Position numbers and translations under genes: made by a program
Notes under the pieces: generated by a model
The model's input: only the letters and a program-made list of their open reading frames with translations
Told to the model about the DNA's origin: nothing
The model's database searches: none
Part shown: one piece after another, positions 1 through 64,000 of the stretch
Layout of the letters: the number at the start of each line of letters is the position of its first letter
Position numbering within the stretch: the stretch's first letter is position 1
Source: Bacteroidales bacterium
GTDB taxonomy: Bacteria > Bacteroidota > Bacteroidia > Bacteroidales > VadinHA17
Reading direction: 5' to 3'
Length of the DNA: 64,000 nucleotides
Assembly: GCA_017882305.1 (NCBI GenBank)
Contig: JADGPU010000001.1
Span: 7,789 to 71,788 of the forward strand

Positions 1-785
1 AGTCCCGTCAGTTCATTTATTCTTTTACTTAAAGATTGAGCAGCCGAACAGCTCTCCTTGAGTGGATTCCTGATACCTTCTGCAACAACAACTATTGAAT
101 ATTGTTTATTCTCACTAACCCGCCGAAGAAGATATTCCGCAACCTTCTTATCATCATACTGAATCTCAGGTATCAGTATTACATCTCCTCCACCCGCAAT
201 ACCTGAATACAATGCTATCCATCCTGCATTGTGTCCCATGAGTTCAATAATCATAATTCGTTTATGGGAGTTGGCCGTTGAGTGCAGACGATCGATAGCT
301 TCGGTTGCAATGTTTACGGCTGAATCGAAGCCGAATGTCAGATCGGTACCCCATACGTCATTATCAATTGTTTTAGGAATGCCGACAACATTAAGACCTT
401 CCTGTGAAAGAAGATGTGCTGTTTTAATAGTCCCGTTTCCTCCAATGCAAACCAGACAATCGAGACCCATTTGTTCATAATGCTCTTTTATCAGCACAGG
501 CTTGCTAATTTCATTTTTTCCTCTTCCGTTGCTCTTAAATGGTTTTTCTCTTGAGGTTCCCAGAATTGTACCCCCTACGGTTAGTATCCCTGAAAGATCT
601 GATTCGGTAAGTTCGTGGTATTCCTTATTAATCATACCTGTAAAACCATCGCTGATGCCAACCACTGTCATACCGTATTTAACAATTGCTGTCTTACCTA
701 TACCTCTGATTGCGGCATTGATACCCGGACAATCGCCTCCGGCAGTGAGAATGCCAATCCTTTGACCCCTTATTGTATTTACCAT
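1..785 (-). CDS. pfkA: 6-phosphofructokinase; C-terminus lies outside the window
   Basis: Reverse translation from ATG (785-783) reads MVNTIRGQRIGILTAGGDCPGINAAIRG...CIGGNGT...GIPKTIDNDV...ELMGHNAGWIA, the PFK family signatures. The frame stays open to position 1. Confidence 0.9.
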   Translation of the reverse strand, partial: MVNTIRGQRIGILTAGGDCPGINAAIRGIGKTAIVKYGMTVVGISDGFTGMINKEYHELTESDLSGILTVGGTILGTSREKPFKSNGRGKNEISKPVLIKEHYEQMGLDCLVCIGGNGTIKTAHLLSQEGLNVVGIPKTIDNDVWGTDLTFGFDSAVNIATEAIDRLHSTANSHKRIMIIELMGHNAGWIALYSGIAGGGDVILIPEIQYDDKKVAEYLLRRVSENKQYSIVVVAEGIRNPLKESCSAAQSLSKRINELTG

Positions 786-897
786 TTTTAAGCTTTTGGA
801 ATAATTTAAGCAAATTTAACTCTTTATAAGTATATTGAAGTTAATAAATTGTTACAATTATTTGGATTTGCTCTGTGTCCTATATATAACTTTTTTT

Positions 898-930
898 GTT
901 TCCCGCTGATCTCGCTGATTTTCGCAGATT
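898..930. repeat. Left arm of the inverted repeat flanking the GxxExxY gene; three GCWGAT words at 9-10 nt spacing (905, 914, 924)
   Basis: 901-930 (tcccgctgatctcgctgattttcgcagatt) is the reverse complement of 1425-1454 with one mismatch. Confidence 0.85.
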
Positions 931-974
931 AGGAACCGATCTAGGATAACCTTTATAACTTGCGGGAAACATAA

Positions 975-1352
975 TTATAACCCATTTACTTTTCTATAGA
1001 TTGAATGAGAAATCTCATCTGAATTAAAGTTGACAAGTATGCCAAGTTTAATACCTGTCAATTTCAAGTAAGTCAGTACTTGTTTATGATGGACTTCTGC
1101 AATGTTTTCAACAGATTTAATTTCAATAAGTACTCTCTTCTCAACTATTATGTCAGCTCTGAAACCCAAATCTAGTTTAATCTCATTATATACCACAGGA
1201 ATCGGAACTTGAGTTTCTGCCAAAAGATTCATTGCCTGTAATTCATAGACAAGAGCTGCTTCATAAACAGATTCCAGTAAACCAGGTCCCAAAGTATTAT
1301 AAACTTTGAAAATACAACCTCTGATTTTAAAAGAAATATCATTCTCTTCCAT
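975..1352 (-). CDS. GxxExxY family protein (PD-(D/E)XK nuclease-like fold)
   Basis: 125-aa ORF containing GLLESVY (GxxExxY), followed by D..VE..V.IEIK, typical of the small PD-(D/E)XK-like family. Confidence 0.85.
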   Translation of the reverse strand: MEENDISFKIRGCIFKVYNTLGPGLLESVYEAALVYELQAMNLLAETQVPIPVVYNEIKLDLGFRADIIVEKRVLIEIKSVENIAEVHHKQVLTYLKLTGIKLGILVNFNSDEISHSIYRKVNGL

Positions 1353-1388
1353 TTGAATTGATATGGGATTAGTAAATCTTTGTTTCCA

Positions 1389-1454
1389 GCAGATTATGCA
1401 GATAAACGCTGATCATTTAATTTAAATCTGCGAAAATCAGCGAGATCTGCGGGA
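1389..1454. repeat. Facing GCWGAT word arrays upstream of the GxxExxY gene; 1425-1454 is the right arm of the cassette inverted repeat
   Basis: GCAGAT (1389), GCAGAT (1398), GCTGAT (1408), a 12-nt AT spacer, then ATCTGC (1426), ATCAGC (1436), ATCTGC (1445). Word spacing is 9-10 nt. Confidence 0.8.
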
Positions 1455-1634
1455 AAAATCTTTTTTTTAAGCAACGAGACATCTAAATTAGAAAATTTAA
1501 TATAAGTAATCAACTTTTCAACCTAAGAAATGAGCCAAAATCATAAAGAATTCTTTAAACTGTTGCAAGTTTGACCAAATTGCATTTATTGCTTAACTTT
1601 ATGGAGTTCAGTTATTAATCACTAGAAAATTATT

Positions 1635-2516
1635 ATGGAACTGGATTATGTCAAATTGAAGGAGATCAAACCTGCACTTGCCGGATATATCAGAGAATCA
1701 CAGGCTTTACTGAAAAAATCTGTTATACCTGACGAAAAAGCGGTTCATGATATTCGTGTTCTGATGAAGAAATCGAGAGCATTATTGAATCTAACTGCAC
1801 CTCAGCTGGATGAGACATATCGTGTCAGGGATATCTCCGCCTTAAGGGAAGTTGGAAGAATATTGAGCTCATGGAGGGAAACATCTGTACAACGAAAAAT
1901 CCTTAAAGAGTTCAGAAAAGAATATCCGGATATCTTTATCCAACTACATGAAAATGTAATGCTCACCCTTCTTCTTGATAAACATATACCGTTAACAGAA
2001 CCTGACGAGGAGATGAAAGCAACTCTTGAACAAATTGATACGCTTTTGAATAAAACCGGTTACCGGATTAGATTTCAATCTATGAAAAGCATAGATCCCC
2101 GGCTTCTCATAAAAGAACTCGAGATCACATATACAACGATTGTGGATATTTATCTCTCTTGCAGGAATAATCCAAAACCGTCAATGTTGCATAAATTCAG
2201 AAAAAAAGCCAAGGATTTTCTCTTTCAACTTTACATTTTCAGACCATTAAACCCATCTGTAGTAAAAACCCTGGAAAAAAAACTTGATAGTATGACACAA
2301 AATCTGGGAAGGTTTAATGACCTTACTCAAATTATAAAAGCTTTGGAGTACAATTATAGAGAAGACACGAACTTGCCTGCAATGGATGAATTAATAATTA
2401 AGTTCCGTGAAGCTCAGGACCGGTATCTTGCAAAAGTATGGCCGACTGCTTATCAGGTTTTCTGTCCGGGTCAGAAACTGGTAAATGTTCTTGGATTCAA
2501 ACTGCTGGTCATTTAA
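1635..2516 (+). CDS. CHAD domain-containing protein
   Basis: 293 aa, all-helical. VHDIRVLMKKSRALL matches the CHAD HD.RV..K+.R motif, with a second basic helix FRKKAKDF. Confidence 0.7.
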   Translation: MELDYVKLKEIKPALAGYIRESQALLKKSVIPDEKAVHDIRVLMKKSRALLNLTAPQLDETYRVRDISALREVGRILSSWRETSVQRKILKEFRKEYPDIFIQLHENVMLTLLLDKHIPLTEPDEEMKATLEQIDTLLNKTGYRIRFQSMKSIDPRLLIKELEITYTTIVDIYLSCRNNPKPSMLHKFRKKAKDFLFQLYIFRPLNPSVVKTLEKKLDSMTQNLGRFNDLTQIIKALEYNYREDTNLPAMDELIIKFREAQDRYLAKVWPTAYQVFCPGQKLVNVLGFKLLVI

Positions 2517-2551
2517 AAATCTCCAGGGGAATTGAATCCTCGATCACCCCA

Positions 2552-4492
2552 CTAAAATTTCTTAGCTTCAATACCGAATTTAAAGCCAGCTTTAACCCGC
2601 TCTATCAATTCAGGTATGATATCAGTATATTCACCCACAATACCAAAATCTGCATTATGAAAAATATGCGCTTTAGGATTGTGGTCTATGGCGATAATTT
2701 TTTCAGATTCTTTCATACCGGCTAAGTGTTGAATTGCACCGGAGACTCCAACCGCAACATATACTTTTGGACGGATGGTTTTACCGGTTTGTCCGATTTG
2801 TCTGGCATACTCAACAATACCTTCGTCAACTACGGGACGGCTACAGGCCCATTCAGCATTTATTCCCTGACTTTTTAATGCTTCAGCCAGTGCTTGTATC
2901 AAACCTAGATTATCACTTGTTGTCCCTCGGCCACCCGTAATAATAATATCAGCATCAAAAAGATTCTGTAAACCTCCCTCTCCTCTGACTGTTTTAATAA
3001 TTTCTACCACGAAATCTTTATGCTCAAGTACAGGGTTAAAGCTGGAAACAATGCCTTTCCTCCCCTCAACACGTTGCGGAACTTCAAATGTTCCGGCACG
3101 TGCGGTTGAAATCTGTGGACAAACAAAACCTAGAATTGTAGCCAATTTGCTTTCACCATAAGTTGGACGTCTGGATTCAAGAATTGGAGTATAAATAACT
3201 TTTTCTTTTTTATCTATGTACTCTCCAATTTCAAGCCCTGTACAGTCTGCTGTTACTCCACTATCAGTCTTCATGCCTATCCTGGGAGCTAATTCTCGTC
3301 CTGAGGTAGTTGCAGCAAAAAGAGCAATTTCAGGTTTTCTTTCCTTAATGACTTGTGCAAAAATTGATGAAAACGGAAGAACAAGATATTCCTCAAGCTT
3401 ATCATTTTCAACGAGAATAACCTCATCTGAACCATGTTCAATCAGAGTTTGAGCCAAAGATTGAACATTCTTCCCAATTACCAATGTAAGTACTTTGGTG
3501 TCGTTTCCTAACTGTGTTGCCAGGTCTCTGGCCGGAGTTAAAAGCTCGAGTGAAGGTCTGGAGATTTTACCATTAGTTACTTCAGCCCAGGTAATAATTC
3601 CTTTTGCTCCATTTCTGTAGTCTTTTTCAGGGAAATCCGGACGTTCAATTTCTTTTTTGGCTGTTTTCTCCTTCTTTTCTAAAACATTCCCGCCTTTTTT
3701 TAAGTTAGCGATTAAACTATCGACTAATGAAGCTTCATTATGACCTTCGGACATTGTTATAGGCGGACGTTCACTTACAATATTAACTACTTTTACAACA
3801 ATAGTAGGGGAACCGTTGATACCTATTTTTTCGGTTCCTAAACCAATATCATCAATTCCAAAAGTTGTTATGTTCAAGGTGCGGGCTTTTATGGCACCGC
3901 TTAATGAAGGTTTTCGGGGAGGAATTCCGGTTGGAGTCAATGATATAACACAGGGGATAGGTAACTTCAAAATTTGATATCCCCCTTCTATGATTCTTCT
4001 TGCAATTACATTTCCAGCACCATCAGCTTTTACGCTCTCTACAAAAGTGGCCTGAGGAATTCCGATATTCTCGGCTACTTGTGACGGAACATGTGCAGTA
4101 TCACCATCGCTGGTTTGCCGTCCGGCTAAAATGATAAAGGGGTCTTTAGAATCTTTTGAGAAGCCTAAGTGCTTAAGCATGGTAGAAATTGCCAGGCCGG
4201 TAGCATAAGTATCGCTTCCGCCAAGTTTACGGTCGGATAACAGGTAAGCTTCGTCATAGCCCATTGAAATAGCTGTTCTAAGGGAAGTCTCAAACGATTT
4301 CGGACCCATCGAGCAGACGATTAATCTGGCATCGGGATGTTGTTTCCTGAGCTGCAATCCGGCTTCCAGACCAAACTGACAATCAATATTTATTATTGAT
4401 TTTGCTTTTGTGCGGTCCATTAATCCATCTTCCCCCATTCTCATTTCGCTGGGGAGTGGCACTTGTTTTATTAAACTTATTATTGTTAAAGC
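2552..4492 (-). CDS. Electron transfer flavoprotein, EtfB-EtfA fusion
   Basis: ORF 2552..4615 trimmed to the Met at 4492 (MALTIISLIKQVP), because the upstream part overlaps ETF-QO. The N-half is EtfB-like (GRQTSDGDTAHVPSQVAE), followed by a K/E-rich linker. The C-half is EtfA-like (VAVGVSGAIQHLAGM, HNADFGIVGE). Confidence 0.85.
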   Translation of the reverse strand, partial: ALTIISLIKQVPLPSEMRMGEDGLMDRTKAKSIINIDCQFGLEAGLQLRKQHPDARLIVCSMGPKSFETSLRTAISMGYDEAYLLSDRKLGGSDTYATGLAISTMLKHLGFSKDSKDPFIILAGRQTSDGDTAHVPSQVAENIGIPQATFVESVKADGAGNVIARRIIEGGYQILKLPIPCVISLTPTGIPPRKPSLSGAIKARTLNITTFGIDDIGLGTEKIGINGSPTIVVKVVNIVSERPPITMSEGHNEASLVDSLIANLKKGGNVLEKKEKTAKKEIERPDFPEKDYRNGAKGIITWAEVTNGKISRPSLELLTPARDLATQLGNDTKVLTLVIGKNVQSLAQTLIEHGSDEVILVENDKLEEYLVLPFSSIFAQVIKERKPEIALFAATTSGRELAPRIGMKTDSGVTADCTGLEIGEYIDKKEKVIYTPILESRRPTYGESKLATILGFVCPQISTARAGTFEVPQRVEGRKGIVSSFNPVLEHKDFVVEIIKTVRGEGGLQNLFDADIIITGGRGTTSDNLGLIQALAEALKSQGINAEWACSRPVVDEGIVEYARQIGQTGKTIRPKVYVAVGVSGAIQHLAGMKESEKIIAIDHNPKAHIFHNADFGIVGEYTDIIPELIERVKAGFKFGIEAKKF

Positions 4493-4515
4493 CATTATTA
4501 CCGTATATCTTAATG

Positions 4516-6174
4516 TTACATATTTTGAAAATCCGGGCCATTGCCACCATTTGGTACTACCCAGGTAATACCTTTCCCCGGGGATTTTATATCGCATGTT
4601 TTGCAATGCATACAATTTTCAGCATGAATTCTTAGCTCTTTCTGACCGGCTTTGTTGATATGAAGTTCATATACCTCCGACGAACAATAGAATTGCTCAG
4701 GTGCTCCGTATTGTTCAATGTTAACAGCATCGAAATTTTCCTTGTCGTTAATGTGAAGATGTACAACCTGCTGTTCATCATGGTATACTCCTGAATGGTA
4801 AACATCGGTAGACTTATCGAATGTCAACACTTTGTCGAACTCCAATTTACCTCTAAACCGCTCTTTAAATGGTTTCTTTTTAAATTGACTCAATTTAAGT
4901 GTTGTCTGGTAATCGGCATGAGATCTCAATCTGCCAAAGAAACCTGCTCCACCGGTTATTAATTGAGTCGCAAAATGCAATCCGCCAACAATTAGCCCTT
5001 TTGTGAATCCCTGTCTGAAATTACGAACAGCGTACATTTCTTTGTGAATAGCACTGTTATTTACCAGGGTCTCATATTGCTGAAGGCTTTTTTCTGATGT
5101 GTCGTTGTTTGACAATGCATCGGCAGTGGCTTGTGCAGCTAACATTCCGGATCTGACTGCTAAATGTACACCCTTTAAGGCTGGCATAGCAAGCAATCCT
5201 GCGCTATCTCCAACGATTAAGGCATTGTCGACATATAATTTGGGTACAGCGTAATGGCCTCCTTCGGGAAGGGTCTTGGCTCCGTATTCCACCAATTTAC
5301 CGCCTTTTAAAATTTTAGAAACAAAAGAGGTGGTTTTCCATATCTGGAAAGCGTCATGAACATCGAAAGTCGGATCCTGGTAATCAAGTCCGACAACAAG
5401 ACCAATGGCTACTTTATTATCATTTAAGCCATAAATGAATCCACCTCCAAATTCATCATTATCAAGCGGATAACCCATGGTGTGGTAAACATGGCCAGCC
5501 TTAATATTACCTTCCGGGACTGTCCATATTTCCTTGCAACCTAAAGAGTAAACCTGCTCATTTCTCTCCTTGTCCAGGTTAAATTTTTTAATAAGCATTT
5601 TGGTCAGGCTGCCTCGTGTTCCTTCAGCAAAAATGGTAAGCTTGGCTTCAATCCATGTCCCGGACTGAAAGTTTTCCAACTGGTGTCCATGATGATCCAA
5701 ACCAGTATCTTTGGTTTTGGCGCCTGTTACTTTTCCGTCTTTGTACAAAATCTCATCTACGGCAAAACCGGTATATATCTCTACCCCTTTTTCCTCTGCT
5801 TTTATTGCTAAATACCTGCATATCTGACCCAATGAGGCGGTGTAATTGCCATTATTACTCATGTAGGGCAAATGAAATGGCAGGGAGATGGCTCTTTTTA
5901 CCGTGAGCAAAATCGTTTTGTCTTTAGTTACCTTAGCATTGAATGGAATCTCTGAGAAATCCACATCGGGCAACAATTCTTTAAAAACTGATGGTTTAAT
6001 TATTGCACCTGATAAAATATGACTGCCGATTGCACGACCTTTTTCTATAAGTAATATTCTTTTATTTTGGCCTCTTCGTTTTAAGATATCAGCCAGATGA
6101 ATTGAAGCGGCTAAGCCGGACGGACCACCTCCGATTATTAACACATCCGTTGATACGGTATCAATATAACTCAT
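4516..6174 (-). CDS. Electron transfer flavoprotein-quinone oxidoreductase (ETF-QO)
   Basis: 552 aa. N-terminal DVLIIGGGPSGLAAS FAD fold; C-terminal ferredoxin-like CMHCKTCDIKSP; GDSAG motif. Confidence 0.85.
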   Translation of the reverse strand: MSYIDTVSTDVLIIGGGPSGLAASIHLADILKRRGQNKRILLIEKGRAIGSHILSGAIIKPSVFKELLPDVDFSEIPFNAKVTKDKTILLTVKRAISLPFHLPYMSNNGNYTASLGQICRYLAIKAEEKGVEIYTGFAVDEILYKDGKVTGAKTKDTGLDHHGHQLENFQSGTWIEAKLTIFAEGTRGSLTKMLIKKFNLDKERNEQVYSLGCKEIWTVPEGNIKAGHVYHTMGYPLDNDEFGGGFIYGLNDNKVAIGLVVGLDYQDPTFDVHDAFQIWKTTSFVSKILKGGKLVEYGAKTLPEGGHYAVPKLYVDNALIVGDSAGLLAMPALKGVHLAVRSGMLAAQATADALSNNDTSEKSLQQYETLVNNSAIHKEMYAVRNFRQGFTKGLIVGGLHFATQLITGGAGFFGRLRSHADYQTTLKLSQFKKKPFKERFRGKLEFDKVLTFDKSTDVYHSGVYHDEQQVVHLHINDKENFDAVNIEQYGAPEQFYCSSEVYELHINKAGQKELRIHAENCMHCKTCDIKSPGKGITWVVPNGGNGPDFQNM

Positions 6175-6246
6175 TCTATGACCTCCTTGTTAGATATTAT
6201 TTTTCTATAATAATGGATATAACAGTATTGGTTCTAATATGTTTAA

Positions 6247-7752
6247 TCATATTAATTTAAACCAGTCTACGTAACCGGAATCCTCTTTTTTTGGGAATTT
6301 GCAGTGATTGAATTCATTAGTACGTTGGTCATAGCAATAATCTTTCTTCCACTCATCCGCTTTTTCGACTGTCTGCCTGATAGCGTCAGTAATATATAAT
6401 AACTCATCATTCGTCATGGTTGGGTGAAGAGATAACCTTATCCAGCCGGGTTTCATTGAAAGATCTCCGGAGTCAATTTTATCTGTAATCTCTTTTGACA
6501 TCTTAAAATCAACATTTAAAAGGAAATGACCATAGGTGCCTGCACAGGAACACCCTCCTCTTACCTGAATCCCAAAATGGTCGTTAAGAAGGCTGGTAAA
6601 TAGGTTGTGATGTATATTATCAACATAAAAAGAGAAAACACCCAATCTATTCCTGATATCCGAAGCAAGAATGTGCAGATTTCTTATTTTTGATAACTCG
6701 CTGAAAGTTAATTCTATAAGCTCATTTTCTCTCTGATGTATCTTTCTTGTATCCATTTTTTCCTTAAGCTTAACTGCAAGGGCAGCTTTAATGCCTTGAA
6801 GGAATCCCGGAGTTCCGCCATCTTCTTTCACCTCAATATCTGTTATATAGCTGTAACCGCCCCATCGGTTCGTCCATTTTACAGTTCCTCCGCCAGGGCT
6901 ATCGGGAATATCGTTTTTATAAAGTTCTTTATTGAAAATTAAAACTCCGGGGCTTCCCGGCCCACCAAGAAACTTGTGAGGCGAGAAGAATATGGCATCA
7001 AGCTGATAAATCTTGTCAGCCGGGTGCATGTCAATGTCGACATAAGGAGCCGAAGCGGCAAAATCTATAAAACAATATCCGTTATGCTCATGCATTATCT
7101 TTGCAAGTTCATAGTATGGAGGGAAATATCCGGTTACATTGGAACACGATGTGAAAGAACCTATCAGCAATGGACGGTCTTTATACTTTACTATCTCTTT
7201 ACGCAAAGCGTCAGGATTGACTGTAAGATCAGAAGAAGGTTCTAAAACAACAACGTCAGCAAGTGTTTCAAACCAGGATGTGTGATTCGAATGATGCTCT
7301 GTATGCGTTAAAAATACAACAGGACGCTTTCCATTCGGAATATCTTTACATTTTTGATAATTTCCATCATTATAAGCACAGAATTTAATAGCCTGTTCAG
7401 GAACCTTTAATCCAAGGAGTCTTTGGAGTTTGGCAATAGCCGAAGTCATTCCGGTTCCGGTAAATATCAAAATATCATTATCATTGGCATTAACATGGTG
7501 CTTCACTATTTTCTGGGCGAGATGATAGGCATCAGTCATTGCCTTCCCTGTAGATGTTGATTCTGAATGTGTGTTCCCTACCATGGGACCAACATCTTCA
7601 GTAATCCTTTCTTCTATTGGTCTGTAAAGCCTTCCACTGGCTATCCAGTCTGCATAAACCAGTTTCCTGGTTCCATAAGGTGTTCTGATTTCTGCGTCAA
7701 TACCAATGATATTCCTCCTGTACTTTTCAAAATATATTTCAAGATCAGACAT
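6247..7752 (-). CDS. Aminotransferase class-V fold PLP enzyme (cysteine desulfurase-like)
   Basis: SPHKFLGGPGSPG (PLP lysine) and a VRGGCSCAGTYGH loop. The start is moved to the ATG at 7752 because 7753-7842 holds a terminator hairpin and a TAccTTTG box. Confidence 0.75.
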   Translation of the reverse strand: MSDLEIYFEKYRRNIIGIDAEIRTPYGTRKLVYADWIASGRLYRPIEERITEDVGPMVGNTHSESTSTGKAMTDAYHLAQKIVKHHVNANDNDILIFTGTGMTSAIAKLQRLLGLKVPEQAIKFCAYNDGNYQKCKDIPNGKRPVVFLTHTEHHSNHTSWFETLADVVVLEPSSDLTVNPDALRKEIVKYKDRPLLIGSFTSCSNVTGYFPPYYELAKIMHEHNGYCFIDFAASAPYVDIDMHPADKIYQLDAIFFSPHKFLGGPGSPGVLIFNKELYKNDIPDSPGGGTVKWTNRWGGYSYITDIEVKEDGGTPGFLQGIKAALAVKLKEKMDTRKIHQRENELIELTFSELSKIRNLHILASDIRNRLGVFSFYVDNIHHNLFTSLLNDHFGIQVRGGCSCAGTYGHFLLNVDFKMSKEITDKIDSGDLSMKPGWIRLSLHPTMTNDELLYITDAIRQTVEKADEWKKDYCYDQRTNEFNHCKFPKKEDSGYVDWFKLI

Positions 7753-7796
7753 AAAAGTAAGTTTATAACAGAAGAAATATTTAAACCAATAGACAG

Positions 7797-7804
7797 CAAA
7801 GGTA
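7797..7804 (-). promoter_or_regulatory. Bacteroidota-type -7 box, TAccTTTG
   Basis: The minus strand reads TACCTTTG about 45 nt upstream of the ATG at 7752. Confidence 0.45.
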
Positions 7805-7819
7805 ATCACTTTCAATTGT

Positions 7820-7849
7820 AAAAAAAGAGGCGCTGGATTCAACGTCTCT
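7820..7849 (-). terminator. Intrinsic terminator after the DsrE-like gene
   Basis: The minus strand reads AGAGACG-ttgaatccag-CGCCTCT followed by TTTTTT. The 7-nt stem has one mismatch. Confidence 0.55.
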
Positions 7850-7877
7850 TCTCATTATTAGCATGGAATGGAATTTT

Positions 7878-8375
7878 CTATGTAAAAATTATCTGTGCAC
7901 CTTCTCCACCTGCAAGTTCATAAAACTCACCAACAGTCAGGATCCTGCTGACATGGTCACTAAGATCTTCCTTTTTTAACTTGAACATATCCACAGCAGT
8001 CTTACAGGCATATATCTTACCACCTCCTGCGGTGATCAGATCAAGAAATTCACTCACAGGAGGAATATCAAGTTTTTCCATTTGGCCCTTCATCATCCAT
8101 GAAGTGAATGCTTCCATTCCCGGAATAATACCTAAAAGTGTTGGCATTCTCATACCTCCGGGCAGACGTAACGCAGGGTTGCCTACAACTCCGGTATGTA
8201 GCTTATCCATCCTGTTTTTTGTTATTGCATCCATACCAAAGAATGTGAAGAAAAGGTTTGCTTCAAGTCCTTCCATAACTGCACCATTTCCCAATATCAG
8301 GGTAGCATAAACATCCTCAATTGAGCCTTTGGCGCAAATGAGACTTACTTTTTTTATTGGAAATTTTTGTTCCAT
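7878..8375 (-). CDS. DsrE/DsrF/DrsH-like family protein
   Basis: 165 aa. VSLICAKGSIEDVY and GGKIYACKTAVDMF resemble the DsrE-like sulfur-relay / 'peroxiredoxin family' fold. Confidence 0.7.
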   Translation of the reverse strand: MEQKFPIKKVSLICAKGSIEDVYATLILGNGAVMEGLEANLFFTFFGMDAITKNRMDKLHTGVVGNPALRLPGGMRMPTLLGIIPGMEAFTSWMMKGQMEKLDIPPVSEFLDLITAGGGKIYACKTAVDMFKLKKEDLSDHVSRILTVGEFYELAGGEGAQIIFT

Positions 8376-8396
8376 AAGACTTAGTTTTATAATAGA

Positions 8397-8708
8397 TTAA
8401 ACGCAACTTGCTGGTTTTGGTATCCCGGCTATTTTTGTCGCTTTTTTCAGGGGTGCCCCAGGAAAAAGCTGGTAGAACGTTTTAACATCAATTACTCCTG
8501 AGTGATTAATGCTCCTGATAGATAATGCTTCACCTCCGTTAAATCTGTTACGGAGAAACTCCATGATTGCATAATGCTGTCCTGTAAGAACAATTCCTTC
8601 TTCTTTAGCAATTTCAACTGCAATTTCTTTTGTCCATTGTGAAGGATTTGTAAAATATCCCTCTTCGTTAACATCTACTTTAACGTCTGCGTAAGTTTTT
8701 TGTGCCAT
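8397..8708 (-). CDS. TusE/DsrC/DsvC family sulfur-relay protein (TusE-like, single C-terminal Cys)
   Basis: 103 aa ending GIPKPASCV, the family's penultimate-Cys arm. There is no second Cys about 10 residues upstream. Confidence 0.85.
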   Translation of the reverse strand: MAQKTYADVKVDVNEEGYFTNPSQWTKEIAVEIAKEEGIVLTGQHYAIMEFLRNRFNGGEALSIRSINHSGVIDVKTFYQLFPGAPLKKATKIAGIPKPASCV

Positions 8709-8763
8709 AATATAGAAATTAGATTATCAATTGTTAATTAACTGATTATTATTAATAAATGCT

Positions 8764-9996
8764 TTAATTCTGTATTTTGCCTTTCATCGACATGTAATTT
8801 GTTACCGGAAGTCTTCTTGCTCTCAGGAGTATATTCCAGTATATCCATTTAAATAGTAGTTTTCCGAGGTGATTTAACCTCGACTCTTTTAATAATGAGA
8901 AGGGGCCAATGTAAGGTAAAGGATATAATCCGGGAAGAGGCTCAGTTGCATAATTAAAATCAATAAGGATACCCTTGCCAAAACCTGTCTCAATATAGCA
9001 ATTGGAGTGGCCATCAAAAGAAACAGTCAATGGTCTGTTATTTATGAATTCAATGATGTTTTTCTCAAGCACATCTGCCTGGAAATGAGCAACAGAGCCT
9101 GCTTTTGATGAAGGGAAATTCCCGGCATCTCCGATTACAAAGATATTTTTATACAATACTGACTGGAGGGTATTCTTATCGGCTTTAACAAATCCGAATT
9201 CATCTCCGAGACCACTTTTTGAAATCACGGGGTCGCCTGTATGAAGAGGTATTGAAACCAGACAGTCAAAAGGAACGTCTCTGCCACCGAAATCGAGTAT
9301 TTTTTTATTAGTGTTATCAACCTCACCCAGGAAGAAATCACTTACCAGGTTTATATTTTTCCTGCCAAGAAGAGATCCAAGCTCTTTGGATGCTTTTGGT
9401 TTAGTAAACGCACCTGATAATGGCGTGACATAAGTAATATTCACTTTATCGCGCATACCTTTGCTGGTAAAATAGTAGTCAGAAAGAAAGGCGAACTCCA
9501 ACGGAGCAACAGGGCATTTGATAGGATTATCAGCTATATTAATAACAAGATTTCCTCCCTGCCACGTCTTGAAAAATCCTGCAAGAGCTTCCGCTCCCTC
9601 AATGGTATAAAAATCAAATATGTTTTTCTGCCAAAGCTCTCCTTTTAAACCAGGAGTTTCTTCGGGACTGATTCTTGTTCCGGTAGCGATAATAAGGATA
9701 TCATAACCTATTTCATTACCATTAACAAGAGTTACATTATTCTTTGCTGCATCAATCTTTTCAATCTCACTATTTATTACTTCAACTCCCTTTGGAAAGA
9801 ATTTAAGGGTAGGTTTGAGAATTTCTTTTTTCTGATAATAACCAAAAGGGATAAACAAAAAACCTGGTTGATAATAATGATTCATTTCCTTTTCCACTAC
9901 AGTCACACTCCAATCATTACCTGGCAACTCTTTTCTCATCTTATTTGCCATTATTGTTCCGGCAGTACCAGCACCAAGTATTAAAAGTTTCTTCAT
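8764..9996 (-). CDS. NAD(P)/FAD-dependent oxidoreductase, sulfide:quinone oxidoreductase-like
   Basis: LILGAGTAGT FAD-binding site, IKCPVAPLEFAF, FVIGDAG, and a C-terminal amphipathic tail. Confidence 0.75.
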   Translation of the reverse strand: MKKLLILGAGTAGTIMANKMRKELPGNDWSVTVVEKEMNHYYQPGFLFIPFGYYQKKEILKPTLKFFPKGVEVINSEIEKIDAAKNNVTLVNGNEIGYDILIIATGTRISPEETPGLKGELWQKNIFDFYTIEGAEALAGFFKTWQGGNLVINIADNPIKCPVAPLEFAFLSDYYFTSKGMRDKVNITYVTPLSGAFTKPKASKELGSLLGRKNINLVSDFFLGEVDNTNKKILDFGGRDVPFDCLVSIPLHTGDPVISKSGLGDEFGFVKADKNTLQSVLYKNIFVIGDAGNFPSSKAGSVAHFQADVLEKNIIEFINNRPLTVSFDGHSNCYIETGFGKGILIDFNYATEPLPGLYPLPYIGPFSLLKESRLNHLGKLLFKWIYWNILLRARRLPVTNYMSMKGKIQN

Positions 9997-10008
9997 ATTT
10001 CAGTTGTT

Positions 10009-10026
10009 CTGTTAATTTATTAACAG
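10009..10026. promoter_or_regulatory. Candidate Rex operator, CTGTTAA-TTTA-TTAACAG
   Basis: Perfect 7+7 palindrome with 12/14 match to TTGTTAA-N4-TTAACAA. It lies 13-30 nt upstream of the ATG at 9996. Confidence 0.65.
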
Positions 10027-10028
10027 TA

Positions 10029-10036
10029 CAAATGTA
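10029..10036 (-). promoter_or_regulatory. -7 box, TAcaTTTG
   Basis: The minus strand reads TACATTTG, 2 nt before the Rex-type palindrome. Confidence 0.5.
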
Positions 10037-10182
10037 TTTCATATATTGAACTATCTAGATATTTATGATATTTATGATGTTTTATGTTTTTTTACATGTT
10101 AAAAAACAATATTAAAAAAAACAGAGTACCTTAGGCCGTCTAAAAAATTCATTATTGTTTTTATTATTTAACTACTAAATTT

Positions 10183-10584
10183 ATGAAAAAGGTAAGCGTA
10201 ATAGTTCTTATTATGGTTCTTAGTCTACCGGTTTTAATTGCCCAAAATAATCAAGTTAAAAATGACCTTGTTGGTACCTGGAAATTTGACGCCCCATACG
10301 CACCTGAAGGATACAGCTCCGGAACAATAGTTGTCAGCATAGTTGAACAAAAACATACCACAACAATGGCATTCACAGGGAATGATTTTAAATTTCCCGG
10401 CGAAAACGTAAAAGCTGATAAAGACAGCGTATTGTTCTCTGTATACATTGATGGACAGGATGTTAAGGTGATGCTGAAGATTGAAAATGATACAATAATG
10501 TCTGGCAAAGCGATCTATTCAGAGGGAGAAATTCCTATTACGCTTACCAAAACTACTGCATCTGAAGCTGAAATAAAACAATAA
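10183..10584 (+). CDS. Secreted hypothetical protein
   Basis: 133-aa ORF with an N-terminal signal peptide (MKKVSVIVLIMVLSLPVLIAQ). I recognise no family motif. Confidence 0.6.
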   Translation: MKKVSVIVLIMVLSLPVLIAQNNQVKNDLVGTWKFDAPYAPEGYSSGTIVVSIVEQKHTTTMAFTGNDFKFPGENVKADKDSVLFSVYIDGQDVKVMLKIENDTIMSGKAIYSEGEIPITLTKTTASEAEIKQ

Positions 10585-10698
10585 CCTGATCTGTATTTTA
10601 CAGATTTCTGTTGGATTCCTGCTTAGAATTAACAAGGGAAGATTTGCTTTCCCAGGAGAAATAATCTTTTCATTTTTATTTGATTCATCTCAGAAACT

Positions 10699-12675
10699 AT
10701 GAAAAAATTTGTGATAATTATCATTGCTGGTATGCTCTATATGATTCCCGGCAGGTCACAGATTATTAATAAAGAGCCTCTGAGCATTCGTCAGACCGGT
10801 TATAAGATTGATGCAAAACTTGACCCGTTAACAAAAACCGTTACAGGTACTATGGAAGCTTTCTGGGTAAATAAGTCCGCCGATATCGTACCCGACATTC
10901 AGTTGCATCTCTACATGAATGCCTTCAGAAATAAGAAGACTACAATGTATAAAGAATCAGCCGGTTTATTGAACAGTAAAGATCAAAATTCGGGATGGAT
11001 AGATGTTAAATCATTCACTGACAGAAATGGCAGCGATTTTACTCGGGTAATGAATTTTATAAGTCCCGATGATGGGAATCCTTTTGACCAGACAGTTTTA
11101 AAGGCACTGCTTCCAAAACCTGCTTTGCCTGGTGATACTGTATTTATAAATATGGTTTTTGAAACCAGACTTCCATCAATTACAAGGAGAACGGGCTACT
11201 CCGATGATTTCTATTTTGTTGCACAGTGGTTTCCGAAATTTGGTGTGTATGAATCTGCGGGTATGCGATATGCGACAAAAGGAGCCTGGAATTGTCACCA
11301 GTTTCACGCTAACTCTGAATTTTTTTCAAATCATAGTGTGTACAATGTTAAGATCACTGTTCCAAAGGAATATGTTGTCGGAACAGGAGGAATGCTAATA
11401 GCTGAATCTGATTCTGATGCCGAAGGAAAGAATAAAACACTCACTTACCGCGCGGAGGATATTGTTGATTTTGCATGGACAGCCTGGCCGGGGTACGCCG
11501 TTTTTACTGATAAGTGGCAGCATATTAAAATTACACTTCTTCTTCCAAAGGATAGGATTGAACAGGTTGAAAGACAATTCACTGCAGTAAAACATGCAAT
11601 GGAATATTATGCTAAATATGTCGGACCTTATCCATGGCCATATCTTACTATCGTCGATCCCCCTGCAAAGGGAGCCAGAGCAGGAGGTATGGAATATACC
11701 ACTCTGTTTACCTCTTCCTCTTCCTATTTGGTACCTGCATTTATTCATTTTCCTGAAATGGTTACTATACACGAATTCGGCCATGCATATTTTATGGGCA
11801 TTCTGGCCAGTAACGAGTTTGAGGAGCCATGGCTGGATGAGGGCGTGAATTCTTTCTGGGAAGAAAGAATTGTGGATCATTATTATGGCGAGAATTCAGG
11901 ACTTATAAATCATCCTTTTCTAAAGATTGCCGACAAATCTCTTGGACGATTATCCTATGTGCATTCTGAAGGCAGGCAAGATGTCACTAATAATGAGTAT
12001 TCCTGGAATTATCCCCATCGTACTTATGGAATGATGTCATACGATAAAACTGCAACATGGCTTTACACACTTATGGGAATTATCGGAGAGGAGACAACCA
12101 ATGAGGTATTCAGGGAATATTATAAAAAATGGGCTTTTAAACATCCATCGGGAAAGGATTTTGTAAATGTTGTGAATGAGGTCGTAACAAGGATTCACGG
12201 GGATAAATTTGGACCTGATATGAACTGGTTCTTTAACCAGACTCTCTATGGTAACGGACTTTGCGATTATAAAGTTACCAATATCTATAATAAAAAACTT
12301 GAAACATTAAAAGAGAATTTGAGTGATAGTGATTCTATCAATAAAAATTTGTTGAGCATGGACCGGCAATACAAATCAGTGGTGGAACTTGAAAGGGCAG
12401 GAGAGGTAATGCTTCCTGTAGAAGTTCTAGTTCACTTTAAAAATGGCGATGAACTACTTGAATCATGGGATGGGAAAAGCAGGTTTAAAGATTTTTCATA
12501 TACAGGTAACAGGGAGATCGAATGGGTTAAAATAGATCCCGAATTCAAGATCAGGATGGATGTTAATTATATAAATAATTCAATGACACTAAATCCAGAT
12601 CGTGTTCCTTTGCGCAGATTAACTAATAAGCTAATATCATTCATGCAGTTTTTCATAAATTTTATTTCATTATAG
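10699..12675 (+). CDS. M1 family metallopeptidase
   Basis: Signal peptide, then HEFGHAYF followed 18 residues later by WLDEG (HExxH+E gluzincin). Confidence 0.85.
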   Translation: MKKFVIIIIAGMLYMIPGRSQIINKEPLSIRQTGYKIDAKLDPLTKTVTGTMEAFWVNKSADIVPDIQLHLYMNAFRNKKTTMYKESAGLLNSKDQNSGWIDVKSFTDRNGSDFTRVMNFISPDDGNPFDQTVLKALLPKPALPGDTVFINMVFETRLPSITRRTGYSDDFYFVAQWFPKFGVYESAGMRYATKGAWNCHQFHANSEFFSNHSVYNVKITVPKEYVVGTGGMLIAESDSDAEGKNKTLTYRAEDIVDFAWTAWPGYAVFTDKWQHIKITLLLPKDRIEQVERQFTAVKHAMEYYAKYVGPYPWPYLTIVDPPAKGARAGGMEYTTLFTSSSSYLVPAFIHFPEMVTIHEFGHAYFMGILASNEFEEPWLDEGVNSFWEERIVDHYYGENSGLINHPFLKIADKSLGRLSYVHSEGRQDVTNNEYSWNYPHRTYGMMSYDKTATWLYTLMGIIGEETTNEVFREYYKKWAFKHPSGKDFVNVVNEVVTRIHGDKFGPDMNWFFNQTLYGNGLCDYKVTNIYNKKLETLKENLSDSDSINKNLLSMDRQYKSVVELERAGEVMLPVEVLVHFKNGDELLESWDGKSRFKDFSYTGNREIEWVKIDPEFKIRMDVNYINNSMTLNPDRVPLRRLTNKLISFMQFFINFISL

Positions 12676-12686
12676 TTTAGTCATTT

Positions 12687-13568
12687 ATGAAGATATTCAT
12701 CTCTTTGGAAACCGGAATACTACGATCAGTGAAATCGTGGAAAGGAATCGTGATAGTATGGCTATGTTCTCTTTTGCTTGTCAGCCTGGTGGCTATTCCA
12801 ATGAAAGGTGCACTTAAATCCGGGCTTGGAAACAGCATGATAACTGAAAAGCTGGCAAATGGAATTAATGTTGAAGTCTTTGCCGATCTGGGAACAGCCT
12901 TCCGAAGCCTGTTTTCCTATTTTTCAACCGGTTTATTCATGGTTCTGTTTGTTGGATTTCTGATTAATTCGTTTCTTTCAGGGGGATTATTCGACAGCCT
13001 GAAAGGAATATCCGGTACTTTTTCTCCTGTGAAATTTTTCATAGCATCTGCAAAAAACTTCTGGTCTTTCGTTATCATTTCTTTAATTATCAGCCTGGCA
13101 GTTATATTACTTGCAATTCTAATTGTTGTCATTCCGGTTTCAATTGTCAGCCATGCTGAGTCATCATCAGAAGGAGCTGCTTTAAAAACCGGGATTATAT
13201 TAACTTCATTTTTTCTCCTGATCCTGGTTCTTCTTTTACTTGTTGCTGATTACACAAGGGCATGGCAGGTTTCGCACGATAAAAATGAATGCTTCAAAGC
13301 ATTAGGTTTTGGTTTCAGCCAGACATTCAGAACTTTCTTTTCATCTTACCCATTAATGTTAATTTTACTGGTAGTTCAGTTACTATATGGGTGGCTGGTC
13401 CTAATCGTACTCCCGGGAATAAAACCTGTTACAGAAGGGGGTATTGTTCTGCTATTCATACTATCACAGTTTCTGTTCTTCATTAAGATTCTGCTAAAAG
13501 TTTGGAGATATGGCAGTGTTACCAAGATGATGGAACTGCATTTCGAACGCCTCAACAGGGGCGTCTAA
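12687..13568 (+). CDS. Polytopic membrane protein, unknown function
   Basis: 293-aa ORF with about 6-7 hydrophobic helices, starting 12 nt after the peptidase stop. Confidence 0.6.
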   Translation: MKIFISLETGILRSVKSWKGIVIVWLCSLLLVSLVAIPMKGALKSGLGNSMITEKLANGINVEVFADLGTAFRSLFSYFSTGLFMVLFVGFLINSFLSGGLFDSLKGISGTFSPVKFFIASAKNFWSFVIISLIISLAVILLAILIVVIPVSIVSHAESSSEGAALKTGIILTSFFLLILVLLLLVADYTRAWQVSHDKNECFKALGFGFSQTFRTFFSSYPLMLILLVVQLLYGWLVLIVLPGIKPVTEGGIVLLFILSQFLFFIKILLKVWRYGSVTKMMELHFERLNRGV

Positions 13569-13582
13569 TGAGACCTTTTTAA

Positions 13583-13641
13583 CCGCAAAATAGGCTAACC
13601 TGCCTGCAAGTAGGCAGGGAAGGCGCCCCCTGGCCGTGCGG
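13583..13641 (+). other. GC-rich nested hairpin element
   Basis: CCGCA...TGCGG encloses CCTGCCT-gcaagt-AGGCAGG. This is a local GC island directly after the stop at 13568. Confidence 0.4.
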
Positions 13642-13789
13642 ATTAACTTTGATATTAACATCACAGTAGGCAAAACATTCTGTTTTTTCTTCATTTATAT
13701 TTTGCATTTCATAAAAATATGTAACTTGATAGGTGAATAATGATTAATAATTCGTCAATAAACATTTATTTACTTATATATTATCAGTT

Positions 13790-14128
13790 ATGAAAAAACT
13801 TATTTCATGTTGCGGATTGAATTGTGCCACATGTGAGGCACGAATTGCAACAGTTACCAACGATGATGAACTCAGAAAAGCAACAGCAGAAAAATGGAAA
13901 ACCATTTATAATGTTCCTGATATTTCACCGGCTATGATAAACTGCACAGGGTGCAGAGAGGAAGGGGTGAAGATAGGTCACTGGAGTACGTGTCAGATCA
14001 GAATCTGTGCCACAAAGAAAGGCTTTGCAACCTGTGGAGAATGCAAGGAGATGGACACTTGCAGTTTAATTTCGCCAGTTCATAAAAGTGTCCCGGAGGC
14101 ACTATTTAATTTGAAGAATTTGAACTGA
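13790..14128 (+). CDS. DUF3795-like Cys-rich protein
   Basis: 112 aa starting CCGLNCATCEA, with further CTGC and CGEC pairs. Confidence 0.65.
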   Translation: MKKLISCCGLNCATCEARIATVTNDDELRKATAEKWKTIYNVPDISPAMINCTGCREEGVKIGHWSTCQIRICATKKGFATCGECKEMDTCSLISPVHKSVPEALFNLKNLN

Positions 14129-14167
14129 TCTTTTCTAATACCATAACCCTGATTAAATTTTTCTTAA

Positions 14168-14599
14168 ATGGCAGAAAAAGAGAACCTTTTACTCACCGAT
14201 AAACAGATCTATCCCACTGATGAATATATCTTTTCAATAATAGGGGATATGAAGATCTTTTGGCAGAGTATTATGAACCACATGATCAATAACTATAAAG
14301 ATTCTGCCGGTGAGTGGAATTTTTATAATGACGGGAAAAGATGGCTTTTTAAGATGATCTATAAAAAGAAAACTATTTTCTGGGCCGGCATCTTAACTGA
14401 TACATTCCGGATTACCTTCTATCTTGGGAATAAGGCTGAAACTATAATTGAAAATAGTGACCTCCCTCAGAATATAAAAGAAGAATTCAGAACAGCCAAA
14501 AGATATGGTTTAATCAGACCTGTTACGTTTATTGTCAAAAACAAAACAGATGTCGATAATGTATTAAAAATGATTGATATAAAGAGTAAAATAAAATAA
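14168..14599 (+). CDS. DUF3788-like protein
   Basis: 143-aa ORF. The assignment comes from overall resemblance (WNFYNDGKRWLFKM) and is weak. Confidence 0.55.
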   Translation: MAEKENLLLTDKQIYPTDEYIFSIIGDMKIFWQSIMNHMINNYKDSAGEWNFYNDGKRWLFKMIYKKKTIFWAGILTDTFRITFYLGNKAETIIENSDLPQNIKEEFRTAKRYGLIRPVTFIVKNKTDVDNVLKMIDIKSKIK

Positions 14600-14618
14600 T
14601 TTCAATTGACGAAAAGGC

Positions 14619-14754
14619 TAATTGTCTTGTTGTCTTACAGTCCTGCGGTCTTGCAGTCTTGGAGTATCTTTTATTGTTTTGCCCCCGCCTTGCGGGATTT
14701 CGTCACTTCGTTCCTCAACTTTTGCCATTTGCCATTTGACTTTTACCTTTCAAC
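14619..14754. repeat. Composite low-complexity spacer: 8-nt-period array, hairpin element, then 7-nt-period array
   Basis: Octamers ttgttgtc/ttacagtc/ctgcggtc/ttgcagtc/ttggagta (14627-14666). Heptamers cctcaac/ttttgcc/atttgcc/atttgac/ttttacc/tttcaac (14713-14754). Confidence 0.75.
14679..14724 (+). repeat. Dispersed hairpin element, copy 1 (CCCGC-CTT-GCGGG core)
   Basis: ttgcccccgccttgcgggattt...acttcgttcctcaactttt matches the reverse complement of 40486-40542, apart from a 4-nt versus 16-nt central segment. Confidence 0.8.
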
Positions 14755-14815
14755 TACGTATAAATACCCCATATAAATAGGCTTTAAGCTTCTTTCCCTC
14801 TTTTCATTTAGGTAT

Positions 14816-14823
14816 TACCTTTG
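14816..14823 (+). promoter_or_regulatory. -7 box, TAccTTTG
   Basis: TACCTTTG abuts the Rex-type palindrome, 38 nt upstream of the ATG at 14861. Confidence 0.5.
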
Positions 14824-14840
14824 TGTTAATCTTTTAACAA
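14823..14840. promoter_or_regulatory. Candidate Rex operator, GTGTTAA-TCTT-TTAACAA
   Basis: 13/14 half-site match to TTGTTAA-N4-TTAACAA, ending 20 nt upstream of the hdrC-like start. Confidence 0.65.
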
Positions 14841-14860
14841 TTGTCACTTATTACAGGCTG

Positions 14861-15568
14861 ATGGGAAAACTATACGATTCATTATTAGAAGATGTCAGGT
14901 TTGAAGAAGGACTGAATGCGTGTATGAATTGCGGAGTCTGTACTGCTATTTGTCCGGCTGCTGAGTTTTATAATTACGATCCCAGAAAAATTGTCGATGA
15001 AGTTCAGACGAAGGATGATGATAAAATTACTGAACTTTTAAAGTCTGAAACAATTTGGTATTGCGGTGAATGTATGTCATGCAAGACACGCTGTCCCCGA
15101 GGTAATGCTCCCGGATTGATAATCATGGCATTGCGATCGCTTTCACAGGATCTTGGGTTCTTTACAGAATCCGAAAAAGGAAGACAGCAGCTTGCACTTA
15201 AAAGGACCGTTGGCCATTGGATACTTACTTATGGATACTGTCTATATCTTGAGGGTGTCGGTACATCATTACATCCTGAACAGGGGCCTGTTTGGGACTG
15301 GATTCAGGATAACTGGAGCGACCTGTTTAAAAAAATGGGAGCTAATTATAAAGGGGATGGCCCTGGAATACTCAGGAGAATACCTGAAGAGGCGATGGAT
15401 GAAATCAGGGAAATATTTAAAGTGACCGGCGGAATGAAAAGATTTGAAAATATTGAAAAATTCTCAAAGAAAAAAGCCAAGGAATTAAATATGCAATTGG
15501 ATGAAGGTATTGAGAATGAGTACTTCCGGCATATCTATAAAACTAATAATGGTTCTCATACAAGATAA
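14861..15568 (+). CDS. HdrC-like 4Fe-4S dicluster protein
   Basis: CMNCGVCTAICP and CGECMSCKTRCP, in the helical-ferredoxin arrangement of HdrC. Confidence 0.8.
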   Translation: MGKLYDSLLEDVRFEEGLNACMNCGVCTAICPAAEFYNYDPRKIVDEVQTKDDDKITELLKSETIWYCGECMSCKTRCPRGNAPGLIIMALRSLSQDLGFFTESEKGRQQLALKRTVGHWILTYGYCLYLEGVGTSLHPEQGPVWDWIQDNWSDLFKKMGANYKGDGPGILRRIPEEAMDEIREIFKVTGGMKRFENIEKFSKKKAKELNMQLDEGIENEYFRHIYKTNNGSHTR

Positions 15569-15580
15569 TATTTTCAGAAA

Positions 15581-16642
15581 ATGATACTTGAAGGTAAAAA
15601 AGCCATTTGGAATGATTATCAGAAGGAAATTGCTGACGACAAATATTATTATGTAAGAAGCTGCGTAAGACAAAATTTTTTTCCCGGATCAGAAACAGCC
15701 TTTCTCAAAATAATGCGTGAGGAGCTTAAGAAGGATGTATATGAGCATCCCTGCCATACAACGTGCACAGGAATTGGATATCATGGCGATATTGTTCCTG
15801 TTGAAACTACAATGACTGTTGTTGCACGTCAGTTTGCCATAATGACTGAAGCCGGCTATGAGAACCTTTTACCATCCTGCATTACATCTTTCGGATTATA
15901 TACAGAAATACTGGATACCTGGCATCATTTTCCCGAGGTCGAGGAAAAAGTGAGACGACAACTAAGAAAAGCAACCGGCAGAGAATTCAGGAAACCAAAG
16001 AACCTGGCACATGCAAGTGATGTGATCTATAAATTCAGAAAGGAGATCGCCTCAAAAGCAAAATATAAGCTTGTAAATAAAAATACCGGAGAACCATTGA
16101 AAGTTGTTGATCATATCGGATGTCATTATGCTAAGATGTTCCCTTCCAAAGGAATTGGTGGTGCTGAATATCCTTATGTGCTTGCCGGGATGGTTGAGGA
16201 ATGGGGTGGGAACGTAATTGATTATCCTGAAAGAAGGCACTGCTGCGGATTTGGCTTCAGGCAATACCTTGTACAGGCAAACAGAGGTTTCTCTGTTGCA
16301 TGTTCAAAAGAAAAATTTGAATCGATGAAACCTTTCAAACCAGATATGATAATTACAAACTGTCCGGGTTGCCCAATGTTCCTTGACAGATGGCAATATG
16401 TTATAAATGAGATGGAAGGCAAAAGATATGGCCAGAATGAAGAAGGAATTCCTGTCTTTACATATGAAGAAGTAGCCGGACTTGTTCTTGGCTATGATCC
16501 ATGGGAGTTAGGTCTTCAGATGCATCAGACCGATTGCGAACCAGTTCTGGACAAGATAGGCATTGACTATTCCCCGGAAGATAAATATAATCTTAAAATT
16601 ATTCCATCATATTCAGAAAGTCGCAGTTTAATAAACGTTTGA
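15581..16642 (+). CDS. HdrB-like protein with CCG domains
   Basis: HIGCHYAKMFP, RRHCCGFG and ITNCPGCPMF form a CCG domain. The N-terminal half has a degenerate copy (CHTTCTGIG). Confidence 0.8.
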   Translation: MILEGKKAIWNDYQKEIADDKYYYVRSCVRQNFFPGSETAFLKIMREELKKDVYEHPCHTTCTGIGYHGDIVPVETTMTVVARQFAIMTEAGYENLLPSCITSFGLYTEILDTWHHFPEVEEKVRRQLRKATGREFRKPKNLAHASDVIYKFRKEIASKAKYKLVNKNTGEPLKVVDHIGCHYAKMFPSKGIGGAEYPYVLAGMVEEWGGNVIDYPERRHCCGFGFRQYLVQANRGFSVACSKEKFESMKPFKPDMIITNCPGCPMFLDRWQYVINEMEGKRYGQNEEGIPVFTYEEVAGLVLGYDPWELGLQMHQTDCEPVLDKIGIDYSPEDKYNLKIIPSYSESRSLINV

Positions 16643-16648
16643 TTGTTA

Positions 16649-17677
16649 ATGAGTAAGCATGTTATAGTCATAGGTGGTGGAGTTGCAGGACTTGAAGTTG
16701 CAGGTCAGTTATCTAAAGTCGGAATTGAAGTCAGCCTGATAGAAAAGGAATCAAAAACCGGAGGACACCTGAATAATTGGTATAAACTCTTCCCCGACAG
16801 GAGGAATAGCTCCGAGGTAAAGGAATACCTCAATGGAATTACTGCAAATAATGGAATTAACCTGATGACTGATACAACGATAGAAAAGTTTAACCGGAGC
16901 AGGAGCTGTTTTTCAATTACAACAAATGGAGGAAAAGAGCTGATCGCTGATGCAATTGTTGTAGCTACAGGTTTTGATCTATTTAAAAGCGCCAGGAAAG
17001 AGGAGTATGGTTATGGTATTTATGATAACGTCATTACATCTGCTGATCTTGAGGAGATGTTCAGGAAAGGAGAAATTGTACTAACTGACGGTTCTGTTCC
17101 TGAATCGATTGGAATCATACACTGTGTTGGCTCAAGAGATGAGAAAGTCGGCAATTATTATTGCTCAAAATTATGCTGTGTCACTGCAGTTAAGCAAGCT
17201 ATAGAGTTAAGAGAACATCTTCCTGAATCGAAAGTCTTTTGTTACTATATGGATATGAGGATGGGTGGAGCCTTTTATGAAGAGCTTTATCGGGAAGCTC
17301 AGGAAAAATGGGGTGTTAACTTCATAAGAGGCAAAGTATCTGAGGCAAGCGAGACAATCGAAAAAAAACTCATGGTAAAGGTCGAGGATACTCTTGCAGG
17401 GAGACCACTTAAAATGAATCTCGATATGCTGGTTTTAATGGCAGGCATGGAAATGTCAGCAGGTGGGGAAAAAGTTGCCGGTATGAGTGGCCTTAAAACA
17501 GGCGAAAACAGGTTTTTTGCTGCAGCCGATAATCATTTTGGCAGCAACAAAAGTAATATCGAAGGGATATTCTATGCAGGTACATGCACTGCGCCAATGA
17601 ATATTACCGAAACAATTTCACATGCACGGGCAGCTTTTACCGAGGTAATGGAATGGCTTAGAAATGGTAAAAGATAA
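16649..17677 (+). CDS. HdrA-like FAD-dependent oxidoreductase (short form)
   Basis: VIVIGGGVAGLE, and CVGSRDEKVGNYYCSKLCC, the HdrA CxGSRD...CSxxCC cluster motif. About 340 aa, lacking the ferredoxin and MvhD-type domains. Confidence 0.8.
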   Translation: MSKHVIVIGGGVAGLEVAGQLSKVGIEVSLIEKESKTGGHLNNWYKLFPDRRNSSEVKEYLNGITANNGINLMTDTTIEKFNRSRSCFSITTNGGKELIADAIVVATGFDLFKSARKEEYGYGIYDNVITSADLEEMFRKGEIVLTDGSVPESIGIIHCVGSRDEKVGNYYCSKLCCVTAVKQAIELREHLPESKVFCYYMDMRMGGAFYEELYREAQEKWGVNFIRGKVSEASETIEKKLMVKVEDTLAGRPLKMNLDMLVLMAGMEMSAGGEKVAGMSGLKTGENRFFAAADNHFGSNKSNIEGIFYAGTCTAPMNITETISHARAAFTEVMEWLRNGKR

Positions 17678-18023
17678 TATGGAAAAATTCGGATTTACCA
17701 TATCAAAAGGACGGCAGATCGACTATGAGTCCAATAACCGGAGAATAGCCGAGTACATTTTTGAGAATGAACCCAGCTTCAGACTATGCTTTGAATGTGG
17801 CGGTTGCTCGGCGACTTGTACTACCGCTAATTTTACAGGTTTTAGTCTTCGGGAACTTAATATACTGATTAAACGTGGCGAAAATGATCAGGTACGCAGT
17901 ACTTTAAAAAAATGCATGCTCTGTGGTAAATGTACCCTGGTTTGTCCACGAGGAGTCAATACCAGAAATATAGTGGTTCTGGCAAAACAAGCCTTTCAAA
18001 AATCGGATGAATATGAAATTTGA
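17664..18023 (+). CDS. Small HdrC2-like 4Fe-4S dicluster protein
   Basis: CFECGGCSATC and CMLCGKCTLVCP. The start overlaps the hdrA-like stop by 14 nt. Confidence 0.75.
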   Translation: MVKDNMEKFGFTISKGRQIDYESNNRRIAEYIFENEPSFRLCFECGGCSATCTTANFTGFSLRELNILIKRGENDQVRSTLKKCMLCGKCTLVCPRGVNTRNIVVLAKQAFQKSDEYEI

Positions 18024-19911
18024 TCCTTTCATAATACCATTTAATATTGGATTATACTTCATACTCATATATGTTGTATCAAGAAGTGTAATATGGTTCC
18101 GCGACCTCTCACGACCGGATAAGCTGAGGCTGCAACGTGGGTTCTTTGGTATAGCCTTTGGCCTGAGCCTTAAAGAAATATTTATGGAGAGTTTGATACA
18201 CAGGAAGATATTTAAAACAAATATCCGCCTGGGTTATATGCATATGAGCCTGGCTTTCGGCTGGTTTTTACTTATATTATTTGGCACAATTGAAGCTGAT
18301 ATTTTTAGCGCGAAACACCTTAATGCTCCTTATAAAGCTATCTTTTTCAGGTTCTTCAATCCCGATCATGGCAGGATGGGATTTGAGGCAGCTTATGGAT
18401 TTTTAATGGATCTGATACTTGCATTTATTCTGTCAGGATTATTGGTGGCTGTTTTGAAAAGGTTTTATTCGAAAATTGTCGGTATGAAGAAGACTACCCG
18501 TCTGAAGATGTCCGACAGAATTGCCCTTACTTCACTATGGCTTATCTTCCCCAGCCGTCTCCTAGCTGAAAGTTTCACGTGTGGCGCTTATGGTACCGGC
18601 AGTTTTCTTACCGGATCACTTGGAGCCTGGTTTGCAACATTCCTTCCGGCCCAACAGATGGCCTATCCTTTCTGGTGGCTTTATTCCATCTCTTTGGGAA
18701 CTTTTTTCGTTCTTTTACCGATAACAAGGTATATGCACATACCCACTGAACTATTCCTTATTTTTATGAGAAATTCAGGAATAAAAACCGGCGACAAGAC
18801 AGGTACATATTCAGAGGTTCAAACTTACTCCTGCTCTTCATGCGGAATATGCATTGATGCATGTCAGCTTAATTTTTCAGCAGGTATTACCAATATTCAG
18901 TCAGCTTACCTAATGAAGGCTATTCGTAATAACGATGACGTTTCTGAAATCGCTGATAACTGCCTGATGTGTGGCAGGTGCGATCAGAAATGTCCCGTGG
19001 GAATAGAACTTTCTCCAATCAGGATGATCCAAAGAAGGGCAGGTGAAGCTGAAAATGATTTCAGGAACATTTATAAAGGTTATTTCAGGAGCCGGCAGCC
19101 TATTATTTCAGAAAAAGCCATTGGTTCTTCAAATTATTCTTTCCTTCATGAAACAGATCCGGAAAAAGCTGACATTTTGTATTTTGCAGGTTGTATGACC
19201 CACCTGACTCCAACTATTAAAAATTCCATGATAAAAATTCTCGATGCCTCAGGAGTGAAATACAATTTTATTGATGAGCAGGGAGGTGTCTGTTGTGGAC
19301 GTCCGTTAATGCTTGCAGGACAGGATAAGGAAGCCAGGGAACTTATTAATTATAATTCGCAGATGATCTGGAAATCGGGCGCTCACACACTAATAACATC
19401 GTGTCCAATATGTTATAAAGTTTTTAAGGAGAGCTATTATCTTGATGTTGAGGTGCTTCATCACACACAATTTATTAAGATGCTCATCGATGAAGGATCT
19501 GTGAAATTGAATTTCTTACGCAATAAAGTTGTCTATCATTCTCCTTGCGATCTTGGAAGAGGATCAGGTGTCTATGATGAACCAAAAGAGGTTCTGAATC
19601 ATGTTTCTCGCCTTCAGAAAAGCAATTTCGAAGATGGAAATTCCCTTTGTTGTGGAGGAAGTCTTGCTAACATGAAAATAAGTTCTCAGAAGAAAAAGAA
19701 AATAGCTCTCGAAGCCGCTATAGAACTGACCAAAGATAACCCCGATATCCTTGCAACCGCCTGTCCTCTTTGTAAAAAGACTTTCTCAGCTGTTACAGAA
19801 ACAAGAGTCGCAGATATTTCAGAGATTGTGGCCGAAGCTTTAATTGAGAAACCCGTGAAAAAAAATAACATCAGCAATGTCAAATCAATAAGAGAGTTGG
19901 CAAATATTTGA
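18007..19911 (+). CDS. Membrane cytochrome-b-like (NarI/HdrE/DsrM-type) domain fused to an HdrD-like Fe-S/CCG protein
   Basis: The N-terminal ~260 aa have 5-6 helices with His in YMHMS and RYMHIP. These are followed by CSSCGICIDACQ and CLMCGRCDQKCP, then two CCG domains (GGVCCGRP/ITSCPICYK and LCCGGS/TACPLCKK). Confidence 0.8.
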   Translation: MNMKFDPFIIPFNIGLYFILIYVVSRSVIWFRDLSRPDKLRLQRGFFGIAFGLSLKEIFMESLIHRKIFKTNIRLGYMHMSLAFGWFLLILFGTIEADIFSAKHLNAPYKAIFFRFFNPDHGRMGFEAAYGFLMDLILAFILSGLLVAVLKRFYSKIVGMKKTTRLKMSDRIALTSLWLIFPSRLLAESFTCGAYGTGSFLTGSLGAWFATFLPAQQMAYPFWWLYSISLGTFFVLLPITRYMHIPTELFLIFMRNSGIKTGDKTGTYSEVQTYSCSSCGICIDACQLNFSAGITNIQSAYLMKAIRNNDDVSEIADNCLMCGRCDQKCPVGIELSPIRMIQRRAGEAENDFRNIYKGYFRSRQPIISEKAIGSSNYSFLHETDPEKADILYFAGCMTHLTPTIKNSMIKILDASGVKYNFIDEQGGVCCGRPLMLAGQDKEARELINYNSQMIWKSGAHTLITSCPICYKVFKESYYLDVEVLHHTQFIKMLIDEGSVKLNFLRNKVVYHSPCDLGRGSGVYDEPKEVLNHVSRLQKSNFEDGNSLCCGGSLANMKISSQKKKKIALEAAIELTKDNPDILATACPLCKKTFSAVTETRVADISEIVAEALIEKPVKKNNISNVKSIRELANI

Positions 19912-20003
19912 TATTTAATTTCCGTATTTCAAACAATTCATATACTGAAATTGTTTTTCGCACGTTATAAGCATAGGTCTTAAGCTAATTAAAATTTTGG
20001 AAA

Positions 20004-20552
20004 ATGTGTAGGAAAACATATGGGTTGCTAATATTGTTTGGTATAGGTATATTTTGTTCATGCAAGAATACAAGCGAACAGAAGGAAGCCAAAATGATAA
20101 TTGTTCAGAACAAGATTTTACAACAGAAGGATGGCACCATTTCTTTAAAAGTTGATAAAGCAGATTGTTATCAGGATATGGTAAATCCTTCAAGCAATAC
20201 AGCTGAATGGAATGTTGTTGTTTCTAAATCAGGACGTTTCAATGTATGGTTGTCGAGCGCTACAAAAGATACTACCGATCTGAAATACAATAATTCAGTG
20301 ATGCTGAGCATTCTTGATAACAGGATTGAAGCTCATCCGGCCTGTGACAAAATAGTACATAACTCAAACGATGTTAGTTATCCCTATTTCAGAGCGGACT
20401 CATTTATAGGGTCACTTTATATTCAGGATACCGGGTTATATAATATTCAGATAATCAGTGAGAAAATTGTTAAGGATATTAAGAAGGGAGTATCTTCAGG
20501 TTTGGAGAATTCAAAACTTCTATCAGTCTTTTTAACCCCGACTACCCGTTAG
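20004..20552 (+). CDS. Hypothetical lipoprotein
   Basis: Signal peptide plus lipobox (LILFGIGIFCSC). I recognise no family motif. The 3' end overlaps the purL stop region by 11 nt (convergent). Confidence 0.6.
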   Translation: MCRKTYGLLILFGIGIFCSCKNTSEQKEAKMIIVQNKILQQKDGTISLKVDKADCYQDMVNPSSNTAEWNVVVSKSGRFNVWLSSATKDTTDLKYNNSVMLSILDNRIEAHPACDKIVHNSNDVSYPYFRADSFIGSLYIQDTGLYNIQIISEKIVKDIKKGVSSGLENSKLLSVFLTPTTR

Positions 20553-23500
20553 TTTTTATCCATTCCCAGGCGTTTACAAAAGCTTTTATCCATGGTGTAA
20601 CATCATCATTTTTTCTATCAGCAGGGTAAAAACCACATTGCCATGGAAAATATGCTCTTTCAAGGTGTGGCATCATTACCAGGTGACGTCCATCTTCTGA
20701 ACATAATCCTGCAACATCATAATCTGACCCGTTTGGATTGGCCGGATAGGTATGTCTGCTGAATTTTAATGGTATGTGGTACTTGCTTTCAGGATATGGC
20801 AGACTGAATTGTCCCTCACCATGAGCTACCCATATTCCAAGCTCCATATTTGTCATGTTCCCAAGCATCACAGAGTTATTTTCTAAAATTTTTACCCCAA
20901 AAAAACCAGATTCAAATTTGTGTGACTTATTAAGAAGCAGCTTTGGTTTATCTTTGTGATTTGGATACAATAAATCCAATTCAGCCATAAGCTGACATCC
21001 GTTACAAACACCAAGTGAAAGAGTATCAGTTCTTTTATAGAAATTATAAAGGGAAATACGTGCTTTTTCATTATATCTGAATGCTCCCGCCCACCCTTTG
21101 GCTGATCCCAACACATCGGAATTTGAAAAACCTCCGACAAAAACTATCATGCTAATTTCCTCCAGGGTTTCTCTGCCCGATATGAGGTCTGTCATATGTA
21201 TATCCTTCACATCGAAACCTGCCAGATATAGGGCATAAGCCATCTCCCTGTCACCATTTACTCCTTTTTCTCTTATTATTGCGGCCCTGGTTCCTGATTT
21301 TTCCCTTCTATCAGGAGTTATTCCCAGAGATGTAAATGTTCCGGCAAAATCAGTAAGTTTGATATTCAATTCATGGTTTTTATAATTCTGAAATCGTTCA
21401 AGTGCAAGTTCCGATCCGCATTGACGCCGGTCAAGAAGATATGAAGTAAGGAACCATTTATCACGAAGCTTATCAATATCGAATGTCATTAAATTACCAT
21501 TGTTTGTCACATACAATGTTCTTTCGTTAACAGGGTGACCAATAGAGAAATATGATATCCCGTTTTCCAGAAGGATTTCAGCTGCTTCATCTTCATCTTT
21601 TACCTGGATAATGATACCGGGGTTTTGACTGAAGAGTATCTTTATGGTATCACTTTCATCAATGGCAGATAGGTTAACTGCTATTCCCCCACCAGTGTTT
21701 GAAAAGCACATTTCCAGAAGGGTTGTCAGCATTCCACCGGCTGATATATCATGCCCTGAGAGAATCTTTCCTTTAAATATCAGATCCTGAATTGTATCAA
21801 AAACTTCTTTGAAATATGCAGGGTCAGTGACAGTTGGAACATCATCGCCAAGCCTGTTAAGAATCTGGGCAAAGCTGCTGCCTTCAGGTTTATAGCCATC
21901 ACGGCTCATATCAATATACAGAAGACTCGTATGCGGATCGTTTACAATTACAGGTTCGACAATTTTTCTTATGTCCTCAATTTCAGCTGCTGCAGAAATT
22001 ATTACTGTTCCTGGTGAATACACAACCTGATCCTTATATTTCTGGGTCATCGAGAGACTGTCTTTCCCGGTCGGAATATTGATACCAAGTGCAATTGCAA
22101 AATCGCTTGCTGCCTTTACAGCTGAATAGAGCCTTGTATCCTCACCCGGATTTTTACAGGGCCACATCCAGTTAGCTGAGAGAGAAACACTTTTTAATTT
22201 GTTTGTGAGAGGAGCCCAGATGATATTTGTAAGTGCCTCTGCAATAGATAGTACCGAACCGACCGCAGGATCAATTAGTCCTGCTGCCGGAGCATGCCCG
22301 ATGGATGTTGCCATACCCTTTTTACCCCTGTAGTCAAGTGTAACGGCTCCCAGATTATTCAAGGGTAACTGAAGCGGGCCAGCACATTGTTGTTTCGCCA
22401 GTCTGCCGGTTACCGACCTGTCAACTTTATTTGTAAGCCAGTCTTTGCAGGCAACCTCCTCAAGCTGAAGAACCTTTTCTGCATACTCTTCAATTTTCTG
22501 AATCGAGTATTCGAGCTTTTTGTAGCTGTTCCCGACAACTACATCATTCATTATTGTTTTTGGAGGGTCACCGAAAAGAGATGCAAGCGCTAAATCAATT
22601 GGTTTTTCATTCGTGACAGGGTTCTCCAGAGTAAACTGCATATCGCCTGTTATTTCGCCGATGATATAAATTGGTGCTCTTTCCCTTTCGGCAATCTTCC
22701 TTAAAGTGTCAACATCAATCTTTTTCATGATAAGCCCCATTCGTTCCTGGGACTCATTACCGATAATTTCACGGGCCGAAAGAGTGGGGTCACCAACTGG
22801 TAATTTACTTATATCAATTTTACCTCCGGTTGCTTCGACAAGTTCAGAGAGACAGTTGAGGTGCCCACCTGCTCCATGATCGTGGATTGAAATAATCGGA
22901 TTATGGTCTGATTCACTCAGGGCCCTGATTGCATTGTAGACTCTTTTCTGCATCTCAGGATTGGCCCGCTGCACGGCATTTAGCTCTATCGAGCTGTCGA
23001 ACTTGCCTGTATCAACTGATGAAACGGCTCCACCACCCATTCCTATCCTGTAATTATCTCCTCCCAGTAATACTATAATGTCGCCTTTCTCAGGAATATT
23101 TTTCTCGCTATCCTTCTTCTTCCCAATTCCTATTCCACCGGCAAGCATTATAACCTTATCATAACCGAATTTTTTGAGATTCTCAAAATGTTCGAAGGTA
23201 AAAACCGAACCACAAATAAGTGGTTGTCCGAATTTATTTCCAAAATCACTTGCCCCATTTGATGCTTTAATTAAAATATCCTCAGGTGTCTGATAAAGCC
23301 AGGGTCTTTTCTGTGTGGATTTTTCCCAGGATCGGTCTCCATCAGGACGAGGATATGAAGTCATGTAAACAGCTGTCCCTGCAAGAGGAAAAGCACCTTT
23401 GCCTCCTGCAATCCGATCTCTGATCTCACCTCCGGTACCAGTTGAAGCCCCGTTGAAAGGTTCTACCGTGGTGGGGAAATTATGTGTCTCAGCTTTAATT

Positions 23501-24228
23501 GAAAGAACAGATTCATAGTCTGTTACGTTAAAAAAATCAGATTTGTCCTGAGTCGCCGGGGCAAATTGTTCGACAACCGGACCCTGTACAAATGCACAGT
23601 TATCTTTATATGCTGAAATAACACTATTTAGATTGGTTTTTGTCGTTGACTTAATCATCTGAAATAGAGTCTTCTCCTTTTCTTCACCTGACAGAACAAA
23701 TGTTCCGTTGAAGATTTTATGACGGCAGTGTTCTGAATTAACCTGTGAAAAGCCAAATACTTCACTATCTGTTAGTTTACGTCCTAATGAATTACTTAAT
23801 TTATCAAGATATTCAACTTCTTCATCGTTGAGAGCAAGTCCCTCTCTGAAATTATATTGTTTTATATCGTCAATATAAAAAACCGGATCAGGTAGTTTGT
23901 CAATGGTGAAGATGCTCTGATCTAATCCTTTATATAGTGATTGAAGCATAGGATCATAATAAGGTTTTTTAGATGATGCCGCATGAAACTCCTCGATTCT
24001 CTTTATTCCCGTGATCCCCATGTTCTGTGTGATCTCAACAGCATTGGTGCTCCATGGTGTTATCATCTCTTTTCTTGGTCCAACGAAAACGCCTTCGCAT
24101 TTTTCTGCATTGATAAGGTTAGCTTCACCGAATAGCCAGGAAAGTTTTTCGATATCTTTTTCAGGAAGTTTTACTGTGGTGCCGACTGCAATTAAATTAA
24201 AGGAGTTACATTCAAAAAAGAGGATCAT
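20542..24228 (-). CDS. purL: Phosphoribosylformylglycinamidine synthase, single-chain
   Basis: 1228 aa with AIR-synthase-like repeats (ETHNFPT, DHGAGG) and a C-terminal glutamine amidotransferase (GVCNGCQ, HGEG). Confidence 0.95.
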   Translation of the reverse strand: MILFFECNSFNLIAVGTTVKLPEKDIEKLSWLFGEANLINAEKCEGVFVGPRKEMITPWSTNAVEITQNMGITGIKRIEEFHAASSKKPYYDPMLQSLYKGLDQSIFTIDKLPDPVFYIDDIKQYNFREGLALNDEEVEYLDKLSNSLGRKLTDSEVFGFSQVNSEHCRHKIFNGTFVLSGEEKEKTLFQMIKSTTKTNLNSVISAYKDNCAFVQGPVVEQFAPATQDKSDFFNVTDYESVLSIKAETHNFPTTVEPFNGASTGTGGEIRDRIAGGKGAFPLAGTAVYMTSYPRPDGDRSWEKSTQKRPWLYQTPEDILIKASNGASDFGNKFGQPLICGSVFTFEHFENLKKFGYDKVIMLAGGIGIGKKKDSEKNIPEKGDIIVLLGGDNYRIGMGGGAVSSVDTGKFDSSIELNAVQRANPEMQKRVYNAIRALSESDHNPIISIHDHGAGGHLNCLSELVEATGGKIDISKLPVGDPTLSAREIIGNESQERMGLIMKKIDVDTLRKIAERERAPIYIIGEITGDMQFTLENPVTNEKPIDLALASLFGDPPKTIMNDVVVGNSYKKLEYSIQKIEEYAEKVLQLEEVACKDWLTNKVDRSVTGRLAKQQCAGPLQLPLNNLGAVTLDYRGKKGMATSIGHAPAAGLIDPAVGSVLSIAEALTNIIWAPLTNKLKSVSLSANWMWPCKNPGEDTRLYSAVKAASDFAIALGINIPTGKDSLSMTQKYKDQVVYSPGTVIISAAAEIEDIRKIVEPVIVNDPHTSLLYIDMSRDGYKPEGSSFAQILNRLGDDVPTVTDPAYFKEVFDTIQDLIFKGKILSGHDISAGGMLTTLLEMCFSNTGGGIAVNLSAIDESDTIKILFSQNPGIIIQVKDEDEAAEILLENGISYFSIGHPVNERTLYVTNNGNLMTFDIDKLRDKWFLTSYLLDRRQCGSELALERFQNYKNHELNIKLTDFAGTFTSLGITPDRREKSGTRAAIIREKGVNGDREMAYALYLAGFDVKDIHMTDLISGRETLEEISMIVFVGGFSNSDVLGSAKGWAGAFRYNEKARISLYNFYKRTDTLSLGVCNGCQLMAELDLLYPNHKDKPKLLLNKSHKFESGFFGVKILENNSVMLGNMTNMELGIWVAHGEGQFSLPYPESKYHIPLKFSRHTYPANPNGSDYDVAGLCSEDGRHLVMMPHLERAYFPWQCGFYPADRKNDDVTPWIKAFVNAWEWIKTNG

Positions 24229-24323
24229 GTCTGGAATATTAAGATGTTGATAGATAGTAAATTAAGTATTGTTGTTAATTAGACTTAAGAAGAGTCAAAG
24301 ATAGTATTAATTATTATTTGATA

Positions 24324-24379
24324 ATGTTGCAAGTTGCATGTTGCGTGTCAGATATCGCTTCTTGCACCTTGCACCTGAT
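24324..24379. repeat. 7-nt-period degenerate array (8 units)
   Basis: atgttgc aagttgc atgttgc gtgtcag atatcgc ttcttgc accttgc acctgat. Confidence 0.75.
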
Positions 24380-24384
24380 CTTAT

Positions 24385-26418
24385 TTATTTCAATCCGCTT
24401 CTAATAAGAAGGGCATCGATCGAAGGTTCCTTTCCTCTGAACCTCAAATAAAGATCGTGTGGTTTATCAGTTCCTCCTTTTTCAAGAATGTTTTTCCTGA
24501 ATGCTGCTGCAGTTTCCTTATTGAATATTCCGGTTTCTGTGAAATAACTGAAAGCGTCGGCATCAAGCACTTCAGCCCATTTATATCCATAATATCCCGC
24601 TGCATATCCGCCTCCGAATATGTGTCCGAAAGAGGAACTCATATTTAACCCGACAATTGGCGGAAACAACTCGGTTTTTGCCATAGCTACAGATTCAAAA
24701 TCAGAAATATTTGTATCAACCGGTCTGGTTATTGTATGCCATGCCATATCAAGAAAACCGAAGCCTAACTGACGATAACATGAATAACCCTCATTAAATG
24801 TTGAAGCTTCTTTTATCTTACCTATGATTTCAGCAGGAATTTTTTCTCCTGAGAGATAATGTGAAGCCCAAGTATCAAGCCACTCTTTTTCGAAAGCAAA
24901 ATTCTCCATGAACTGCGATGGAAGTTCAACGAAATCATGTGCGACATTTGTGCCTGACAGACTCTCGTAAGTGCATTTGGTAAGCATCGCATGCAGTGAA
25001 TGTCCAAACTCATGAAGCAAGGTGGTCAACTCATTAAATGACAAGAGTGAAGGTCTTGTCTCAGATGGCCTTGTAAAGTTGGCAACTATTGAGATTAGTG
25101 GTCTTACTTCATTTCCATTCTCATTCTTCTGATCTCTGTAACTGGTCATCCAGGCTCCACCATTCTTTCCAGCGCGAGGATGGTAATCGATATAGAGAAT
25201 TGAAAGAAAGGTGCCTTCGTAGTCATATACCTCAAAGGTTTTGACTTCGGGGTGGTAAACAGGTATTGTGATGTTTCTGATAAACCTGATACCATATAGT
25301 ATAGTAGCAAGACCCAGAACGGCGGTTTCAACTTTTTCAAGACTGAAATATGGTTTAAGTATTTCATCGTCAATATCATAAAGCTTTTTCTTAAGCTTCT
25401 CCGAATAGTAGGCCCAGTCGTACCTTTCGATTGCACCTGTATGTCCCAGACTCTCAGCAAAACTCCTGATACGTTCAAAGTCCCGTAAGGCCGCCGGCTT
25501 TGATGCCTGGTAAAGCTCTTCCTGAAATTTTTCGACTTTTTCAGGGGTATCAGCCATACGATCACCTAGTATCATTTCAGCAAATGTGCTGAATCCCAGC
25601 ATTTTGGCAATTTCGAGACGAAAGTTTGCTATTTTAATAGCATTTTGACTGTTATCAAAATCATTGGCTCTGAAAGCTCTGGAAGAATAGGCTTTTAACA
25701 TCTTCTCACGCAGGCCTCTTCTCTCAGAGTATTGCATAAATGGAACATAACTCGGAAAATGCAGAGTGAAAATCCATCCCTCTTTTTTTCTCCTTTCAGC
25801 TTCCATGGAAGCCATTTCAATTAAACTTTCAGGAAGTCCGGCAAGATCCTCTTTGTCAGTAATATGAAGCTCAAAAGAATTTGTCTCTTCAAGAACATTC
25901 TCTTCAAATTTAAGTGAGAGTGTTGACAGTTCCTCGGATATCGTCCTGAACCGTATTCTCTCTTCATCTTTTAAGGCCGCACCCCCCAGTATGAAATTTC
26001 TGAATTTCCTCTCTGTCAGGATCTTTTGTTCTGTGTTAAGTCTTAAGGTATCTTTTGATTCGAATACAATTTTTATCCTTTCAAAAAGTTTTTCATTAAG
26101 AGTAATATCATTTGAGAAGCGTGTGAGGAGAGGAGAAACTTCCTGAGCAACTTTCTGAAGAGATTTATTGGTATCAGCACTGTTCAGGTTGAAGAGAATT
26201 GATGTTATTCTCCCAAGAGTTTCCCCTGCTCTGTCAAGTGATGCGATGGTGTTTTCAAAATCCGGAGGTTGATTATTATCTGTAATGACTTTTATTTCTT
26301 CAGATGCAGACTTAATAGCCTTCTCAACTGCAGGTTTGAAATGAATTGTCTCAATAAGATGAAATGGAGGAGTTCCGAAAGGAGTATTCCATTCCTTAAG
26401 CAATGGGTTATTCATCAT
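24385..26418 (-). CDS. dcp: M3 family peptidyl-dipeptidase
   Basis: 677 aa with an HEFGHSLH zinc site; the length and N-terminus are typical of Dcp/oligopeptidase A. Confidence 0.85.
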   Translation of the reverse strand: MMNNPLLKEWNTPFGTPPFHLIETIHFKPAVEKAIKSASEEIKVITDNNQPPDFENTIASLDRAGETLGRITSILFNLNSADTNKSLQKVAQEVSPLLTRFSNDITLNEKLFERIKIVFESKDTLRLNTEQKILTERKFRNFILGGAALKDEERIRFRTISEELSTLSLKFEENVLEETNSFELHITDKEDLAGLPESLIEMASMEAERRKKEGWIFTLHFPSYVPFMQYSERRGLREKMLKAYSSRAFRANDFDNSQNAIKIANFRLEIAKMLGFSTFAEMILGDRMADTPEKVEKFQEELYQASKPAALRDFERIRSFAESLGHTGAIERYDWAYYSEKLKKKLYDIDDEILKPYFSLEKVETAVLGLATILYGIRFIRNITIPVYHPEVKTFEVYDYEGTFLSILYIDYHPRAGKNGGAWMTSYRDQKNENGNEVRPLISIVANFTRPSETRPSLLSFNELTTLLHEFGHSLHAMLTKCTYESLSGTNVAHDFVELPSQFMENFAFEKEWLDTWASHYLSGEKIPAEIIGKIKEASTFNEGYSCYRQLGFGFLDMAWHTITRPVDTNISDFESVAMAKTELFPPIVGLNMSSSFGHIFGGGYAAGYYGYKWAEVLDADAFSYFTETGIFNKETAAAFRKNILEKGGTDKPHDLYLRFRGKEPSIDALLIRSGLK

Positions 26419-29047
26419 CTACATCACTTTTACCACCTGCAAATTTTGCGGGGTAAGGTGTATTCCCTTTCGCAGCAAACCAGAGTATTCTGTTCAACAG
26501 ATCATCATCGCCGGAGTCAACTGCATCGAACTCAGGAAGCATGCTTTTTTTTGCATAGTAAAGTGCGTTTCCTTTTAGAGATATGATCTGTGGATTCATT
26601 TCATCGATCGGAATCTTATTTGCAATAGCCTCATATGGAGTTTTATCAGGTTTGGTTCCGAAGCAATCTGCCATTGGATTCGCGATTGCATCCTGAATAT
26701 TCATCGGGGGTAAACCCAACATCTGCTCAATCGTACGAACCATACTTGGCTGTGTATAGTAATTATGAACTGTCTTTTTTAATCGTGAATAAGGACTTAT
26801 TACCAGTGCAACCGTCCGATAAGCAGAAACATGATCCCACCCACTTTGTGAGTCATCCTCTACGACAAATATGACCGTGTTTTCCCAGAACCGGCTTTTT
26901 GAAAATGCCTCAACAATTCGTCCGAGGGCATAATCATTATCTGCAATCATTGCCCTTGGTGTTGGAGATCCGGGTCTTACCCCGGCAGTATGATCATTAG
27001 GCAATGCAACAATCATAAGCTCCGGAAGCTTATCACCTGGTATCGCACTATAGTCATGCAACTCTTTGATCAATGCATCGGCCCGCATTGCATCAGAAAA
27101 TTCGTGGTTACCAAATGAAGGATATGTCTGGCTCAGTATTTTTTTTACAGGTTCAATTGTGGTGAAGTTTGTGAATTCAACTTTCTCACCATTTTTATAT
27201 TTCTTATAAATGTCGGCCCATTTAAGTTTATTGTCCATTTTTGGAACTGACGCCTCACCATATATCCGGACTGACTTTTTATGACTGATAGCATTATCCC
27301 AGAGGAATCCAGTCGGGGCATAGACAAGTGCGTCGGTTTGAACATGGGCATAACTTCTGAACCAGGCTCTCATGTTCTTCTCGATATAATCAGTGACAAT
27401 TGAAGCATCTGTCCACTGATGTCCTTCTGCAGAACATTTTCCTGAAGCATAGAAATTATCCAGAAGCATAAATTCTTCAGCTAACTTGTGCGTATTTGGA
27501 GTAATTTCAGCTCCATATGTACACAAACCGGGATCTCCATTTCCCTTCTTCATATCACCAAGAACCTGGTCGTAAGTCCTGTTCTCCTTAATAATATAAA
27601 CCACATGTTTAAACAAAGATGGTTCTCCTATTCTATCCGGAACAGGTTTTGGCTGAACGGATTCCCTTGGTTTTTCCCTTGAAGCTGTTGCTCTCGAGAG
27701 GTTATTAACTGCAATAACAGTATCTGTGTAGGCAGTAAGATCTTGTTTATCAGGAACAGGGATCACTGATATTGAAGCTTGCATATTATGCGAGTTATAA
27801 ATCAGGTTTCTGGTAGCAGCATGATGAATTCCCCAACGGGCACCTTCAGCTTCCAGGTTCGAAACATAAATATTTCCTTTATTTGATATAGTTACAGCTG
27901 AAGGATAAGCTCCGGTAGGTATAAATCCGGTAACAACGCTTTTTTCGTTCGAGGCCTTTGCATATTCATTTTTCCCAAGTTCAATTACAGCAAGTGCATT
28001 ATCCATTCCATTTGCGACATAAAGATATTTGCCATCGAGAGAGAGACAAAGACCATCAGGTGAATCACCGAAAAACGGATTTATTTCAGGCTGAAGTCTG
28101 ACGCTTATTGTTTCAGCGATCTCATCTTTTACTGTATTTATAACAGTCACATTATCGCTGTTAGAATTGGTGACATAAACAAATTTTCCGGTTTTATCAC
28201 TTATTATTTCATTTGGATGAAGTCCGACCACCAACTCCTTTATAATTTTCCCATTTGCCGGATCAATTACCGTAACGCTGCCTTCTCTTGTGGCGCCTCC
28301 GGCTGTGGTGTTATTAACCCGTGCAAGTCCCCATGGAACTCCTGCGACCTCTTTATCATCAGCTTCAGGAGTTCTGCCGGCCCAGTTTGTAACATATAGT
28401 TTTCCGGAAGCTATGGTCAGTCCATAAGGAGCAACACCCGGTCTGGCTACCCATATTGTGTCACCGGAGATAAGATCCTGTTTTATTACCATATTATTGC
28501 CGTTGAGCACAACATACATGTACTCTTTAGATGATTCTTTTGTTATCAGAATTTCATTGGGCAGCGCTTTGTCGGCTTCTGGTACAGCTTTATATTCAAA
28601 CAGACGACTGAATTCTGCCCTTGTACCATCCCACTTAGCTGATACGACAAATGACCAGTCATTTATACCAATTACGCTCCAGAATACTTCAGGGCCCTCT
28701 TTGCTCATATGCCATATAATTCCTGAATAAGTGTTCATTCCTCCTCTGAGAGACATCTGATCACCATTCCTGAGTATGAATTTCTTATTATTATCTGATG
28801 TACTGATAAATACAATGCTTTCCCTTTCTTCTACTGCCAGCCATTTTCCATCAGGAGATAATGCAACATCGAGTGCATGATTTTCCGTGGACACATCACC
28901 AAAGGATATCTGAATACCTGCAGGTTGTATCAGTCTGTTGTACGGAAGCTGTATCTGGCGTGGGTTCGATGGAGACGGATTTAATGAAACCTGTGCCTGA
29001 CTGAATACAGATGCGAAAGCAAAAATTACTGGTAAAAGATATTTCAT
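26408..29047 (-). CDS. Secreted bifunctional YncE-type beta-propeller / phosphoesterase-family protein
   Basis: Signal peptide. The N-half has repeated YVTN/YVAN/YVSN propeller motifs. The C-half is phosphoesterase-family (YIIKENRTYDQVLGD, VVEDDSQSGWDHV). Confidence 0.8.
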   Translation of the reverse strand: MKYLLPVIFAFASVFSQAQVSLNPSPSNPRQIQLPYNRLIQPAGIQISFGDVSTENHALDVALSPDGKWLAVEERESIVFISTSDNNKKFILRNGDQMSLRGGMNTYSGIIWHMSKEGPEVFWSVIGINDWSFVVSAKWDGTRAEFSRLFEYKAVPEADKALPNEILITKESSKEYMYVVLNGNNMVIKQDLISGDTIWVARPGVAPYGLTIASGKLYVTNWAGRTPEADDKEVAGVPWGLARVNNTTAGGATREGSVTVIDPANGKIIKELVVGLHPNEIISDKTGKFVYVTNSNSDNVTVINTVKDEIAETISVRLQPEINPFFGDSPDGLCLSLDGKYLYVANGMDNALAVIELGKNEYAKASNEKSVVTGFIPTGAYPSAVTISNKGNIYVSNLEAEGARWGIHHAATRNLIYNSHNMQASISVIPVPDKQDLTAYTDTVIAVNNLSRATASREKPRESVQPKPVPDRIGEPSLFKHVVYIIKENRTYDQVLGDMKKGNGDPGLCTYGAEITPNTHKLAEEFMLLDNFYASGKCSAEGHQWTDASIVTDYIEKNMRAWFRSYAHVQTDALVYAPTGFLWDNAISHKKSVRIYGEASVPKMDNKLKWADIYKKYKNGEKVEFTNFTTIEPVKKILSQTYPSFGNHEFSDAMRADALIKELHDYSAIPGDKLPELMIVALPNDHTAGVRPGSPTPRAMIADNDYALGRIVEAFSKSRFWENTVIFVVEDDSQSGWDHVSAYRTVALVISPYSRLKKTVHNYYTQPSMVRTIEQMLGLPPMNIQDAIANPMADCFGTKPDKTPYEAIANKIPIDEMNPQIISLKGNALYYAKKSMLPEFDAVDSGDDDLLNRILWFAAKGNTPYPAKFAGGKSDVDDE

Positions 29048-29062
29048 TTTTAAAATATTATT

Positions 29063-29093
29063 AAAAGGCTGCCCGAAATTGGAACAGCCTTTT
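29063..29093 (-). terminator. Hairpin terminator (usable on either strand)
   Basis: AAAAGGCTG-13 nt-CAGCCTTTT, located between the DUF3127 stop and the next minus-strand start. Confidence 0.5.
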
Positions 29094-29104
29094 AATTATT
29101 ATTC

Positions 29105-29485
29105 TTAGAATGGTAAATCACTTAACTCATCGTTTTCTGGTGGAATATCTTCCAAAGTTGTATGTGATGGAACATTCTGATCCTTTATATCAGAAGATGT
29201 TTTTTCTATCTTCCATGCATCAAGGTTGGTAAAGTAATTAATTTTACCGTCGCGTTCCCATTTATTACCTTTAAGGTTGAACCATATCCTGACATCTTCG
29301 TTAAGAAATGATTCATTGATAAGTTCACATTTATCCTGTATCAGCTGGAATTTGATGTAGTCAATAAATACAACTGCTCCACCTGACTCTTTTTTCTCGA
29401 TGACAAATTCGCGTTTTTTAAATTTGTCGCTTACCTGATTTACAGGAGAGATATCAATTACTTTTCCAATGATTTCAAATGCCAT
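29105..29485 (-). CDS. DUF3127 protein with an SSB-like acidic C-terminal tip
   Basis: 126 aa with an OB-like N-terminal part. The C-terminus is PPENDELSDLPF. Confidence 0.75.
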   Translation of the reverse strand: MAFEIIGKVIDISPVNQVSDKFKKREFVIEKKESGGAVVFIDYIKFQLIQDKCELINESFLNEDVRIWFNLKGNKWERDGKINYFTNLDAWKIEKTSSDIKDQNVPSHTTLEDIPPENDELSDLPF

Positions 29486-29491
29486 CTCAGT

Positions 29492-29950
29492 TTATTCTTC
29501 GTAAATAATTACTTTTTCAATTTTGTCACCCTGACGTATTTTATCAATAACATCGAGCCCTTCGAACACTTTTCCGAAGCACGTATGTTGTCTGTCAAGG
29601 TGTTTTGTATTTGTGCGGCTGTGGCAGATAAAAAACTGTGACCCGCCTGTATTTCTGCCTGCATGAGCCATAGAAAGAACTCCTCTGTCGTGGTATTGAT
29701 TATCACCTGTTAATTCACATTTTATTTTATATCCAGGACCACCGGTACCGACTCTGGGATCACTCATATCCTTTGAAAGCGGGCAACCTCCCTGAATAAC
29801 AAAATCCGGAATAACCCTGTGAAAAGTAAGTCCGTCATAGAACCCTTTTTTCGCAAGCATGATAAAGTTCTCCACTGTACCAGGTGCGTCAACTTCATAG
29901 AAGCTGACTTTCATTGTACCTTTGGGAGTTTGTATTTCGGCCTTAGTCAT
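29492..29950 (-). CDS. Cyclophilin-type peptidyl-prolyl cis-trans isomerase
   Basis: [13 protein letters not shown] and GSQFFI motifs. Confidence 0.9.
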
Positions 29951-29951
29951 G

Positions 29952-30674
29952 TTATTTTACAATTTCCAGAAGTTCAACTTCGAAAACAAGTGTTGAAAAT
30001 GGTTTGATAACTTCACCAGCTCCTGTTGCTCCATAGGCAATTGATGAAGGAAGACAGAGTTTGAATTTTGAACCAACAGGCATCAGCTCTAAAGCCTCTG
30101 TCCAACCTGGGATAACTCCGGATACAGGATAAATTGCAGGTTGCTTTCTTTTAACAGATGAGTCAAATTCGGTACCGTCGATGAGAGTTCCTACATAATG
30201 GACTTTTACAGTATTCTGAGCAGTTGGTTTTGGCCCTGTACCCATTTTAATTACTTCATATTGAAGTCCGCTGGCGGTAGTAGTTACACCGGCTTTCCCT
30301 TTATTCTTAGCCAGAAATGCCTCATTCTGATCTTTGTAATCTTTATACTTTACCTTATTGACTTCTGCCTTTTTTGCAGTCTTCACAGCTTCACGCTTAT
30401 TGATAAATACCATTATATATGAACGAGCAATATCATCAGCCATCAATGGTTTTCCCTCTTTTCCATCAATCATAGCTTTTGCTACAATCATAGGATCGAG
30501 CATAAGACTGTCTGCCTTCAGCTGGTTATAATTTACAATACCGAAAGCATAGGATAATGAATCTTCTTTACTTTTAAGGTTTGTACTTTTAAGAGAACTC
30601 TTTCCGCAAGAGCCAAGCATTAAAGCTATTACACCGGTCAATACAATTAATCCCCTGATTTTCATACGATACAT
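29952..30674 (-). CDS. FKBP-type peptidyl-prolyl isomerase, lipoprotein
   Basis: Lipobox LGSCG, followed by a C-terminal FKBP domain ([32 protein letters not shown]). Confidence 0.9.
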
Positions 30675-30743
30675 TTTTAAATTTTAAATTTCCGCTAAGA
30701 TAATACTTTAGGTAAAGCAAAAAAGCCATGCAAAAAATAAATT

Positions 30744-31400
30744 TTAAATTTTAACTGCCCTGATCATCTGCCTTTTCCCCGGAGGCCCTGGAAGCAGAGT
30801 TACATTAAACCCACATGCTTTAAGACTTCTTTTCACTTCCCCTTTGGCTGAATAAGTGACAAGGATGCCATTTCTATTTGTAACAGCAGAAATTCCTGTA
30901 AACATTTCCCTGGTCCACATTTCCGGTTGTTTATCCGGCCCGAACGCATCAAAATATATAAGATCATACTTGCCTGATGGTCGTGATTTTGTGAAATCTG
31001 TTTCAATTTTTTTCAGATTGAAATTTCTGCAGATATTCACACTTACATTCCATGGGGATGAATGAATTAAATGAAAAATCTCCTTGCCATTTTCACCGGC
31101 AAATTCATGATGATTCAGGGAAAGGATGATTTTATTGTCAAGCGGATGATTTTCGAGTGAAGTATAATTGACTTCTCTTGATCCTGCCCTGCTTCTGATA
31201 GCAGTCAGAAGTGCATTTAGCCCTGTGCCGAAGCCAACTTCAAGAATAGAAAGAGGATCAGCTTCACAAAAATCAAAGCCATTCCTAATGAATATAAAAG
31301 TTGATTCCTGGAAGGCACCGTGTACGGAATGATAGTGCTCATCTATTTCAGGAACATAGATAGTATGCGAACCGTCGGAAGTTTTTAACAGCTTAATCAA
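30744..31400 (-). CDS. mnmD: tRNA 5-methylaminomethyl-2-thiouridine methyltransferase (MnmC methyltransferase-domain homolog)
   Basis: TSDGSHT...YHSVHGAFQES, a SAM site EVGFGTGLN, and DAFGPDKQPEMW. The start appears to be TTG. Confidence 0.75.
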   Translation of the reverse strand: MIKLLKTSDGSHTIYVPEIDEHYHSVHGAFQESTFIFIRNGFDFCEADPLSILEVGFGTGLNALLTAIRSRAGSREVNYTSLENHPLDNKIILSLNHHEFAGENGKEIFHLIHSSPWNVSVNICRNFNLKKIETDFTKSRPSGKYDLIYFDAFGPDKQPEMWTREMFTGISAVTNRNGILVTYSAKGEVKRSLKACGFNVTLLPGPPGKRQMIRAVKI

Positions 31401-31429
31401 TTATATTAGCTTAATTGTTATTATGTTAC

Positions 31430-31576
31430 AGGATGCATGGTGCATGGTCGATGTTAGATACACTGTGTACATTGCATCCAGCACCTTGCAACTTTCTTCA
31501 GTGGATTCAAAGTTACTTTTATCTTTTTACTTTTGTCTTTTTACTTTTATCTTTTTACTTTTGTCTTTTGTCTTAT
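31430..31576. repeat. 7-nt-period array, 21 units in one register
   Basis: aggatgc atggtgc atggtcg ... ttgcaac ... then a crisp tactttt atctttt tactttt gtctttt x2 with 14/28-nt higher order. Confidence 0.8.
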
Positions 31577-31597
31577 ATAATATTTATTGTTCTTGCC

Positions 31598-32536
31598 ATG
31601 AAAACAAAACAATCAAGAAGGGAATTCCTAAGATTATCTGCCACAGGTGTATTAGGAGCAGTTATTATTTCAAAGAGTGAATGGAGAACGGTCGGAAGAG
31701 CTGCCTCAGAATTAGTTGTTGCTGACCCAAAGACTTTCGGAGTAGGATTACAGTTGTATACCATACGTGATGCTATGGCAGAAGATGTTCCGGGCTCCTT
31801 GAAAAAAGTTTCTGATATCGGATATAAATACCTGGAACTTGCAAGTTATGAAAATGGGAAATTTTATGGTTATCTGCCGGGTGACTTCAAAAAGATGGTA
31901 AATGACCTGGGAATGGAAATCATTAGTAGTCACGCAGGGGTTAATCCGAAGGGTATTACAACTGACGAAGCTAAGAAAATGGCTGAAGACCATGCAAAGC
32001 TAGGTGCAAAGTATTGTATGCAGCCCTTTATAGTTGATGCAGACCGCAAATCAATTGCAGGTTATCAGAGAATGGTAGCCGAGTGGAACAAAGTAGGCAA
32101 GATTATGAAAGAAAACGGCGTTCAATTCGGATACCATAATCATAATTTCGAATTCGATACTGTAGAAGGAAAAGTTCCTTATTTCGATGTTTTCCTGGCA
32201 GAAATGGACAAAGACCTCATGACCATGGAAATTGATCTTTTCTGGACAACTAAAGCCGGTCAAAATCCTGTTAAGCTTTTCAAAAAATACCCAGGCAGAT
32301 TCCAGCTTTTCCACATGAAGGATATGTATACCAAAGAAGCTCCATTCTTCAAAACTGAAAGTAAAGATTTTGCTCCTGTCGGTGCCGGTATTATAAATTT
32401 CAAGAAAATTCTTGCTGCCAAAGAAAAAGCAGGAATGAAATATATGTTTGTTGAACAGGACAGAACCAGAGATGGAAAGCCATTTGATGCTATTAAGACC
32501 AGTATTACAAATTTGACTACAAAGATTCTGGTATAG
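31598..32536 (+). CDS. TAT-exported sugar phosphate isomerase/epimerase (xylose isomerase-like TIM barrel)
   Basis: The start is moved to MKTKQSRREFLRLSATG (twin-arginine signal). HNHNFEF, FHMKD and VEQD motifs are present. The upstream part of ORF 31415.. runs through the heptamer array. Confidence 0.8.
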   Translation: MKTKQSRREFLRLSATGVLGAVIISKSEWRTVGRAASELVVADPKTFGVGLQLYTIRDAMAEDVPGSLKKVSDIGYKYLELASYENGKFYGYLPGDFKKMVNDLGMEIISSHAGVNPKGITTDEAKKMAEDHAKLGAKYCMQPFIVDADRKSIAGYQRMVAEWNKVGKIMKENGVQFGYHNHNFEFDTVEGKVPYFDVFLAEMDKDLMTMEIDLFWTTKAGQNPVKLFKKYPGRFQLFHMKDMYTKEAPFFKTESKDFAPVGAGIINFKKILAAKEKAGMKYMFVEQDRTRDGKPFDAIKTSITNLTTKILV

Positions 32537-32562
32537 TTATCAGATTGATCAACAATAATGAC

Positions 32563-32589
32563 CCGGCAAAATTACATGCCGGTTTTTTT
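32563..32589 (+). terminator. Rho-independent terminator
   Basis: CCGGCA-aaattaca-TGCCGG followed by TTTTTTT, 27 nt after the stop. Confidence 0.85.
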
Positions 32590-32612
32590 AACTTTTATGC
32601 CAATAGAGACTA

Positions 32613-32647
32613 CACTGAACACTAAACGCTGAACGATTGACGCTCAA
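32613..32647. repeat. 7-nt-period array (5 units)
   Basis: cactgaa cactaaa cgctgaa cgattga cgctcaa. Confidence 0.65.
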
Positions 32648-32653
32648 TGAGTT

Positions 32654-33253
32654 TTACCAGCTCGAATCATACCATGTTCTCACATCCGTAGCAGCCATTC
32701 CGGCATTTAATGCAGCTTCGATGCCCAGATCACCGTCTTCAAAGACTTCAATGAATTCTGGCTCGATTTTCATCAGGGCTGCGCATTTGAGAAAGGTTTC
32801 CGGGTGAGGTTTGAAATTTTCTACGTCGTTGGCCGTAATAATAATATCAAAATATTTCCGGAGGTCCGTGATTTCCAGAGTCCGTTCAACAGCTTCCCTG
32901 TGACCACCTGTTCCAATAGCCATAGGTAGTTTTCCCCAATATTTTTTTACTATATCAACTACTGGTATGATGGGCTTGACCATATGTTGTTCTTTATAGA
33001 ACTCAATAAGCTTTTCATCTATTATCTGATCAATTGTAACACTACCATTTAGTTTACATTTCTTTATAATCTCATCAGCAATTATCCATCCTGGTGTACC
33101 AGTATGTTTCTTTAGAAAAGCTGTATCAATATCGGCACCAAATTTCTGACAAGCCATTCGCCATCCTTTAAAGTGGTATGGCATTGTATCGGCAAGTGTT
33201 CCGTCAAGATCAAAAATCAGGCCTTTAATACCGGGCTTTATATCGTATTGCAT
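32654..33253 (-). CDS. HAD-superfamily hydrolase (beta-phosphoglucomutase-like subfamily)
   Basis: LIFDLDGTLADT (motif I), GTGG, and FEDGDLG (motif IV). ATG at 33253 is chosen over the TTG at 33274. Confidence 0.8.
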   Translation of the reverse strand: MQYDIKPGIKGLIFDLDGTLADTMPYHFKGWRMACQKFGADIDTAFLKKHTGTPGWIIADEIIKKCKLNGSVTIDQIIDEKLIEFYKEQHMVKPIIPVVDIVKKYWGKLPMAIGTGGHREAVERTLEITDLRKYFDIIITANDVENFKPHPETFLKCAALMKIEPEFIEVFEDGDLGIEAALNAGMAATDVRTWYDSSW

Positions 33254-33315
33254 TTTTTTATTTCGTTGCGGCAAATGTAGTAAGAAAATGTTAAAAAATT
33301 GAAAGGGTCGAGAGA

Positions 33316-33396
33316 GTTGAAAGAGTTGAAAAAGTTGAAGAAGTTGAAAAGTTGAATGAGTTTAATCTCATATTCAACCCATTCGACTCATTCATC
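33316..33396. repeat. Mirrored 9-nt-period arrays: 5x GTTGAA then 3x TTCRAC
   Basis: GTTGAA at 33316, 33325, 33334, 33343 and 33351. TTCAAC/TTCGAC/TTCATC at 33373, 33382 and 33391. The centre forms gttgaatgag-ttta-atctcatattcaac. Confidence 0.75.
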
Positions 33397-33495
33397 CATT
33401 TGGCCCGTAAGAATAAGTCCGGTGTAACTCTTGTTAAATCAGCCTATCTACATGAAATTTCGTATCTTGTGGTTTATTGAAAAAGGGGAATTTGT

Positions 33496-35220
33496 ATGAA
33501 GACTGAGGAAAAAACACAAGCAGAACTCCTAAAAGAGCTCAGAGATTTGCAGCAAAAATATAATTCAATGAAAGTATTATATGAGAAAAAGATCAATGGA
33601 CTCAAACAGGCAGAAGAAGCTCTGGCCAAAGAACAATTCCTGATTAACGCCCTGATGAATAATCTTACTGATCATGTTTATTTCAAAGACCTGGAAAGCA
33701 GGTTTATCAGAAATAACAGAGCTCATGCACTTTCGTTCGGATTAGTTGATCCTGAACAGGTAATTGGCAAATCAGATTTTGATTTTTTTACTGAACAGGC
33801 TGCACGTCAGGCATTTGAGGATGAACAGACAATTATCAGAACCGGACAACCAATTCAAAAGGAAGAGAAACTTACCCGGAAGGATCATTCTGATGCCTGG
33901 TTTTCTGCAATAAAAATGCCTCTTCGAGATAACGATGGGACTATCATAGGTACTTTCGGGATATCCAGAGACATAACGGACCGTAAGCGAAGTGAGTTGG
34001 AAAGTCACGCTTTATTTGAGATTACAGAAGGGATTACTTCAACCGATAATCTTGACGAATTACTCAAATTGATCCATCACTCACTGGGGAAAGTTGTTTA
34101 TGCAGAGAATTGCTTCGTCGCTCTTTATAATCAAAAATCCGGTCTCTTCAGCTTCCCGTATTTTGTTGACCAGGTTGATACAACTCCTTTTCCGACATCT
34201 ATGGGCAAAAGTTGTTCAGCCTATGTCATTCGGACTGTTAAACCACTTCTTTTGACACAACAAACATTCGACATGCTCGTCGAACAAAATGAAGTAGAAT
34301 TAATTGGCTCAAATTCACCCTCGTGGATAGGGATTCCGTTACAAGCGCCTTCAAGAGTAATCGGAGTATTGGTTCTGCAACATTATGAAAAAGAAAATGT
34401 TTATTCGGAAAACGATGTAAAGTTTCTGGTTTCAATTGGAAGTCAGATTGCAATTTCTATTGAGCGAAAAATGTCGGAGGAAGAAATAAAGATGAAAAAT
34501 GAGCTTCTTCAGGCTATAAATGCAGAGAAAGATAAATTCTTTTCAATTATTGCTCACGACCTCCGGGGACCATTAAGTGCATTTGTTGCTGCTACCCAGA
34601 TAATTACCGAGGAAATTCAGACTATGAGCATTGAGGAGATACGGGATATTACTGACAGCATGAAGACGTCTGCTACAAACATCTACAGTCTTCTCGAAAA
34701 CCTGCTTGAATGGTCACGACTGAAACGCGGTGGAATGGATTTCATTCCCGAAAAGATTAATCTGAAGAAGAATATTGATGAATGTATAGATATTCTTTCA
34801 GAATCTGCAAGAAAAAAGGGAATTGAAATAGAGGTTACTATTCCGGATAAATTGGAAGTTATCGCTGACAATCATATGTTTGAAGCAATTATCCGAAACC
34901 TGGTTTCAAATGCAATAAAATTTAGTGCTAACAGAGGAAAAGTTTATGTGACTGCTGGTTATAATAATGAACATTTAATTGAAATTAAAATCAGTGATTC
35001 CGGTATTGGAATGGCAGCTGAATTGAAAAACAAGCTATTCCAGATAGATGAAAAGACCAGCAGACCTGGTACGGAAGGTGAACCGAGTACCGGGCTCGGA
35101 TTATTGTTATGTAAAGAATTCATTGAAAAGCATGGTGGAAGAATTTGGGTGGAGAGCGAGGTTGGGAAAGGAAGTACTTTCGCATTTTCAATCCAGCAAT
35201 TTGAAAATCTGAAGAACTGA
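33496..35220 (+). CDS. PAS/GAF sensor histidine kinase
   Basis: PAS ending SRDITDRK, a GAF-like middle, H-box FFSIIAHDLRGPL, and an ATPase domain (DSGIGM, GLGLLLCKEF). Confidence 0.85.
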   Translation: MKTEEKTQAELLKELRDLQQKYNSMKVLYEKKINGLKQAEEALAKEQFLINALMNNLTDHVYFKDLESRFIRNNRAHALSFGLVDPEQVIGKSDFDFFTEQAARQAFEDEQTIIRTGQPIQKEEKLTRKDHSDAWFSAIKMPLRDNDGTIIGTFGISRDITDRKRSELESHALFEITEGITSTDNLDELLKLIHHSLGKVVYAENCFVALYNQKSGLFSFPYFVDQVDTTPFPTSMGKSCSAYVIRTVKPLLLTQQTFDMLVEQNEVELIGSNSPSWIGIPLQAPSRVIGVLVLQHYEKENVYSENDVKFLVSIGSQIAISIERKMSEEEIKMKNELLQAINAEKDKFFSIIAHDLRGPLSAFVAATQIITEEIQTMSIEEIRDITDSMKTSATNIYSLLENLLEWSRLKRGGMDFIPEKINLKKNIDECIDILSESARKKGIEIEVTIPDKLEVIADNHMFEAIIRNLVSNAIKFSANRGKVYVTAGYNNEHLIEIKISDSGIGMAAELKNKLFQIDEKTSRPGTEGEPSTGLGLLLCKEFIEKHGGRIWVESEVGKGSTFAFSIQQFENLKN

Positions 35221-35287
35221 TAATTCTGAAGTAAAACTTTGCAAATAATTTTTACAGTGGACCGGAACCTTGTTAAAAGTAAGAAAT

Positions 35288-37339
35288 ATGCAAAAAATTA
35301 TTGAAATTCAGTTTTCCGACTTATTCGATTTAAAGGATATCCAACATATTCAGGACCTCTTTGCAGATGCTACAGGTGTTGCATCAATAATAACACATCC
35401 AGATGGTACCCCAATAACCCGGCCAAGTAATTTCTGCAGATTATGCAATGAAATAATCAGAAAAACAGAAGTTGGACTTACAAATTGCTTCAAATCTGAT
35501 GCTGAAATTGGACGACCTAATCCTTCAGGTCCAGTTGTACAACCATGTCTGAGTGGTGGTTTATGGGATGCAGGTTCAAGTATTATTGTCGGGGGTAAAC
35601 ATATTGCCAACTGGTTAATCGGTCAGGTAAAAAATGAAGAACTGGATCTTAAGCAAATGCTTCTGTATTCTGAAGAGATTGGAGCTGATCAGGAAACTTT
35701 TATGAGTGCTCTGAAAGAGGTGCCGGTAATGTCAAAAGAAAAGTTTGAAAAAGTGGCTAAAATGTTATTTTCCTTTGCCAGCGAATTATCCATAAAAGCC
35801 TATCAGAATATTTTGCTTAAACAATCAATAGATGACCGTGATCGTGCTGAAAAAAAGTTGACTTTTGAACAATATCTGATTACCAGTCTATTGGATAACC
35901 TTCCGGACCATGTCTATTTTAAAGACCGGGAAAGCCGTTTCATCAGGGTCAATAAGGCTATGGCTCAATTCCTTGGTTTAAATGATCCTGACCAGGCTAT
36001 TGGAAAGACAGACTTTGACTTTTTTACCGGAGAACATGCACAGCAGGCATATGAAGATGAACAGAATATAATCAGGACCAGGCAACTGTTGAGTATTGAA
36101 GAGAAGGAGACATATCCCGATCGTTCCGACACCAGGGTTTCAACTATTAAAATGCCTTTGCAGGATAAAGATGGAAATATCATAGGTACATTCGGAATCT
36201 CAAGAGACATCACCAATGCGAAGCTGGCGGAAGAGGAGATAATGAAAAGTGAAATCTTAAACCGGACTTTAATCAAGCACCTTCCGCAGCGAATTTTTAT
36301 TAAAGACCTTGATTCAAAATATATATTATGCAACGACATTTATTCAAGGGATTTAGGAATAAATCCGAAAGAGATTGTCGGTAAAGACGACTTTGCTTTT
36401 TTCTCCCGTGAATTAGCCGAAAAATATCGCAGAGACGATCAAGAGGTTATATCGGATGGGATTCAAAAAGAATTTGAAGAAAAATATTCGATTTCAGGCC
36501 GGGAGCGATGGACACATGTTAATAAAGTTCCATATCGTGATACGAATGATCAGATTGTGGGAGTACTAGGCATATTTGAAGACATCACCGAGCGTAAAGT
36601 AGTGGAAGAAGAAATTAAACATAAGAATGAACTGCTCCAGGCAATGAATGCGGAAAAAGACAAATTCTTTTCAATAATTTCACATGACCTGCGTAGCCCT
36701 TTAAGTGCATTTGTTGCAGCTACACAGATACTTGCCACTGAAATTCAGACAATGAATATTGAAGAGATCAGAGAAATTACTCAGAGTATGAAGTCATCAG
36801 CAACAAATATCTATACCCTGCTTGAAAACCTTCTAGAATGGTCACGTCTGAGACGGGGTGGGATGGATTTTGTTCCTGAAAAACTTAATCTAAAAGAAAA
36901 AATCGATGATTGTATTGATGTTCTTTCTGAATCCGCAAGGAAAAAAGAGATTCAAATAAATGTTTCCATTCCTGGTGAAGTTGAAATTTGGGCTGATAAC
37001 CATATGTTCGATGCTGTAGTCCGGAATCTGGTTTCTAATGCAATAAAATTTACCCATGTTGGCGGCAAAGTCACTGTGGAAGCTTTTTACAAAAATGACC
37101 GTCTGGTGGAAGTGAAAGTCACCGATTCAGGTATCGGAATAACCCCCGAATTGAAAGATAAACTGTTTCTTCTGAGTGAGAAGACCAGTCGTCCGGGTAC
37201 AGAAGGTGAATCCAGTACCGGACTAGGATTATTGTTATGTAAAGAATTCATTGAAAAGAATGATGGTAAAATATGGGTGGAAAGCGAGGTTGGAAAGGGA
37301 AGTACTTTTAGTTTTACAATAAGAGGAAAGAGCAAATAG
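35288..37339 (+). CDS. PocR-like/PAS sensor histidine kinase (paralog of 33496..35220)
   Basis: Cys-rich N-terminal sensor (FCRLCNE, CFKSD, QPCLSGG), two PAS domains, H-box FFSIISHDLRSPL, and an ATPase domain. ATG at 35288. Confidence 0.85.
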   Translation: MQKIIEIQFSDLFDLKDIQHIQDLFADATGVASIITHPDGTPITRPSNFCRLCNEIIRKTEVGLTNCFKSDAEIGRPNPSGPVVQPCLSGGLWDAGSSIIVGGKHIANWLIGQVKNEELDLKQMLLYSEEIGADQETFMSALKEVPVMSKEKFEKVAKMLFSFASELSIKAYQNILLKQSIDDRDRAEKKLTFEQYLITSLLDNLPDHVYFKDRESRFIRVNKAMAQFLGLNDPDQAIGKTDFDFFTGEHAQQAYEDEQNIIRTRQLLSIEEKETYPDRSDTRVSTIKMPLQDKDGNIIGTFGISRDITNAKLAEEEIMKSEILNRTLIKHLPQRIFIKDLDSKYILCNDIYSRDLGINPKEIVGKDDFAFFSRELAEKYRRDDQEVISDGIQKEFEEKYSISGRERWTHVNKVPYRDTNDQIVGVLGIFEDITERKVVEEEIKHKNELLQAMNAEKDKFFSIISHDLRSPLSAFVAATQILATEIQTMNIEEIREITQSMKSSATNIYTLLENLLEWSRLRRGGMDFVPEKLNLKEKIDDCIDVLSESARKKEIQINVSIPGEVEIWADNHMFDAVVRNLVSNAIKFTHVGGKVTVEAFYKNDRLVEVKVTDSGIGITPELKDKLFLLSEKTSRPGTEGESSTGLGLLLCKEFIEKNDGKIWVESEVGKGSTFSFTIRGKSK

Positions 37340-37372
37340 TAAAAAGTACGGAGCAAGGTGTGAGGAGTAAAA
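37338..37372. repeat. 7-nt-period array (5 units)
   Basis: agtaaaa agtacgg agcaagg tgtgagg agtaaaa. Confidence 0.6.
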
Positions 37373-37400
37373 AAATATTCATCATTTAAACCCTTATAAA

Positions 37401-38159
37401 ATGATTCAAAAGAATCTCCTGAAAATCCTTTTTGTAGAGTATCTACCTTCAGATGTCGATCTGGCTGTTCTGGAATTGCGGAAGGAGAAAATAGAATTTG
37501 AATATATTACCGTTTGTACCAGGATTGATATGGTATCAGCACTTAAGAAATTCAATCCCGATCTGATTATTTCTGATTATATGATGCCTTCATTTAATGG
37601 CTTGCTGGCTCTGAAAGAAGCAAAGGAATTCAACTCTGAAATTCCATTTATTCTTTATACCGGATCAGTTAATGAAGAGACGGCCGTTGCATGTCTTAAA
37701 GCAGGAGCACAGGATTATATTATCAAAGAACACATGACAAGATTACCTTATGCGGTAAAGGAGGCGGTGGAACAGGTAAGGAGAAATAAGGAAAAAAGAG
37801 CTTCAGAACTACTTTTAAAGGAAAACGAGGAAAAACTTCAGAGCATTTTCAGTGTTGCTCCGGTGGGTATAGGACTTGTGGTTGACAGGGTTCTTATAGA
37901 AGTGAATGATACTTTCTGCAATATGACCGGATATACCAGAAGAGAATTAATTGGGAAATCTTCTGAGATTATATATTCATCAAGGGAAGAATATATAAAA
38001 GCCGGGGAAGAGAAATACAGGCAGATAAAAAAAAAAGGAACAGGGTCTGTTGAGACATCTTTTAAGTGCAAAGACGGTAAGCTTCTAAATGTTTTACTAA
38101 GTTCAGCACCTCTTGATAAAAATGATCATTCAAAAGGAGTAACTATTTACAGTTCTTGA
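37401..38159 (+). CDS. Response-regulator receiver + PAS; 5' fragment of a frameshifted hybrid kinase
   Basis: REC domain (LIISDYMMPSFNG) followed by a PAS domain. The ORF stops at 38157-38159 inside what should be the PAS-terminal DITxRK motif. Confidence 0.8.
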   Translation: MIQKNLLKILFVEYLPSDVDLAVLELRKEKIEFEYITVCTRIDMVSALKKFNPDLIISDYMMPSFNGLLALKEAKEFNSEIPFILYTGSVNEETAVACLKAGAQDYIIKEHMTRLPYAVKEAVEQVRRNKEKRASELLLKENEEKLQSIFSVAPVGIGLVVDRVLIEVNDTFCNMTGYTRRELIGKSSEIIYSSREEYIKAGEEKYRQIKKKGTGSVETSFKCKDGKLLNVLLSSAPLDKNDHSKGVTIYSS

Positions 38160-40473
38160 CATAACGGCAAGAAAACTTGCTGAAACAGCTCTCCATGAAA
38201 GTGAAGAAAGGTTTCGTACGCTCTACAATGATGCAGTTGTCGGCCTTTACAGAACTAACGCGCAAGGACAAATATTGCTTGCAAATTGGGCATTGGTCAA
38301 AATGCTTGGTTTTCAATCTTTTGAAGAATTGGCTGAAATAAACCTTAATACTTCCGCAATTGGTACAACAGGTACTTCAAATGACCGCCAGAAATTTATA
38401 ACAGAGATTGAAGGAAAAGGTGAGATAAAGGATCTTGAAGCAATTTGGATTTGTCGTGATGGCAGAGAAATATTTGTCAGAGAAAGTGCAAAAGCTTTTT
38501 ATGATTCTGATGGAAATATTCTCTGGTATGATGGAACAGTGGAAGACATAACTCACCGTAAGAATATGGAGGAGGCTCTGAGAGAGAGTCAGCAGTTGTT
38601 TGAAACCCTTGCAATAACCTCCCCTGTTGGGATTTTCAGAACGAATCCGGATGGACAAACCACGTATGTGAATCCAAGATGGTTGGAATTATCAGGCTTA
38701 ACAGCCGTTGAAGCCATGGGTTTCGGATGGTTAAAAGCAGTATACCCTGATGACCGGAAACAATTAGATATAAAATGGAAATCAGATGTTCAATCACTAA
38801 TGTCCTCTGCTGCTGAATACCGTTTTGTAAGACCTGATGGTAGTATTGTTTGGGTCATGGGAAATGCAGTTCCAGAATGGATTGGTGACAGGGTTGCCGG
38901 TTATATAGGTACTATTACTGACATTACAGAGAGAAAACAAGCTGAGTTAGCTTTGAGAAAAAGTGAAGAAAAATACCGCAGCATTTTTGAAAATGTTCAG
39001 GATGTTTATTATGAGACCTCAATCAATGGGACAATTCTTGAAGTCAGCCCTTCCATTAATATTTTGTCAAAAGGACAATATCAAATGCATGATCTTATCG
39101 GAAAAAAGATGTCCGATTTCTATGCTGAACCTGAAGAGCGGCAAGTTATCCTGTCAGAACTACAAGCGAAAGGTGCTGTCACTGATTTTGAAGTTACTCT
39201 TAAAAACTGCGATGGTTCGTTTGTACCTTGTTCAATTTCAGCAAAACTCGTCTTTAATCTAGACGGACATCCTGAAAAAATCATCGGGAGCATGCACGAC
39301 ATTACCGACCGTAAGAATGTGACTGAAGCGCTTAAACTTGCTAAGGAGAAAGCCGAGGCAAGCGATAAGCTTAAAACTGAATTTTTAAATAATATCTCCC
39401 ATGAAGTACGTACACCACTCAATGGAATTATTGGTTTTGCTGAGATAATTTCTATGCAGGATTTGTCAGAAGAAGCGAAAAAAGAAACCACTGCAATGCT
39501 ATTTGAAAGTAGCAACCGGTTGTTGAACACAATTACAAACTATATGGATATTTCTTTGATAACATCAGGGAATCTGTCTGTCAATAAAAAGGACTTTATT
39601 GCCACCTCGATTCTCAAAAAAATCTTTAATAATTTTGAATATGTATGTCTGAACAGGAGGCTGGAATTATTCCTGGAAATCCCTGACCAGTCAGAAGACT
39701 ATTACATCAATTCGGATCCTGAAATATGCAAGAAAATTCTTAGTCATTTTCTTGACAATGCTGTCAAATTTACAGAAAAAGGAAGCATACATTTTGGTTT
39801 TAATCGTAAGGCTGAACAACTTGAGTTTTATGTAAAAGACACTGGAATAGGAATAGGTCCGGATTCTTTTAGTACTATTTTTGACCGGTTTGCTAAAGAG
39901 AATCAGGGTCAGCATAAAGTTACTGAAGGGAGCGGACTGGGATTATCTATTGCACAAGGGATGGCTGAAGCTATCGGAGGGGTAATAAGGTTAGAATCCG
40001 AACCAGGCATCGGGTCATGTTTCTTTCTCACAATTCCGGTAAAGCAACCCTCTGGAGTATCTTCACCACAATCTCCTGTCAGGGATCTAAAGAAGTCTAA
40101 AAGCGGATCTCTGATACTTGTCGCTGAAGATGATGAAACAAATTTCTACTACCTTAATGCCGTGCTGACAAAGGAAACAGGAGCAAAAGTCCTATATGCA
40201 TCAAATGGGAGGGAAGCTATCGAACTTTTCAAAGCCAATCCGGATATTAAGTTGATCCTGATGGACATGAAGATGCCGGAGATTGACGGATTTGAAGCTA
40301 CTCGACAAATAAAGCTGATTGAACCGGATGTTACTATTATTGCCATAACGGCACACGCTATGTCGGGAGATGAGGAAAGAATAATTGCTGCAGGTTGTGA
40401 TGGGTATCTCAGTAAGCCGATAAACAAAAAGAGTCTTCTGGAGAAAATGGCAGAGTTTGTTAGCATAAGATAA
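38143..40473 (+). CDS. PAS-PAS-PAS-HisKA-HATPase-REC; 3' fragment of the same hybrid kinase (the ORF track starts it at 38275)
   Basis: The second reading frame is open from 38143 and reads LFTVLDITARKLAETALHESEERFRTLY. H-box ISHEVRTPLNG, ATPase GSGLGLSI, C-terminal REC LMDMKMPEIDG. Confidence 0.8.
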   Translation, partial: LFTVLDITARKLAETALHESEERFRTLYNDAVVGLYRTNAQGQILLANWALVKMLGFQSFEELAEINLNTSAIGTTGTSNDRQKFITEIEGKGEIKDLEAIWICRDGREIFVRESAKAFYDSDGNILWYDGTVEDITHRKNMEEALRESQQLFETLAITSPVGIFRTNPDGQTTYVNPRWLELSGLTAVEAMGFGWLKAVYPDDRKQLDIKWKSDVQSLMSSAAEYRFVRPDGSIVWVMGNAVPEWIGDRVAGYIGTITDITERKQAELALRKSEEKYRSIFENVQDVYYETSINGTILEVSPSINILSKGQYQMHDLIGKKMSDFYAEPEERQVILSELQAKGAVTDFEVTLKNCDGSFVPCSISAKLVFNLDGHPEKIIGSMHDITDRKNVTEALKLAKEKAEASDKLKTEFLNNISHEVRTPLNGIIGFAEIISMQDLSEEAKKETTAMLFESSNRLLNTITNYMDISLITSGNLSVNKKDFIATSILKKIFNNFEYVCLNRRLELFLEIPDQSEDYYINSDPEICKKILSHFLDNAVKFTEKGSIHFGFNRKAEQLEFYVKDTGIGIGPDSFSTIFDRFAKENQGQHKVTEGSGLGLSIAQGMAEAIGGVIRLESEPGIGSCFFLTIPVKQPSGVSSPQSPVRDLKKSKSGSLILVAEDDETNFYYLNAVLTKETGAKVLYASNGREAIELFKANPDIKLILMDMKMPEIDGFEATRQIKLIEPDVTIIAITAHAMSGDEERIIAAGCDGYLSKPINKKSLLEKMAEFVSIR

Positions 40474-40560
40474 AAGACAAAAGTAAAAAGTTGAGGAACG
40501 AAGTGGAGCTCGGCGTAGCCAAATCCCGCAAGGCGGGGACAAAAGTAAAGAATCGCCTTT
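40472..40560. repeat. Heptamer array (AAAAGAC AAAAGTA AAAAGTT GAGGAAC GAAGTGG) plus dispersed hairpin element copy 2 (40486-40542, inverted)
   Basis: aaaagttgaggaacgaagtgg...aaatcccgcaaggcggggacaa is the reverse complement of 14679-14724 with an extra 12 nt. It fills the convergent gap between the kinase and tkt. Confidence 0.8.
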
Positions 40561-40561
40561 T

Positions 40562-42604
40562 TTAACCTTTAACCTTATCGAGATATTCATTTACCCTTTT
40601 GTAAACATTTTCGGCCGTGAACCCTAATTTTTCATCGAGGACCTTATACGGGGCTGAATAGCCAAAACTATTCATTCCCCAAACAACTCCATTTTGTCCA
40701 ACGAGTCCCTGAAGTGTGACCGATAATCCTGCTGTCAGACCAAATATTGGAACATTCTCCGGTATGATTGATTTCTTATAGCTTTCCGGCTGCTTCCTGA
40801 ACAATCCTTCTGATGGAGCAGAAATGATCCGAACATTCAGATTGTCTTTTGTTAAAAGCTGAGCTCCCTCAATGAGTGTTGCTACTTCCGAACCACTGGC
40901 AATCAAAATTATGTCAGGTCTTCCATTACAATCCTGGACAATATAGGCACCTTTTTCCATTTGTAATGCCTCAGTATACCTGTTATTGTCTTCTGAAGGC
41001 AGATCTTTAATATTTTGTCGTGAGAGTATCAGAGCTGTCGGCGTTTTTTTGTTCTCCATCGCCATTTTCCAGGCAACTGTTGTTTCAGCAGAATCAGCTG
41101 GTCGTAATACAACCATACTGTTCTCACCATGATGGTTTTTAAGATGCTCCATTAGTCTCAGCTGAGCTTCCTGTTCTATTGGCTGGTGAGTTGGTCCGTC
41201 TTCTCCTACACGGAAAGCATCATGAGTCCAGATGTATTTTACCGGCAATCCCATCAGACATGCCAATCTTACTGCCGGTTTCATAAAATCTGAAAAAACA
41301 AAGAATGTCCCGCATGCGGGTATAATACCACCATGAAGAGCCATTCCATTAATAACAGCTGCCATTGTCAGTTCTGAAACCCCAGCCTGAAGAAAAGCTC
41401 CTGTAAAATCATCCTTAATGAAGGCATGAGTATTTTTCAGGAAACCGTCAGTTTTATCGGAGTTTGAAAGATCGGCTGAAGCGACAATCATATTATCAAT
41501 TTTTTTTGCGAGGAGACCAAGAACAGTTGCTGATGCGGCCCTTGTAGCAGACCCTTCCTTTTGAATAACAGATTTGTAATCAATCTCCGGAACTTCCTGT
41601 GAATAAAAGGAGTGAAGTTTTTTAGCCTGTTCCATGTTTTTGTCAGCCCATTCATTTTTAGCCTTTTTCCATGCTGAAGAAGTTTTCTTCTTGATTTCAA
41701 GTACTTTTCCATAGTATTCATTAACTTCTTCAAAGATCTGGAATGGATCTGAAATGTTTCCACCAAGATTAACAAGTGATTTTTCAAATGATCCACCGGC
41801 TTCACTTACAGGCATTCCATGTGTTGATGTCTTCCTTTCAAAGCTCTTTCCTTCATTGTCAAGAAGCCCTTTCCCCATAATGGTTTTTCCGATAATAATC
41901 GTGGGTTTATCCTTTTGATTGATGGCAGATGTGAGTGCTGTCCTGATCTGTTTATGATCATTTCCGTCAATTCTAATGACATTCCATCCCCACGCTGTGT
42001 ATTTCATGCCGGTGTCTTCAATTGTAACGGCTTTTGTTTCACTTGAAAGCTGGATGTCATTTGAATCGTAAAACATGATCAGATTGCCAAGACCAAGAAA
42101 ACCGGCCAGACGGCCCGCCCCCTGCGAAATCTCTTCCTGAACACCTCCATCTGAAATGTAAGTAAATATCTTATGAGCAAATAGTACTCCGAACCTTGCT
42201 ACAAGAAAACGTTCTGCAATTGCTGCGCCAACAGCCATGGTATGACCCTGTCCGAGAGGCCCTGATGTATTTTCAATTCCTTTCAGGATATTAAGTTCCG
42301 GATGACCCGGTGTCGGACTGCCCCATTGGCGGAAATTCTTTAATTCCTCAACAGTAAAGTGACCCGTTAGAGTAAGGATCGAATAGAGCATAGGCGACAT
42401 ATGTCCGGGATCGAGAAAGAACCGGTCGCGATTAATCCATGAAGGATCAGATGGATCAAAATTCAGGAACTCTGAAAAAAGTATATGAATATAATCGGCC
42501 CCTCCCATAGCACCACCGGGATGACCTGATTTCGATTTTTCCACCATCGCCATAGCAAGAATGCGGATGTTATCAGCAGCTCTTTGATTTATATCAATAT
42601 TCAT
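40562..42604 (-). CDS. tkt: Transketolase
   Basis: 680 aa with SGHPGGAMG, the ThDP motif GDGGVQEG-like (SDGGVQEEISQGA), and GEDGPTHQPIE. Confidence 0.95.
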   Translation of the reverse strand: MNIDINQRAADNIRILAMAMVEKSKSGHPGGAMGGADYIHILFSEFLNFDPSDPSWINRDRFFLDPGHMSPMLYSILTLTGHFTVEELKNFRQWGSPTPGHPELNILKGIENTSGPLGQGHTMAVGAAIAERFLVARFGVLFAHKIFTYISDGGVQEEISQGAGRLAGFLGLGNLIMFYDSNDIQLSSETKAVTIEDTGMKYTAWGWNVIRIDGNDHKQIRTALTSAINQKDKPTIIIGKTIMGKGLLDNEGKSFERKTSTHGMPVSEAGGSFEKSLVNLGGNISDPFQIFEEVNEYYGKVLEIKKKTSSAWKKAKNEWADKNMEQAKKLHSFYSQEVPEIDYKSVIQKEGSATRAASATVLGLLAKKIDNMIVASADLSNSDKTDGFLKNTHAFIKDDFTGAFLQAGVSELTMAAVINGMALHGGIIPACGTFFVFSDFMKPAVRLACLMGLPVKYIWTHDAFRVGEDGPTHQPIEQEAQLRLMEHLKNHHGENSMVVLRPADSAETTVAWKMAMENKKTPTALILSRQNIKDLPSEDNNRYTEALQMEKGAYIVQDCNGRPDIILIASGSEVATLIEGAQLLTKDNLNVRIISAPSEGLFRKQPESYKKSIIPENVPIFGLTAGLSVTLQGLVGQNGVVWGMNSFGYSAPYKVLDEKLGFTAENVYKRVNEYLDKVKG

Positions 42605-42622
42605 TCAGGCTAAAATTAGAGT

Positions 42623-42637
42623 TTGATGCATTATCAA
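42623..42637. promoter_or_regulatory. Palindrome TTGAT-N5-ATCAA upstream of tkt
   Basis: ttgatgcattatcaa, 19-33 nt upstream of the ATG at 42604. The same 5+5 palindrome recurs at 58936-58950. Confidence 0.35.
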
Positions 42638-42717
42638 CAAAAATATGATTATTCGACGAGAGAAAAAACAATTTTTTTTTTGTACTTTTAACCTGAATAG
42701 TCTAAACTGCCTGAAAC

Positions 42718-43458
42718 ATGGAACATAAGCTGAATGCTTTAATCGTTGATGATGAAGAGAATGCCAGATTATTACTTAATACGTTATTAGAGGAAACTTT
42801 TTTATTCAACGATATCAGATTAGCTCAGTCAGTCGACGCTGCTTACACTGAGATGAACCGTTTTGAACCGGATATTATCTTTCTCGATATTAAAATGCCC
42901 GGGAAAGACGGTTTTGCATTCATTCAGGATCTGCCTCATGGATACAAATTACAGAAAATTGTTTTTGTGACAGCCTATGATCAGTATGCTATTAAAGCAA
43001 TTAAAAACCAGGCCTTTGATTATCTTCTTAAACCGGTTAACCGCAAGGAATTAGAACAATGTTTATCAAGGTTTATTGAGAAGAAAAACGAAGAAACTGA
43101 TATTGAACGTACTGTAAAAATTATTGAAGCACATGATCGTATAACCAGGATAAGGGTCAATACCCGGACCGGAACATTATTTATTAATCCTTCTGATATA
43201 TTATTCTGTAAAGCTGAAGGTAATTATACAACAGTATGTACAGGTAAGAAACATCATCTCTGTTCAATGAACCTTGGAAGGGTGGCGGAATTGCTTCCCA
43301 AGAATGGGTTTGTAAGAGTGGGGCGGTCATACATTGTTAATTTTGAGTATATTACGATGTTAGATCGCAAGGAATGCACAATCATACTTGTGAGAGACGG
43401 GGAGTCAGTGACAGTTAAAATACCCAGACAGCATCTGAAGGATCTTGATATTATATAA
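42718..43458 (+). CDS. LytR/AlgR-family response regulator (REC + LytTR)
   Basis: REC domain (IFLDIKMPGKDG) and a C-terminal LytTR domain (ILFCKAEGNYT, RVGRSYIVN). Confidence 0.9.
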   Translation: MEHKLNALIVDDEENARLLLNTLLEETFLFNDIRLAQSVDAAYTEMNRFEPDIIFLDIKMPGKDGFAFIQDLPHGYKLQKIVFVTAYDQYAIKAIKNQAFDYLLKPVNRKELEQCLSRFIEKKNEETDIERTVKIIEAHDRITRIRVNTRTGTLFINPSDILFCKAEGNYTTVCTGKKHHLCSMNLGRVAELLPKNGFVRVGRSYIVNFEYITMLDRKECTIILVRDGESVTVKIPRQHLKDLDII

Positions 43459-43461
43459 ACA

Positions 43462-45546
43462 ATGAAAGGTGGTTCCATTTTTAAAAAAATCATCTATTCT
43501 TCCGTTTTTCTGGCAGGTATCCCTGCCATTTTAATTATATTGTTTCTCCCACCATTAGGTACCAAGTCCAGATTGCAGATTGAACCTGTGGATAAAAACT
43601 CCTCTGTCAATGTTTATACTGATCTGAATTCAGACACCATTTCGGAAGTTGTCCGTTCAGGGAAAGGAGTTCCATATTTCCATATCCTCGTACTGAATAA
43701 TGATATGCGGGTTTACGATCAGTGGAACTTACAGGACAGTATGGACCTGGATATGTCAGACTTTTTCTTTAGTAATTTTGATCACGATCGTTATAAAGAA
43801 ATTTACGTTTTCACTTACAAAGACGATTCACTATTTCTTAATATTAATGAGTTTTTTGATCCCGCAGGAACAAAATTGGATCGTATTTATATTACAAAAA
43901 TCAGGGTTATAAATAAAAAGGTAACCTCTGTTATCTGGCCTGCAGGTTTTTTTGATACGAATGGTGATGGAAAAGATGAACTTTTTTTCAGCATTCAGAC
44001 AGGTTTTGGTGTCGAACCACGACGGCTTTATTCTTTTGATATTGTTCACAAGGAATTGAAATCAAGTCAGCTGACCGGTGAGATCTGTCAATTTCCAAAG
44101 ATGGTTGATTCTGATGGAGATGGCAGACCGGAAATTTTTGGATTAATGGGTGCATCCGGAAATTCCAAAACATGGTTCCCCTTCAGTGACTGGAGTACAT
44201 GGCTGATGGTATTTAATGACAGCTTAAAATTTAAATTTCCACCAGTTGAGTTTCCGGGACTTACAAATCTCCTGGAAATAAACTCTTACACAAATGGTGG
44301 ATTTAAGGGATACATAGTATCACATAATACCGGGTCAGCCGATACAACAGTGATTAAACCGAGAATAATGTTTTATTCGTTAGATGGAAAAAAGATACGG
44401 GAACGCCTTTTCAGCGATTTAGGCTTTAATACCCTCACACGGTTGGTGGTTTTGAAAAGCAGGAATGCAGACCGAATTTATCTTTTAGGTAAAGAATTTT
44501 TCGAACTCAATGATCAAATTTCGGTTATAAACAGGGTCAAATCTCCATTCAATTCATTATTCACTTATTCCTACATTGAAGACATTGATTTTGACGGTGA
44601 ACCTGAGTTACTTCTTTATTCTTTAAGTGAGGAAAAGCTGGTTATTTATACTGCAGCTTTACAAAAGATTGGTGAAACCAAACTTAAAGGTACTCAACAA
44701 TTATTCAGATTTTCTCATTATTCATCAAAGGATCATGAAAATAAAACATTTCTAAATGCAGGAGGGGGGTACGGTTACTTTCTGAAGCTAAGAAGTAACA
44801 GCTACTATTACCTCGGATATATGGCATATGCAGGCATTTACCTGTTATTCTTCGGGTTCATAATTCTGATAAAAAGAATTAATACTCTTCAGGTAGTACA
44901 AAAAGAGAGTTTAAACCGCCGGTTGGTAACGCTTCAGTTACAGGGCATTAAGTCACAACTTGATCCGCATTTCACTTTTAATACACTGAATTCTATTGCC
45001 TCTCTGATTTACCTTGAGGATCGTCAGTTAGCTTATGACTATATGAATAAGTTCACTCAACTGCTCAGGGGTCTGATTAACGATGCCGAACGGATTTACA
45101 GGAGTCTTGGGGAAGAACTGGAGTTTGTAACCACATACCTTGATCTGGAAAAATTAAGGTTTGGCGATAAATTTAATTATGAGATAATTATCGGGGAGAA
45201 CGTAAGCCAACGAGAGCAAGTACCAAAGCTTGTCTTGCATACATTTGCAGAAAATGCTATAAAACATGGTATCATGTCGCGTACTGAAGGAGGAATTCTG
45301 AAAATAAGAGCTGAAAAGGATAAGGATTATCTGATACTTTCTATTGAAGATAATGGCATTGGAAGAGAAAAATCTGAAGGTCAAAGTACATCTACGGGCA
45401 AAGGTCTGAGACTTACAAGAGAATTTTATGATATTCTTAATCAGATCAATAAAAAGCCGATACGACACTTTATTATTGATTTACATGATGAAACCGGGGA
45501 TTCTATTGGAACGAGGGTAGAGGTATGGGTGCCGATTGAAGAGTAA
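43462..45546 (+). CDS. LytS/YehU-type sensor histidine kinase with a large FG-GAP-like extracytoplasmic domain
   Basis: TM helix, repeats DTNGDGKDELF / DSDGDGRPEIF / DIDFDGEPELL, a second TM, His_kinase motif LDPHFTFNTLNSI, and an ATPase domain (EDNGIG, GKGLRL). Confidence 0.85.
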   Translation: MKGGSIFKKIIYSSVFLAGIPAILIILFLPPLGTKSRLQIEPVDKNSSVNVYTDLNSDTISEVVRSGKGVPYFHILVLNNDMRVYDQWNLQDSMDLDMSDFFFSNFDHDRYKEIYVFTYKDDSLFLNINEFFDPAGTKLDRIYITKIRVINKKVTSVIWPAGFFDTNGDGKDELFFSIQTGFGVEPRRLYSFDIVHKELKSSQLTGEICQFPKMVDSDGDGRPEIFGLMGASGNSKTWFPFSDWSTWLMVFNDSLKFKFPPVEFPGLTNLLEINSYTNGGFKGYIVSHNTGSADTTVIKPRIMFYSLDGKKIRERLFSDLGFNTLTRLVVLKSRNADRIYLLGKEFFELNDQISVINRVKSPFNSLFTYSYIEDIDFDGEPELLLYSLSEEKLVIYTAALQKIGETKLKGTQQLFRFSHYSSKDHENKTFLNAGGGYGYFLKLRSNSYYYLGYMAYAGIYLLFFGFIILIKRINTLQVVQKESLNRRLVTLQLQGIKSQLDPHFTFNTLNSIASLIYLEDRQLAYDYMNKFTQLLRGLINDAERIYRSLGEELEFVTTYLDLEKLRFGDKFNYEIIIGENVSQREQVPKLVLHTFAENAIKHGIMSRTEGGILKIRAEKDKDYLILSIEDNGIGREKSEGQSTSTGKGLRLTREFYDILNQINKKPIRHFIIDLHDETGDSIGTRVEVWVPIEE

Positions 45547-45556
45547 TTTATTAGTC

Positions 45557-45973
45557 TTATAAATATTTCCTGTCTTCCTCGGGTATGTCAAAATATTTAT
45601 TATAGGTTTTAACATCAGGACCACTCTTTTCTTCTATTTTATTTCCCCTGATCTTATAAGTACACTTTTCTCCTGCAATACCTGAAAAATAAATGTTGTA
45701 CTCTTTTCCATCGTCATCAATCATTATAATCCTTACCAGATGATTGTACTTGGCACTGTTTAATTGTGAGTGACAGATAGGACACGTATAAATATATTCT
45801 TCACCTTCTTTTATATGGAAAGAAGGATGTGTTGTGGTTGTGTAGTTCCCGATCTCAGGATTCAAAAAAATCAATCCTCTTGCAGGACTGTTGGTTTTTG
45901 AGGCAGCAAGTACAATTGAAGTTTTAACTTTGAGATGTCCCCTGCATACTTTACAAAGATATTCTACAGCCAT
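45557..45973 (-). CDS. Hypothetical CxxC...CxxC protein, last gene of the hydrogenase operon
   Basis: 138-aa ORF with CKVCRGH and CPICHSQ about 60 residues apart. Its start overlaps the protease gene by 23 nt. Confidence 0.6.
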   Translation of the reverse strand: MAVEYLCKVCRGHLKVKTSIVLAASKTNSPARGLIFLNPEIGNYTTTTHPSFHIKEGEEYIYTCPICHSQLNSAKYNHLVRIIMIDDDGKEYNIYFSGIAGEKCTYKIRGNKIEEKSGPDVKTYNKYFDIPEEDRKYL

Positions 45974-46430
45974 GATGCACCTCCTGCTTGTTTATTAGTT
46001 TAATAATCTTATCTGCAACATTCTTTACAAGGTACGACAAATTTTCACCAAAGTCAATTTTTTCAGGTTGGATTCCGAGTACATAAACAGGCATCGTGAA
46101 GAATTCCGATAACCGTCTCAATGAAATATTATGAGTATTAAAAGTCAGATCCTGTATCTGCCTTAGTGATAGTAGTTTAAATGTTCCCGTAATGGCCTTC
46201 AAATCCACACAGTCAATAAGTATCAGTATATCGGGATTCAGACTAACTATTTTCCCGATATAATTTTCAATGCTTGCCTCTACGGTGAGCGATAATATTG
46301 AATCGTTTGTCCTTATTCTTTTGCTTATATATACACCGACACCATCATCCATTTTGAGAAGATTTCCGATTCCTACAAAAAGCTTTTTTTTATCTTTTTG
46401 GAACAGGATTTTATTTAGGTCATCATGCAT
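45951..46430 (-). CDS. hycI: Hydrogenase maturation endopeptidase (HycI/HyaD family)
   Basis: VGIGNLLKMDDGVGVY (GxGNxxxxDDGxG), LIDCVD, and FNTHNISL. Confidence 0.85.
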   Translation of the reverse strand: MHDDLNKILFQKDKKKLFVGIGNLLKMDDGVGVYISKRIRTNDSILSLTVEASIENYIGKIVSLNPDILILIDCVDLKAITGTFKLLSLRQIQDLTFNTHNISLRRLSEFFTMPVYVLGIQPEKIDFGENLSYLVKNVADKIIKLINKQEVHHGCRISL

Positions 46431-47043
46431 CCCTGAATAAGTATTTTATCTGGATTTGTCTCAGACAGTTAGGGCATATAATATTGAACATATCTTTTCT
46501 TTTCAGGTTATCTGTAATTTCAGAAGCAATGGACTGCCCTTCGGCCAGCTTTAGTTTCTCATTTAGCAGATTCAGATTCAGGATGGAAGAAAATGCTTTC
46601 GGACCAAGTTTCCTATGCATAAAATGAAGATGCTCCTTAGTTGTTATTACTGCATGGCAACTTTTACAAATGAGGAGTTCTTTTTCCTGGAATTCAACAT
46701 TTTTTTGTCTGTCAAACACAGCCAGGTCAAAAATTTTATCCGATAGTTTCACTCCTTTGCCGGTAATACAATGATCCTGACACTGCCCACAAAAGATACA
46801 CTTCCCGTAATCTCTTTTTATTGTCCTGATTCCCTTTTCTTTATCATCGACAAATGTTATAGCCTCTGGTGGACAAACATTTGCGCAGGTTTCACAACCA
46901 ACACAGTTCTCATCATCGACAACAGGCTTACCTCTGAAGTTTTCGAAAGGGACATGAGGTTCCTTCGGGAACTTCGATGTGTACGCAGGTGTGAAAAGAG
47001 AAACGAGTGCCTCTTTAACTTCTCTTACTTTAGGATACTTCAT
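46423..47043 (-). CDS. NuoI/MbhN-like 2x[4Fe-4S] subunit with a Cys-containing C-terminal extension
   Basis: CVGCETCANVCPP and CIFCGQCQDHC, with additional CKSCH ... CPNCL pairs in the last ~90 aa. Confidence 0.8.
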   Translation of the reverse strand: MKYPKVREVKEALVSLFTPAYTSKFPKEPHVPFENFRGKPVVDDENCVGCETCANVCPPEAITFVDDKEKGIRTIKRDYGKCIFCGQCQDHCITGKGVKLSDKIFDLAVFDRQKNVEFQEKELLICKSCHAVITTKEHLHFMHRKLGPKAFSSILNLNLLNEKLKLAEGQSIASEITDNLKRKDMFNIICPNCLRQIQIKYLFRDA

Positions 47044-47366
47044 TTTACAGCATCTTTATAATCATCTTTAACACTTTTATCTCCAAGTTTGATCCCGAAA
47101 TGGTAGGTCCCTCTGATAAGTGCATGAGCTGCAACAGTAGATCCAAAGAAAAGTATCGGTATCGCTATCAGAGCTTTTGTACTTGCGTCGCTAAGTCCGA
47201 AATGGAAGACCACTCCAAGCAGTATGCTGCAGCATCCCAGTGTTACGGCTTTTGTTGCTGCCTGGAGTCTATTGTAAGTATCAGGAAGTCTTATTATTCC
47301 AATACAACCCAGGAGGTTGAAGATAATTCCGATTGTTATAAAAATCAGGCTGATCATATTACTCAT
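47040..47366 (-). CDS. mrpG: Mrp/Mnh antiporter subunit G (MbhC-like)
   Basis: LLGCIGIIRLPDTYNRLQAATKAVTLG matches the MnhG signature. Confidence 0.85.
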   Translation of the reverse strand: MSNMISLIFITIGIIFNLLGCIGIIRLPDTYNRLQAATKAVTLGCCSILLGVVFHFGLSDASTKALIAIPILFFGSTVAAHALIRGTYHFGIKLGDKSVKDDYKDAVK

Positions 47367-47625
47367 TTAGTTTTTTACCCGTAAGATATTTGGCAAGCGT
47401 CAATGTGCCGATAAAACTCAGAATAATCCAGGCAATTCCGATGTCGAGAATAAATGACCTTTCTGTTTGAATGGAGATAATAGCACAAACCCCGACTACC
47501 AGTATTCCGAAAATATCTGCTCCTACCATCCTGTCGGGGATTGTAGGTCCTCTGATAATTCTGTACATGCAAATCCCGCTAAGACCTATCTGAACCCAAA
47601 GCAGTATATTAAGCCAGGTACTCAT
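47359..47625 (-). CDS. mrpF: Mrp/Mnh antiporter subunit F (MbhB-like)
   Basis: 88 aa with YRIIRGPTIPDRMVGADIFG. Confidence 0.85.
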   Translation of the reverse strand: MSTWLNILLWVQIGLSGICMYRIIRGPTIPDRMVGADIFGILVVGVCAIISIQTERSFILDIGIAWIILSFIGTLTLAKYLTGKKLNE

Positions 47626-48107
47626 TCTATTATTCTTTTAATATATTTTTCAAATGCTCCGGTTATAATTCCTGTGTAAACTTCAGGATCATCTGAGCTT
47701 ATATAGATCCAATGAATATACAGGTAGTCATCTATAATGTCGACAGAAATAGTCCCCGGTGTCATCGTAATCGAATTTGCAAGCAGCATTTTTGCCATAT
47801 CAGACTTTAATGTGGTTTTCACTTTCACAATACCTGGCCTGATCGGCATTGACGGATGAAGTACCCTGTAAGCGACATCTATATTTGCTTTTATACACTC
47901 CCAGATAAAAACTACCAGATAGACAAGAAACCAGAAATATCGGTGAGGTTGAATAAGTTTATATACATTTTTTACAAAAAACCTGGTGAATAATGCAGCA
48001 GTAATGAGAGAAGCTACCACTCCGACAATAAGATTGGGAATGGTAAATTCGAATGTTAACATTATCCAAAAGATCATTGATAATATAAAGACTGTAATGT
48101 ATCTCAT
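47622..48107 (-). CDS. mrpE: Mrp/Mnh antiporter subunit E (MbhA-like)
   Basis: ANIDVAYRVLHP and NSITMTPGTISVD. Confidence 0.85.
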   Translation of the reverse strand: MRYITVFILSMIFWIMLTFEFTIPNLIVGVVASLITAALFTRFFVKNVYKLIQPHRYFWFLVYLVVFIWECIKANIDVAYRVLHPSMPIRPGIVKVKTTLKSDMAKMLLANSITMTPGTISVDIIDDYLYIHWIYISSDDPEVYTGIITGAFEKYIKRIIE

Positions 48108-48108
48108 T

Positions 48109-49647
48109 TCATTGAACTAATATTGATGTTGAATATTTTACAGGATCAGTCAGAATATTGATTGCTGGAGTGAGAATTGCATCTCTGATTTCAGGTATAA
48201 CAAGAAGGCTTAGAAGAACACAGATAATGCTCAATACAACCATGCTGAACACCATCGGAAACGGTACTTCTCTGATATTATGATTCTTAGAATTATTTGA
48301 TCTGTTGAAAAAAGCATATCTCTGGAATTTAAGAAATGAAGCCAGAGTAATTATGCTGACTATTACTGCCAGTGCGGCAAGCAGATAAAACTTAGCCATG
48401 ACAGCGGCAATTATGATTATCAGCTTGCTGAAAAAGCCATTGAAAGGGGGAACTCCTGAAATAGACATTGATGCAATAAATGATGTTGCAGATGTTACCG
48501 GCATTGACTTCGCCAGTCCCCCCATCTCCTTAAGGTTACGGGTTCCAATGGTATATTCAATAGCACCTGCATTAAGAAATAAAAGTCCTTTAAATGCCGC
48601 ATGGTTAACAAGGTGGAAAAGGCCACCGGCAATTGCAAGCGAGGCAATCTCCGGTTTAGTTCCTCTGGAGACAAGGATCATCCCAATTCCAACCGACATT
48701 ACCACATAACCCATCTGGCTGATACTGTGATATGCAAGAAGTCTTTTAATGTCCCATTGCCCGATCGCCAGGAATACTCCAATTACCATAGACACAGTTC
48801 CAAGGGCTGTGATCAGTACTGCCATACCTTCGCTGATGGCGAACATGTTAAAAAATAATCTGATAATTACATAGATTCCGACAGCTTTAATAAATACACC
48901 TGACAGCATAGCTGAAATAGGTGAAGGAGCTGATGAGTGAGCGTCAGGCAGCCATGCATGAAAAGGAATTATGGCAGCTTTCAGACCAAAGCCGCTTAAT
49001 ATCAGAATCTGAATGAAGAGATAAGTTGTTTTATTATAACCGCTGCTGAAGGATGCTTTTATATCGGCAATATTCAGCGTTTTGGTTTTCCAGTAAATGA
49101 ATCCGATCCCGAAAAGAATTAAAAATGAGGCAAGCCCGCCAAGTATCTGATATTTAAATGAGGCCTCAAGTTCATTACTTTCAACTCCGAATGCTACCAA
49201 AGCATAGGATGAAATAACGGAAATTTCAAGGAATACGAAAATATTGAAAAGATCACCACTGAGAACTACTCCGTTCATCCCCCCGATCAAAAGACAGAAT
49301 AATGCGTAGAAATAGTTTCCGGCAGTATATCTTTTAATATAAGAAATTGAATAAAAAGCCGATAAGAAACCAATCAGGTTTATTATGCAAACTACAATTA
49401 CAGAAAATCCATCCATAACCATATAGATACCGATTGGAAGACTGTTTATTGGTTCCCAGCCACCAACTTTATATACAAATATTTTTTCTCCGGTTGTGAA
49501 AAGGAAATAGAAACTGATACAGGTCAGTAAGAGAAGGACAAGCGAGGTGAAGTATTTGTTAAACTCTTCTATAAACCTTCCGATAATCATTATCAGGAAA
49601 GCTCCAGCCAGAGGAATAATAACAAATAGTGGTATCAATGGATTCAT
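48109..49647 (-). CDS. mrpD: MrpD/NuoM-N-like antiporter-type subunit (second of two)
   Basis: 512 aa, polytopic. WLPDAHSSAPSPISAMLSG and LAYHSISQMGY. Confidence 0.9.
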   Translation of the reverse strand: MNPLIPLFVIIPLAGAFLIMIIGRFIEEFNKYFTSLVLLLLTCISFYFLFTTGEKIFVYKVGGWEPINSLPIGIYMVMDGFSVIVVCIINLIGFLSAFYSISYIKRYTAGNYFYALFCLLIGGMNGVVLSGDLFNIFVFLEISVISSYALVAFGVESNELEASFKYQILGGLASFLILFGIGFIYWKTKTLNIADIKASFSSGYNKTTYLFIQILILSGFGLKAAIIPFHAWLPDAHSSAPSPISAMLSGVFIKAVGIYVIIRLFFNMFAISEGMAVLITALGTVSMVIGVFLAIGQWDIKRLLAYHSISQMGYVVMSVGIGMILVSRGTKPEIASLAIAGGLFHLVNHAAFKGLLFLNAGAIEYTIGTRNLKEMGGLAKSMPVTSATSFIASMSISGVPPFNGFFSKLIIIIAAVMAKFYLLAALAVIVSIITLASFLKFQRYAFFNRSNNSKNHNIREVPFPMVFSMVVLSIICVLLSLLVIPEIRDAILTPAINILTDPVKYSTSILVQ

Positions 49648-49650
49648 ATT

Positions 49651-49989
49651 TTATCCTCTTAAGTTTTTTATCTCTCTTATATCGAAAGTCCCATACTTTC
49701 TGTAAAGCCTTATAATGACGGCCATGAGCATCGCAGTCGTTGCCAGTCCGATAACAATGGCTGTAAGCACCAGTGCCTGTGGTAAAGGATCAACATATAC
49801 TTTCACAGGATCAGTCGGATCTACGATTGGTGCAACTCCGCCATCAATATAACCTATAAGTGTGAAGAACAAAAAGGTACTTATTTCCATTATCGAAAGT
49901 GAAACAGCAATCTTAATCAGGTTTCTCCTGGTTATTACGCCGTATAATCCGACCAGAAACAATATGAAACACATTATATAAGCAATCAT
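49651..49989 (-). CDS. mrpC: MrpC/NuoK-like subunit (MbhG-like)
   Basis: 112 aa with 3 TM helices and LTAIVIGLATTAMLMAV. Confidence 0.85.
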   Translation of the reverse strand: MIAYIMCFILFLVGLYGVITRRNLIKIAVSLSIMEISTFLFFTLIGYIDGGVAPIVDPTDPVKVYVDPLPQALVLTAIVIGLATTAMLMAVIIRLYRKYGTFDIREIKNLRG

Positions 49990-50423
49990 TCTTTAGACTC
50001 CTCCTTAAAGATTATCAATGAAAGAAATATTATAAATATTGATGCAGCGACCTCAGTTCCAACAAAAATATTGTAAAGAGGTAATACACCTGCACTTACA
50101 AGATGTCCGACAATTCCTTTCGGAAGAAAATTGTTAAAGAAGATTTTAGTCCCGAATATAAAACCGGAAACGGCAACGAGTATAACCAGGATCGTAGCTA
50201 AACTTTCGATTATGGTAGTTCCTGATTCTTCTTTTATGAGTTTCATAAAATCGCCACCATTAGAAAGCGTAATCAGTATGAGAGAGCCTGCAATAACGAC
50301 TCCGCCTGCAAATCCTCCTCCCGGAGTAAGATGACCATGTACTATAACATAAATCCCGTACATAAAAATCATACCTGCAATAAGCTGGGTGGTTTTTTTT
50401 ACTATTAGTGTCATCCCTTTCAT
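49986..50423 (-). CDS. mrpB: MrpB-like subunit (MbhF-like)
   Basis: GHLTPGGGFAGGVVIA. ATG at 50423 is chosen; the track's TTG at 50438 lies inside the heptamer array. Confidence 0.8.
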   Translation of the reverse strand: MKGMTLIVKKTTQLIAGMIFMYGIYVIVHGHLTPGGGFAGGVVIAGSLILITLSNGGDFMKLIKEESGTTIIESLATILVILVAVSGFIFGTKIFFNNFLPKGIVGHLVSAGVLPLYNIFVGTEVAASIFIIFLSLIIFKEESKE

Positions 50424-50429
50424 AAAGCA

Positions 50430-50504
50430 AAAAGTCAAAATTCAAAAGTCAAAACTCAAAACTCAATATTCAATCTGCACCCTGCATCCTGCACCCTGCA
50501 ACTC
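50430..50504. repeat. 7-nt-period array (11 units) filling an intra-operon gap
   Basis: aaaagtc aaaattc aaaagtc aaaactc aaaactc aatattc aatctgc accctgc atcctgc accctgc aactcct. Confidence 0.85.
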
Positions 50505-51032
50505 CTATTTCTTCCCTCTTAATCTTAAAATAGTCAGCACTCCCAATACTGCTGTTACAAGTACGACCGCTTCCCCCATCGTATCGTAACCCCTGAAATC
50601 AAAAACAACACCTGTTACAAGATTAGCACTACCGGTTTTTTGTGCAGCACCTTCTATATAATGTTTTGCCATTCTTAACGAACTTTTCCCAAGAACATCA
50701 AGCGACTGAATTGAAACAGTATAAAAATAAAGGAGTAGCAAGCCCAGGAAAATTGCGGTTACTGCAGAAATATATCCCTGGGTATCAAGTTTTAAATATG
50801 ATTCCTCGCGGGAGCTGTCGAGGACAACAGCAACCATAATTATCAGAGTTATTGTATCAACTACGATCTGAACAATTGCGAGGTCGGGTGCTTTCAGAAG
50901 TAAAAAACATATTACCAGACTATATCCTACAAGACCACAAGCTATTACTGAAGAAAGCAAATCCCTGGCATGGATAGCATACAATGCCCCGAAAATCATG
51001 AATCCTACTATTATAGATATGGTCAGGTCCAT
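50505..51032 (-). CDS. MrpA C-terminal-domain / MbhD-E-like subunit (DUF4040 + MnhB-related segment)
   Basis: 175 aa. [17 protein letters not shown], with a C-terminal [22 protein letters not shown]. Confidence 0.75.
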
Positions 51033-51047
51033 TTCAGCTTTAATTAT

Positions 51048-52907
51048 TTATATCATAATAAGTAGCATAACTATTAATCCTGCAAAAACCCAGATGACAT
51101 AACCAGGTAATACTCCAGCATGAGCTTCACTCAACTGGTGACTAAGCCAGAGTACAAACTTTTTTGACAGGTCATAAATGTCAAACCATCGTTCTTCAGC
51201 TTTTTTATAGATCCATGAAAACAACCGGAATTCACCAATTGTTTTATAGAATTCCGTAGTGGAATAACTTGTCTGATCCTGAATTTTTTCTCCTCCGATA
51301 AAGCTATCTTCAGTTCTGAATTTCTTAAGATTGAATGCCAGATAGAGAATTATTCCAAGAATTATTGAGGTTAGAACAAGCAACGATACAAATGATGAAT
51401 TCCAGAATCCCTTGAATTGAAATGCACCTGAAACAGGCATGAATAGTTTTGGTACAATGAAATTTGTGGCAAATACACCAAAAAAGATACAGAATAAAGC
51501 AAGGATAACCAGTGGTACCAACATCATAACTGGTACTTCCCTGACCTTTTCAAACTCTGGCCTCCGTCGGCCCAGGAAGATTCCACCTATTAATTTAATA
51601 AAGCTTGCAAGAGTAAGCGCTGATCCAAGCACTGCCAATCCAAGCCATAATACCCAAAGTTTATTAGCCAAACCTGATCCGGTTCCAAAATCAATTATTC
51701 CCTGGTATATCATCCATTTTGAAGCAAAACCGTTTAATGGAGGTACTCCTGAAATAGACATGGCAAAAATCAGAGCTGCAAAGAATGTAACAGGCATTGC
51801 TTTTGACAGACCACCAAGGTTGTCGATATCTTCTTCCCCGGTACGAAATTCCACGCATCCGGCAGAGAGGAAAAGCCCGCTTTTATATAAGGCATTATTT
51901 ATCATATGGAACAGACCTGCTGCCACACCTATCATCGAACCAAGTCCGAATCCGAGAATCATATAACCCACCTGCGAAACTGCATGAAATCCGAGCAACC
52001 GTTTGTAATTATGCTGAACCAGAGCCATCATTACAGCAGTGATAATTGAAATCGTTCCAAGAGATAACAGAAGAATCCTCATCCATTCATTCAGGACGAA
52101 TATACAAGTGGTTAACCTGGCAAGAAAGTAAATACCCAGAAGCTTATCAAGGGAAGCAGGAAGATAAGCAGATGAAGAGGCCGGTGCACTCTTTGCATAA
52201 TCCGGAACCCATGTATGAAACGGGAAAGCGCCCGCTTTAGTGAAACTCCCAATAAGTAAAGCCAGAAAAGCAACAACTGACAATACATTTGTGGTTGGTA
52301 ACGATATACCTCCCATACTTAAAGAACCGGTAAGCTTCCACAGGATTGCGATCCCGATTATCATAATACTATCGGAAGCTCCAATAAGAATGAGAGTTTT
52401 CTTGGCAGTTGCGGAGCTTTCCTCATCAGTGCCTTGTATCAGCTTATATAAAGTTATTCCAAGAATACCCCAGAATAAAATGAATAAAAGCAGGTTATCA
52501 GATACAACGGCACCATATGCACAACCAAGAGTAATAAGAAAATACGGATAATAGTTTCTGACTCTTCCATCTTTAATATAAGCCAGTGAATATATTAGGA
52601 TTAAAAAGCTAAAAAGACTGATAAACATGATAATAAGTCTGCTAAGGTTATCGCAGTTGAATGCCATATACCTTCCGGCATCATGAAGAAAGTCAAAACC
52701 AAAAACAAACATTGTTGAACCGGATGAAAGCTCATTCAGATGATGAAGCTGACTACCTGAACTGTAAATTACAATTGTAAGATAACCTGTAACGATACTT
52801 ACCAGCAGAGCAATAATACCTTTGACGGTTCTGAATTTTTCCGGAACGAAAAAAAGTAAAAGGCCGATAAAAACAGGCAGGGCAATTATGCTGATGATCT
52901 CTGTCAT
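51048..52907 (-). CDS. MrpA-N/NuoL/MbhH-like antiporter-type subunit (first of two)
   Basis: 619 aa, polytopic. WVPDYAKSAPASSSAYL and LGFHAVSQVGYM. Confidence 0.9.
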   Translation of the reverse strand: MTEIISIIALPVFIGLLLFFVPEKFRTVKGIIALLVSIVTGYLTIVIYSSGSQLHHLNELSSGSTMFVFGFDFLHDAGRYMAFNCDNLSRLIIMFISLFSFLILIYSLAYIKDGRVRNYYPYFLITLGCAYGAVVSDNLLLFILFWGILGITLYKLIQGTDEESSATAKKTLILIGASDSIMIIGIAILWKLTGSLSMGGISLPTTNVLSVVAFLALLIGSFTKAGAFPFHTWVPDYAKSAPASSSAYLPASLDKLLGIYFLARLTTCIFVLNEWMRILLLSLGTISIITAVMMALVQHNYKRLLGFHAVSQVGYMILGFGLGSMIGVAAGLFHMINNALYKSGLFLSAGCVEFRTGEEDIDNLGGLSKAMPVTFFAALIFAMSISGVPPLNGFASKWMIYQGIIDFGTGSGLANKLWVLWLGLAVLGSALTLASFIKLIGGIFLGRRRPEFEKVREVPVMMLVPLVILALFCIFFGVFATNFIVPKLFMPVSGAFQFKGFWNSSFVSLLVLTSIILGIILYLAFNLKKFRTEDSFIGGEKIQDQTSYSTTEFYKTIGEFRLFSWIYKKAEERWFDIYDLSKKFVLWLSHQLSEAHAGVLPGYVIWVFAGLIVMLLIMI

Positions 52908-54109
52908 ATCTGACTATTAAAAGTGTTCTTTATTTCATTAGTCTTCTTTGCTGATTCATTAATCAATTCATTAGCGTTCATTATTCTTTCTCCTGAATTT
53001 ATATCATAAGCTACAGCCATCCTTTCGGTACAACAGTAACAAGGATCAACGGCTGCAAGGGAAATTGTGGCATCAGCAATTGTCTGCCCGATACACGATT
53101 TTTTAAATGTGGCAATATTGACATAGCTGGGAGCCCTTATCTTATGTCTGACCGGAGAACTGGAACCATCTGATTGCACAAAATGGAATACTTCACCTCG
53201 TGGAGCTTCAGCACGGCCATTCCCAATACCTTCAGGTATCTCTTTCACTTTAATTGTAATATCACCCTCTTTTTCTTTATTAAGACCATCGAGACATTGT
53301 TCAATTATTGAGATTGATTCATACATCTCAAGCAATCTGACCTCTGCTTTAGCAAAAACATCACCGGATTCTGCTGTTATCACTTTCCAGTTAACAAGCG
53401 GATAGGCTGCATACGGATCATCTTTACGTACATCAATAGCCACACCCGACGCACGCGCAGTTGGTCCAACTGCACCATAATCAATAATATCCTGCTTTGT
53501 AAGAATACCAACCCCTTTGGTTCTGGCATGAATTACCGGATCATCCATTATTGCTCCTGTCAGTAAATCGGTCTTTTTCTTAATATCATCCAGAACCTTA
53601 TGAATAGCAGGAATTTTAATCGCTTCAATATCTCTTCTGACGCCACCCACCCTGAACATTGCATAGCTGTTCCTGTTTCCTGATATCATCTCAAAAAGAT
53701 CGAGAACAGGTTCACGATATTTCCATGCCCACATGAAAACAGTATTATAACCCAGGAAATGTCCTGCAAGTCCAACCCAGAGGAGATGACTGTGAAGACG
53801 CTCCAGTTCACCGATTATTGATCTTATATATTTTGCCCTGTTTGTAATTTCGATATCTGCAATTTCTTCGACAGCATTAGCAAAAGCAAAAGGATGAGAA
53901 TTTGAACATATACCGCATATTCGTTCAACAAGGAAAAAAATCTGTTCGTAAGTTTTTGATTCACTTAGTTTCTCTATACCACGATGATTATATCCGGTCT
54001 CCCATTTTATGTCTTTTACAATCTCACCGTCACAGTAAAGCTTGAACAATTCTGGTTCTTCCTGAAGTGGATGATAAGGTCCGATCGGTATGAGTGTTTT
54101 TTTGCTCAT
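52904..54109 (-). CDS. Group-4 [NiFe]-hydrogenase large subunit (MbhL/NuoD-like)
   Basis: N-terminal RICGICSNSH and C-terminal DPCYCCTER supply all four Ni-Fe Cys ligands. A 38-aa tail follows the C-terminal motif. Confidence 0.92.
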   Translation of the reverse strand: MSKKTLIPIGPYHPLQEEPELFKLYCDGEIVKDIKWETGYNHRGIEKLSESKTYEQIFFLVERICGICSNSHPFAFANAVEEIADIEITNRAKYIRSIIGELERLHSHLLWVGLAGHFLGYNTVFMWAWKYREPVLDLFEMISGNRNSYAMFRVGGVRRDIEAIKIPAIHKVLDDIKKKTDLLTGAIMDDPVIHARTKGVGILTKQDIIDYGAVGPTARASGVAIDVRKDDPYAAYPLVNWKVITAESGDVFAKAEVRLLEMYESISIIEQCLDGLNKEKEGDITIKVKEIPEGIGNGRAEAPRGEVFHFVQSDGSSSPVRHKIRAPSYVNIATFKKSCIGQTIADATISLAAVDPCYCCTERMAVAYDINSGERIMNANELINESAKKTNEIKNTFNSQI

Positions 54110-54128
54110 AATGGATAATCTCCGTATA

Positions 54129-54566
54129 TTATTTAAACTCTTTCCTTAAAGGATAAACACCTTCAGCCCAGTTGCCTTCCGAGATAAGTTTTTCCTGGTT
54201 GGGGTGATTCAGAAAATTTATCCCAAGAAGCTCGTGCATCTCCCTTTCTATCCAGTTTGAAGCATTGAACATGTTCGAAAGTGAGGCAATCTGTGGATTA
54301 CTCCTGTCAAGCACCACATGTACGTTCAGTATAAGTCCTGAAATATCTTTACTGAAATGATAATGAATCTCAAACCCTCTTTTAGTATGTAATGCTGAAG
54401 CAATAATAAACCTGAACCCAGCTATCCTGTATAAATATTCGGCAACATTTACAATTGAATCCGGATTGACAGTAATAATCATCCGCTTCTGATTCTTTAC
54501 CCTTATCTCCAGAATGTCAGATTTGAATTCCTCTTTGAATTTTTCTATGGTCAACTCTGAATCCAT
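54129..54566 (-). CDS. NuoC/MbhK-like subunit
   Basis: 145 aa with NWIEREMHELLGINFLNHPN. Confidence 0.85.
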   Translation of the reverse strand: MDSELTIEKFKEEFKSDILEIRVKNQKRMIITVNPDSIVNVAEYLYRIAGFRFIIASALHTKRGFEIHYHFSKDISGLILNVHVVLDRSNPQIASLSNMFNASNWIEREMHELLGINFLNHPNQEKLISEGNWAEGVYPLRKEFK

Positions 54567-54574
54567 TTTATATT

Positions 54575-54988
54575 TTATGAGTTCTGTACAAGCTTAATAA
54601 TACCGGCAATAATAGCTTCGGGTTTAGGTGGACATCCCGGCACGTAAGCATTAACCGGAATTATTTTATCAACAGGACCTGCAAATGTGTAGCTTTCAGT
54701 AAAGTATCCTCCTGTACAACCGCAAGCACCAATTGCAACAACCAGTATAGGTTTTGGAGCCTGGTTGTAAACCTCTATCAGTCTCTCCTTATCACGCGTA
54801 TTTATTGAACCATTGACAAGCAATACATCCGCATGCCTGATACTTCCGACCAGCAAAATTCCAAAACGTTCAAGATCGTGTCTTGGTGTTAGGCAATCAA
54901 GTATCTCAATATCACAATTATTGCAGGAAGCTCCTCCAAAATGAAAGACCCAGAGAGATTTTTTAAAGCAATAATTTTTGAAACCCAC
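54575..54988 (-). CDS. Hydrogenase small subunit, NuoB/MbhJ-like
   Basis: GGASCNNCDIE, IGACGCTGG and PGCPP ligate the proximal 4Fe-4S cluster. The likely GTG start at 54988 comes just after the upstream stop; the track ORF extends to 55054. Confidence 0.85.
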   Translation of the reverse strand: MGFKNYCFKKSLWVFHFGGASCNNCDIEILDCLTPRHDLERFGILLVGSIRHADVLLVNGSINTRDKERLIEVYNQAPKPILVVAIGACGCTGGYFTESYTFAGPVDKIIPVNAYVPGCPPKPEAIIAGIIKLVQNS

Positions 54989-54999
54989 GTTAATAAATT

Positions 55000-55932
55000 T
55001 TAGTAGCCAAATGCAATCAATACCAATGCGATGATGGCAATCAGGTTCATCCACACAACGAAGAAGCTGATAGCCTGCTTAATCTTTACCCTTGGATTTG
55101 TGTTCCGTATCAGAGTCAGGATTAGTACTACGGCAAAAATCTTCAGTAATGCCCATAAAATATGAATTCCCTCAAACCTGAAGCCGTTCATTAACAGCGC
55201 AACCAGAAAAGCAGGGAGGATAAAAAACATGATATATTTTGTAAGCTTTATCATTGCGTAAGCTGCACCGGAATATTCAATGAAAATCCCTTCAGTAATT
55301 TCAGCCTCTGCTTCAGGCATATCAAATGGTACAAGTGCCAGTTTTGCCTGGATGCAAAAAATACCTACAACGAATAGTAGTACTCCTGAAATACTACCTA
55401 TGAACGGAGATCCTGCCTTTTGTGCCTGTATAATTGAATATAAATCAAAATGTTGCCCACATTTCATAATGATCCCGGCAATAAACAGGAGAAAGGTCAG
55501 CTCATAACTTAGGATTAGTTTCATCTCTCTTGATCCGCCGACCGCAGCCAGAGGATTGCCGGAAGCGAGTGCACCTATAATATATGAGAATGAAGGGATA
55601 GTAAGGAGGTAAAAAATTACTATCAGATCACCCCTGAATCCTGTCGTGATATTCAGCAGGGGAAGGAGTATGAATACCCCTGCCATAGTCGCGCCAAATA
55701 CTGCAAAGATGGGAGCAACGAGAAATATTAACGGTGATCCATGTTTAGGCAGTATTGTTTCCTTGACTAATAATAATTTGAAGAAATCGTAGAATGGCTG
55801 TAATATTGGAGGCCCATTGCGAAATTGTACCCTGGCAGTTATTTTCCTGTCGAACCACGAAAGGAATGCTCCCGTTACTGCTGCAAAGAGCAGTCCGGGG
55901 AAGACAAGAAAATAAAAGAGATTAACTGCCAT
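55000..55932 (-). CDS. NuoH/MbhM-like membrane subunit
   Basis: 310 aa with FDRKITARVQFRNGPP and 8 predicted TM helices. Confidence 0.88.
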   Translation of the reverse strand: MAVNLFYFLVFPGLLFAAVTGAFLSWFDRKITARVQFRNGPPILQPFYDFFKLLLVKETILPKHGSPLIFLVAPIFAVFGATMAGVFILLPLLNITTGFRGDLIVIFYLLTIPSFSYIIGALASGNPLAAVGGSREMKLILSYELTFLLFIAGIIMKCGQHFDLYSIIQAQKAGSPFIGSISGVLLFVVGIFCIQAKLALVPFDMPEAEAEITEGIFIEYSGAAYAMIKLTKYIMFFILPAFLVALLMNGFRFEGIHILWALLKIFAVVLILTLIRNTNPRVKIKQAISFFVVWMNLIAIIALVLIAFGY

Positions 55933-55943
55933 ATTACTGGTAT

Positions 55944-56441
55944 TTAATGTTTTTCAGTGATATATAAAAGATCTCTTACAAGTACTTTTTCATTAAGGCA
56001 ATAAATATTCTTATCCGGAGATTCATCTTCATCAGTAAGAGTTACTGTTCCCACAGGACAAGCCTTGATGAATTTTTCCATCTCCTTTTCATCTTTCAGA
56101 TCATAGAAGAGGTCTTTATTCCTGTGGTGTTTAAAGAAATCAGTCATCATTGTTCCGAAGGGACAAATTGTAACACACGATTTGCATGAAACACAAAGAT
56201 TTGTATATCGTACAACGATTCCATTTTCATCTTTTTCCAGGGCATCTGCAGGACAAACGCTGATACAGGGGGCATCTTCACATTTTCTACATGTAAATCT
56301 GAAAGTAGCAAGCTCACGGATTGTCTTTAACCCGTTTATATTAAGTGTCGGATAGAAATAAGCCTCAGGTACTGCAGTACTTGAGTCTTCAATCATGGCT
56401 GAACGCAGCTTGATCATATCTATCAGGATCTTACGGGTCAT
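55944..56441 (-). CDS. CooF/HycB-like 4Fe-4S electron-transfer protein
   Basis: CRKCEDAPCISVCP, CVSCKSCVTICP, and a third Cys group CPVG. Confidence 0.8.
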   Translation of the reverse strand: MTRKILIDMIKLRSAMIEDSSTAVPEAYFYPTLNINGLKTIRELATFRFTCRKCEDAPCISVCPADALEKDENGIVVRYTNLCVSCKSCVTICPFGTMMTDFFKHHRNKDLFYDLKDEKEMEKFIKACPVGTVTLTDEDESPDKNIYCLNEKVLVRDLLYITEKH

Positions 56442-56495
56442 TTTATATACTTTTAAAAAGAGCTGTATGCCATTGTTTTTACGTTAATTAATTTA

Positions 56496-56951
56496 TTATA
56501 AAGTCAACTGGTTCATCAACTGGAACCTTGTATCGCTCAGACGGTAAGAAATTGTCTGGGCGATTTTTGACATTGTTTTAAACCCGAATTCACAGTTTTT
56601 TTCAAACTCCAGAATGAGTTTTTTAGAGTCAATAGCCATGACTTTTGTAGGGCATGTGGCTTTTACCCAGGCTGTTGAGATGTAAGGGCTGAAAACTGCC
56701 GACCATGAGAAGAGCTGACCCTCCTCTAATGTGCCGAGATGGATTCTCTTTTCCTTAGCCAGGCTTATTCCCAGTGATAAACATCCGGTAAGCAATACAT
56801 AAATCTCGTTAAGCTCATCATACTGTTCAAACAAAATATCTTTTACTTTGAATTCTTTTATGGAGCTTATACCAATAAATATATTCAATTGTTTATCCGT
56901 ATAATTGTCAAAAAACCTGACATTTTTCAAATCATTAATTGTAAGTTCCAT
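56496..56951 (-). CDS. Cyclic-nucleotide-binding-like domain protein without a DNA-binding domain
   Basis: 151 aa with a Crp/FNR effector-domain beta-barrel pattern (FEQYDELNEIYVLLTG, GTLEEGQLFSWSAV). No HTH follows. Confidence 0.7.
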   Translation of the reverse strand: MELTINDLKNVRFFDNYTDKQLNIFIGISSIKEFKVKDILFEQYDELNEIYVLLTGCLSLGISLAKEKRIHLGTLEEGQLFSWSAVFSPYISTAWVKATCPTKVMAIDSKKLILEFEKNCEFGFKTMSKIAQTISYRLSDTRFQLMNQLTL

Positions 56952-57008
56952 AGTCTGTTAAATATTAATTTTAAAAAGAACGAGATAATATGTTGAATTC
57001 TGATATGC

Positions 57009-57836
57009 TTATTTCCATATTTCAGGATTATGTTTTATCTCATTATATGTAAAAACAGGGCCGTCTCTGCAAACGAAGAATTCACCCATCATACAATGCC
57101 CGCATTTACCTAAGCCGCACGACATGTTCTTTTCCATCGAAAGGTAAATCTGATCATCTTTATATCCCATTTCCAGTAGTCTGATAGTTCCGAATTTCAT
57201 CATGACCGGTGGGCCACAAACTACAGCAACAGAATTCTCTATATTAATTTTGATTTTATTAAGAAGAGTCGTTGCAACTCCTACTGAACCATCCCAGTCT
57301 TCATCTGCTTTATCTACAGTACGATATGCTTCAAACTTTTCTGTCCTGTTTAACCGGTCAAAAAGGGGTTTGTAGATACAATCGGAAGGAGACTTGGATC
57401 CATAACAAAGGATAACCTTGACCAGTTTATCTTTAATACTTTCGAGCGCATAAAGAAGCGATCGAATGGGAGCAAGACCGCAACCACCACCCAGGATTAG
57501 CACTTCTTTGCCAAAGAACGATTCGACAGGATAACCTCTTCCATAAGGACCTCTTATTCCCATATAAACTCCGGGTTTCAGCATATGCATATACTCTGTA
57601 ACGTATCCTGTTTTCATTACAGTAACTTCGAGTTTTTCTGTAATCAAAGGTGAAGAAGAGGGTGTAAAGGGAGCTTCCCCTATTCCATCAACAGATAATT
57701 CGATAAACTGACCAGTTTTAAAAGAGAACTTGTTTTCAGGTACCATTACAAATGTTTTAATAGATGGTGATTCCTCAATAACATCTGTAAGCCTTGCCTT
57801 TATAGGACTGTATATGTTCCTGTCATCCTTCATCAA
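57009..57836 (-). CDS. FAD/NAD(P)-binding + [2Fe-2S] oxidoreductase (AsrB / sulfhydrogenase-gamma / PyrK-like)
   Basis: FTPSS (RxxS-type FAD site), GGGCGLAPIRS (NAD(P) site), and a C-terminal CGLGKCGHCMMGEFFVCRDGP. Confidence 0.85.
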   Translation of the reverse strand: MMKDDRNIYSPIKARLTDVIEESPSIKTFVMVPENKFSFKTGQFIELSVDGIGEAPFTPSSSPLITEKLEVTVMKTGYVTEYMHMLKPGVYMGIRGPYGRGYPVESFFGKEVLILGGGCGLAPIRSLLYALESIKDKLVKVILCYGSKSPSDCIYKPLFDRLNRTEKFEAYRTVDKADEDWDGSVGVATTLLNKIKINIENSVAVVCGPPVMMKFGTIRLLEMGYKDDQIYLSMEKNMSCGLGKCGHCMMGEFFVCRDGPVFTYNEIKHNPEIWK

Positions 57837-58831
57837 TGGCTATTTTCAAGTTCCATAAATATTTCGTTTTTATTGATCTTTCCTATACAGGCTTCAATGC
57901 ATCTGCCACACCCCGTACAAGCGAGGGAACTGAATTTTCCGGGTTTCCATACATATTTGCACATGTATCTGTTTCTAAATCGATTGTGAAGTTCATACAA
58001 TGCATCTTCTCCTCCTGCAACCCTTTCAAATCCTGGATACTGGCATGCATCCATTTGTTTTACCTTCTCAAAACCTGGCTTGTCAATAAGAAGAAAACAC
58101 GTACATGTCGGGCAGATTGTGGTACAGGCTCCGCAGGAGACACACCTGGCAGAATATTTTTCCCATATATCACCTTTCGCGCTCGTCGTGAGATCACCCG
58201 TCTTTTTATAATCAGGCAATCCTTTATTTGATTTTGTAAGCAACGTTTCTGTTGCAAGATGTTCCTTTTCAATTACCGCAATTAAATTTTTATCTACCTG
58301 TGATGTAAATGCAGGGATCTTCCTGACAAACTCTTCCCCTTTTACGGACAATATTCTCAGCACAATTGTTCCATCAAGGTTTATAACTGCCAGGTCAGCA
58401 TGCTTTTCAGAATATGGCTTAACGTTATATGATAAACAGTGGCAATGTTCCTGAATTCCAAAACAATCAGATGCTATAAGAAGAGTGTTCTCGCGACGCT
58501 TCGAGTAAAATAAATCACTAAACTCCTTGTCGAGATAAATATCGTCAGGAAGACATAGTCCTTCAATATCGCAATTGGGGATACCAATAATGATCCTTGG
58601 CTTTTCCTCAGCCTTCATGGATGATACATTTTCTTTAACAGGAAGAAAGAAGCTTTTAAGTGGGGTAGACGGTTTAGGTTTATTATAGGTAATTTTTGCA
58701 ATATCTTCAGACCTGATCAATTCATAATCAATGCCAAATTCATTCTCAACACTTGCAAAAATGGTATAGGATAACAACAAATGCTCTAATGTCTTATCCC
58801 ACTCTTCCTTTTTTATGCAATTATACTGCAT
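57833..58831 (-). CDS. 4Fe-4S protein (AsrA / sulfhydrogenase-beta-like), first gene of the operon
   Basis: CVSCGACTTICPTCTCF and CTGCGRCIEAC. Confidence 0.8.
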   Translation of the reverse strand: MQYNCIKKEEWDKTLEHLLLSYTIFASVENEFGIDYELIRSEDIAKITYNKPKPSTPLKSFFLPVKENVSSMKAEEKPRIIIGIPNCDIEGLCLPDDIYLDKEFSDLFYSKRRENTLLIASDCFGIQEHCHCLSYNVKPYSEKHADLAVINLDGTIVLRILSVKGEEFVRKIPAFTSQVDKNLIAVIEKEHLATETLLTKSNKGLPDYKKTGDLTTSAKGDIWEKYSARCVSCGACTTICPTCTCFLLIDKPGFEKVKQMDACQYPGFERVAGGEDALYELHNRFRNRYMCKYVWKPGKFSSLACTGCGRCIEACIGKINKNEIFMELENSH

Positions 58832-58838
58832 TTAATTT

Positions 58839-58856
58839 ATGTGAGAAGTTTCACAG
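58839..58856. promoter_or_regulatory. Candidate Rex operator; the minus strand reads CTGTGAA-ACTT-CTCACAT
   Basis: Contains TGTGA-N6-TCACA, with 11/14 half-site match to TTGTGAA-N4-TTCACAA. It lies 8-25 nt upstream of the ATG at 58831. Confidence 0.6.
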
Positions 58857-58857
58857 A

Positions 58858-58865
58858 TAAAATTA
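58858..58865 (-). promoter_or_regulatory. -7-like box, TAatTTTa
   Basis: The minus strand reads TAATTTTA, 1 nt before the palindrome. The placement matches that at 10029 and 14816. Confidence 0.4.
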
Positions 58866-58935
58866 AAATCTAGTAAAATAAAATCAACAGACATTTTATC
58901 TGTTTTTACTGTTTAAATATTAACAAAACACGTAT

Positions 58936-58950
58936 TTGATTGTATATCAA
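58936..58950. promoter_or_regulatory. Palindrome TTGAT-N5-ATCAA in the divergent hydrogenase/rex region
   Basis: ttgattgtatatcaa. Confidence 0.35.
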
Positions 58951-59021
58951 TATTATAAAAATATATTTTTAATTAATAAATTATTAATTAACTTGCAAAT
59001 TGAAAATATAAAGATGAATTG

Positions 59022-59039
59022 ATGTGAAACAAATCACAA
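59022..59039. promoter_or_regulatory. Candidate Rex operator, ATGTGAA-ACAA-ATCACAA, overlapping the rex start codon
   Basis: 12/14 half-site match to TTGTGAA-N4-TTCACAA. The GTG start of rex is at 59024. Confidence 0.5.
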
Positions 59040-59707
59040 AAAACATCATTAAAAACAGTCTGAAAAGGATTTTTCTTTACAGGGCATGCCTTGTGAGGCT
59101 AAAATTAATGGGAGTTGAAAAAGTCTTTTCTTATACTCTTGCAAATGAAACAGGTGTCACCTCTGACCAGGTAAGAAAAGATTTTTCTGAATTCTGTATA
59201 AAGGGAAATAAGCGTGGCGGATATAATATTAATGATCTGCTTGAAAAGATGGAAAAGTTATTCCACCGCAACAAAGATAATAATATTGTGCTAATCGGCA
59301 TGGGGAATATGGGTCTTGCACTTTCGAAGTACAGTAAATTTGTACAGCGTCATATGAATATTGTTGCAACCTTCGACATTGATCCTTTCAAACAGAAAAT
59401 GAGATCCGGTATACCGGTATATTCAATGAGCCGTTTGAAAGAAATCATTGACAGGTTCAGTGTTAAAGTGGCTATCGTTGCCGTACCTGAGATTTCTGCC
59501 CAGGAAGTTACCGATGAACTTATTCGGCATGGCATATCCGGAATAGTGAATTTTGCACCTGTACTATTAAAAGTGTCGCCGGATGTGATCATAAATAACG
59601 TAAACCTTTGCGATGAACTTGAAAGCGTTATTTATTATGTTCATAAACAAATTAAAGTTAATGGACTTAAAAACCTGGAGCTATTATACAGGGATATGAA
59701 ATATTGA
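59024..59707 (+). CDS. rex: Redox-sensing transcriptional repressor Rex
   Basis: N-terminal winged helix (LKRIFLYRACL...VTSDQVRKDFSEF...KRGGYNI) followed by a Rossmann fold (VLIGMGNMGLAL). Confidence 0.9.
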   Translation: MKQITKNIIKNSLKRIFLYRACLVRLKLMGVEKVFSYTLANETGVTSDQVRKDFSEFCIKGNKRGGYNINDLLEKMEKLFHRNKDNNIVLIGMGNMGLALSKYSKFVQRHMNIVATFDIDPFKQKMRSGIPVYSMSRLKEIIDRFSVKVAIVAVPEISAQEVTDELIRHGISGIVNFAPVLLKVSPDVIINNVNLCDELESVIYYVHKQIKVNGLKNLELLYRDMKY

Positions 59708-61938
59708 TCAGGGGGCTGGTTCAGGGTGTCGGATTCCGCCCTTTTATATGCAGAATGGCCTCGAAACACGGTCTGTTTGGAGAAGTGGATAACAGATCTG
59801 ATGGTGTTTCTGTAATTGTTCAGGGTGATCTTAAAACAATTGACCTGTTTGGTAACGATATCCTTCAGTATGCTCCTCCTGCATCACAGATAAAATCTAT
59901 AGAGATAAAGTCCACACAAATCGGCATTTATAACAGTTTCAGAATAACTGGTAGCAAAACAATTGAAAATCAGATTACTGAAATCAGTCCTGATATTGCT
60001 GTATGCAACGATTGCCTGGAAGATATGGAAAGTGATCCTGATAGAATAGATTACCCATTTGTCAATTGTACCAATTGCGGTCCCCGGTTTACCATTATTG
60101 AAGGATTGCCTTACGACAGGCAAAAAACCACTATGAAAAGCTTCAGAATGTGTGAGAGTTGTAATTCAGAATATAATGACATTCTCAATCGCCGCTTTCA
60201 TGCCCAGCCAATTGCATGTAACTCATGCGGACCTTTTTACCACTACAAAGACTCCTTAAAAAGACTGACGGATATCAGGCTTATACTTCAGGAAGTTTCT
60301 CTGCAGATAGCTTCAGGTAAGACAGTTGCAATTAAAGGTCTCGGGGGATATCACTTGATGTGTGACGCATTGAATGACAATGCGGTAAGCGAAATGAGAC
60401 AAAAGAAACAAAGGGATTCAAAGCCATTTGCCGTAATGTTCAGGGATATCCCTGCAGCAAAAAAATATTGTTATATCGATGAAGCGGAAGAAAAAGAGAT
60501 AAAATCCTGGCGCAGACCCATCCTGATCCTGAAACAGAGGGAGAATCTATCTCCATCAGTGAACAAAGGACTTAACACAATCGGAGCAATGCTCCCGTAT
60601 ATGCCTGTCCATTATATGCTTTTCAAGTCTCTGAGAACACCTGCAGTTGTACTGACCAGCGGTAACATTTCAGATGAACCAATTATCACTGATGATCAGA
60701 TGGCTGAGAGACAATTGATGTCAATTGCTGATTCTTTTTTATCCTACAACAGGCAGATTTTCAACAGAACCGACGATTCTGTTATAAGAATTATAAACCA
60801 AAAAGTTAGTGTTTTCCGTCGTTCAAGAGGATTTGTACCACGACCTGTTGATCTGAAATACAGTGTTGAAGGTATAATTGCGTTTGGAGCCGAACAGAAA
60901 AATAGTTTTTGTATCGGGAAGGGTAATCAGGCAGTTATGAGTCAGTATATCGGAGATCTGAAAAATCCTGCAACCTACAATTTTTTTTGTGAGACAATTG
61001 ACAGGTTTTCAGATATTTTCAGGTTCAGACCTGAATTGATTGCTTGTGATCTTCATCCTCAGTATCTGTCAACACATTATGCTGAATTATTTGAAAATGA
61101 ATTAAATATACCTCTCATCAGGGTGCAGCATCACCATGCTCATATTGCATCTTGTATGGCTGAGCACGGATTAGATGAGGAGATAATCGGAGTTAGCCTG
61201 GACGGTACTGGCTTCGGTTCGGATGGGAATATATGGGGTGGTGAATTCCTGATAGCTGATCTGAAAGGATTTACTCGTTTTAAATATTTCGATTACGTTC
61301 CTATGCCTGGTGGCGAGAAAGCAGTTGATGAGCCATGGAGAATGGCATATTCATATATTTTCAAATACTTTGGTGAAAGTTTTGATTATGAATCAGTATC
61401 TCTCTTTAAATCAATTGATAAAAAAAAGTTATCAGTGATTAAGGAGATGCTGGTAAACAAGATAAATACCCCATTGACTTCGGGTGCAGGTCGACTTTTT
61501 GATGCGGTATCGGCAATTATCGGACTTTGCCCTGAGGCGATATTCGATTCTGAGGCACCCATGAGGCTTGAATCTGCAATAGACTGTGAGACAAATGATT
61601 TTTATCCGTTCCAGACCGATAATACCATTGTCTTTGCTGATACAATAAAGGCAATTATTGAAGATTTGCCCAAACAAAAAAAATCTGTAATTTCAGCAAA
61701 ATTTCACAACACAGTTGCACAAGCTATTCTTGAAGTCTCAAAACAGATCAGAAAAGAAAAATCCCTGAATAAGGTCATCCTTTCGGGTGGTGTCTTTCAG
61801 AATAAGTACCTTCTGGAAAAATCTCAGTATCTTTTAAGCCGGAACAGGTTTAAGGTCTTCACAAATCACCTTGTGCCTGCTAATGATGGAGGAATTTCCC
61901 TGGGACAAATAGTAATTGCTTCAAAAATGAGAAAATAA
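59704..61938 (+). CDS. hypF: Carbamoyltransferase HypF
   Basis: Acylphosphatase motif VQGVGFRP, two zinc fingers (CNDCLEDM...CTNCGPRF and CESCNSEY...CNSCGP), and YrdC and Kae1-like domains. The TTG start overlaps the rex stop. Confidence 0.92.
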   Translation: MIRGLVQGVGFRPFICRMASKHGLFGEVDNRSDGVSVIVQGDLKTIDLFGNDILQYAPPASQIKSIEIKSTQIGIYNSFRITGSKTIENQITEISPDIAVCNDCLEDMESDPDRIDYPFVNCTNCGPRFTIIEGLPYDRQKTTMKSFRMCESCNSEYNDILNRRFHAQPIACNSCGPFYHYKDSLKRLTDIRLILQEVSLQIASGKTVAIKGLGGYHLMCDALNDNAVSEMRQKKQRDSKPFAVMFRDIPAAKKYCYIDEAEEKEIKSWRRPILILKQRENLSPSVNKGLNTIGAMLPYMPVHYMLFKSLRTPAVVLTSGNISDEPIITDDQMAERQLMSIADSFLSYNRQIFNRTDDSVIRIINQKVSVFRRSRGFVPRPVDLKYSVEGIIAFGAEQKNSFCIGKGNQAVMSQYIGDLKNPATYNFFCETIDRFSDIFRFRPELIACDLHPQYLSTHYAELFENELNIPLIRVQHHHAHIASCMAEHGLDEEIIGVSLDGTGFGSDGNIWGGEFLIADLKGFTRFKYFDYVPMPGGEKAVDEPWRMAYSYIFKYFGESFDYESVSLFKSIDKKKLSVIKEMLVNKINTPLTSGAGRLFDAVSAIIGLCPEAIFDSEAPMRLESAIDCETNDFYPFQTDNTIVFADTIKAIIEDLPKQKKSVISAKFHNTVAQAILEVSKQIRKEKSLNKVILSGGVFQNKYLLEKSQYLLSRNRFKVFTNHLVPANDGGISLGQIVIASKMRK

Positions 61939-62162
61939 TGTGTCTGAGTATTCCAGCAAAGATTGTATCCATCGACGGTAATATGGCAGAGGTATCAGCC
62001 GGAGGTGCAATATTTAGTGCAGGTCTGCATATGATCGAAAATGCCAGGGTCGGAGACTATGTCCTTTTACATGCCGGGTTTGCAATCCAGAAGATAAGTG
62101 ATAAGGAGGCTGAAGAAACTATAAGATTACTTGAAGAGATGAATAATTCTCTGAATGAATAA
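61938..62162 (+). CDS. hypC: Hydrogenase assembly chaperone HypC
   Basis: 74 aa beginning MCLSIPAKIV. Confidence 0.92.
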   Translation: MCLSIPAKIVSIDGNMAEVSAGGAIFSAGLHMIENARVGDYVLLHAGFAIQKISDKEAEETIRLLEEMNNSLNE

Positions 62163-62167
62163 TATGT

Positions 62168-63253
62168 ATGAAGTACATTGATGAGTTCAGAAATAAAGAT
62201 CTGGTCACGAAACTTGCTGATCTTATCCATAAGACAGCCATACGTGATTATGTCTTTATGGAAGTGTGCGGAGGACATACGGCTGCGATACACAGGTTTG
62301 GCATTCCGTATTTACTTCCGGAGAATGTGAAGCTGATCTCTGGTCCGGGATGTCCCGTATGTGTTACAGGAACAGATTTCATTGATAAGGCTATCGCTTA
62401 TTCAAAAATGGAAGATATTATAATTACAACTTATGGAGATTTAATTAAAGTACCAGGTTCATCTTCATCACTCGAAAAAGAAAAAGCAGCTGGGGCGGAT
62501 ATAAGAATTGTTCTTTCAGGGCTTGATGCGCTTGAGATCGCCATGATAAATTCTGGTAAAAAAATCATTTTTCTGGGCATAGGATTTGAAACAACTGCTC
62601 CAGGCACTGCTGTCACAATAAAAGAGGCTAAAAGGGAGAATGTTAAGAATTTTTTTCTCTTAAATGCACATAAACTGATGCCTCCTGCAATGGAGGCCAT
62701 TATAAGAGAAGGAGTCAGGCTTGATGGTTTTATTTGTCCGGGGCATGTCGCCACCATTACTGGTTCTTCAATATTTAATTTCATTCCTGAGAAGTTTAAT
62801 CTGGCATGTGTAGTAACAGGTTTTGAACCTTTGGATATATTGCAATCAATTCTGATGCTGATAAAAATGGTAAACAAAGATGCTCCAAAAGTGGAGATTC
62901 AATATAACCGCGCAGTTACATTGTATGGCAACTCAATAGCACAGAAGCATCTGTCAGAAGTCTTCAAACCGTGTGATGCTCCCTGGAGAGGCTTTGGAGT
63001 AATTCCTTTAAGCGGACTTACGTTAAGAAAGGATTTTGAGAAGTTTAATATAGAGAATGAAATACCGGTAGAAATTAGTTATCAGGAAGACAATGAACTT
63101 TGTATCTGTGGAAAGATCCTTACGGGACTGGAAACGCCAGAGGATTGTCCGCTTTTCGCAGAAATATGCTTTCCGGAAAATCCAGTGGGAGCATGTATGG
63201 TTTCCAGTGAAGGGACCTGCAACAGCTGGTATAAATACAGAATGGTTAAATGA
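62168..63253 (+). CDS. hypD: Hydrogenase formation protein HypD
   Basis: EVCGGHT, SGPGCPVCV, GFETTAP, and CPGHV motifs. Confidence 0.92.
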   Translation: MKYIDEFRNKDLVTKLADLIHKTAIRDYVFMEVCGGHTAAIHRFGIPYLLPENVKLISGPGCPVCVTGTDFIDKAIAYSKMEDIIITTYGDLIKVPGSSSSLEKEKAAGADIRIVLSGLDALEIAMINSGKKIIFLGIGFETTAPGTAVTIKEAKRENVKNFFLLNAHKLMPPAMEAIIREGVRLDGFICPGHVATITGSSIFNFIPEKFNLACVVTGFEPLDILQSILMLIKMVNKDAPKVEIQYNRAVTLYGNSIAQKHLSEVFKPCDAPWRGFGVIPLSGLTLRKDFEKFNIENEIPVEISYQEDNELCICGKILTGLETPEDCPLFAEICFPENPVGACMVSSEGTCNSWYKYRMVK

Positions 63254-64000
63254 ATGATTTTGTCTCTTTGAATCATGGTAGTGGCGGGAAGCTTACCCAC
63301 GAACTTATTGAAAAAATGTTTGTGAAAAGGTTTGCGATGTCAGAGCCTTTGACAGATTCTTTCATTCTTAAAGAATCAGGATTGGCACTTGCTTTTACTA
63401 CTGATTCATATGTTGTGGATCCTCTTTTCTTTCCCGGAGGCAACATTGGTAAACTAGCCATATGCGGTACCGTAAATGACCTGGCAGTATCTGGTGCCAT
63501 TCCTGGTTATATTTCAGCCTCTTTTATCATTGAAGAGGGTTTCCCTATGAATGACCTTGTTTTGATTGCAGAATCGATGGCTGAAGAGGCTGCGAAAGCA
63601 GGAGTGAAGATTGTCACAGGAGATACGAAAGTTGTTGATAAGGGGAAATGCGATAAGTTATTTATTACAACTTCCGGGACAGGCATTCTTAGACCGGATC
63701 TGGATTACATAAGCACAGGCAAAAGGATTAAACCCGGAGATAAGCTTATCATCAATGGGCCTCTGGGTAATCATGCCATAGCGGTTCTCGGTGCCCGAAA
63801 CAAGCTGACTTTCAGGACTACAGTTACTTCGGACTGTGCATCATTAAACCATTTGATTCACAAAGTAATGAAAAACTGCACAGAAATACTTTTTATGCGC
63901 GATGTGACCAGGGGTGGGCTTGCAACAGTTTTGAACGAGCTTGCAAGGATGATAAGGTCGGGTATCATAGTAAACGAAGCATTAATTCCGATCGATGATC
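63250..64000 (+). CDS. hypE: Hydrogenase expression/formation protein HypE; 3' end lies outside the window
   Basis: Not in the ORF track because no stop falls inside the window. The ATG at 63250 overlaps the hypD stop (ATGA). It reads MNDFVSLNHGSGGKLTHELIE...DSYVVDPLFFPGGNIGKLAICGTVNDLAVSGA. Confidence 0.9.
   Translation, partial: MNDFVSLNHGSGGKLTHELIEKMFVKRFAMSEPLTDSFILKESGLALAFTTDSYVVDPLFFPGGNIGKLAICGTVNDLAVSGAIPGYISASFIIEEGFPMNDLVLIAESMAEEAAKAGVKIVTGDTKVVDKGKCDKLFITTSGTGILRPDLDYISTGKRIKPGDKLIINGPLGNHAIAVLGARNKLTFRTTVTSDCASLNHLIHKVMKNCTEILFMRDVTRGGLATVLNELARMIRSGIIVNEALIPIDD

Follow-up and report, generated by a model that had tools for sequence, protein, structure and literature searches.

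A Bacteroidales Hun-type [NiFe]-hydrogenase operon accompanied by rex and Rex operators, with a possible link to NAD(P)H

Gene content of the operon

The window, a 64,000-nt stretch of a Bacteroidales genome, carries 19 co-directional genes on its minus strand (58831..45557). An ORF check of the window located every one of these genes where the original prediction had placed it. Consecutive genes overlap by 4-23 nt or are separated by gaps of at most 66 nt, except for an 81-nt gap at the MrpB junction when ATG 50423 is taken as the start rather than TTG 50438. Gene identities were assigned with Pfam and NCBIfam profiles, and these matches upheld all of the earlier assignments.

The first two genes encode a pair of proteins most closely related, among solved structures, to the beta and gamma subunits of soluble hydrogenase I (SHI). 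HunA (57833..58831, 332 aa) is an AsrA/sulfhydrogenase-beta-like Fe-S subunit that matched Pfam Fer4_22 (5e-22), NCBIfam ShyB (ShyB-HydB-AsrA-like, 3.6e-41) and SHI beta (9nez_B, 1.8e-32). HunB (57009..57836, 275 aa) is AsrB/sulfhydrogenase-gamma-like, combines FAD, NAD(P) and [2Fe-2S] domains (Pfam FAD_binding_6, NAD_binding_1 and DHODB_Fe-S_bind) and matched SHI gamma (9nez_C, 1.7e-48). The next gene (56496..56951) codes for a stand-alone cNMP-type sensory-domain protein of 151 aa that matched only Pfam cNMP_binding, with 3mdp as its best solved relative; a domain search of this protein revealed no DNA-binding domain. The gene is accessory: roughly half the Bacteroidales operons have it. It is followed by hunC (55944..56441), encoding a 165-aa HycB/CooF-like 2x[4Fe-4S] connector (Pfam Fer4_11, CooF/HydN-like) that is closest, among solved structures, to HycB4/HycB3 of HDCR (7qv7) and HycB of formate hydrogenlyase (FHL; 7z0s_B).

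The hydrogenase core begins with hunD (55000..55932), which encodes a NuoH/MbhM-like membrane anchor of 310 aa (Pfam NADHdh, 1.4e-62), and continues with hunE (54575..54988), coding for the NuoB-like small subunit (Pfam Oxidored_q6, 4.8e-29). The identity of hunE was as originally predicted, but its mechanical ORF start at 55054 was not retained: translation most likely begins at GTG 54988, which yields the 137 aa also seen in Kosmotoga, and the overlap of 55 nt with the NuoH-like gene is thus probably spurious. Downstream lie hunF (54129..54566), encoding a NuoC-like subunit of 145 aa (Pfam Complex1_30kDa), and hunG (52904..54109), encoding the group-4 [NiFe] large subunit of 401 aa (Pfam Complex1_49kDa and NiFeSe_Hases).

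A complete Mrp set with two antiporter-like subunits, as had been proposed, follows hunG. It comprises hunH (51048..52907; antiporter-like, MrpA-N/MbsH'-like, 619 aa, Pfam Proton_antipo_M), hunI (50505..51032; MbhD+MbhE-like, the counterpart of the C-terminal part of MrpA, 175 aa, Pfam/NCBIfam), hunJ (49986..50438; MrpB/MnhB-like, Pfam/NCBIfam MnhB), hunK (49651..49989; MrpC/NuoK-like, Pfam/NCBIfam Oxidored_q2), hunL (48109..49647; MrpD-like antiporter subunit, 512 aa, Pfam Proton_antipo_M, 2.9e-65), hunM (47622..48107; MrpE-like, Pfam MNHE), hunN (47359..47625; MrpF-like, Pfam MrpF) and hunO (47040..47366; MrpG-like, Pfam PhaG_MnhG). HunP (46423..47043, 206 aa) is a HycF/NuoI-like 2x[4Fe-4S] protein (Pfam/NCBIfam) with an extra CxxC...CxxC tail, best matched among solved structures by HycF (7z0s_F, 3.4e-20). 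The operon ends with a hycI-type maturation endopeptidase gene (45951..46430; NCBIfam TIGR00142, 3.3e-21) and an ORF (45557..45973) whose 138-aa product has two CxxC pairs. The latter protein had no match in Pfam, NCBIfam or PDB; its gene occurs in all Bacteroidales loci that reach that far, only in Bacteroidales, and is absent in Kosmotoga (L081).

Rex operators and the divergent rex-hyp genes

A Rex operator had been predicted in front of the operon. A TGTGA-N6-TCACA site does occur at 58841-58856, lying 9-24 nt before the hunA ATG, as part of a Rex box (58839..58856) with core TGTGAAACTTCTCACA on the operon strand. Furthermore, rex itself, encoding the redox-sensing repressor (59024..59707, plus strand; Pfam Put_DNA-bind_N and CoA_binding), adjoins the operon and diverges from it. 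A second Rex box, TTGTGATTTGTTTCACAT on the minus strand, is located at the 5' end of rex (59022..59039) and differs from TTGTGAANNNNTTCACAA at 2 positions. Downstream of rex and on the same strand is a block of [NiFe] maturation genes (59704..64000) composed of hypF (59704-61938), hypC (61938-62162), hypD (62168-63253) and hypE, which starts at about 63250 and runs off the window.

These features are conserved. TGTGA-N6-TCACA sites precede hunA in 55/60 Bacteroidales loci, typically with one near -20 and another near -203, and 47 Bacteroidales loci keep a box near -210. Against a background of 0.02 per 340 nt, TTGTG-N8-CACAA with at most one mismatch precedes the operon in 56 of 60 loci of Bacteroidales, in both Kosmotoga loci (2/2) and in 22 of 26 loci of Sedimentisphaerales. 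The divergent neighbour is rex in 58/60 Bacteroidales loci, and rex lies directly upstream and co-directional in 25/27 Sedimentisphaerales loci as well as in locus L086. In three phyla, then, the operon comes with a rex gene, with conserved Rex boxes or with both, a stronger link to Rex than originally predicted. In a further lineage, which has an extra molybdopterin-like subunit, neither rex nor a Rex box was found (0/14 loci) and HunAB are kept; in this lineage HunAB might pass electrons out to NAD(P)+ or be a mere wire.

Conservation and relation to known hydrogenases

All Bacteroidales loci (63/63) share this gene order. It also recurs in Kosmotoga olearia (Kole_0560-0574), Sedimentisphaerales MAGs and the molybdopterin lineage, where the extra subunit is placed between HunB and HunC. 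As the original prediction suggested checking, hunA and hunB lie directly 5' of the hydrogenase genes and co-stranded in all 63 Bacteroidales loci and in K. olearia. Among metagenome loci with enough upstream DNA, hunA is upstream and co-stranded in all 13 of the molybdopterin lineage and all 27 of Sedimentisphaerales, with hunB next to it where scorable. Judging by this gene order, the AsrA/AsrB-like genes are no accidental neighbours, and HunAB are functionally linked to the hydrogenase.

HunG carries both cysteine pairs, RICGICSNSH and DPCYCCTER, followed by a C-terminal tail of 38 aa. These motifs are near-invariant among relatives, DPCYCCTER being present in 82/85 sequences, and by its motifs HunG is of the true hydrogenase type, as had been claimed. 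It shares 41% identity with P. furiosus MbhL and 36% with E. coli HycE. In a neighbour-joining tree, Bacteroidales, Kosmotoga and molybdopterin-lineage large subunits formed one clade (86% bootstrap) that left out MbhL and HycE.

A 16-subunit cluster with a CGIC/CYCC signature was named "Hun" by Glass et al. and is known from Atribacteria, Bacteroidetes, Omnitrophica, Elusimicrobia and Kosmotoga (10.1101/536078). Similar clusters were labelled "Mbh-Mrp-oxidoreductase type" (10.1101/765248) or "enigmatic hydrogenases" (PMC6349859). Since its gene order fits the published description and HunG bears the CGIC/CYCC signature, the locus is almost certainly a Bacteroidales member of the Hun-type operons. 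The chimeric architecture, implied earlier to be novel, is therefore an already named layout. This operon type is known, though uncharacterised, so HunG does not fall into a subgroup that has been characterised and whose donor is known. Compared to the published Hun complex (10.1101/536078), the window adds the cNMP-type gene between hunB and hunC, hycI, the CxxC protein gene and the divergent rex-hypFCDE unit.

The P. furiosus MBH (group 4d, 6cfw) provides the best solved match to HunG (292 bits) and shares NuoH/B/C/I-like and MrpB-G-like subunits with Hun. However, it has a single antiporter-like subunit, lacks the HunABC module and the C-terminal tail of the large subunit, and is fed directly by ferredoxin. 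Two antiporter-like subunits and a full Mrp complement are found in the solved P. furiosus MBS/Mbx complex (6u8y), so this trait is not new either. The MbsH'-type subunit (~618 aa) aligns with HunH through its C-terminal part (residues 94-612), which, among solved matches with E <= 1e-30, is covered only by MbsH' (6u8y_X). In contrast to HunG, the polysulfide-reducing MBS lacks the [NiFe] cysteines. E. coli FHL (group 4a, 7z0s) and the T. onnurineus Fdh-Mfh-Mnh and Codh-Mch-Mnh clusters (group 4b) share with the window a route from a soluble dehydrogenase through a HycB/CooF-like connector and a HycF-like protein to the small and the large subunit. They also have a C-terminal tail that is cut by HycI after DPCxxCxxR, and group 4b likewise has a full Mrp set. 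Here, however, a flavoprotein pair like SHI beta/gamma takes the place of a formate or CO dehydrogenase as the input. Conversely, P. furiosus SHI (group 3b, 9nez), whose gamma subunit has the FAD, NAD(P) and [2Fe-2S] motifs in common with HunB, uses this pair to feed a cytosolic group-3 dimer, whereas HunAB are encoded with a membrane-bound group-4 enzyme.

Electron donor and proposed role

By its motifs, HunB keeps an intact pyridine-nucleotide site. All HunB proteins of Bacteroidales (63/63), Kosmotoga (2/2) and the molybdopterin lineage (15/15), and 35-37 of 37 from Sedimentisphaerales, retain the FAD motif, GGGxGxAP, CGPxxM and the cysteines for [2Fe-2S]. The residue after beta2 is basic, as in the NADPH enzyme HydG. 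In formate- and CO-linked relatives (FHL, Coo), the HycB/CooF-type connector docks a soluble dehydrogenase. To our knowledge, characterised Mrp-linked group-4 hydrogenases all take low-potential donors (ferredoxin, formate, CO), and we know of no group-4 enzyme that makes H2 from NADH, a reaction that is endergonic at standard conditions. Furthermore, ferredoxin-dependent hydrogenases are likewise under Rex control in some Firmicutes, so Rex indicates a link to redox state rather than the identity of the donor. On balance, the conservation of the HunB motifs and the association with rex and Rex boxes favour a link to NAD(P)H over ferredoxin as the only donor. Nevertheless, we see roughly equal chances for and against NAD(P)H being the physiological redox partner of the Bacteroidales Hun complex, and place the combined statement, a Rex-controlled Hun-type operon that exchanges electrons with NAD(P)H, at the same midpoint.

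The sole published functional prediction is that HunABC take electrons from reduced ferredoxin (10.1101/536078), the default group 4g reading in MAG papers; accessible parts of that description mention neither Rex nor an NAD(P)H partner. Hun would then be an Mbh-like, energy-conserving, H2-evolving H+/Na+ pump in which the FAD/NAD-type fold of HunB merely acts as wire. H2 formation from ferredoxin is thermodynamically favourable, and a big MBS-type membrane arm suits an energy-releasing reaction. Moreover, the NAD site of HunB is degenerate in L084, which has no adjacent Mrp genes, and in L086, whose contig ends before the Mrp region, indicating that the pair can persist without nucleotide binding. 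However, the characterised ferredoxin-dependent Mbh and Ech work without a flavoprotein or HycB-like connector, and nucleotide and FAD motifs retained in at least 115/117 HunB orthologues from several phyla are unexpected in a mere wire. Also speaking against this model, rex lies next to or within the operon in three phyla. In addition, K. olearia, which lacks a bifurcating hydrogenase (10.1101/322537), expresses Kole_0560-0574 weakly on pyruvate, where reduced ferredoxin is the sole reductant and no NADH is formed (PMC5674127 supplement). We thus consider ferredoxin as the only donor rather unlikely.

A dual-donor or three-way enzyme, taking in ferredoxin at HunC or HunP, with HunB as entry or exit for NAD(P)(H), seems less probable still. 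It could work as an ion-coupled Fd:NAD(P)+ oxidoreductase that vents H2 as overflow, or ferredoxin-driven pumping could pay, via the membrane, for H2 formation from NADH. The modular wire, with several ferredoxin-type subunits exposed at the surface, would allow this. In the Cys-less relatives (L087) another oxidoreductase replaces HunAB in an unchanged gene order, showing that inputs and outputs are exchangeable, and the molybdopterin lineage inserts a third catalytic subunit between HunB and HunC. Such a scheme is nonetheless speculative, and a bifurcating-type flavin site (NfnB-/HydB-like) is absent. HunAB are also homologous to the beta/gamma subunits of the historical group 3b "sulfhydrogenase" and to the AsrAB proteins of sulfite reductase, which raises the H2-dependent reduction of S0 or polysulfide as a further reading. 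We find this very hard to credit: Pfam and NCBIfam revealed no AsrC-like or siroheme subunit in the operon, SHI serves NADPH-linked H2 metabolism in vivo and not sulfur reduction, and the hyp genes and Rex control indicate H2/NADH metabolism.

For exchange with NAD(P)H, we infer a four-module complex, including its donor, direction, ion specificity and subunit contacts. HunA, holding [4Fe-4S] clusters, and HunB, binding FAD, pyridine nucleotide and [2Fe-2S], would form a soluble input/output pair homologous to the beta/gamma subunits of the NADPH-dependent Pyrococcus SHI. An FHL-type wire of HycB-like HunC and HycF-like HunP would lead to the NuoB-like cluster and on to the [NiFe] site of HunG, which HycI would mature by cutting the C-terminal tail. 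The NuoH-like anchor and the split Mrp set with its two antiporter-like subunits would make up an MBS-type membrane arm. Such a complex would reversibly connect the NAD(P)H pool with H+/H2, coupled to H+ or Na+ movement.

A rise in NADH/NAD+ would release Rex from the two operators and allow expression of the operon and of the divergent rex-hypFCDE unit, whereupon surplus reductant could leave the cell as H2. In syntrophic sediments or peat, where H2 pressure is low, the NAD(P)H-H2 reaction would run near equilibrium, while at higher H2 pressure it would need ion influx as a drive.

Layout of the operon and its published family

All 19 ORFs listed for the hun operon were found on the minus strand, from 58831 to 45557. 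Adjacent ORFs overlap slightly or lie no more than 66 nt apart, except that the gap at the MrpB junction becomes 81 nt when ATG 50423 is taken as the start. The original prediction of 19 tightly spaced, co-directional genes was thus confirmed, and each of its gene assignments was borne out by Pfam and NCBIfam. The operon opens with HunA, an AsrA/HydB/ShyB-like protein with a Fer4_22 domain, and HunB, an AsrB/HydG-like FAD/NAD/[2Fe-2S] protein. These are followed by a 151-aa protein containing nothing but a cNMP-type domain (56496-56951, minus strand), the CooF/HydN-like ferredoxin HunC, the NuoH-, NuoB- and NuoC-like subunits, the NuoD/NiFe large subunit HunG, and the 619-aa antiporter-like HunH. 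Next come an Mrp set (MbhD+E, MnhB, MnhC, the 512-aa MrpD, MnhE, MrpF and MnhG), the NuoI/HycF-like HunP, HycI, and a family-less 138-aa protein with two CxxC pairs (45557-45973, minus strand). Mechanical ORF calling placed the start of the NuoB-like gene at a GTG inside the NuoH-like gene (54988-55054, minus strand). The start is probably GTG 54988, 12 nt past the NuoH stop, as it yields a product of 137 aa, the length found in Kosmotoga.

A terminator scan detected no terminator-like hairpin in the intergenic gaps of the operon, with fewer hairpins overall than expected by chance, and a sigma-70 scan returned promoter-like sites at chance level, using models that exclude Bacteroidetes promoters. 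Both scans are compatible with a single transcript and do not constitute evidence for one. At its 3' end, the operon is convergent with the final gene of a dense run of sensors (33496-45546, plus strand) that includes PAS/GAF histidine kinases, a PocR-domain kinase, a hybrid kinase, and a LytTR regulator with a LytS-type kinase; 10 nt separate the two 3' ends.

The original prediction read the operon as a chimera. The novelty that this implied had to be abandoned, as the same architecture was described by Glass et al. as a 16-subunit "Hun supercomplex" (bioRxiv 10.1101/536078, section 8). The section of that preprint devoted to Hun reports the complex from MAGs of Atribacteria, Firmicutes, Omnitrophica, Elusimicrobia and Bacteroidetes and from Kosmotoga isolates, and lists AsrAB-like HunAB, a CGIC/CYCC signature, and an optional molybdopterin protein between HunB and HunC. 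These features match the operon of the window, for which the hun letters were assigned by gene order. The operon is therefore a further member of a named, published and uncharacterised family. "Enigmatic hydrogenases" with asrA-, asrB- and cooF-like genes have also been noted in Saganbacteria (PMC6349859), and clusters of a "Mbh-Mrp-oxidoreductase type", whose oxidoreductase function was left undefined, in Elusimicrobia (10.1101/765248). Our literature searches returned no biochemical follow-up on Hun. The cultured atribacterium Atribacter laminatus lacks NiFe hydrogenases and hence cannot serve as a model for Hun.

To the published description, the present analysis adds the cNMP-domain and CxxC genes as Bacteroidales-specific accessories. 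The cNMP gene, located between hunB and hunC, is carried by roughly half the hun operons of Bacteroidales, in the slot that another Hun lineage fills with a molybdopterin-like subunit. Its product, whose closest solved relative is the orphan structure 3mdp, is devoid of the Glu/Arg pair with which CRP binds the cyclic nucleotide, GQLF and STA standing in place of GELF and RSA. The CxxC gene, the last of the operon, was found in every Bacteroidales locus that extends that far and is absent in Kosmotoga. Its product had no match in Pfam, NCBIfam or PDB and could be a metal-handling or maturation accessory.

HunG and its solved relatives

HunG carries the motifs RICGICSNSH and DPCYCCTER, i.e. the CGIC/CYCC signature, and with both Cys pairs present, the prediction of a true hydrogenase holds. 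Its best solved match is MbhL of Pyrococcus furiosus (292 bits, 41% identity), followed by HycE of Escherichia coli (36%). Like HycE, and unlike the tail-less MbhL, HunG extends 33-40 aa beyond DPCYCCTER, which explains the presence of hycI. The closest solved relatives of HunA and HunB are the beta and gamma subunits of P. furiosus soluble hydrogenase I (SHI; 9nez, 1.8e-32 and 1.7e-48, respectively). HunC is closest to the HycB-type connectors of HDCR and FHL, and HunP to HycF (3.4e-20), with MbhN behind. HunH scores highest with MbhH (2.2e-52), and its C-terminal part is covered only by MbsH' of MBS (6u8y_X). These matches suggest a complex in which an MBS-type membrane arm and a true [NiFe] site would be combined with an FHL-type electron wire and an SHI beta/gamma-type flavoprotein pair.

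HunG was placed using sequence identities and a rough neighbor-joining tree with bootstrap, anchored by just two characterised sequences, MbhL and HycE, rather than with HydDB. Of twenty group-4 cluster representatives, most are metagenome proteins, the others coming from Kosmotoga, Bathyarchaeota, Methanoregula, Oscillospiraceae, Infirmifilum and Anaerolineales. Beyond the Bacteroidales group, the representatives nearest HunG are 59-60% identical to it, and the next ones, outside the family, at most 49%. In the tree, the AsrAB-linked large subunits separate from MbhL and HycE; bootstrap reaches 86% for Bacteroidales with Kosmotoga and the molybdopterin lineage and 77% for Bacteroidales with Kosmotoga, and is weak at deeper nodes. 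The Hun section of the preprint reports a HydDB assignment of HunG to group 4g, yet distant from other 4g sequences (10.1101/536078), and HydDB labels group 4g uncharacterised.

Several known classes were considered and set aside. Group 4d MBH has one antiporter-like subunit and direct ferredoxin input, whereas the hun operon encodes two Proton_antipo_M subunits (Pfam) together with HunABC; furthermore, HunG falls outside the MbhL clade in the tree, at 41% identity to MbhL. The Mrp-linked hydrogenases of group 4b share with the hun operon a full Mrp set and a CooF/HycB-like connector, but no molybdopterin or CODH domain of a formate- or CO-respiring enzyme was found in any of the 19 proteins. 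The NuoD-like subunit of MBS/Mbx and Ehr lacks the four [NiFe] cysteines that HunG keeps. Group 3b sulfhydrogenases are represented by the beta and gamma homologues, but the catalytic subunits are of the group-4 NuoD/NuoB type, and the operon contains no gene for the siroheme protein AsrC of the AsrABC sulfite reductase.

Conservation of AsrAB, Rex and the HunB nucleotide site

In a scan of one genome per species, at least 524 genomes encoded a relative of HunG; the best 80 are all Bacteroidota MAGs, mostly Bacteroidales/Rikenellaceae, with 82-94% identity. In each of the Bacteroidales loci with sufficient upstream DNA (63/63), the AsrA-like gene and then the AsrB-like gene immediately precede the rest of the cluster and run in its direction, and Kosmotoga and further lineages show this arrangement as well. 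This synteny across phyla rules out AsrAB as an unrelated neighbouring operon. In the complete genome of Kosmotoga olearia TBF 19.5.1, the cluster (Kole_0560-0574) shows the identical order, starting with the AsrA-like gene and ending with hycI, and hypFCD come next. A molybdopterin lineage (loci L088-L115 and L083) has, between hunB and hunC, a gene for a molybdopterin-like protein of 535 aa, and its large subunit is a fusion of NuoC and NuoD. In a third lineage, which NCBI records label Sedimentisphaerales, the hun operon begins with rex.

Deeper relatives of the family vary this layout. Locus L084 (5808-12011) has AsrA/AsrB/CooF-like genes and a hydrogenase core with no adjacent Mrp genes. 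Locus L086 (5377-11098) has rex directly upstream, then AsrA/AsrB and the core up to the large subunit, where the contig ends; this large subunit has an unusual, tail-less C-terminus, DAYCGCVER. In locus L087 (3-11696), a Cys-less (Ehr/Mbx-like) NuoD occurs within the same CooF-H-B-C-D-Mrp-I order as in hun, preceded by a molybdopterin-like gene in place of AsrAB, so that the scaffold appears to be reused with other chemistries. In terms of gene order, the Mrp block is thus inserted between the NuoD-like gene and the NuoI-like gene.

In the window, the divergent neighbour of the operon is rex (59024-59707), whose product contains Put_DNA-bind_N and CoA_binding domains (Pfam); downstream of it lie hypF, hypC, hypD and the beginning of hypE. 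The 192-nt intergenic region holds two TGTGA-N6-TCACA palindromes, predicted to be Rex boxes (58839-58856 and 59022-59039), one lying 9-24 nt ahead of the first ATG of the operon and the other at the 5' end of rex. A TTGTGAA-N4-TTCACAA-like operator in the promoter region and a rex gene, the sequence hallmarks of a Rex regulon, thus occur together. The exact TGTGA-N6-TCACA pattern found no box in the Sedimentisphaerales lineage, where inspection of the upstream sequences revealed the conserved variant TTGTGAATGTGAACACAA instead. Therefore, the broader pattern TTGTG-N8-CACAA with at most one mismatch (background of 0.02 per 340 nt) was adopted for the final counts. By this pattern, 56 of 60 Bacteroidales loci, both Kosmotoga loci and 22 of 26 Sedimentisphaerales loci have a box upstream. 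The Kosmotoga box is TTGTGAATTTTATCACAA, 15 nt ahead of the start codon. Loci L116-L167, which are Sedimentisphaerales-like, contain an almost invariant TTTGTGAATGTGAACACAAG about 60 nt upstream of rex, directly 3' of a TTGAC-17-TATAAT-like promoter ahead of the rex-hun operon; judged by its sequence, it is a Rex-box variant with the right half AACACAA. The rex gene itself is the divergent neighbour in 58 of 60 Bacteroidales loci and the co-directional first gene in 25 of 27 Sedimentisphaerales loci and in L086. In contrast with Bacteroidales, Kosmotoga and Sedimentisphaerales, which lack the molybdopterin protein, neither rex nor a Rex box was found in the molybdopterin lineage (0/14).

HunB was scored for GExPF[ST] (flavin), the loop GGGxGxAP (nucleotide), CGPxxM and the four cysteines of the [2Fe-2S] cluster. 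These motifs are intact in all 63 Bacteroidales, both Kosmotoga and all 15 molybdopterin-lineage proteins, and in 35-37 of the 37 from Sedimentisphaerales. The NAD-binding motifs are degenerate only in L084 and L086, the loci without adjacent Mrp genes and with an early contig end, respectively. The residue after beta2 is basic, as it is in the NADPH enzyme HydG. To our knowledge, a pyridine nucleotide is used by every characterised PyrK/FNR-like protein whose motifs are intact. The original interpretation is supported in part: its Rex link and NAD(P)H wiring are reasonable, and the conserved rex, Rex boxes and HunB motifs back them better than could be seen from the sequence alone. The cross-phylum association with rex and Rex boxes and the conservation of the HunB nucleotide site are new additions over the published work, Rex and NAD(P)H coupling being absent from the Hun text of Glass et al. 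(10.1101/536078).

Electron partner and significance

We tentatively propose that Hun may be the first group-4, Mrp-linked [NiFe]-hydrogenase with NAD(P)H as its physiological partner, switched on by Rex upon NADH build-up and using or generating an ion gradient that would make NADH-to-H2 disposal feasible in fermenters without bifurcating [FeFe]-hydrogenases. The Hun section of Glass et al. predicts instead that HunABC take electrons from ferredoxin (10.1101/536078). That donor offers better thermodynamics and is the only type known for Mrp-linked group-4 enzymes, and Rex in some Firmicutes also controls ferredoxin-dependent hydrogenases; we nevertheless regard ferredoxin as a rather doubtful donor. 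K. olearia lacks a bifurcating hydrogenase (10.1101/322537) and expresses Kole_0560-0574 weakly on pyruvate, with RPKM of 30-200 vs about 2000 for the [FeFe]-hydrogenase (PMC5674127 supplement), which fits Hun not being the main ferredoxin oxidiser. A dual-donor or Fd:NAD(P)+ function, to which the modular make-up of the molybdopterin and Cys-less relatives would point, appears unlikely, and a role as sulfur reductase very unlikely indeed.

If NAD(P)H is the partner, electrons would pass from NAD(P)H to the FAD of HunB and its [2Fe-2S] cluster, then through the [4Fe-4S] clusters of HunA to the two clusters of HunC and the two of HunP, and finally via the HunE cluster to the [NiFe] site of HunG, where protons would be reduced. 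The NuoH-like anchor and the Mrp-type arm would couple this reaction to H+ or Na+ movement, and a rising NADH/NAD+ ratio would lead Rex to derepress the hun operon and the maturation genes. H2 formation from NADH would be uphill by about 18 kJ/mol at 1 bar H2 and near equilibrium at the 1-10 Pa typical of syntrophic habitats, and from a reduced NADPH pool it could be downhill. Hence, depending on conditions, the arm could power the reaction or instead harvest energy from it, and the enzyme probably works in both directions.

Two further loci of the window concern electron transfer. A fused EtfB-EtfA (687 aa) adjoins an ETF:quinone oxidoreductase-like protein (2552-6174, minus strand), a hint that this organism also has a quinone-linked branch of electron transfer. 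A 634-aa protein encoded at 18007-19911 (plus strand) contains two CCG (HdrD-type) domains and a 4Fe-4S dicluster domain.

Group-4 hydrogenases are seen as kin of the ancestor of respiratory complex I, and all characterised members that we know of draw electrons from ferredoxin, formate or CO. If the NAD(P)H link is true, Hun would bridge the functional gap between these enzymes and the NADH-oxidising complex I, being in effect a "complex I that reduces protons instead of quinone", and fermenters would gain a chemiosmotic alternative to flavin-based electron confurcation for the disposal of NADH as H2. The operon is spread over hundreds of species of Bacteroidales and several further phyla, and H2 formation in anoxic sediments, peat and digesters would then be linked in part to NADH by way of the membrane potential. 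Annotations routinely label Hun a ferredoxin-dependent Mbh and may thereby lead metabolic models of anoxic ecosystems astray.

Follow-up and report, generated by a model that had tools for sequence, protein, structure and literature searches.

Predicted Rex operators between a divergent [NiFe]-hydrogenase operon and rex-hypFCDE in an uncultured Bacteroidales bacterium

We describe two Rex-type palindromes, O1 and O2, in the 192-bp spacer that separates a [NiFe]-hydrogenase operon from the divergent rex-hypFCDE genes of an uncultured Bacteroidales bacterium, and conclude that they are probably functional operators for the Rex protein encoded beside them. The analysis covered a 64-kb stretch of DNA, here called the window, and related loci from other genomes. 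It had been proposed in an earlier reading of this DNA (the sequence-only reading) that the hydrogenase operon and rex-hypFCDE are both repressed by Rex, and this proposal gains support from a true Rex gene as neighbour, from phylogenetic footprints, from the bias of the motif towards promoters and from the redox character of its targets; of the checks suggested in that reading, all those within reach of computation favoured it. By analogy with other members of the family, Rex would bind these sites and be released at high NADH, and an excess of NADH would be expected to switch on H2 metabolism.

Both palindromes were read at the coordinates at which they had first been reported. On the minus strand O1 has the layout C-TGTGAA-ACTT-CTCACA-T, and on the plus strand O2 has the layout A-TGTGAA-ACAA-ATCACA-A. 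The Rex consensus is an 18-bp inverted repeat, TTGTGAA-N4-TTCACAA (PMC2883068, PMC6391272), which together with the response to NADH has been established in several Gram-positive bacteria (PMC2883068). Against this consensus O1 has three mismatches (11/14) and O2 two (12/14); neither departs from the 10-base core TGTGA/TCACA, and one half-site is imperfect in each (TGTGAG in O1, ATCACA in O2). O1 and O2 are the only exact matches to TGTGAA-N5-TCACA in the window (0.14 expected; two matches were reached in 4 of 100 dinucleotide-preserving shuffles), and both fall between the hydrogenase operon's ATG (58831, minus strand) and the rex GTG (59024, plus strand). As the sequence-only reading had it, O2 overlaps the GTG start of rex, the open reading frame at 59024-59707 being that of Rex, and O1 lies 1 nt past a TAatTTTa -7-like box (58865-58858 on the minus strand); the gap between O1 and the first start codon, given there as 8 nt, is in fact 7 nt (58832-58838). 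The features of the window are collected in Table 1.

Table 1. Rex-type sites, predicted promoter elements and genes in the window
Feature	Position	Strand	Sequence and remarks
Rex-type site upstream of SQR	10009..10026	.	CTGTTAATTTATTAACAG; 12 nt upstream of the SQR gene
Type III sulfide:quinone reductase (SQR) gene	8764-9996	-	Downstream of the 10009 site
Rex-type site upstream of HdrC-like operon	14823..14840	.	GTGTTAATCTTTTAACAA; 20 nt upstream of an HdrC/HdrB-like + flavoprotein operon (14861-17677)
Hydrogenase operon, 19 ORFs	45557..58831	-	Pfam and NCBIfam matches
cNMP-binding-domain-only protein	56496-56951	-	In the hydrogenase operon; no DNA-binding domain (Pfam)
ShyC/AsrB-like FAD/NAD(P)-binding protein	57009-57836	-	In the hydrogenase operon
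ShyB/AsrA-like FeS protein	57833-58831	-	First gene of the hydrogenase operon
O1, Rex-type palindrome in the hydrogenase promoter	58839..58856	.	Plus strand ATGTGAGAAGTTTCACAG; minus strand CTGTGAAACTTCTCACAT
Predicted -7 box, hydrogenase promoter	58858..58865	-	TAATTTTA; sigma-ABfr type (TAnnTTTG) but last base A
Predicted -33 element (TTG), hydrogenase promoter	58885..58887	-	Inferred; plus-strand block ATCAAT conserved in the 34-species alignment
Predicted -7-like box, rex promoter	58989..58996	+	TAACTTGC, within the block TTAACTTGCA (58988-58997); inferred
O2, Rex-type palindrome over the rex GTG start codon	59022..59039	.	Plus strand ATGTGAAACAAATCACAA
rex, redox-sensing repressor, 227 aa, GTG start	59024..59707	+	PF06971 + PF02629; NF003996
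hypF	59704-61938	+	ORF; adjoins rex in relatives too
hypC	61938-62162	+	ORF, Pfam match
hypD	62168-63253	+	ORF, Pfam match
hypE	63250 onwards; truncated at the end of the window (64000)	+	Reading frame, AIRS domains

Judged by its domains and conserved residues, the product of the 59024 gene is a bona fide Rex. A Pfam search finds the wHTH and Rossmann domains of the family, the score with the NCBIfam Rex equivalog is 205.8 bits against a cutoff of 138, and Rex structures from S. agalactiae, T. ethanolicus, B. subtilis and T. maritima are matched with E values of 5e-35 to 1e-31, the N-terminus being of canonical length. Over 100 close homologues carry the name Rex, and the nearest protein relatives are from uncultured Bacteroidales/Bacteroidia genomes. 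We aligned the protein to T. maritima Rex and compared it with the contacts listed for the Rex-NAD+-DNA complex (PMC8836258). The base-reading pair of the recognition helix, Arg48/Lys49 in T. maritima, corresponds to R51/K52 in the window Rex, as in the solved Rex-DNA complexes (Thermus, T. maritima, T. ethanolicus, S. agalactiae), in which an Arg-Lys pair reads the G and A of GTGA. The other DNA contacts R12, S33, Q46, S52, G58 and Y64 are kept as R15, S36, Q49, S55, G61 and Y67, and the NAD(H) pocket residues N92, A96', Y100', D115 and K120 as N95, A99, Y103, D118 and K123, so that N95, D118, K123 and Y103 make up the Rossmann Asn/Asp/Lys/Tyr' pocket of solved Rex proteins. The wing differs slightly (GNKRGGY, compared to GKRGVGY in T. 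maritima), with R60 and G61 out of register (K63 and R64 in the window Rex), and the alignment stops short of the C-terminal Phe201. Behind rex the genes hypF, hypC, hypD and hypE are packed tightly, without gaps, and open reading frames together with Pfam and AIRS domain matches agree with the rex-hypFCDE order that had been read from the sequence.

The hydrogenase operon that had been read opposite rex is likewise real, as its motifs, subunit families and structural match indicate. Its 401-aa large subunit has both Ni-Fe ligand motifs, RICGICSNSH and DPCYCCTER, and its closest solved structure is that of P. furiosus Mbh (6CFW_L, E = 6e-86). Because of these two features we assign the predicted enzyme, at the level of the group, to the group 4, Mbh/Mrp-type membrane-bound [NiFe] hydrogenases. 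Beyond the three genes listed in Table 1, the operon encodes a ferredoxin, NuoH/B/C/D/L-like Mbh subunits, MbhD/E, MnhB, a NuoK-like protein, MrpD/E/F/G-like proteins, a NuoI-like ferredoxin and a HycI protease.

A scan with one genome per species gave 46 Bacteroidales loci with Rex identities of 64-95%, in approximately 38 of which the order of hydrogenase operon, spacer and rex-hypF is kept; identity of the first protein of the hydrogenase operon goes down to about 58-65%. When the spacers of 34 related Bacteroidales species were aligned, the palindrome arms were the only long invariant runs, the mean majority frequency being 0.99-1.00 in the arms, 0.81-0.91 in the six bases internal to the palindromes and 0.66 in the spacer between them; the O1 arms are 99-100% conserved and the O2 arms are invariant. 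Since O2 lies in coding sequence, analysis of codons separates constraint on the protein from constraint on the DNA. Across 45 distinct rex orthologues there is zero synonymous change in the codons under the O2 arms (GTG 45/45, ATC 32/32, ACA 45/45, AAA 43/43), compared to a mean major-codon frequency of 0.57 at 56 degenerate conserved codons further downstream in rex, only 2% of which reach 0.97, and at the two codons in the centre of O2 the amino acid is altered in approximately 29% of sequences. These frozen synonymous sites under the arms, together with amino-acid change at the centre, argue that constraint tracks the palindrome and not the reading frame. The start codon of rex is GTG in every orthologue, and an ATG at this position would wreck the TGTGA arm of O2. 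Comparison of orthologous promoters, which the sequence-only reading had put forward as a check on its proposal, has therefore identified both palindromes as phylogenetic footprints in 34-45 species.

The arrangement of the two sites is also kept. The distance between the centres of O1 and O2 is held at 180-186 bp across species, O1 stays 1 nt past the predicted -7 box, and the gap from O1 to the ATG, 7 nt in the window, is just 2-3 nt in most related species. The imperfection of one half-site is likewise retained, TGTGA in O1 being followed by G, T or C but never by A, and O2 having mostly ATCACA; this persistence suggests operators tuned to a submaximal affinity. A further block in the middle of the spacer, near 58944-58960, is also conserved. 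Looping between O1 and O2 was considered and dropped, as Rex tetramers are not known and 183 bp corresponds to approximately 17.4 helical turns. A third, weaker site at 58908-58927 (11.9 bits) was not counted, being without conservation in the 34-species alignment.

Promoters of Bacteroidetes have a -7 box TAnnTTTG and, about 19-21 nt further upstream, a -33 element TTTG, and their commonest 5' leader is 23 nt long (PMC7366714). Compared to this sigma-ABfr -7 box, that of the HdrC-like operon at 14861-17677 is perfect (TACCTTTG), the box of the hydrogenase promoter has a final A for G, and the element on the rex side is -7-like only. In the predicted hydrogenase -7 box the TA..TTTA positions are invariant in the 34-species alignment and the two 'n' positions vary. 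The distance from the predicted TTG to this box, 19 nt in the window and 20 nt in most relatives, agrees with the reported -33/-7 layout. Transcription of the hydrogenase operon is predicted to start near 58854, inside O1, and O1 occupies nearly the whole of the predicted leader. On the rex side the block TTAACTTGCA is the sole conserved block besides O2 (mean majority frequency 0.84, compared to 0.66 in the surrounding spacer), and some relatives, such as L026, have a perfect TAnnTTTG at the position of the -7-like box. On this basis transcription of rex would start near 59000, with O2 spanning roughly +22 to +39.

Two further Rex-type sites lie elsewhere in the window, upstream of the SQR gene and of the HdrC-like operon; their cores are at 10010, 13 nt ahead of the SQR start, and at 14824, 21 nt ahead of the HdrC-like operon. 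Exact matches to TGTKA-N6-TMACA number four in the window compared to 0.42 expected, a count reached in 0 of 100 shuffles, and all four are proximal to starts and lie by redox genes in a window that is 92% coding on a crude map of open reading frames. The site at 14823 starts with the last base of the perfect -7 box. As O1 and this site both lie directly past a -7 box, placement of the operator right after the box is a recurrent feature. Upstream of the HdrC-like operon the site recurs in 33 metagenome loci, those of closer relatives, and more distant loci lack it where the -7 box is still present; the site is thus not just a promoter element. The position of the site upstream of SQR is kept in nine loci, the window included.

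In 0.93 Mb of related loci we found 137 matches to the core, approximately 125 of them intergenic or over a start codon, and most of the 12 apparently coding matches are orthologous operators for which the start of the reading frame was mis-called. The choice of loci enriches this set for orthologous sites, and its informative part is the other targets. Counted by hits, promoter-proximal matches precede rex 45 times, the hydrogenase operon 40 times, the HdrC-like gene 33 times and SQR nine times; four more, with three internal ones besides, belong to an Mvh-type hydrogenase operon and two to a NuoE-like gene. Redox enzymes thus make up the remaining targets, two additional types of hydrogenase operon among them. 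According to the sequence-only reading, its proposal would fail if the motif, genome-wide, were as common within genes as in promoters. This is not what the counts show, with 4/4 matches in the window and approximately 125/137 in related DNA proximal to starts or promoters. That reading had also named the four sites at 10009, 14823, 58839 and 59022 as the basis for a matrix. With a position-weight matrix built from the related loci these same four score highest in the window, at 20.1-20.8 bits with the next best at 11.9, although the matrix is partly circular, its source sites having been selected by regular expression. One-mismatch matches to the core within genes (13028, 15132, 44035, 60988 and 63603) score at most 9.3 bits and were taken as chance.

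The core TGTGA-N6-TCACA is common to CRP-type sites, and as such sequence alone cannot name the factor that binds here. The consensus of E. coli CRP is TGTGA-N6-TCACA, so that the 16-bp core and spacing of O1 and O2 are identical to those of a CRP operator, and many regulators of this kind occur in anaerobes. We nevertheless consider it unlikely that a CRP/FNR-family regulator, and not Rex, binds the palindromes. The bases that discriminate Rex from CRP sites, A after TGTGA and T before TCACA, are present in only one half-site of each operator; a gene for an FNR-like regulator is divergent to SQR in one related locus (L079), where it shares the site region; and the hydrogenase operon itself encodes a protein with a cNMP-binding domain. 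This protein, however, has that domain only and lacks a DNA-binding domain or HTH, and a tblastn search of the 64-kb window found no full-length CRP/FNR-type regulator. The operator sites go with rex in 45 species, one of them on the rex start codon, whichever hydrogenase adjoins. In four loci (L009, L030, L037 and L043) the Mbh operon is replaced by one of Mvh type, with HycI protease, MvhD and a [NiFe] small subunit, and rex still has an operator, at a distance of 184 nt upstream. Nor do the variants TGTTAA-N4-TTAACA, found at 10009, at 14823 and in a further locus (L038), resemble CRP sites; they fit the published Rex variant TTGTTAA-N4-TTAACAA of Thermoanaerobacterales and Clostridia (PMC5886521). 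In L038 O1 has decayed and the same spacer has a perfect TGTTAA-N4-TTAACA site, TGTTAAATAATTAACA; this swap suggests that TGTGAA and TGTTAA sites are interchangeable, as in published Rex regulons (PMC5886521). A Rex-like sequence, TCGTGAATTTTATCACAA, is found just upstream of rex even in an unrelated phylum, in a locus of Neomarinimicrobiota (L047) whose rex has 36% identity.

It is also conceivable that the palindromes act in RNA, as hairpins in the hydrogenase leader and at the rex start codon that tune translation or stability, though we regard this as highly improbable. Each site could fold into a small hairpin (5-bp stem, 6-nt loop) beside or over a start codon, the hydrogenase leader of 44 nt has a folding energy of -8.8 kcal/mol (z = -2.6), and constraints on initiation can conserve the surroundings of a start codon. 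A second hairpin outside the palindrome, however, contributes most of the leader's folding energy, the stems are just 5 bp long, the rex region is ordinary (z = -1.5) and the arms are invariant where a stem would covary. The same arms recur at four unlinked promoters, in the HdrC-like case directly at the -7 box, as predicted for a shared DNA-binding factor. That the palindromes are functionless chance matches in AT-rich intergenic DNA can be given practically no weight and is refuted by conservation, as far as computation reaches: although weak matches with three mismatches to the Rex consensus are common in this AT-rich genome (19 in the window, 7.75 expected), the exact core occurs twice in a single 192-bp spacer, and its arms and the synonymous sites under O2 have stayed fixed in a spacer conserved at 66% beside proteins of about 58-65% identity.

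Rex thus being the probable factor, the following mechanism may be proposed. While the NADH/NAD+ ratio is low, O1 would be occupied by a Rex dimer, which would cover the predicted transcription start and nearly all of the short 5' leader and so keep transcription of the 19-gene Mbh/Mrp-type hydrogenase operon from initiating. On O2, which lies approximately 22-39 nt past the predicted rex start and includes the GTG, another dimer would interfere with escape from the promoter or with elongation into rex-hypFCDE; repression from O2 would amount to negative autoregulation of rex and would place the maturation genes under common control with the structural genes. Being downstream of the predicted promoter, O2 is in a weaker position for repression, and its conservation could in part reflect a constraint on translation initiation. 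Binding of NADH closes the Rex dimer and frees DNA in the mechanism known for the family (PMC8836258). On accumulation of NADH the dimer would accordingly close and leave both operators, and enzyme and maturation machinery would be made together. The derepressed enzyme may then be an outlet for excess reducing equivalents as H2, if it works in the direction presumed here; such a disposal route is reasonable though unproven, because the operon opens with a ShyB/ShyC-like module predicted to bind NAD(P)H.

The closest parallels are in Firmicutes. In Caldicellulosiruptor bescii, EMSA detected binding of Rex at [NiFe] and [FeFe] hydrogenase genes, hydG and rex itself, and as in the window TTGTGAA-N4-TTCACAA-type operators precede a membrane-bound [NiFe] hydrogenase, maturation genes and rex (PMC6391272). 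Binding of the C. bescii protein is NADH-sensitive and repressive, as validated by EMSA (PMC6391272), whereas both properties are predictions for the system in the window. The two also differ in that C. bescii is a member of the Firmicutes with sigma-70 promoters, and the window system is that of a member of the Bacteroidota with predicted -7/-33 sigma-ABfr promoters; in that hypFCDE in the window share one operon with rex and one operator holds the rex start codon; and in that the hydrogenase operon of the window opens with the NAD(P)H-binding ShyBC-like module. In T. saccharolyticum, Rex sites are predicted for echABCDEF-hypABFCDE, hfs, hydG and asrABC (PMC5886521). This resembles the window in having a group 4 [NiFe] hydrogenase and hyp genes under a Rex site and in the TTGTTAA-N4-TTAACAA variant (PMC5886521), seen in the window at 10009 and 14823. 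In T. saccharolyticum, however, one site precedes a single ech-hyp operon by 138 nt (PMC5886521), in contrast to the two operators in the window, which belong to two divergent promoters and each lie within approximately 40 nt of a start codon, and unlike T. saccharolyticum the genome in the window combines the TGTGAA and TGTTAA types. Like the prototype operator ROP of S. coelicolor and S. aureus (TTGTGAAW4TTCACAA), the sites are 18-bp inverted repeats. They depart from it in that the outermost positions of the 18-mer, 1 and 18, carry no information in the matrix of this clade, and in the imperfect half-site that each operator keeps across species. From the CRP operator of E. coli they are set apart by the TGTTA variants and by linkage to rex, in a window with no CRP-family gene.

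Control by Rex of hydrogenases and of rex itself is already established in Firmicutes and has been predicted widely, and the regulatory logic is therefore not conceptually new. Local to this system, on the evidence of the loci compared, are its predicted Bacteroidetes promoter context, an operator containing the GTG start, the joining of hyp to rex, and a layout of two operators that is kept beside different hydrogenases. The literature searched, coverage of which was incomplete, yielded no description of a Rex regulon for Bacteroides or Bacteroidetes and nothing specific on this type of hydrogenase in Bacteroidetes. A more speculative reading, which we offer tentatively and consider less likely than not, is that rex-hypFCDE and the two operators form a fixed 'dock' for swapped hydrogenase cassettes (Mbh/Mrp with a ShyBC-like front end, or Mvh), that Rex is a dedicated master switch for H2, and that the Mbh enzyme is coupled to NAD(P)H and ion-translocating, not ferredoxin-coupled. 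If this 'dock' reading were true, the rex start would be locked as GTG as part of an operator arm, and Rex would be a master switch in a phylum for which the literature searched describes no Rex regulon. Control by Rex, if it holds, would in itself extend the Rex paradigm to the Bacteroidota and their unusual promoter type, and the compact motif TGTKAA-N4-TTMACA directly past a -7 box could serve reconstruction of regulons from metagenomes.

These uncultured Bacteroidales are represented by metagenome-assembled genomes only, which according to record titles come from fens, peat bogs, lake sediments and Danish soils. Fermentative H2 production in such habitats feeds methanogens, and if Rex gates the hydrogenases, hyp, the Hdr-like complex and SQR, the NADH/NAD+ ratio would set when abundant fermenters release H2.

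The GTG start codon of rex (window 59024-59026) is conserved in all 45 orthologous loci compared, and is itself included in the TGTGA arm of O2, the Rex-type palindrome overlapping the beginning of the gene, so that an ATG start would break the operator. The distance between O2 and O1, the palindrome preceding the divergent hydrogenase operon (window 58839-59039 for the whole interval), is 180-186 bp in 34 loci, with a mode of 183, despite divergence of the sequence between them. Within this spacer, a block at 58944-58960 (ATATCA ... ATAAAAA) is also conserved, with invariant C/A and T/A columns, and lies outside both palindromes and both predicted -7 boxes. On the minus strand this block contains TATTTTTA, which fits the TAnnTTTA pattern; a second promoter, or a site for another factor, may lie here.

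In four species (L009, 380-2832; L030; L037; L043), rex-hypF lies opposite a different operon, encoding a HycI-type protease, MvhD/FlpD and a [NiFe] small subunit, and a Rex-type site persists 184 nt upstream of rex, with a further such site before mvhD in three of the four (L009, L037 and L043). In another related locus, L038, the site corresponding to O1 is degenerate (TGTGAGAAATGTACAC), and a perfect TGTTAAATAATTAACA is present in the same spacer, 95 nt upstream of rex. One type of site, TGTGAA or TGTTAA, seems here to have been exchanged for the other. In L045 (3780-4318; compare the related locus L044 at 778), rex is followed by a gene for a NuoE-like thioredoxin-like [2Fe-2S] protein with a core site approximately 58 nt upstream. 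This gene possibly belongs to a module for an [FeFe] hydrogenase or an NADH dehydrogenase.

Predicted Rex-type sites also precede genes elsewhere in the window (see table). The site CTGTTAATTTATTAACAG is located 12 nt upstream of the sulfide:quinone reductase (SQR) gene and is kept in nine loci, the window included. In one related locus, L079 (approximately 2215-2388), the SQR gene lies divergent to a gene for a 233-aa FNR-like regulator that carries a Cys cluster near its N-terminus, and the two share a region with a TGTTAA-type site; the presence of this regulator gene beside the site is a caveat on assigning it to Rex in that lineage. At the predicted promoter of the HdrC/HdrB-like operon, a perfect -7 box, TACCTTTG, directly adjoins the Rex-type site, and more distant metagenome relatives retain the -7 box and lack the Rex-type site.

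Features of the window, in window coordinates
Feature	Coordinates	Strand	Remarks
Class V aminotransferase gene	6247-7842	-	Just downstream of SQR gene, same strand
DsrE-like gene	7878-8375	-	Just downstream of SQR gene, same strand
Type III SQR gene with Rex-type site	8764-10026	- (gene)	Best NCBIfam match, 613 bits, to a model named 'selenoprotein subtype'
HdrC/HdrB-like and pyridine-nucleotide-disulfide-oxidoreductase operon with predicted promoter	14816-17677		
cNMP-only protein gene, 151 aa	56496-56951	-	Cyclic-nucleotide-binding domain PF00027 alone, without HTH
ShyB/AsrA-like (FeS protein) and ShyC/AsrB-like (FAD/NAD(P)-binding protein) genes	57009-58831	-	First in group 4 Mbh/Mrp-type hydrogenase operon

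The ShyB/AsrA-like and ShyC/AsrB-like gene pair keeps its place beside rex in approximately 38 species. That these genes head an Mbh/Mrp-type operon suggests that the membrane-bound hydrogenase of the window is NAD(P)H-linked rather than ferredoxin-linked. The gene for the cNMP-only protein lies inside this operon, with the NAD(P)H module on one side and the Mbh/Mrp genes on the other. A 7-bp hairpin, AUGCAGU-AUA-AUUGCAU (58815-58831, minus strand), contains the start codon of the first gene of the operon.
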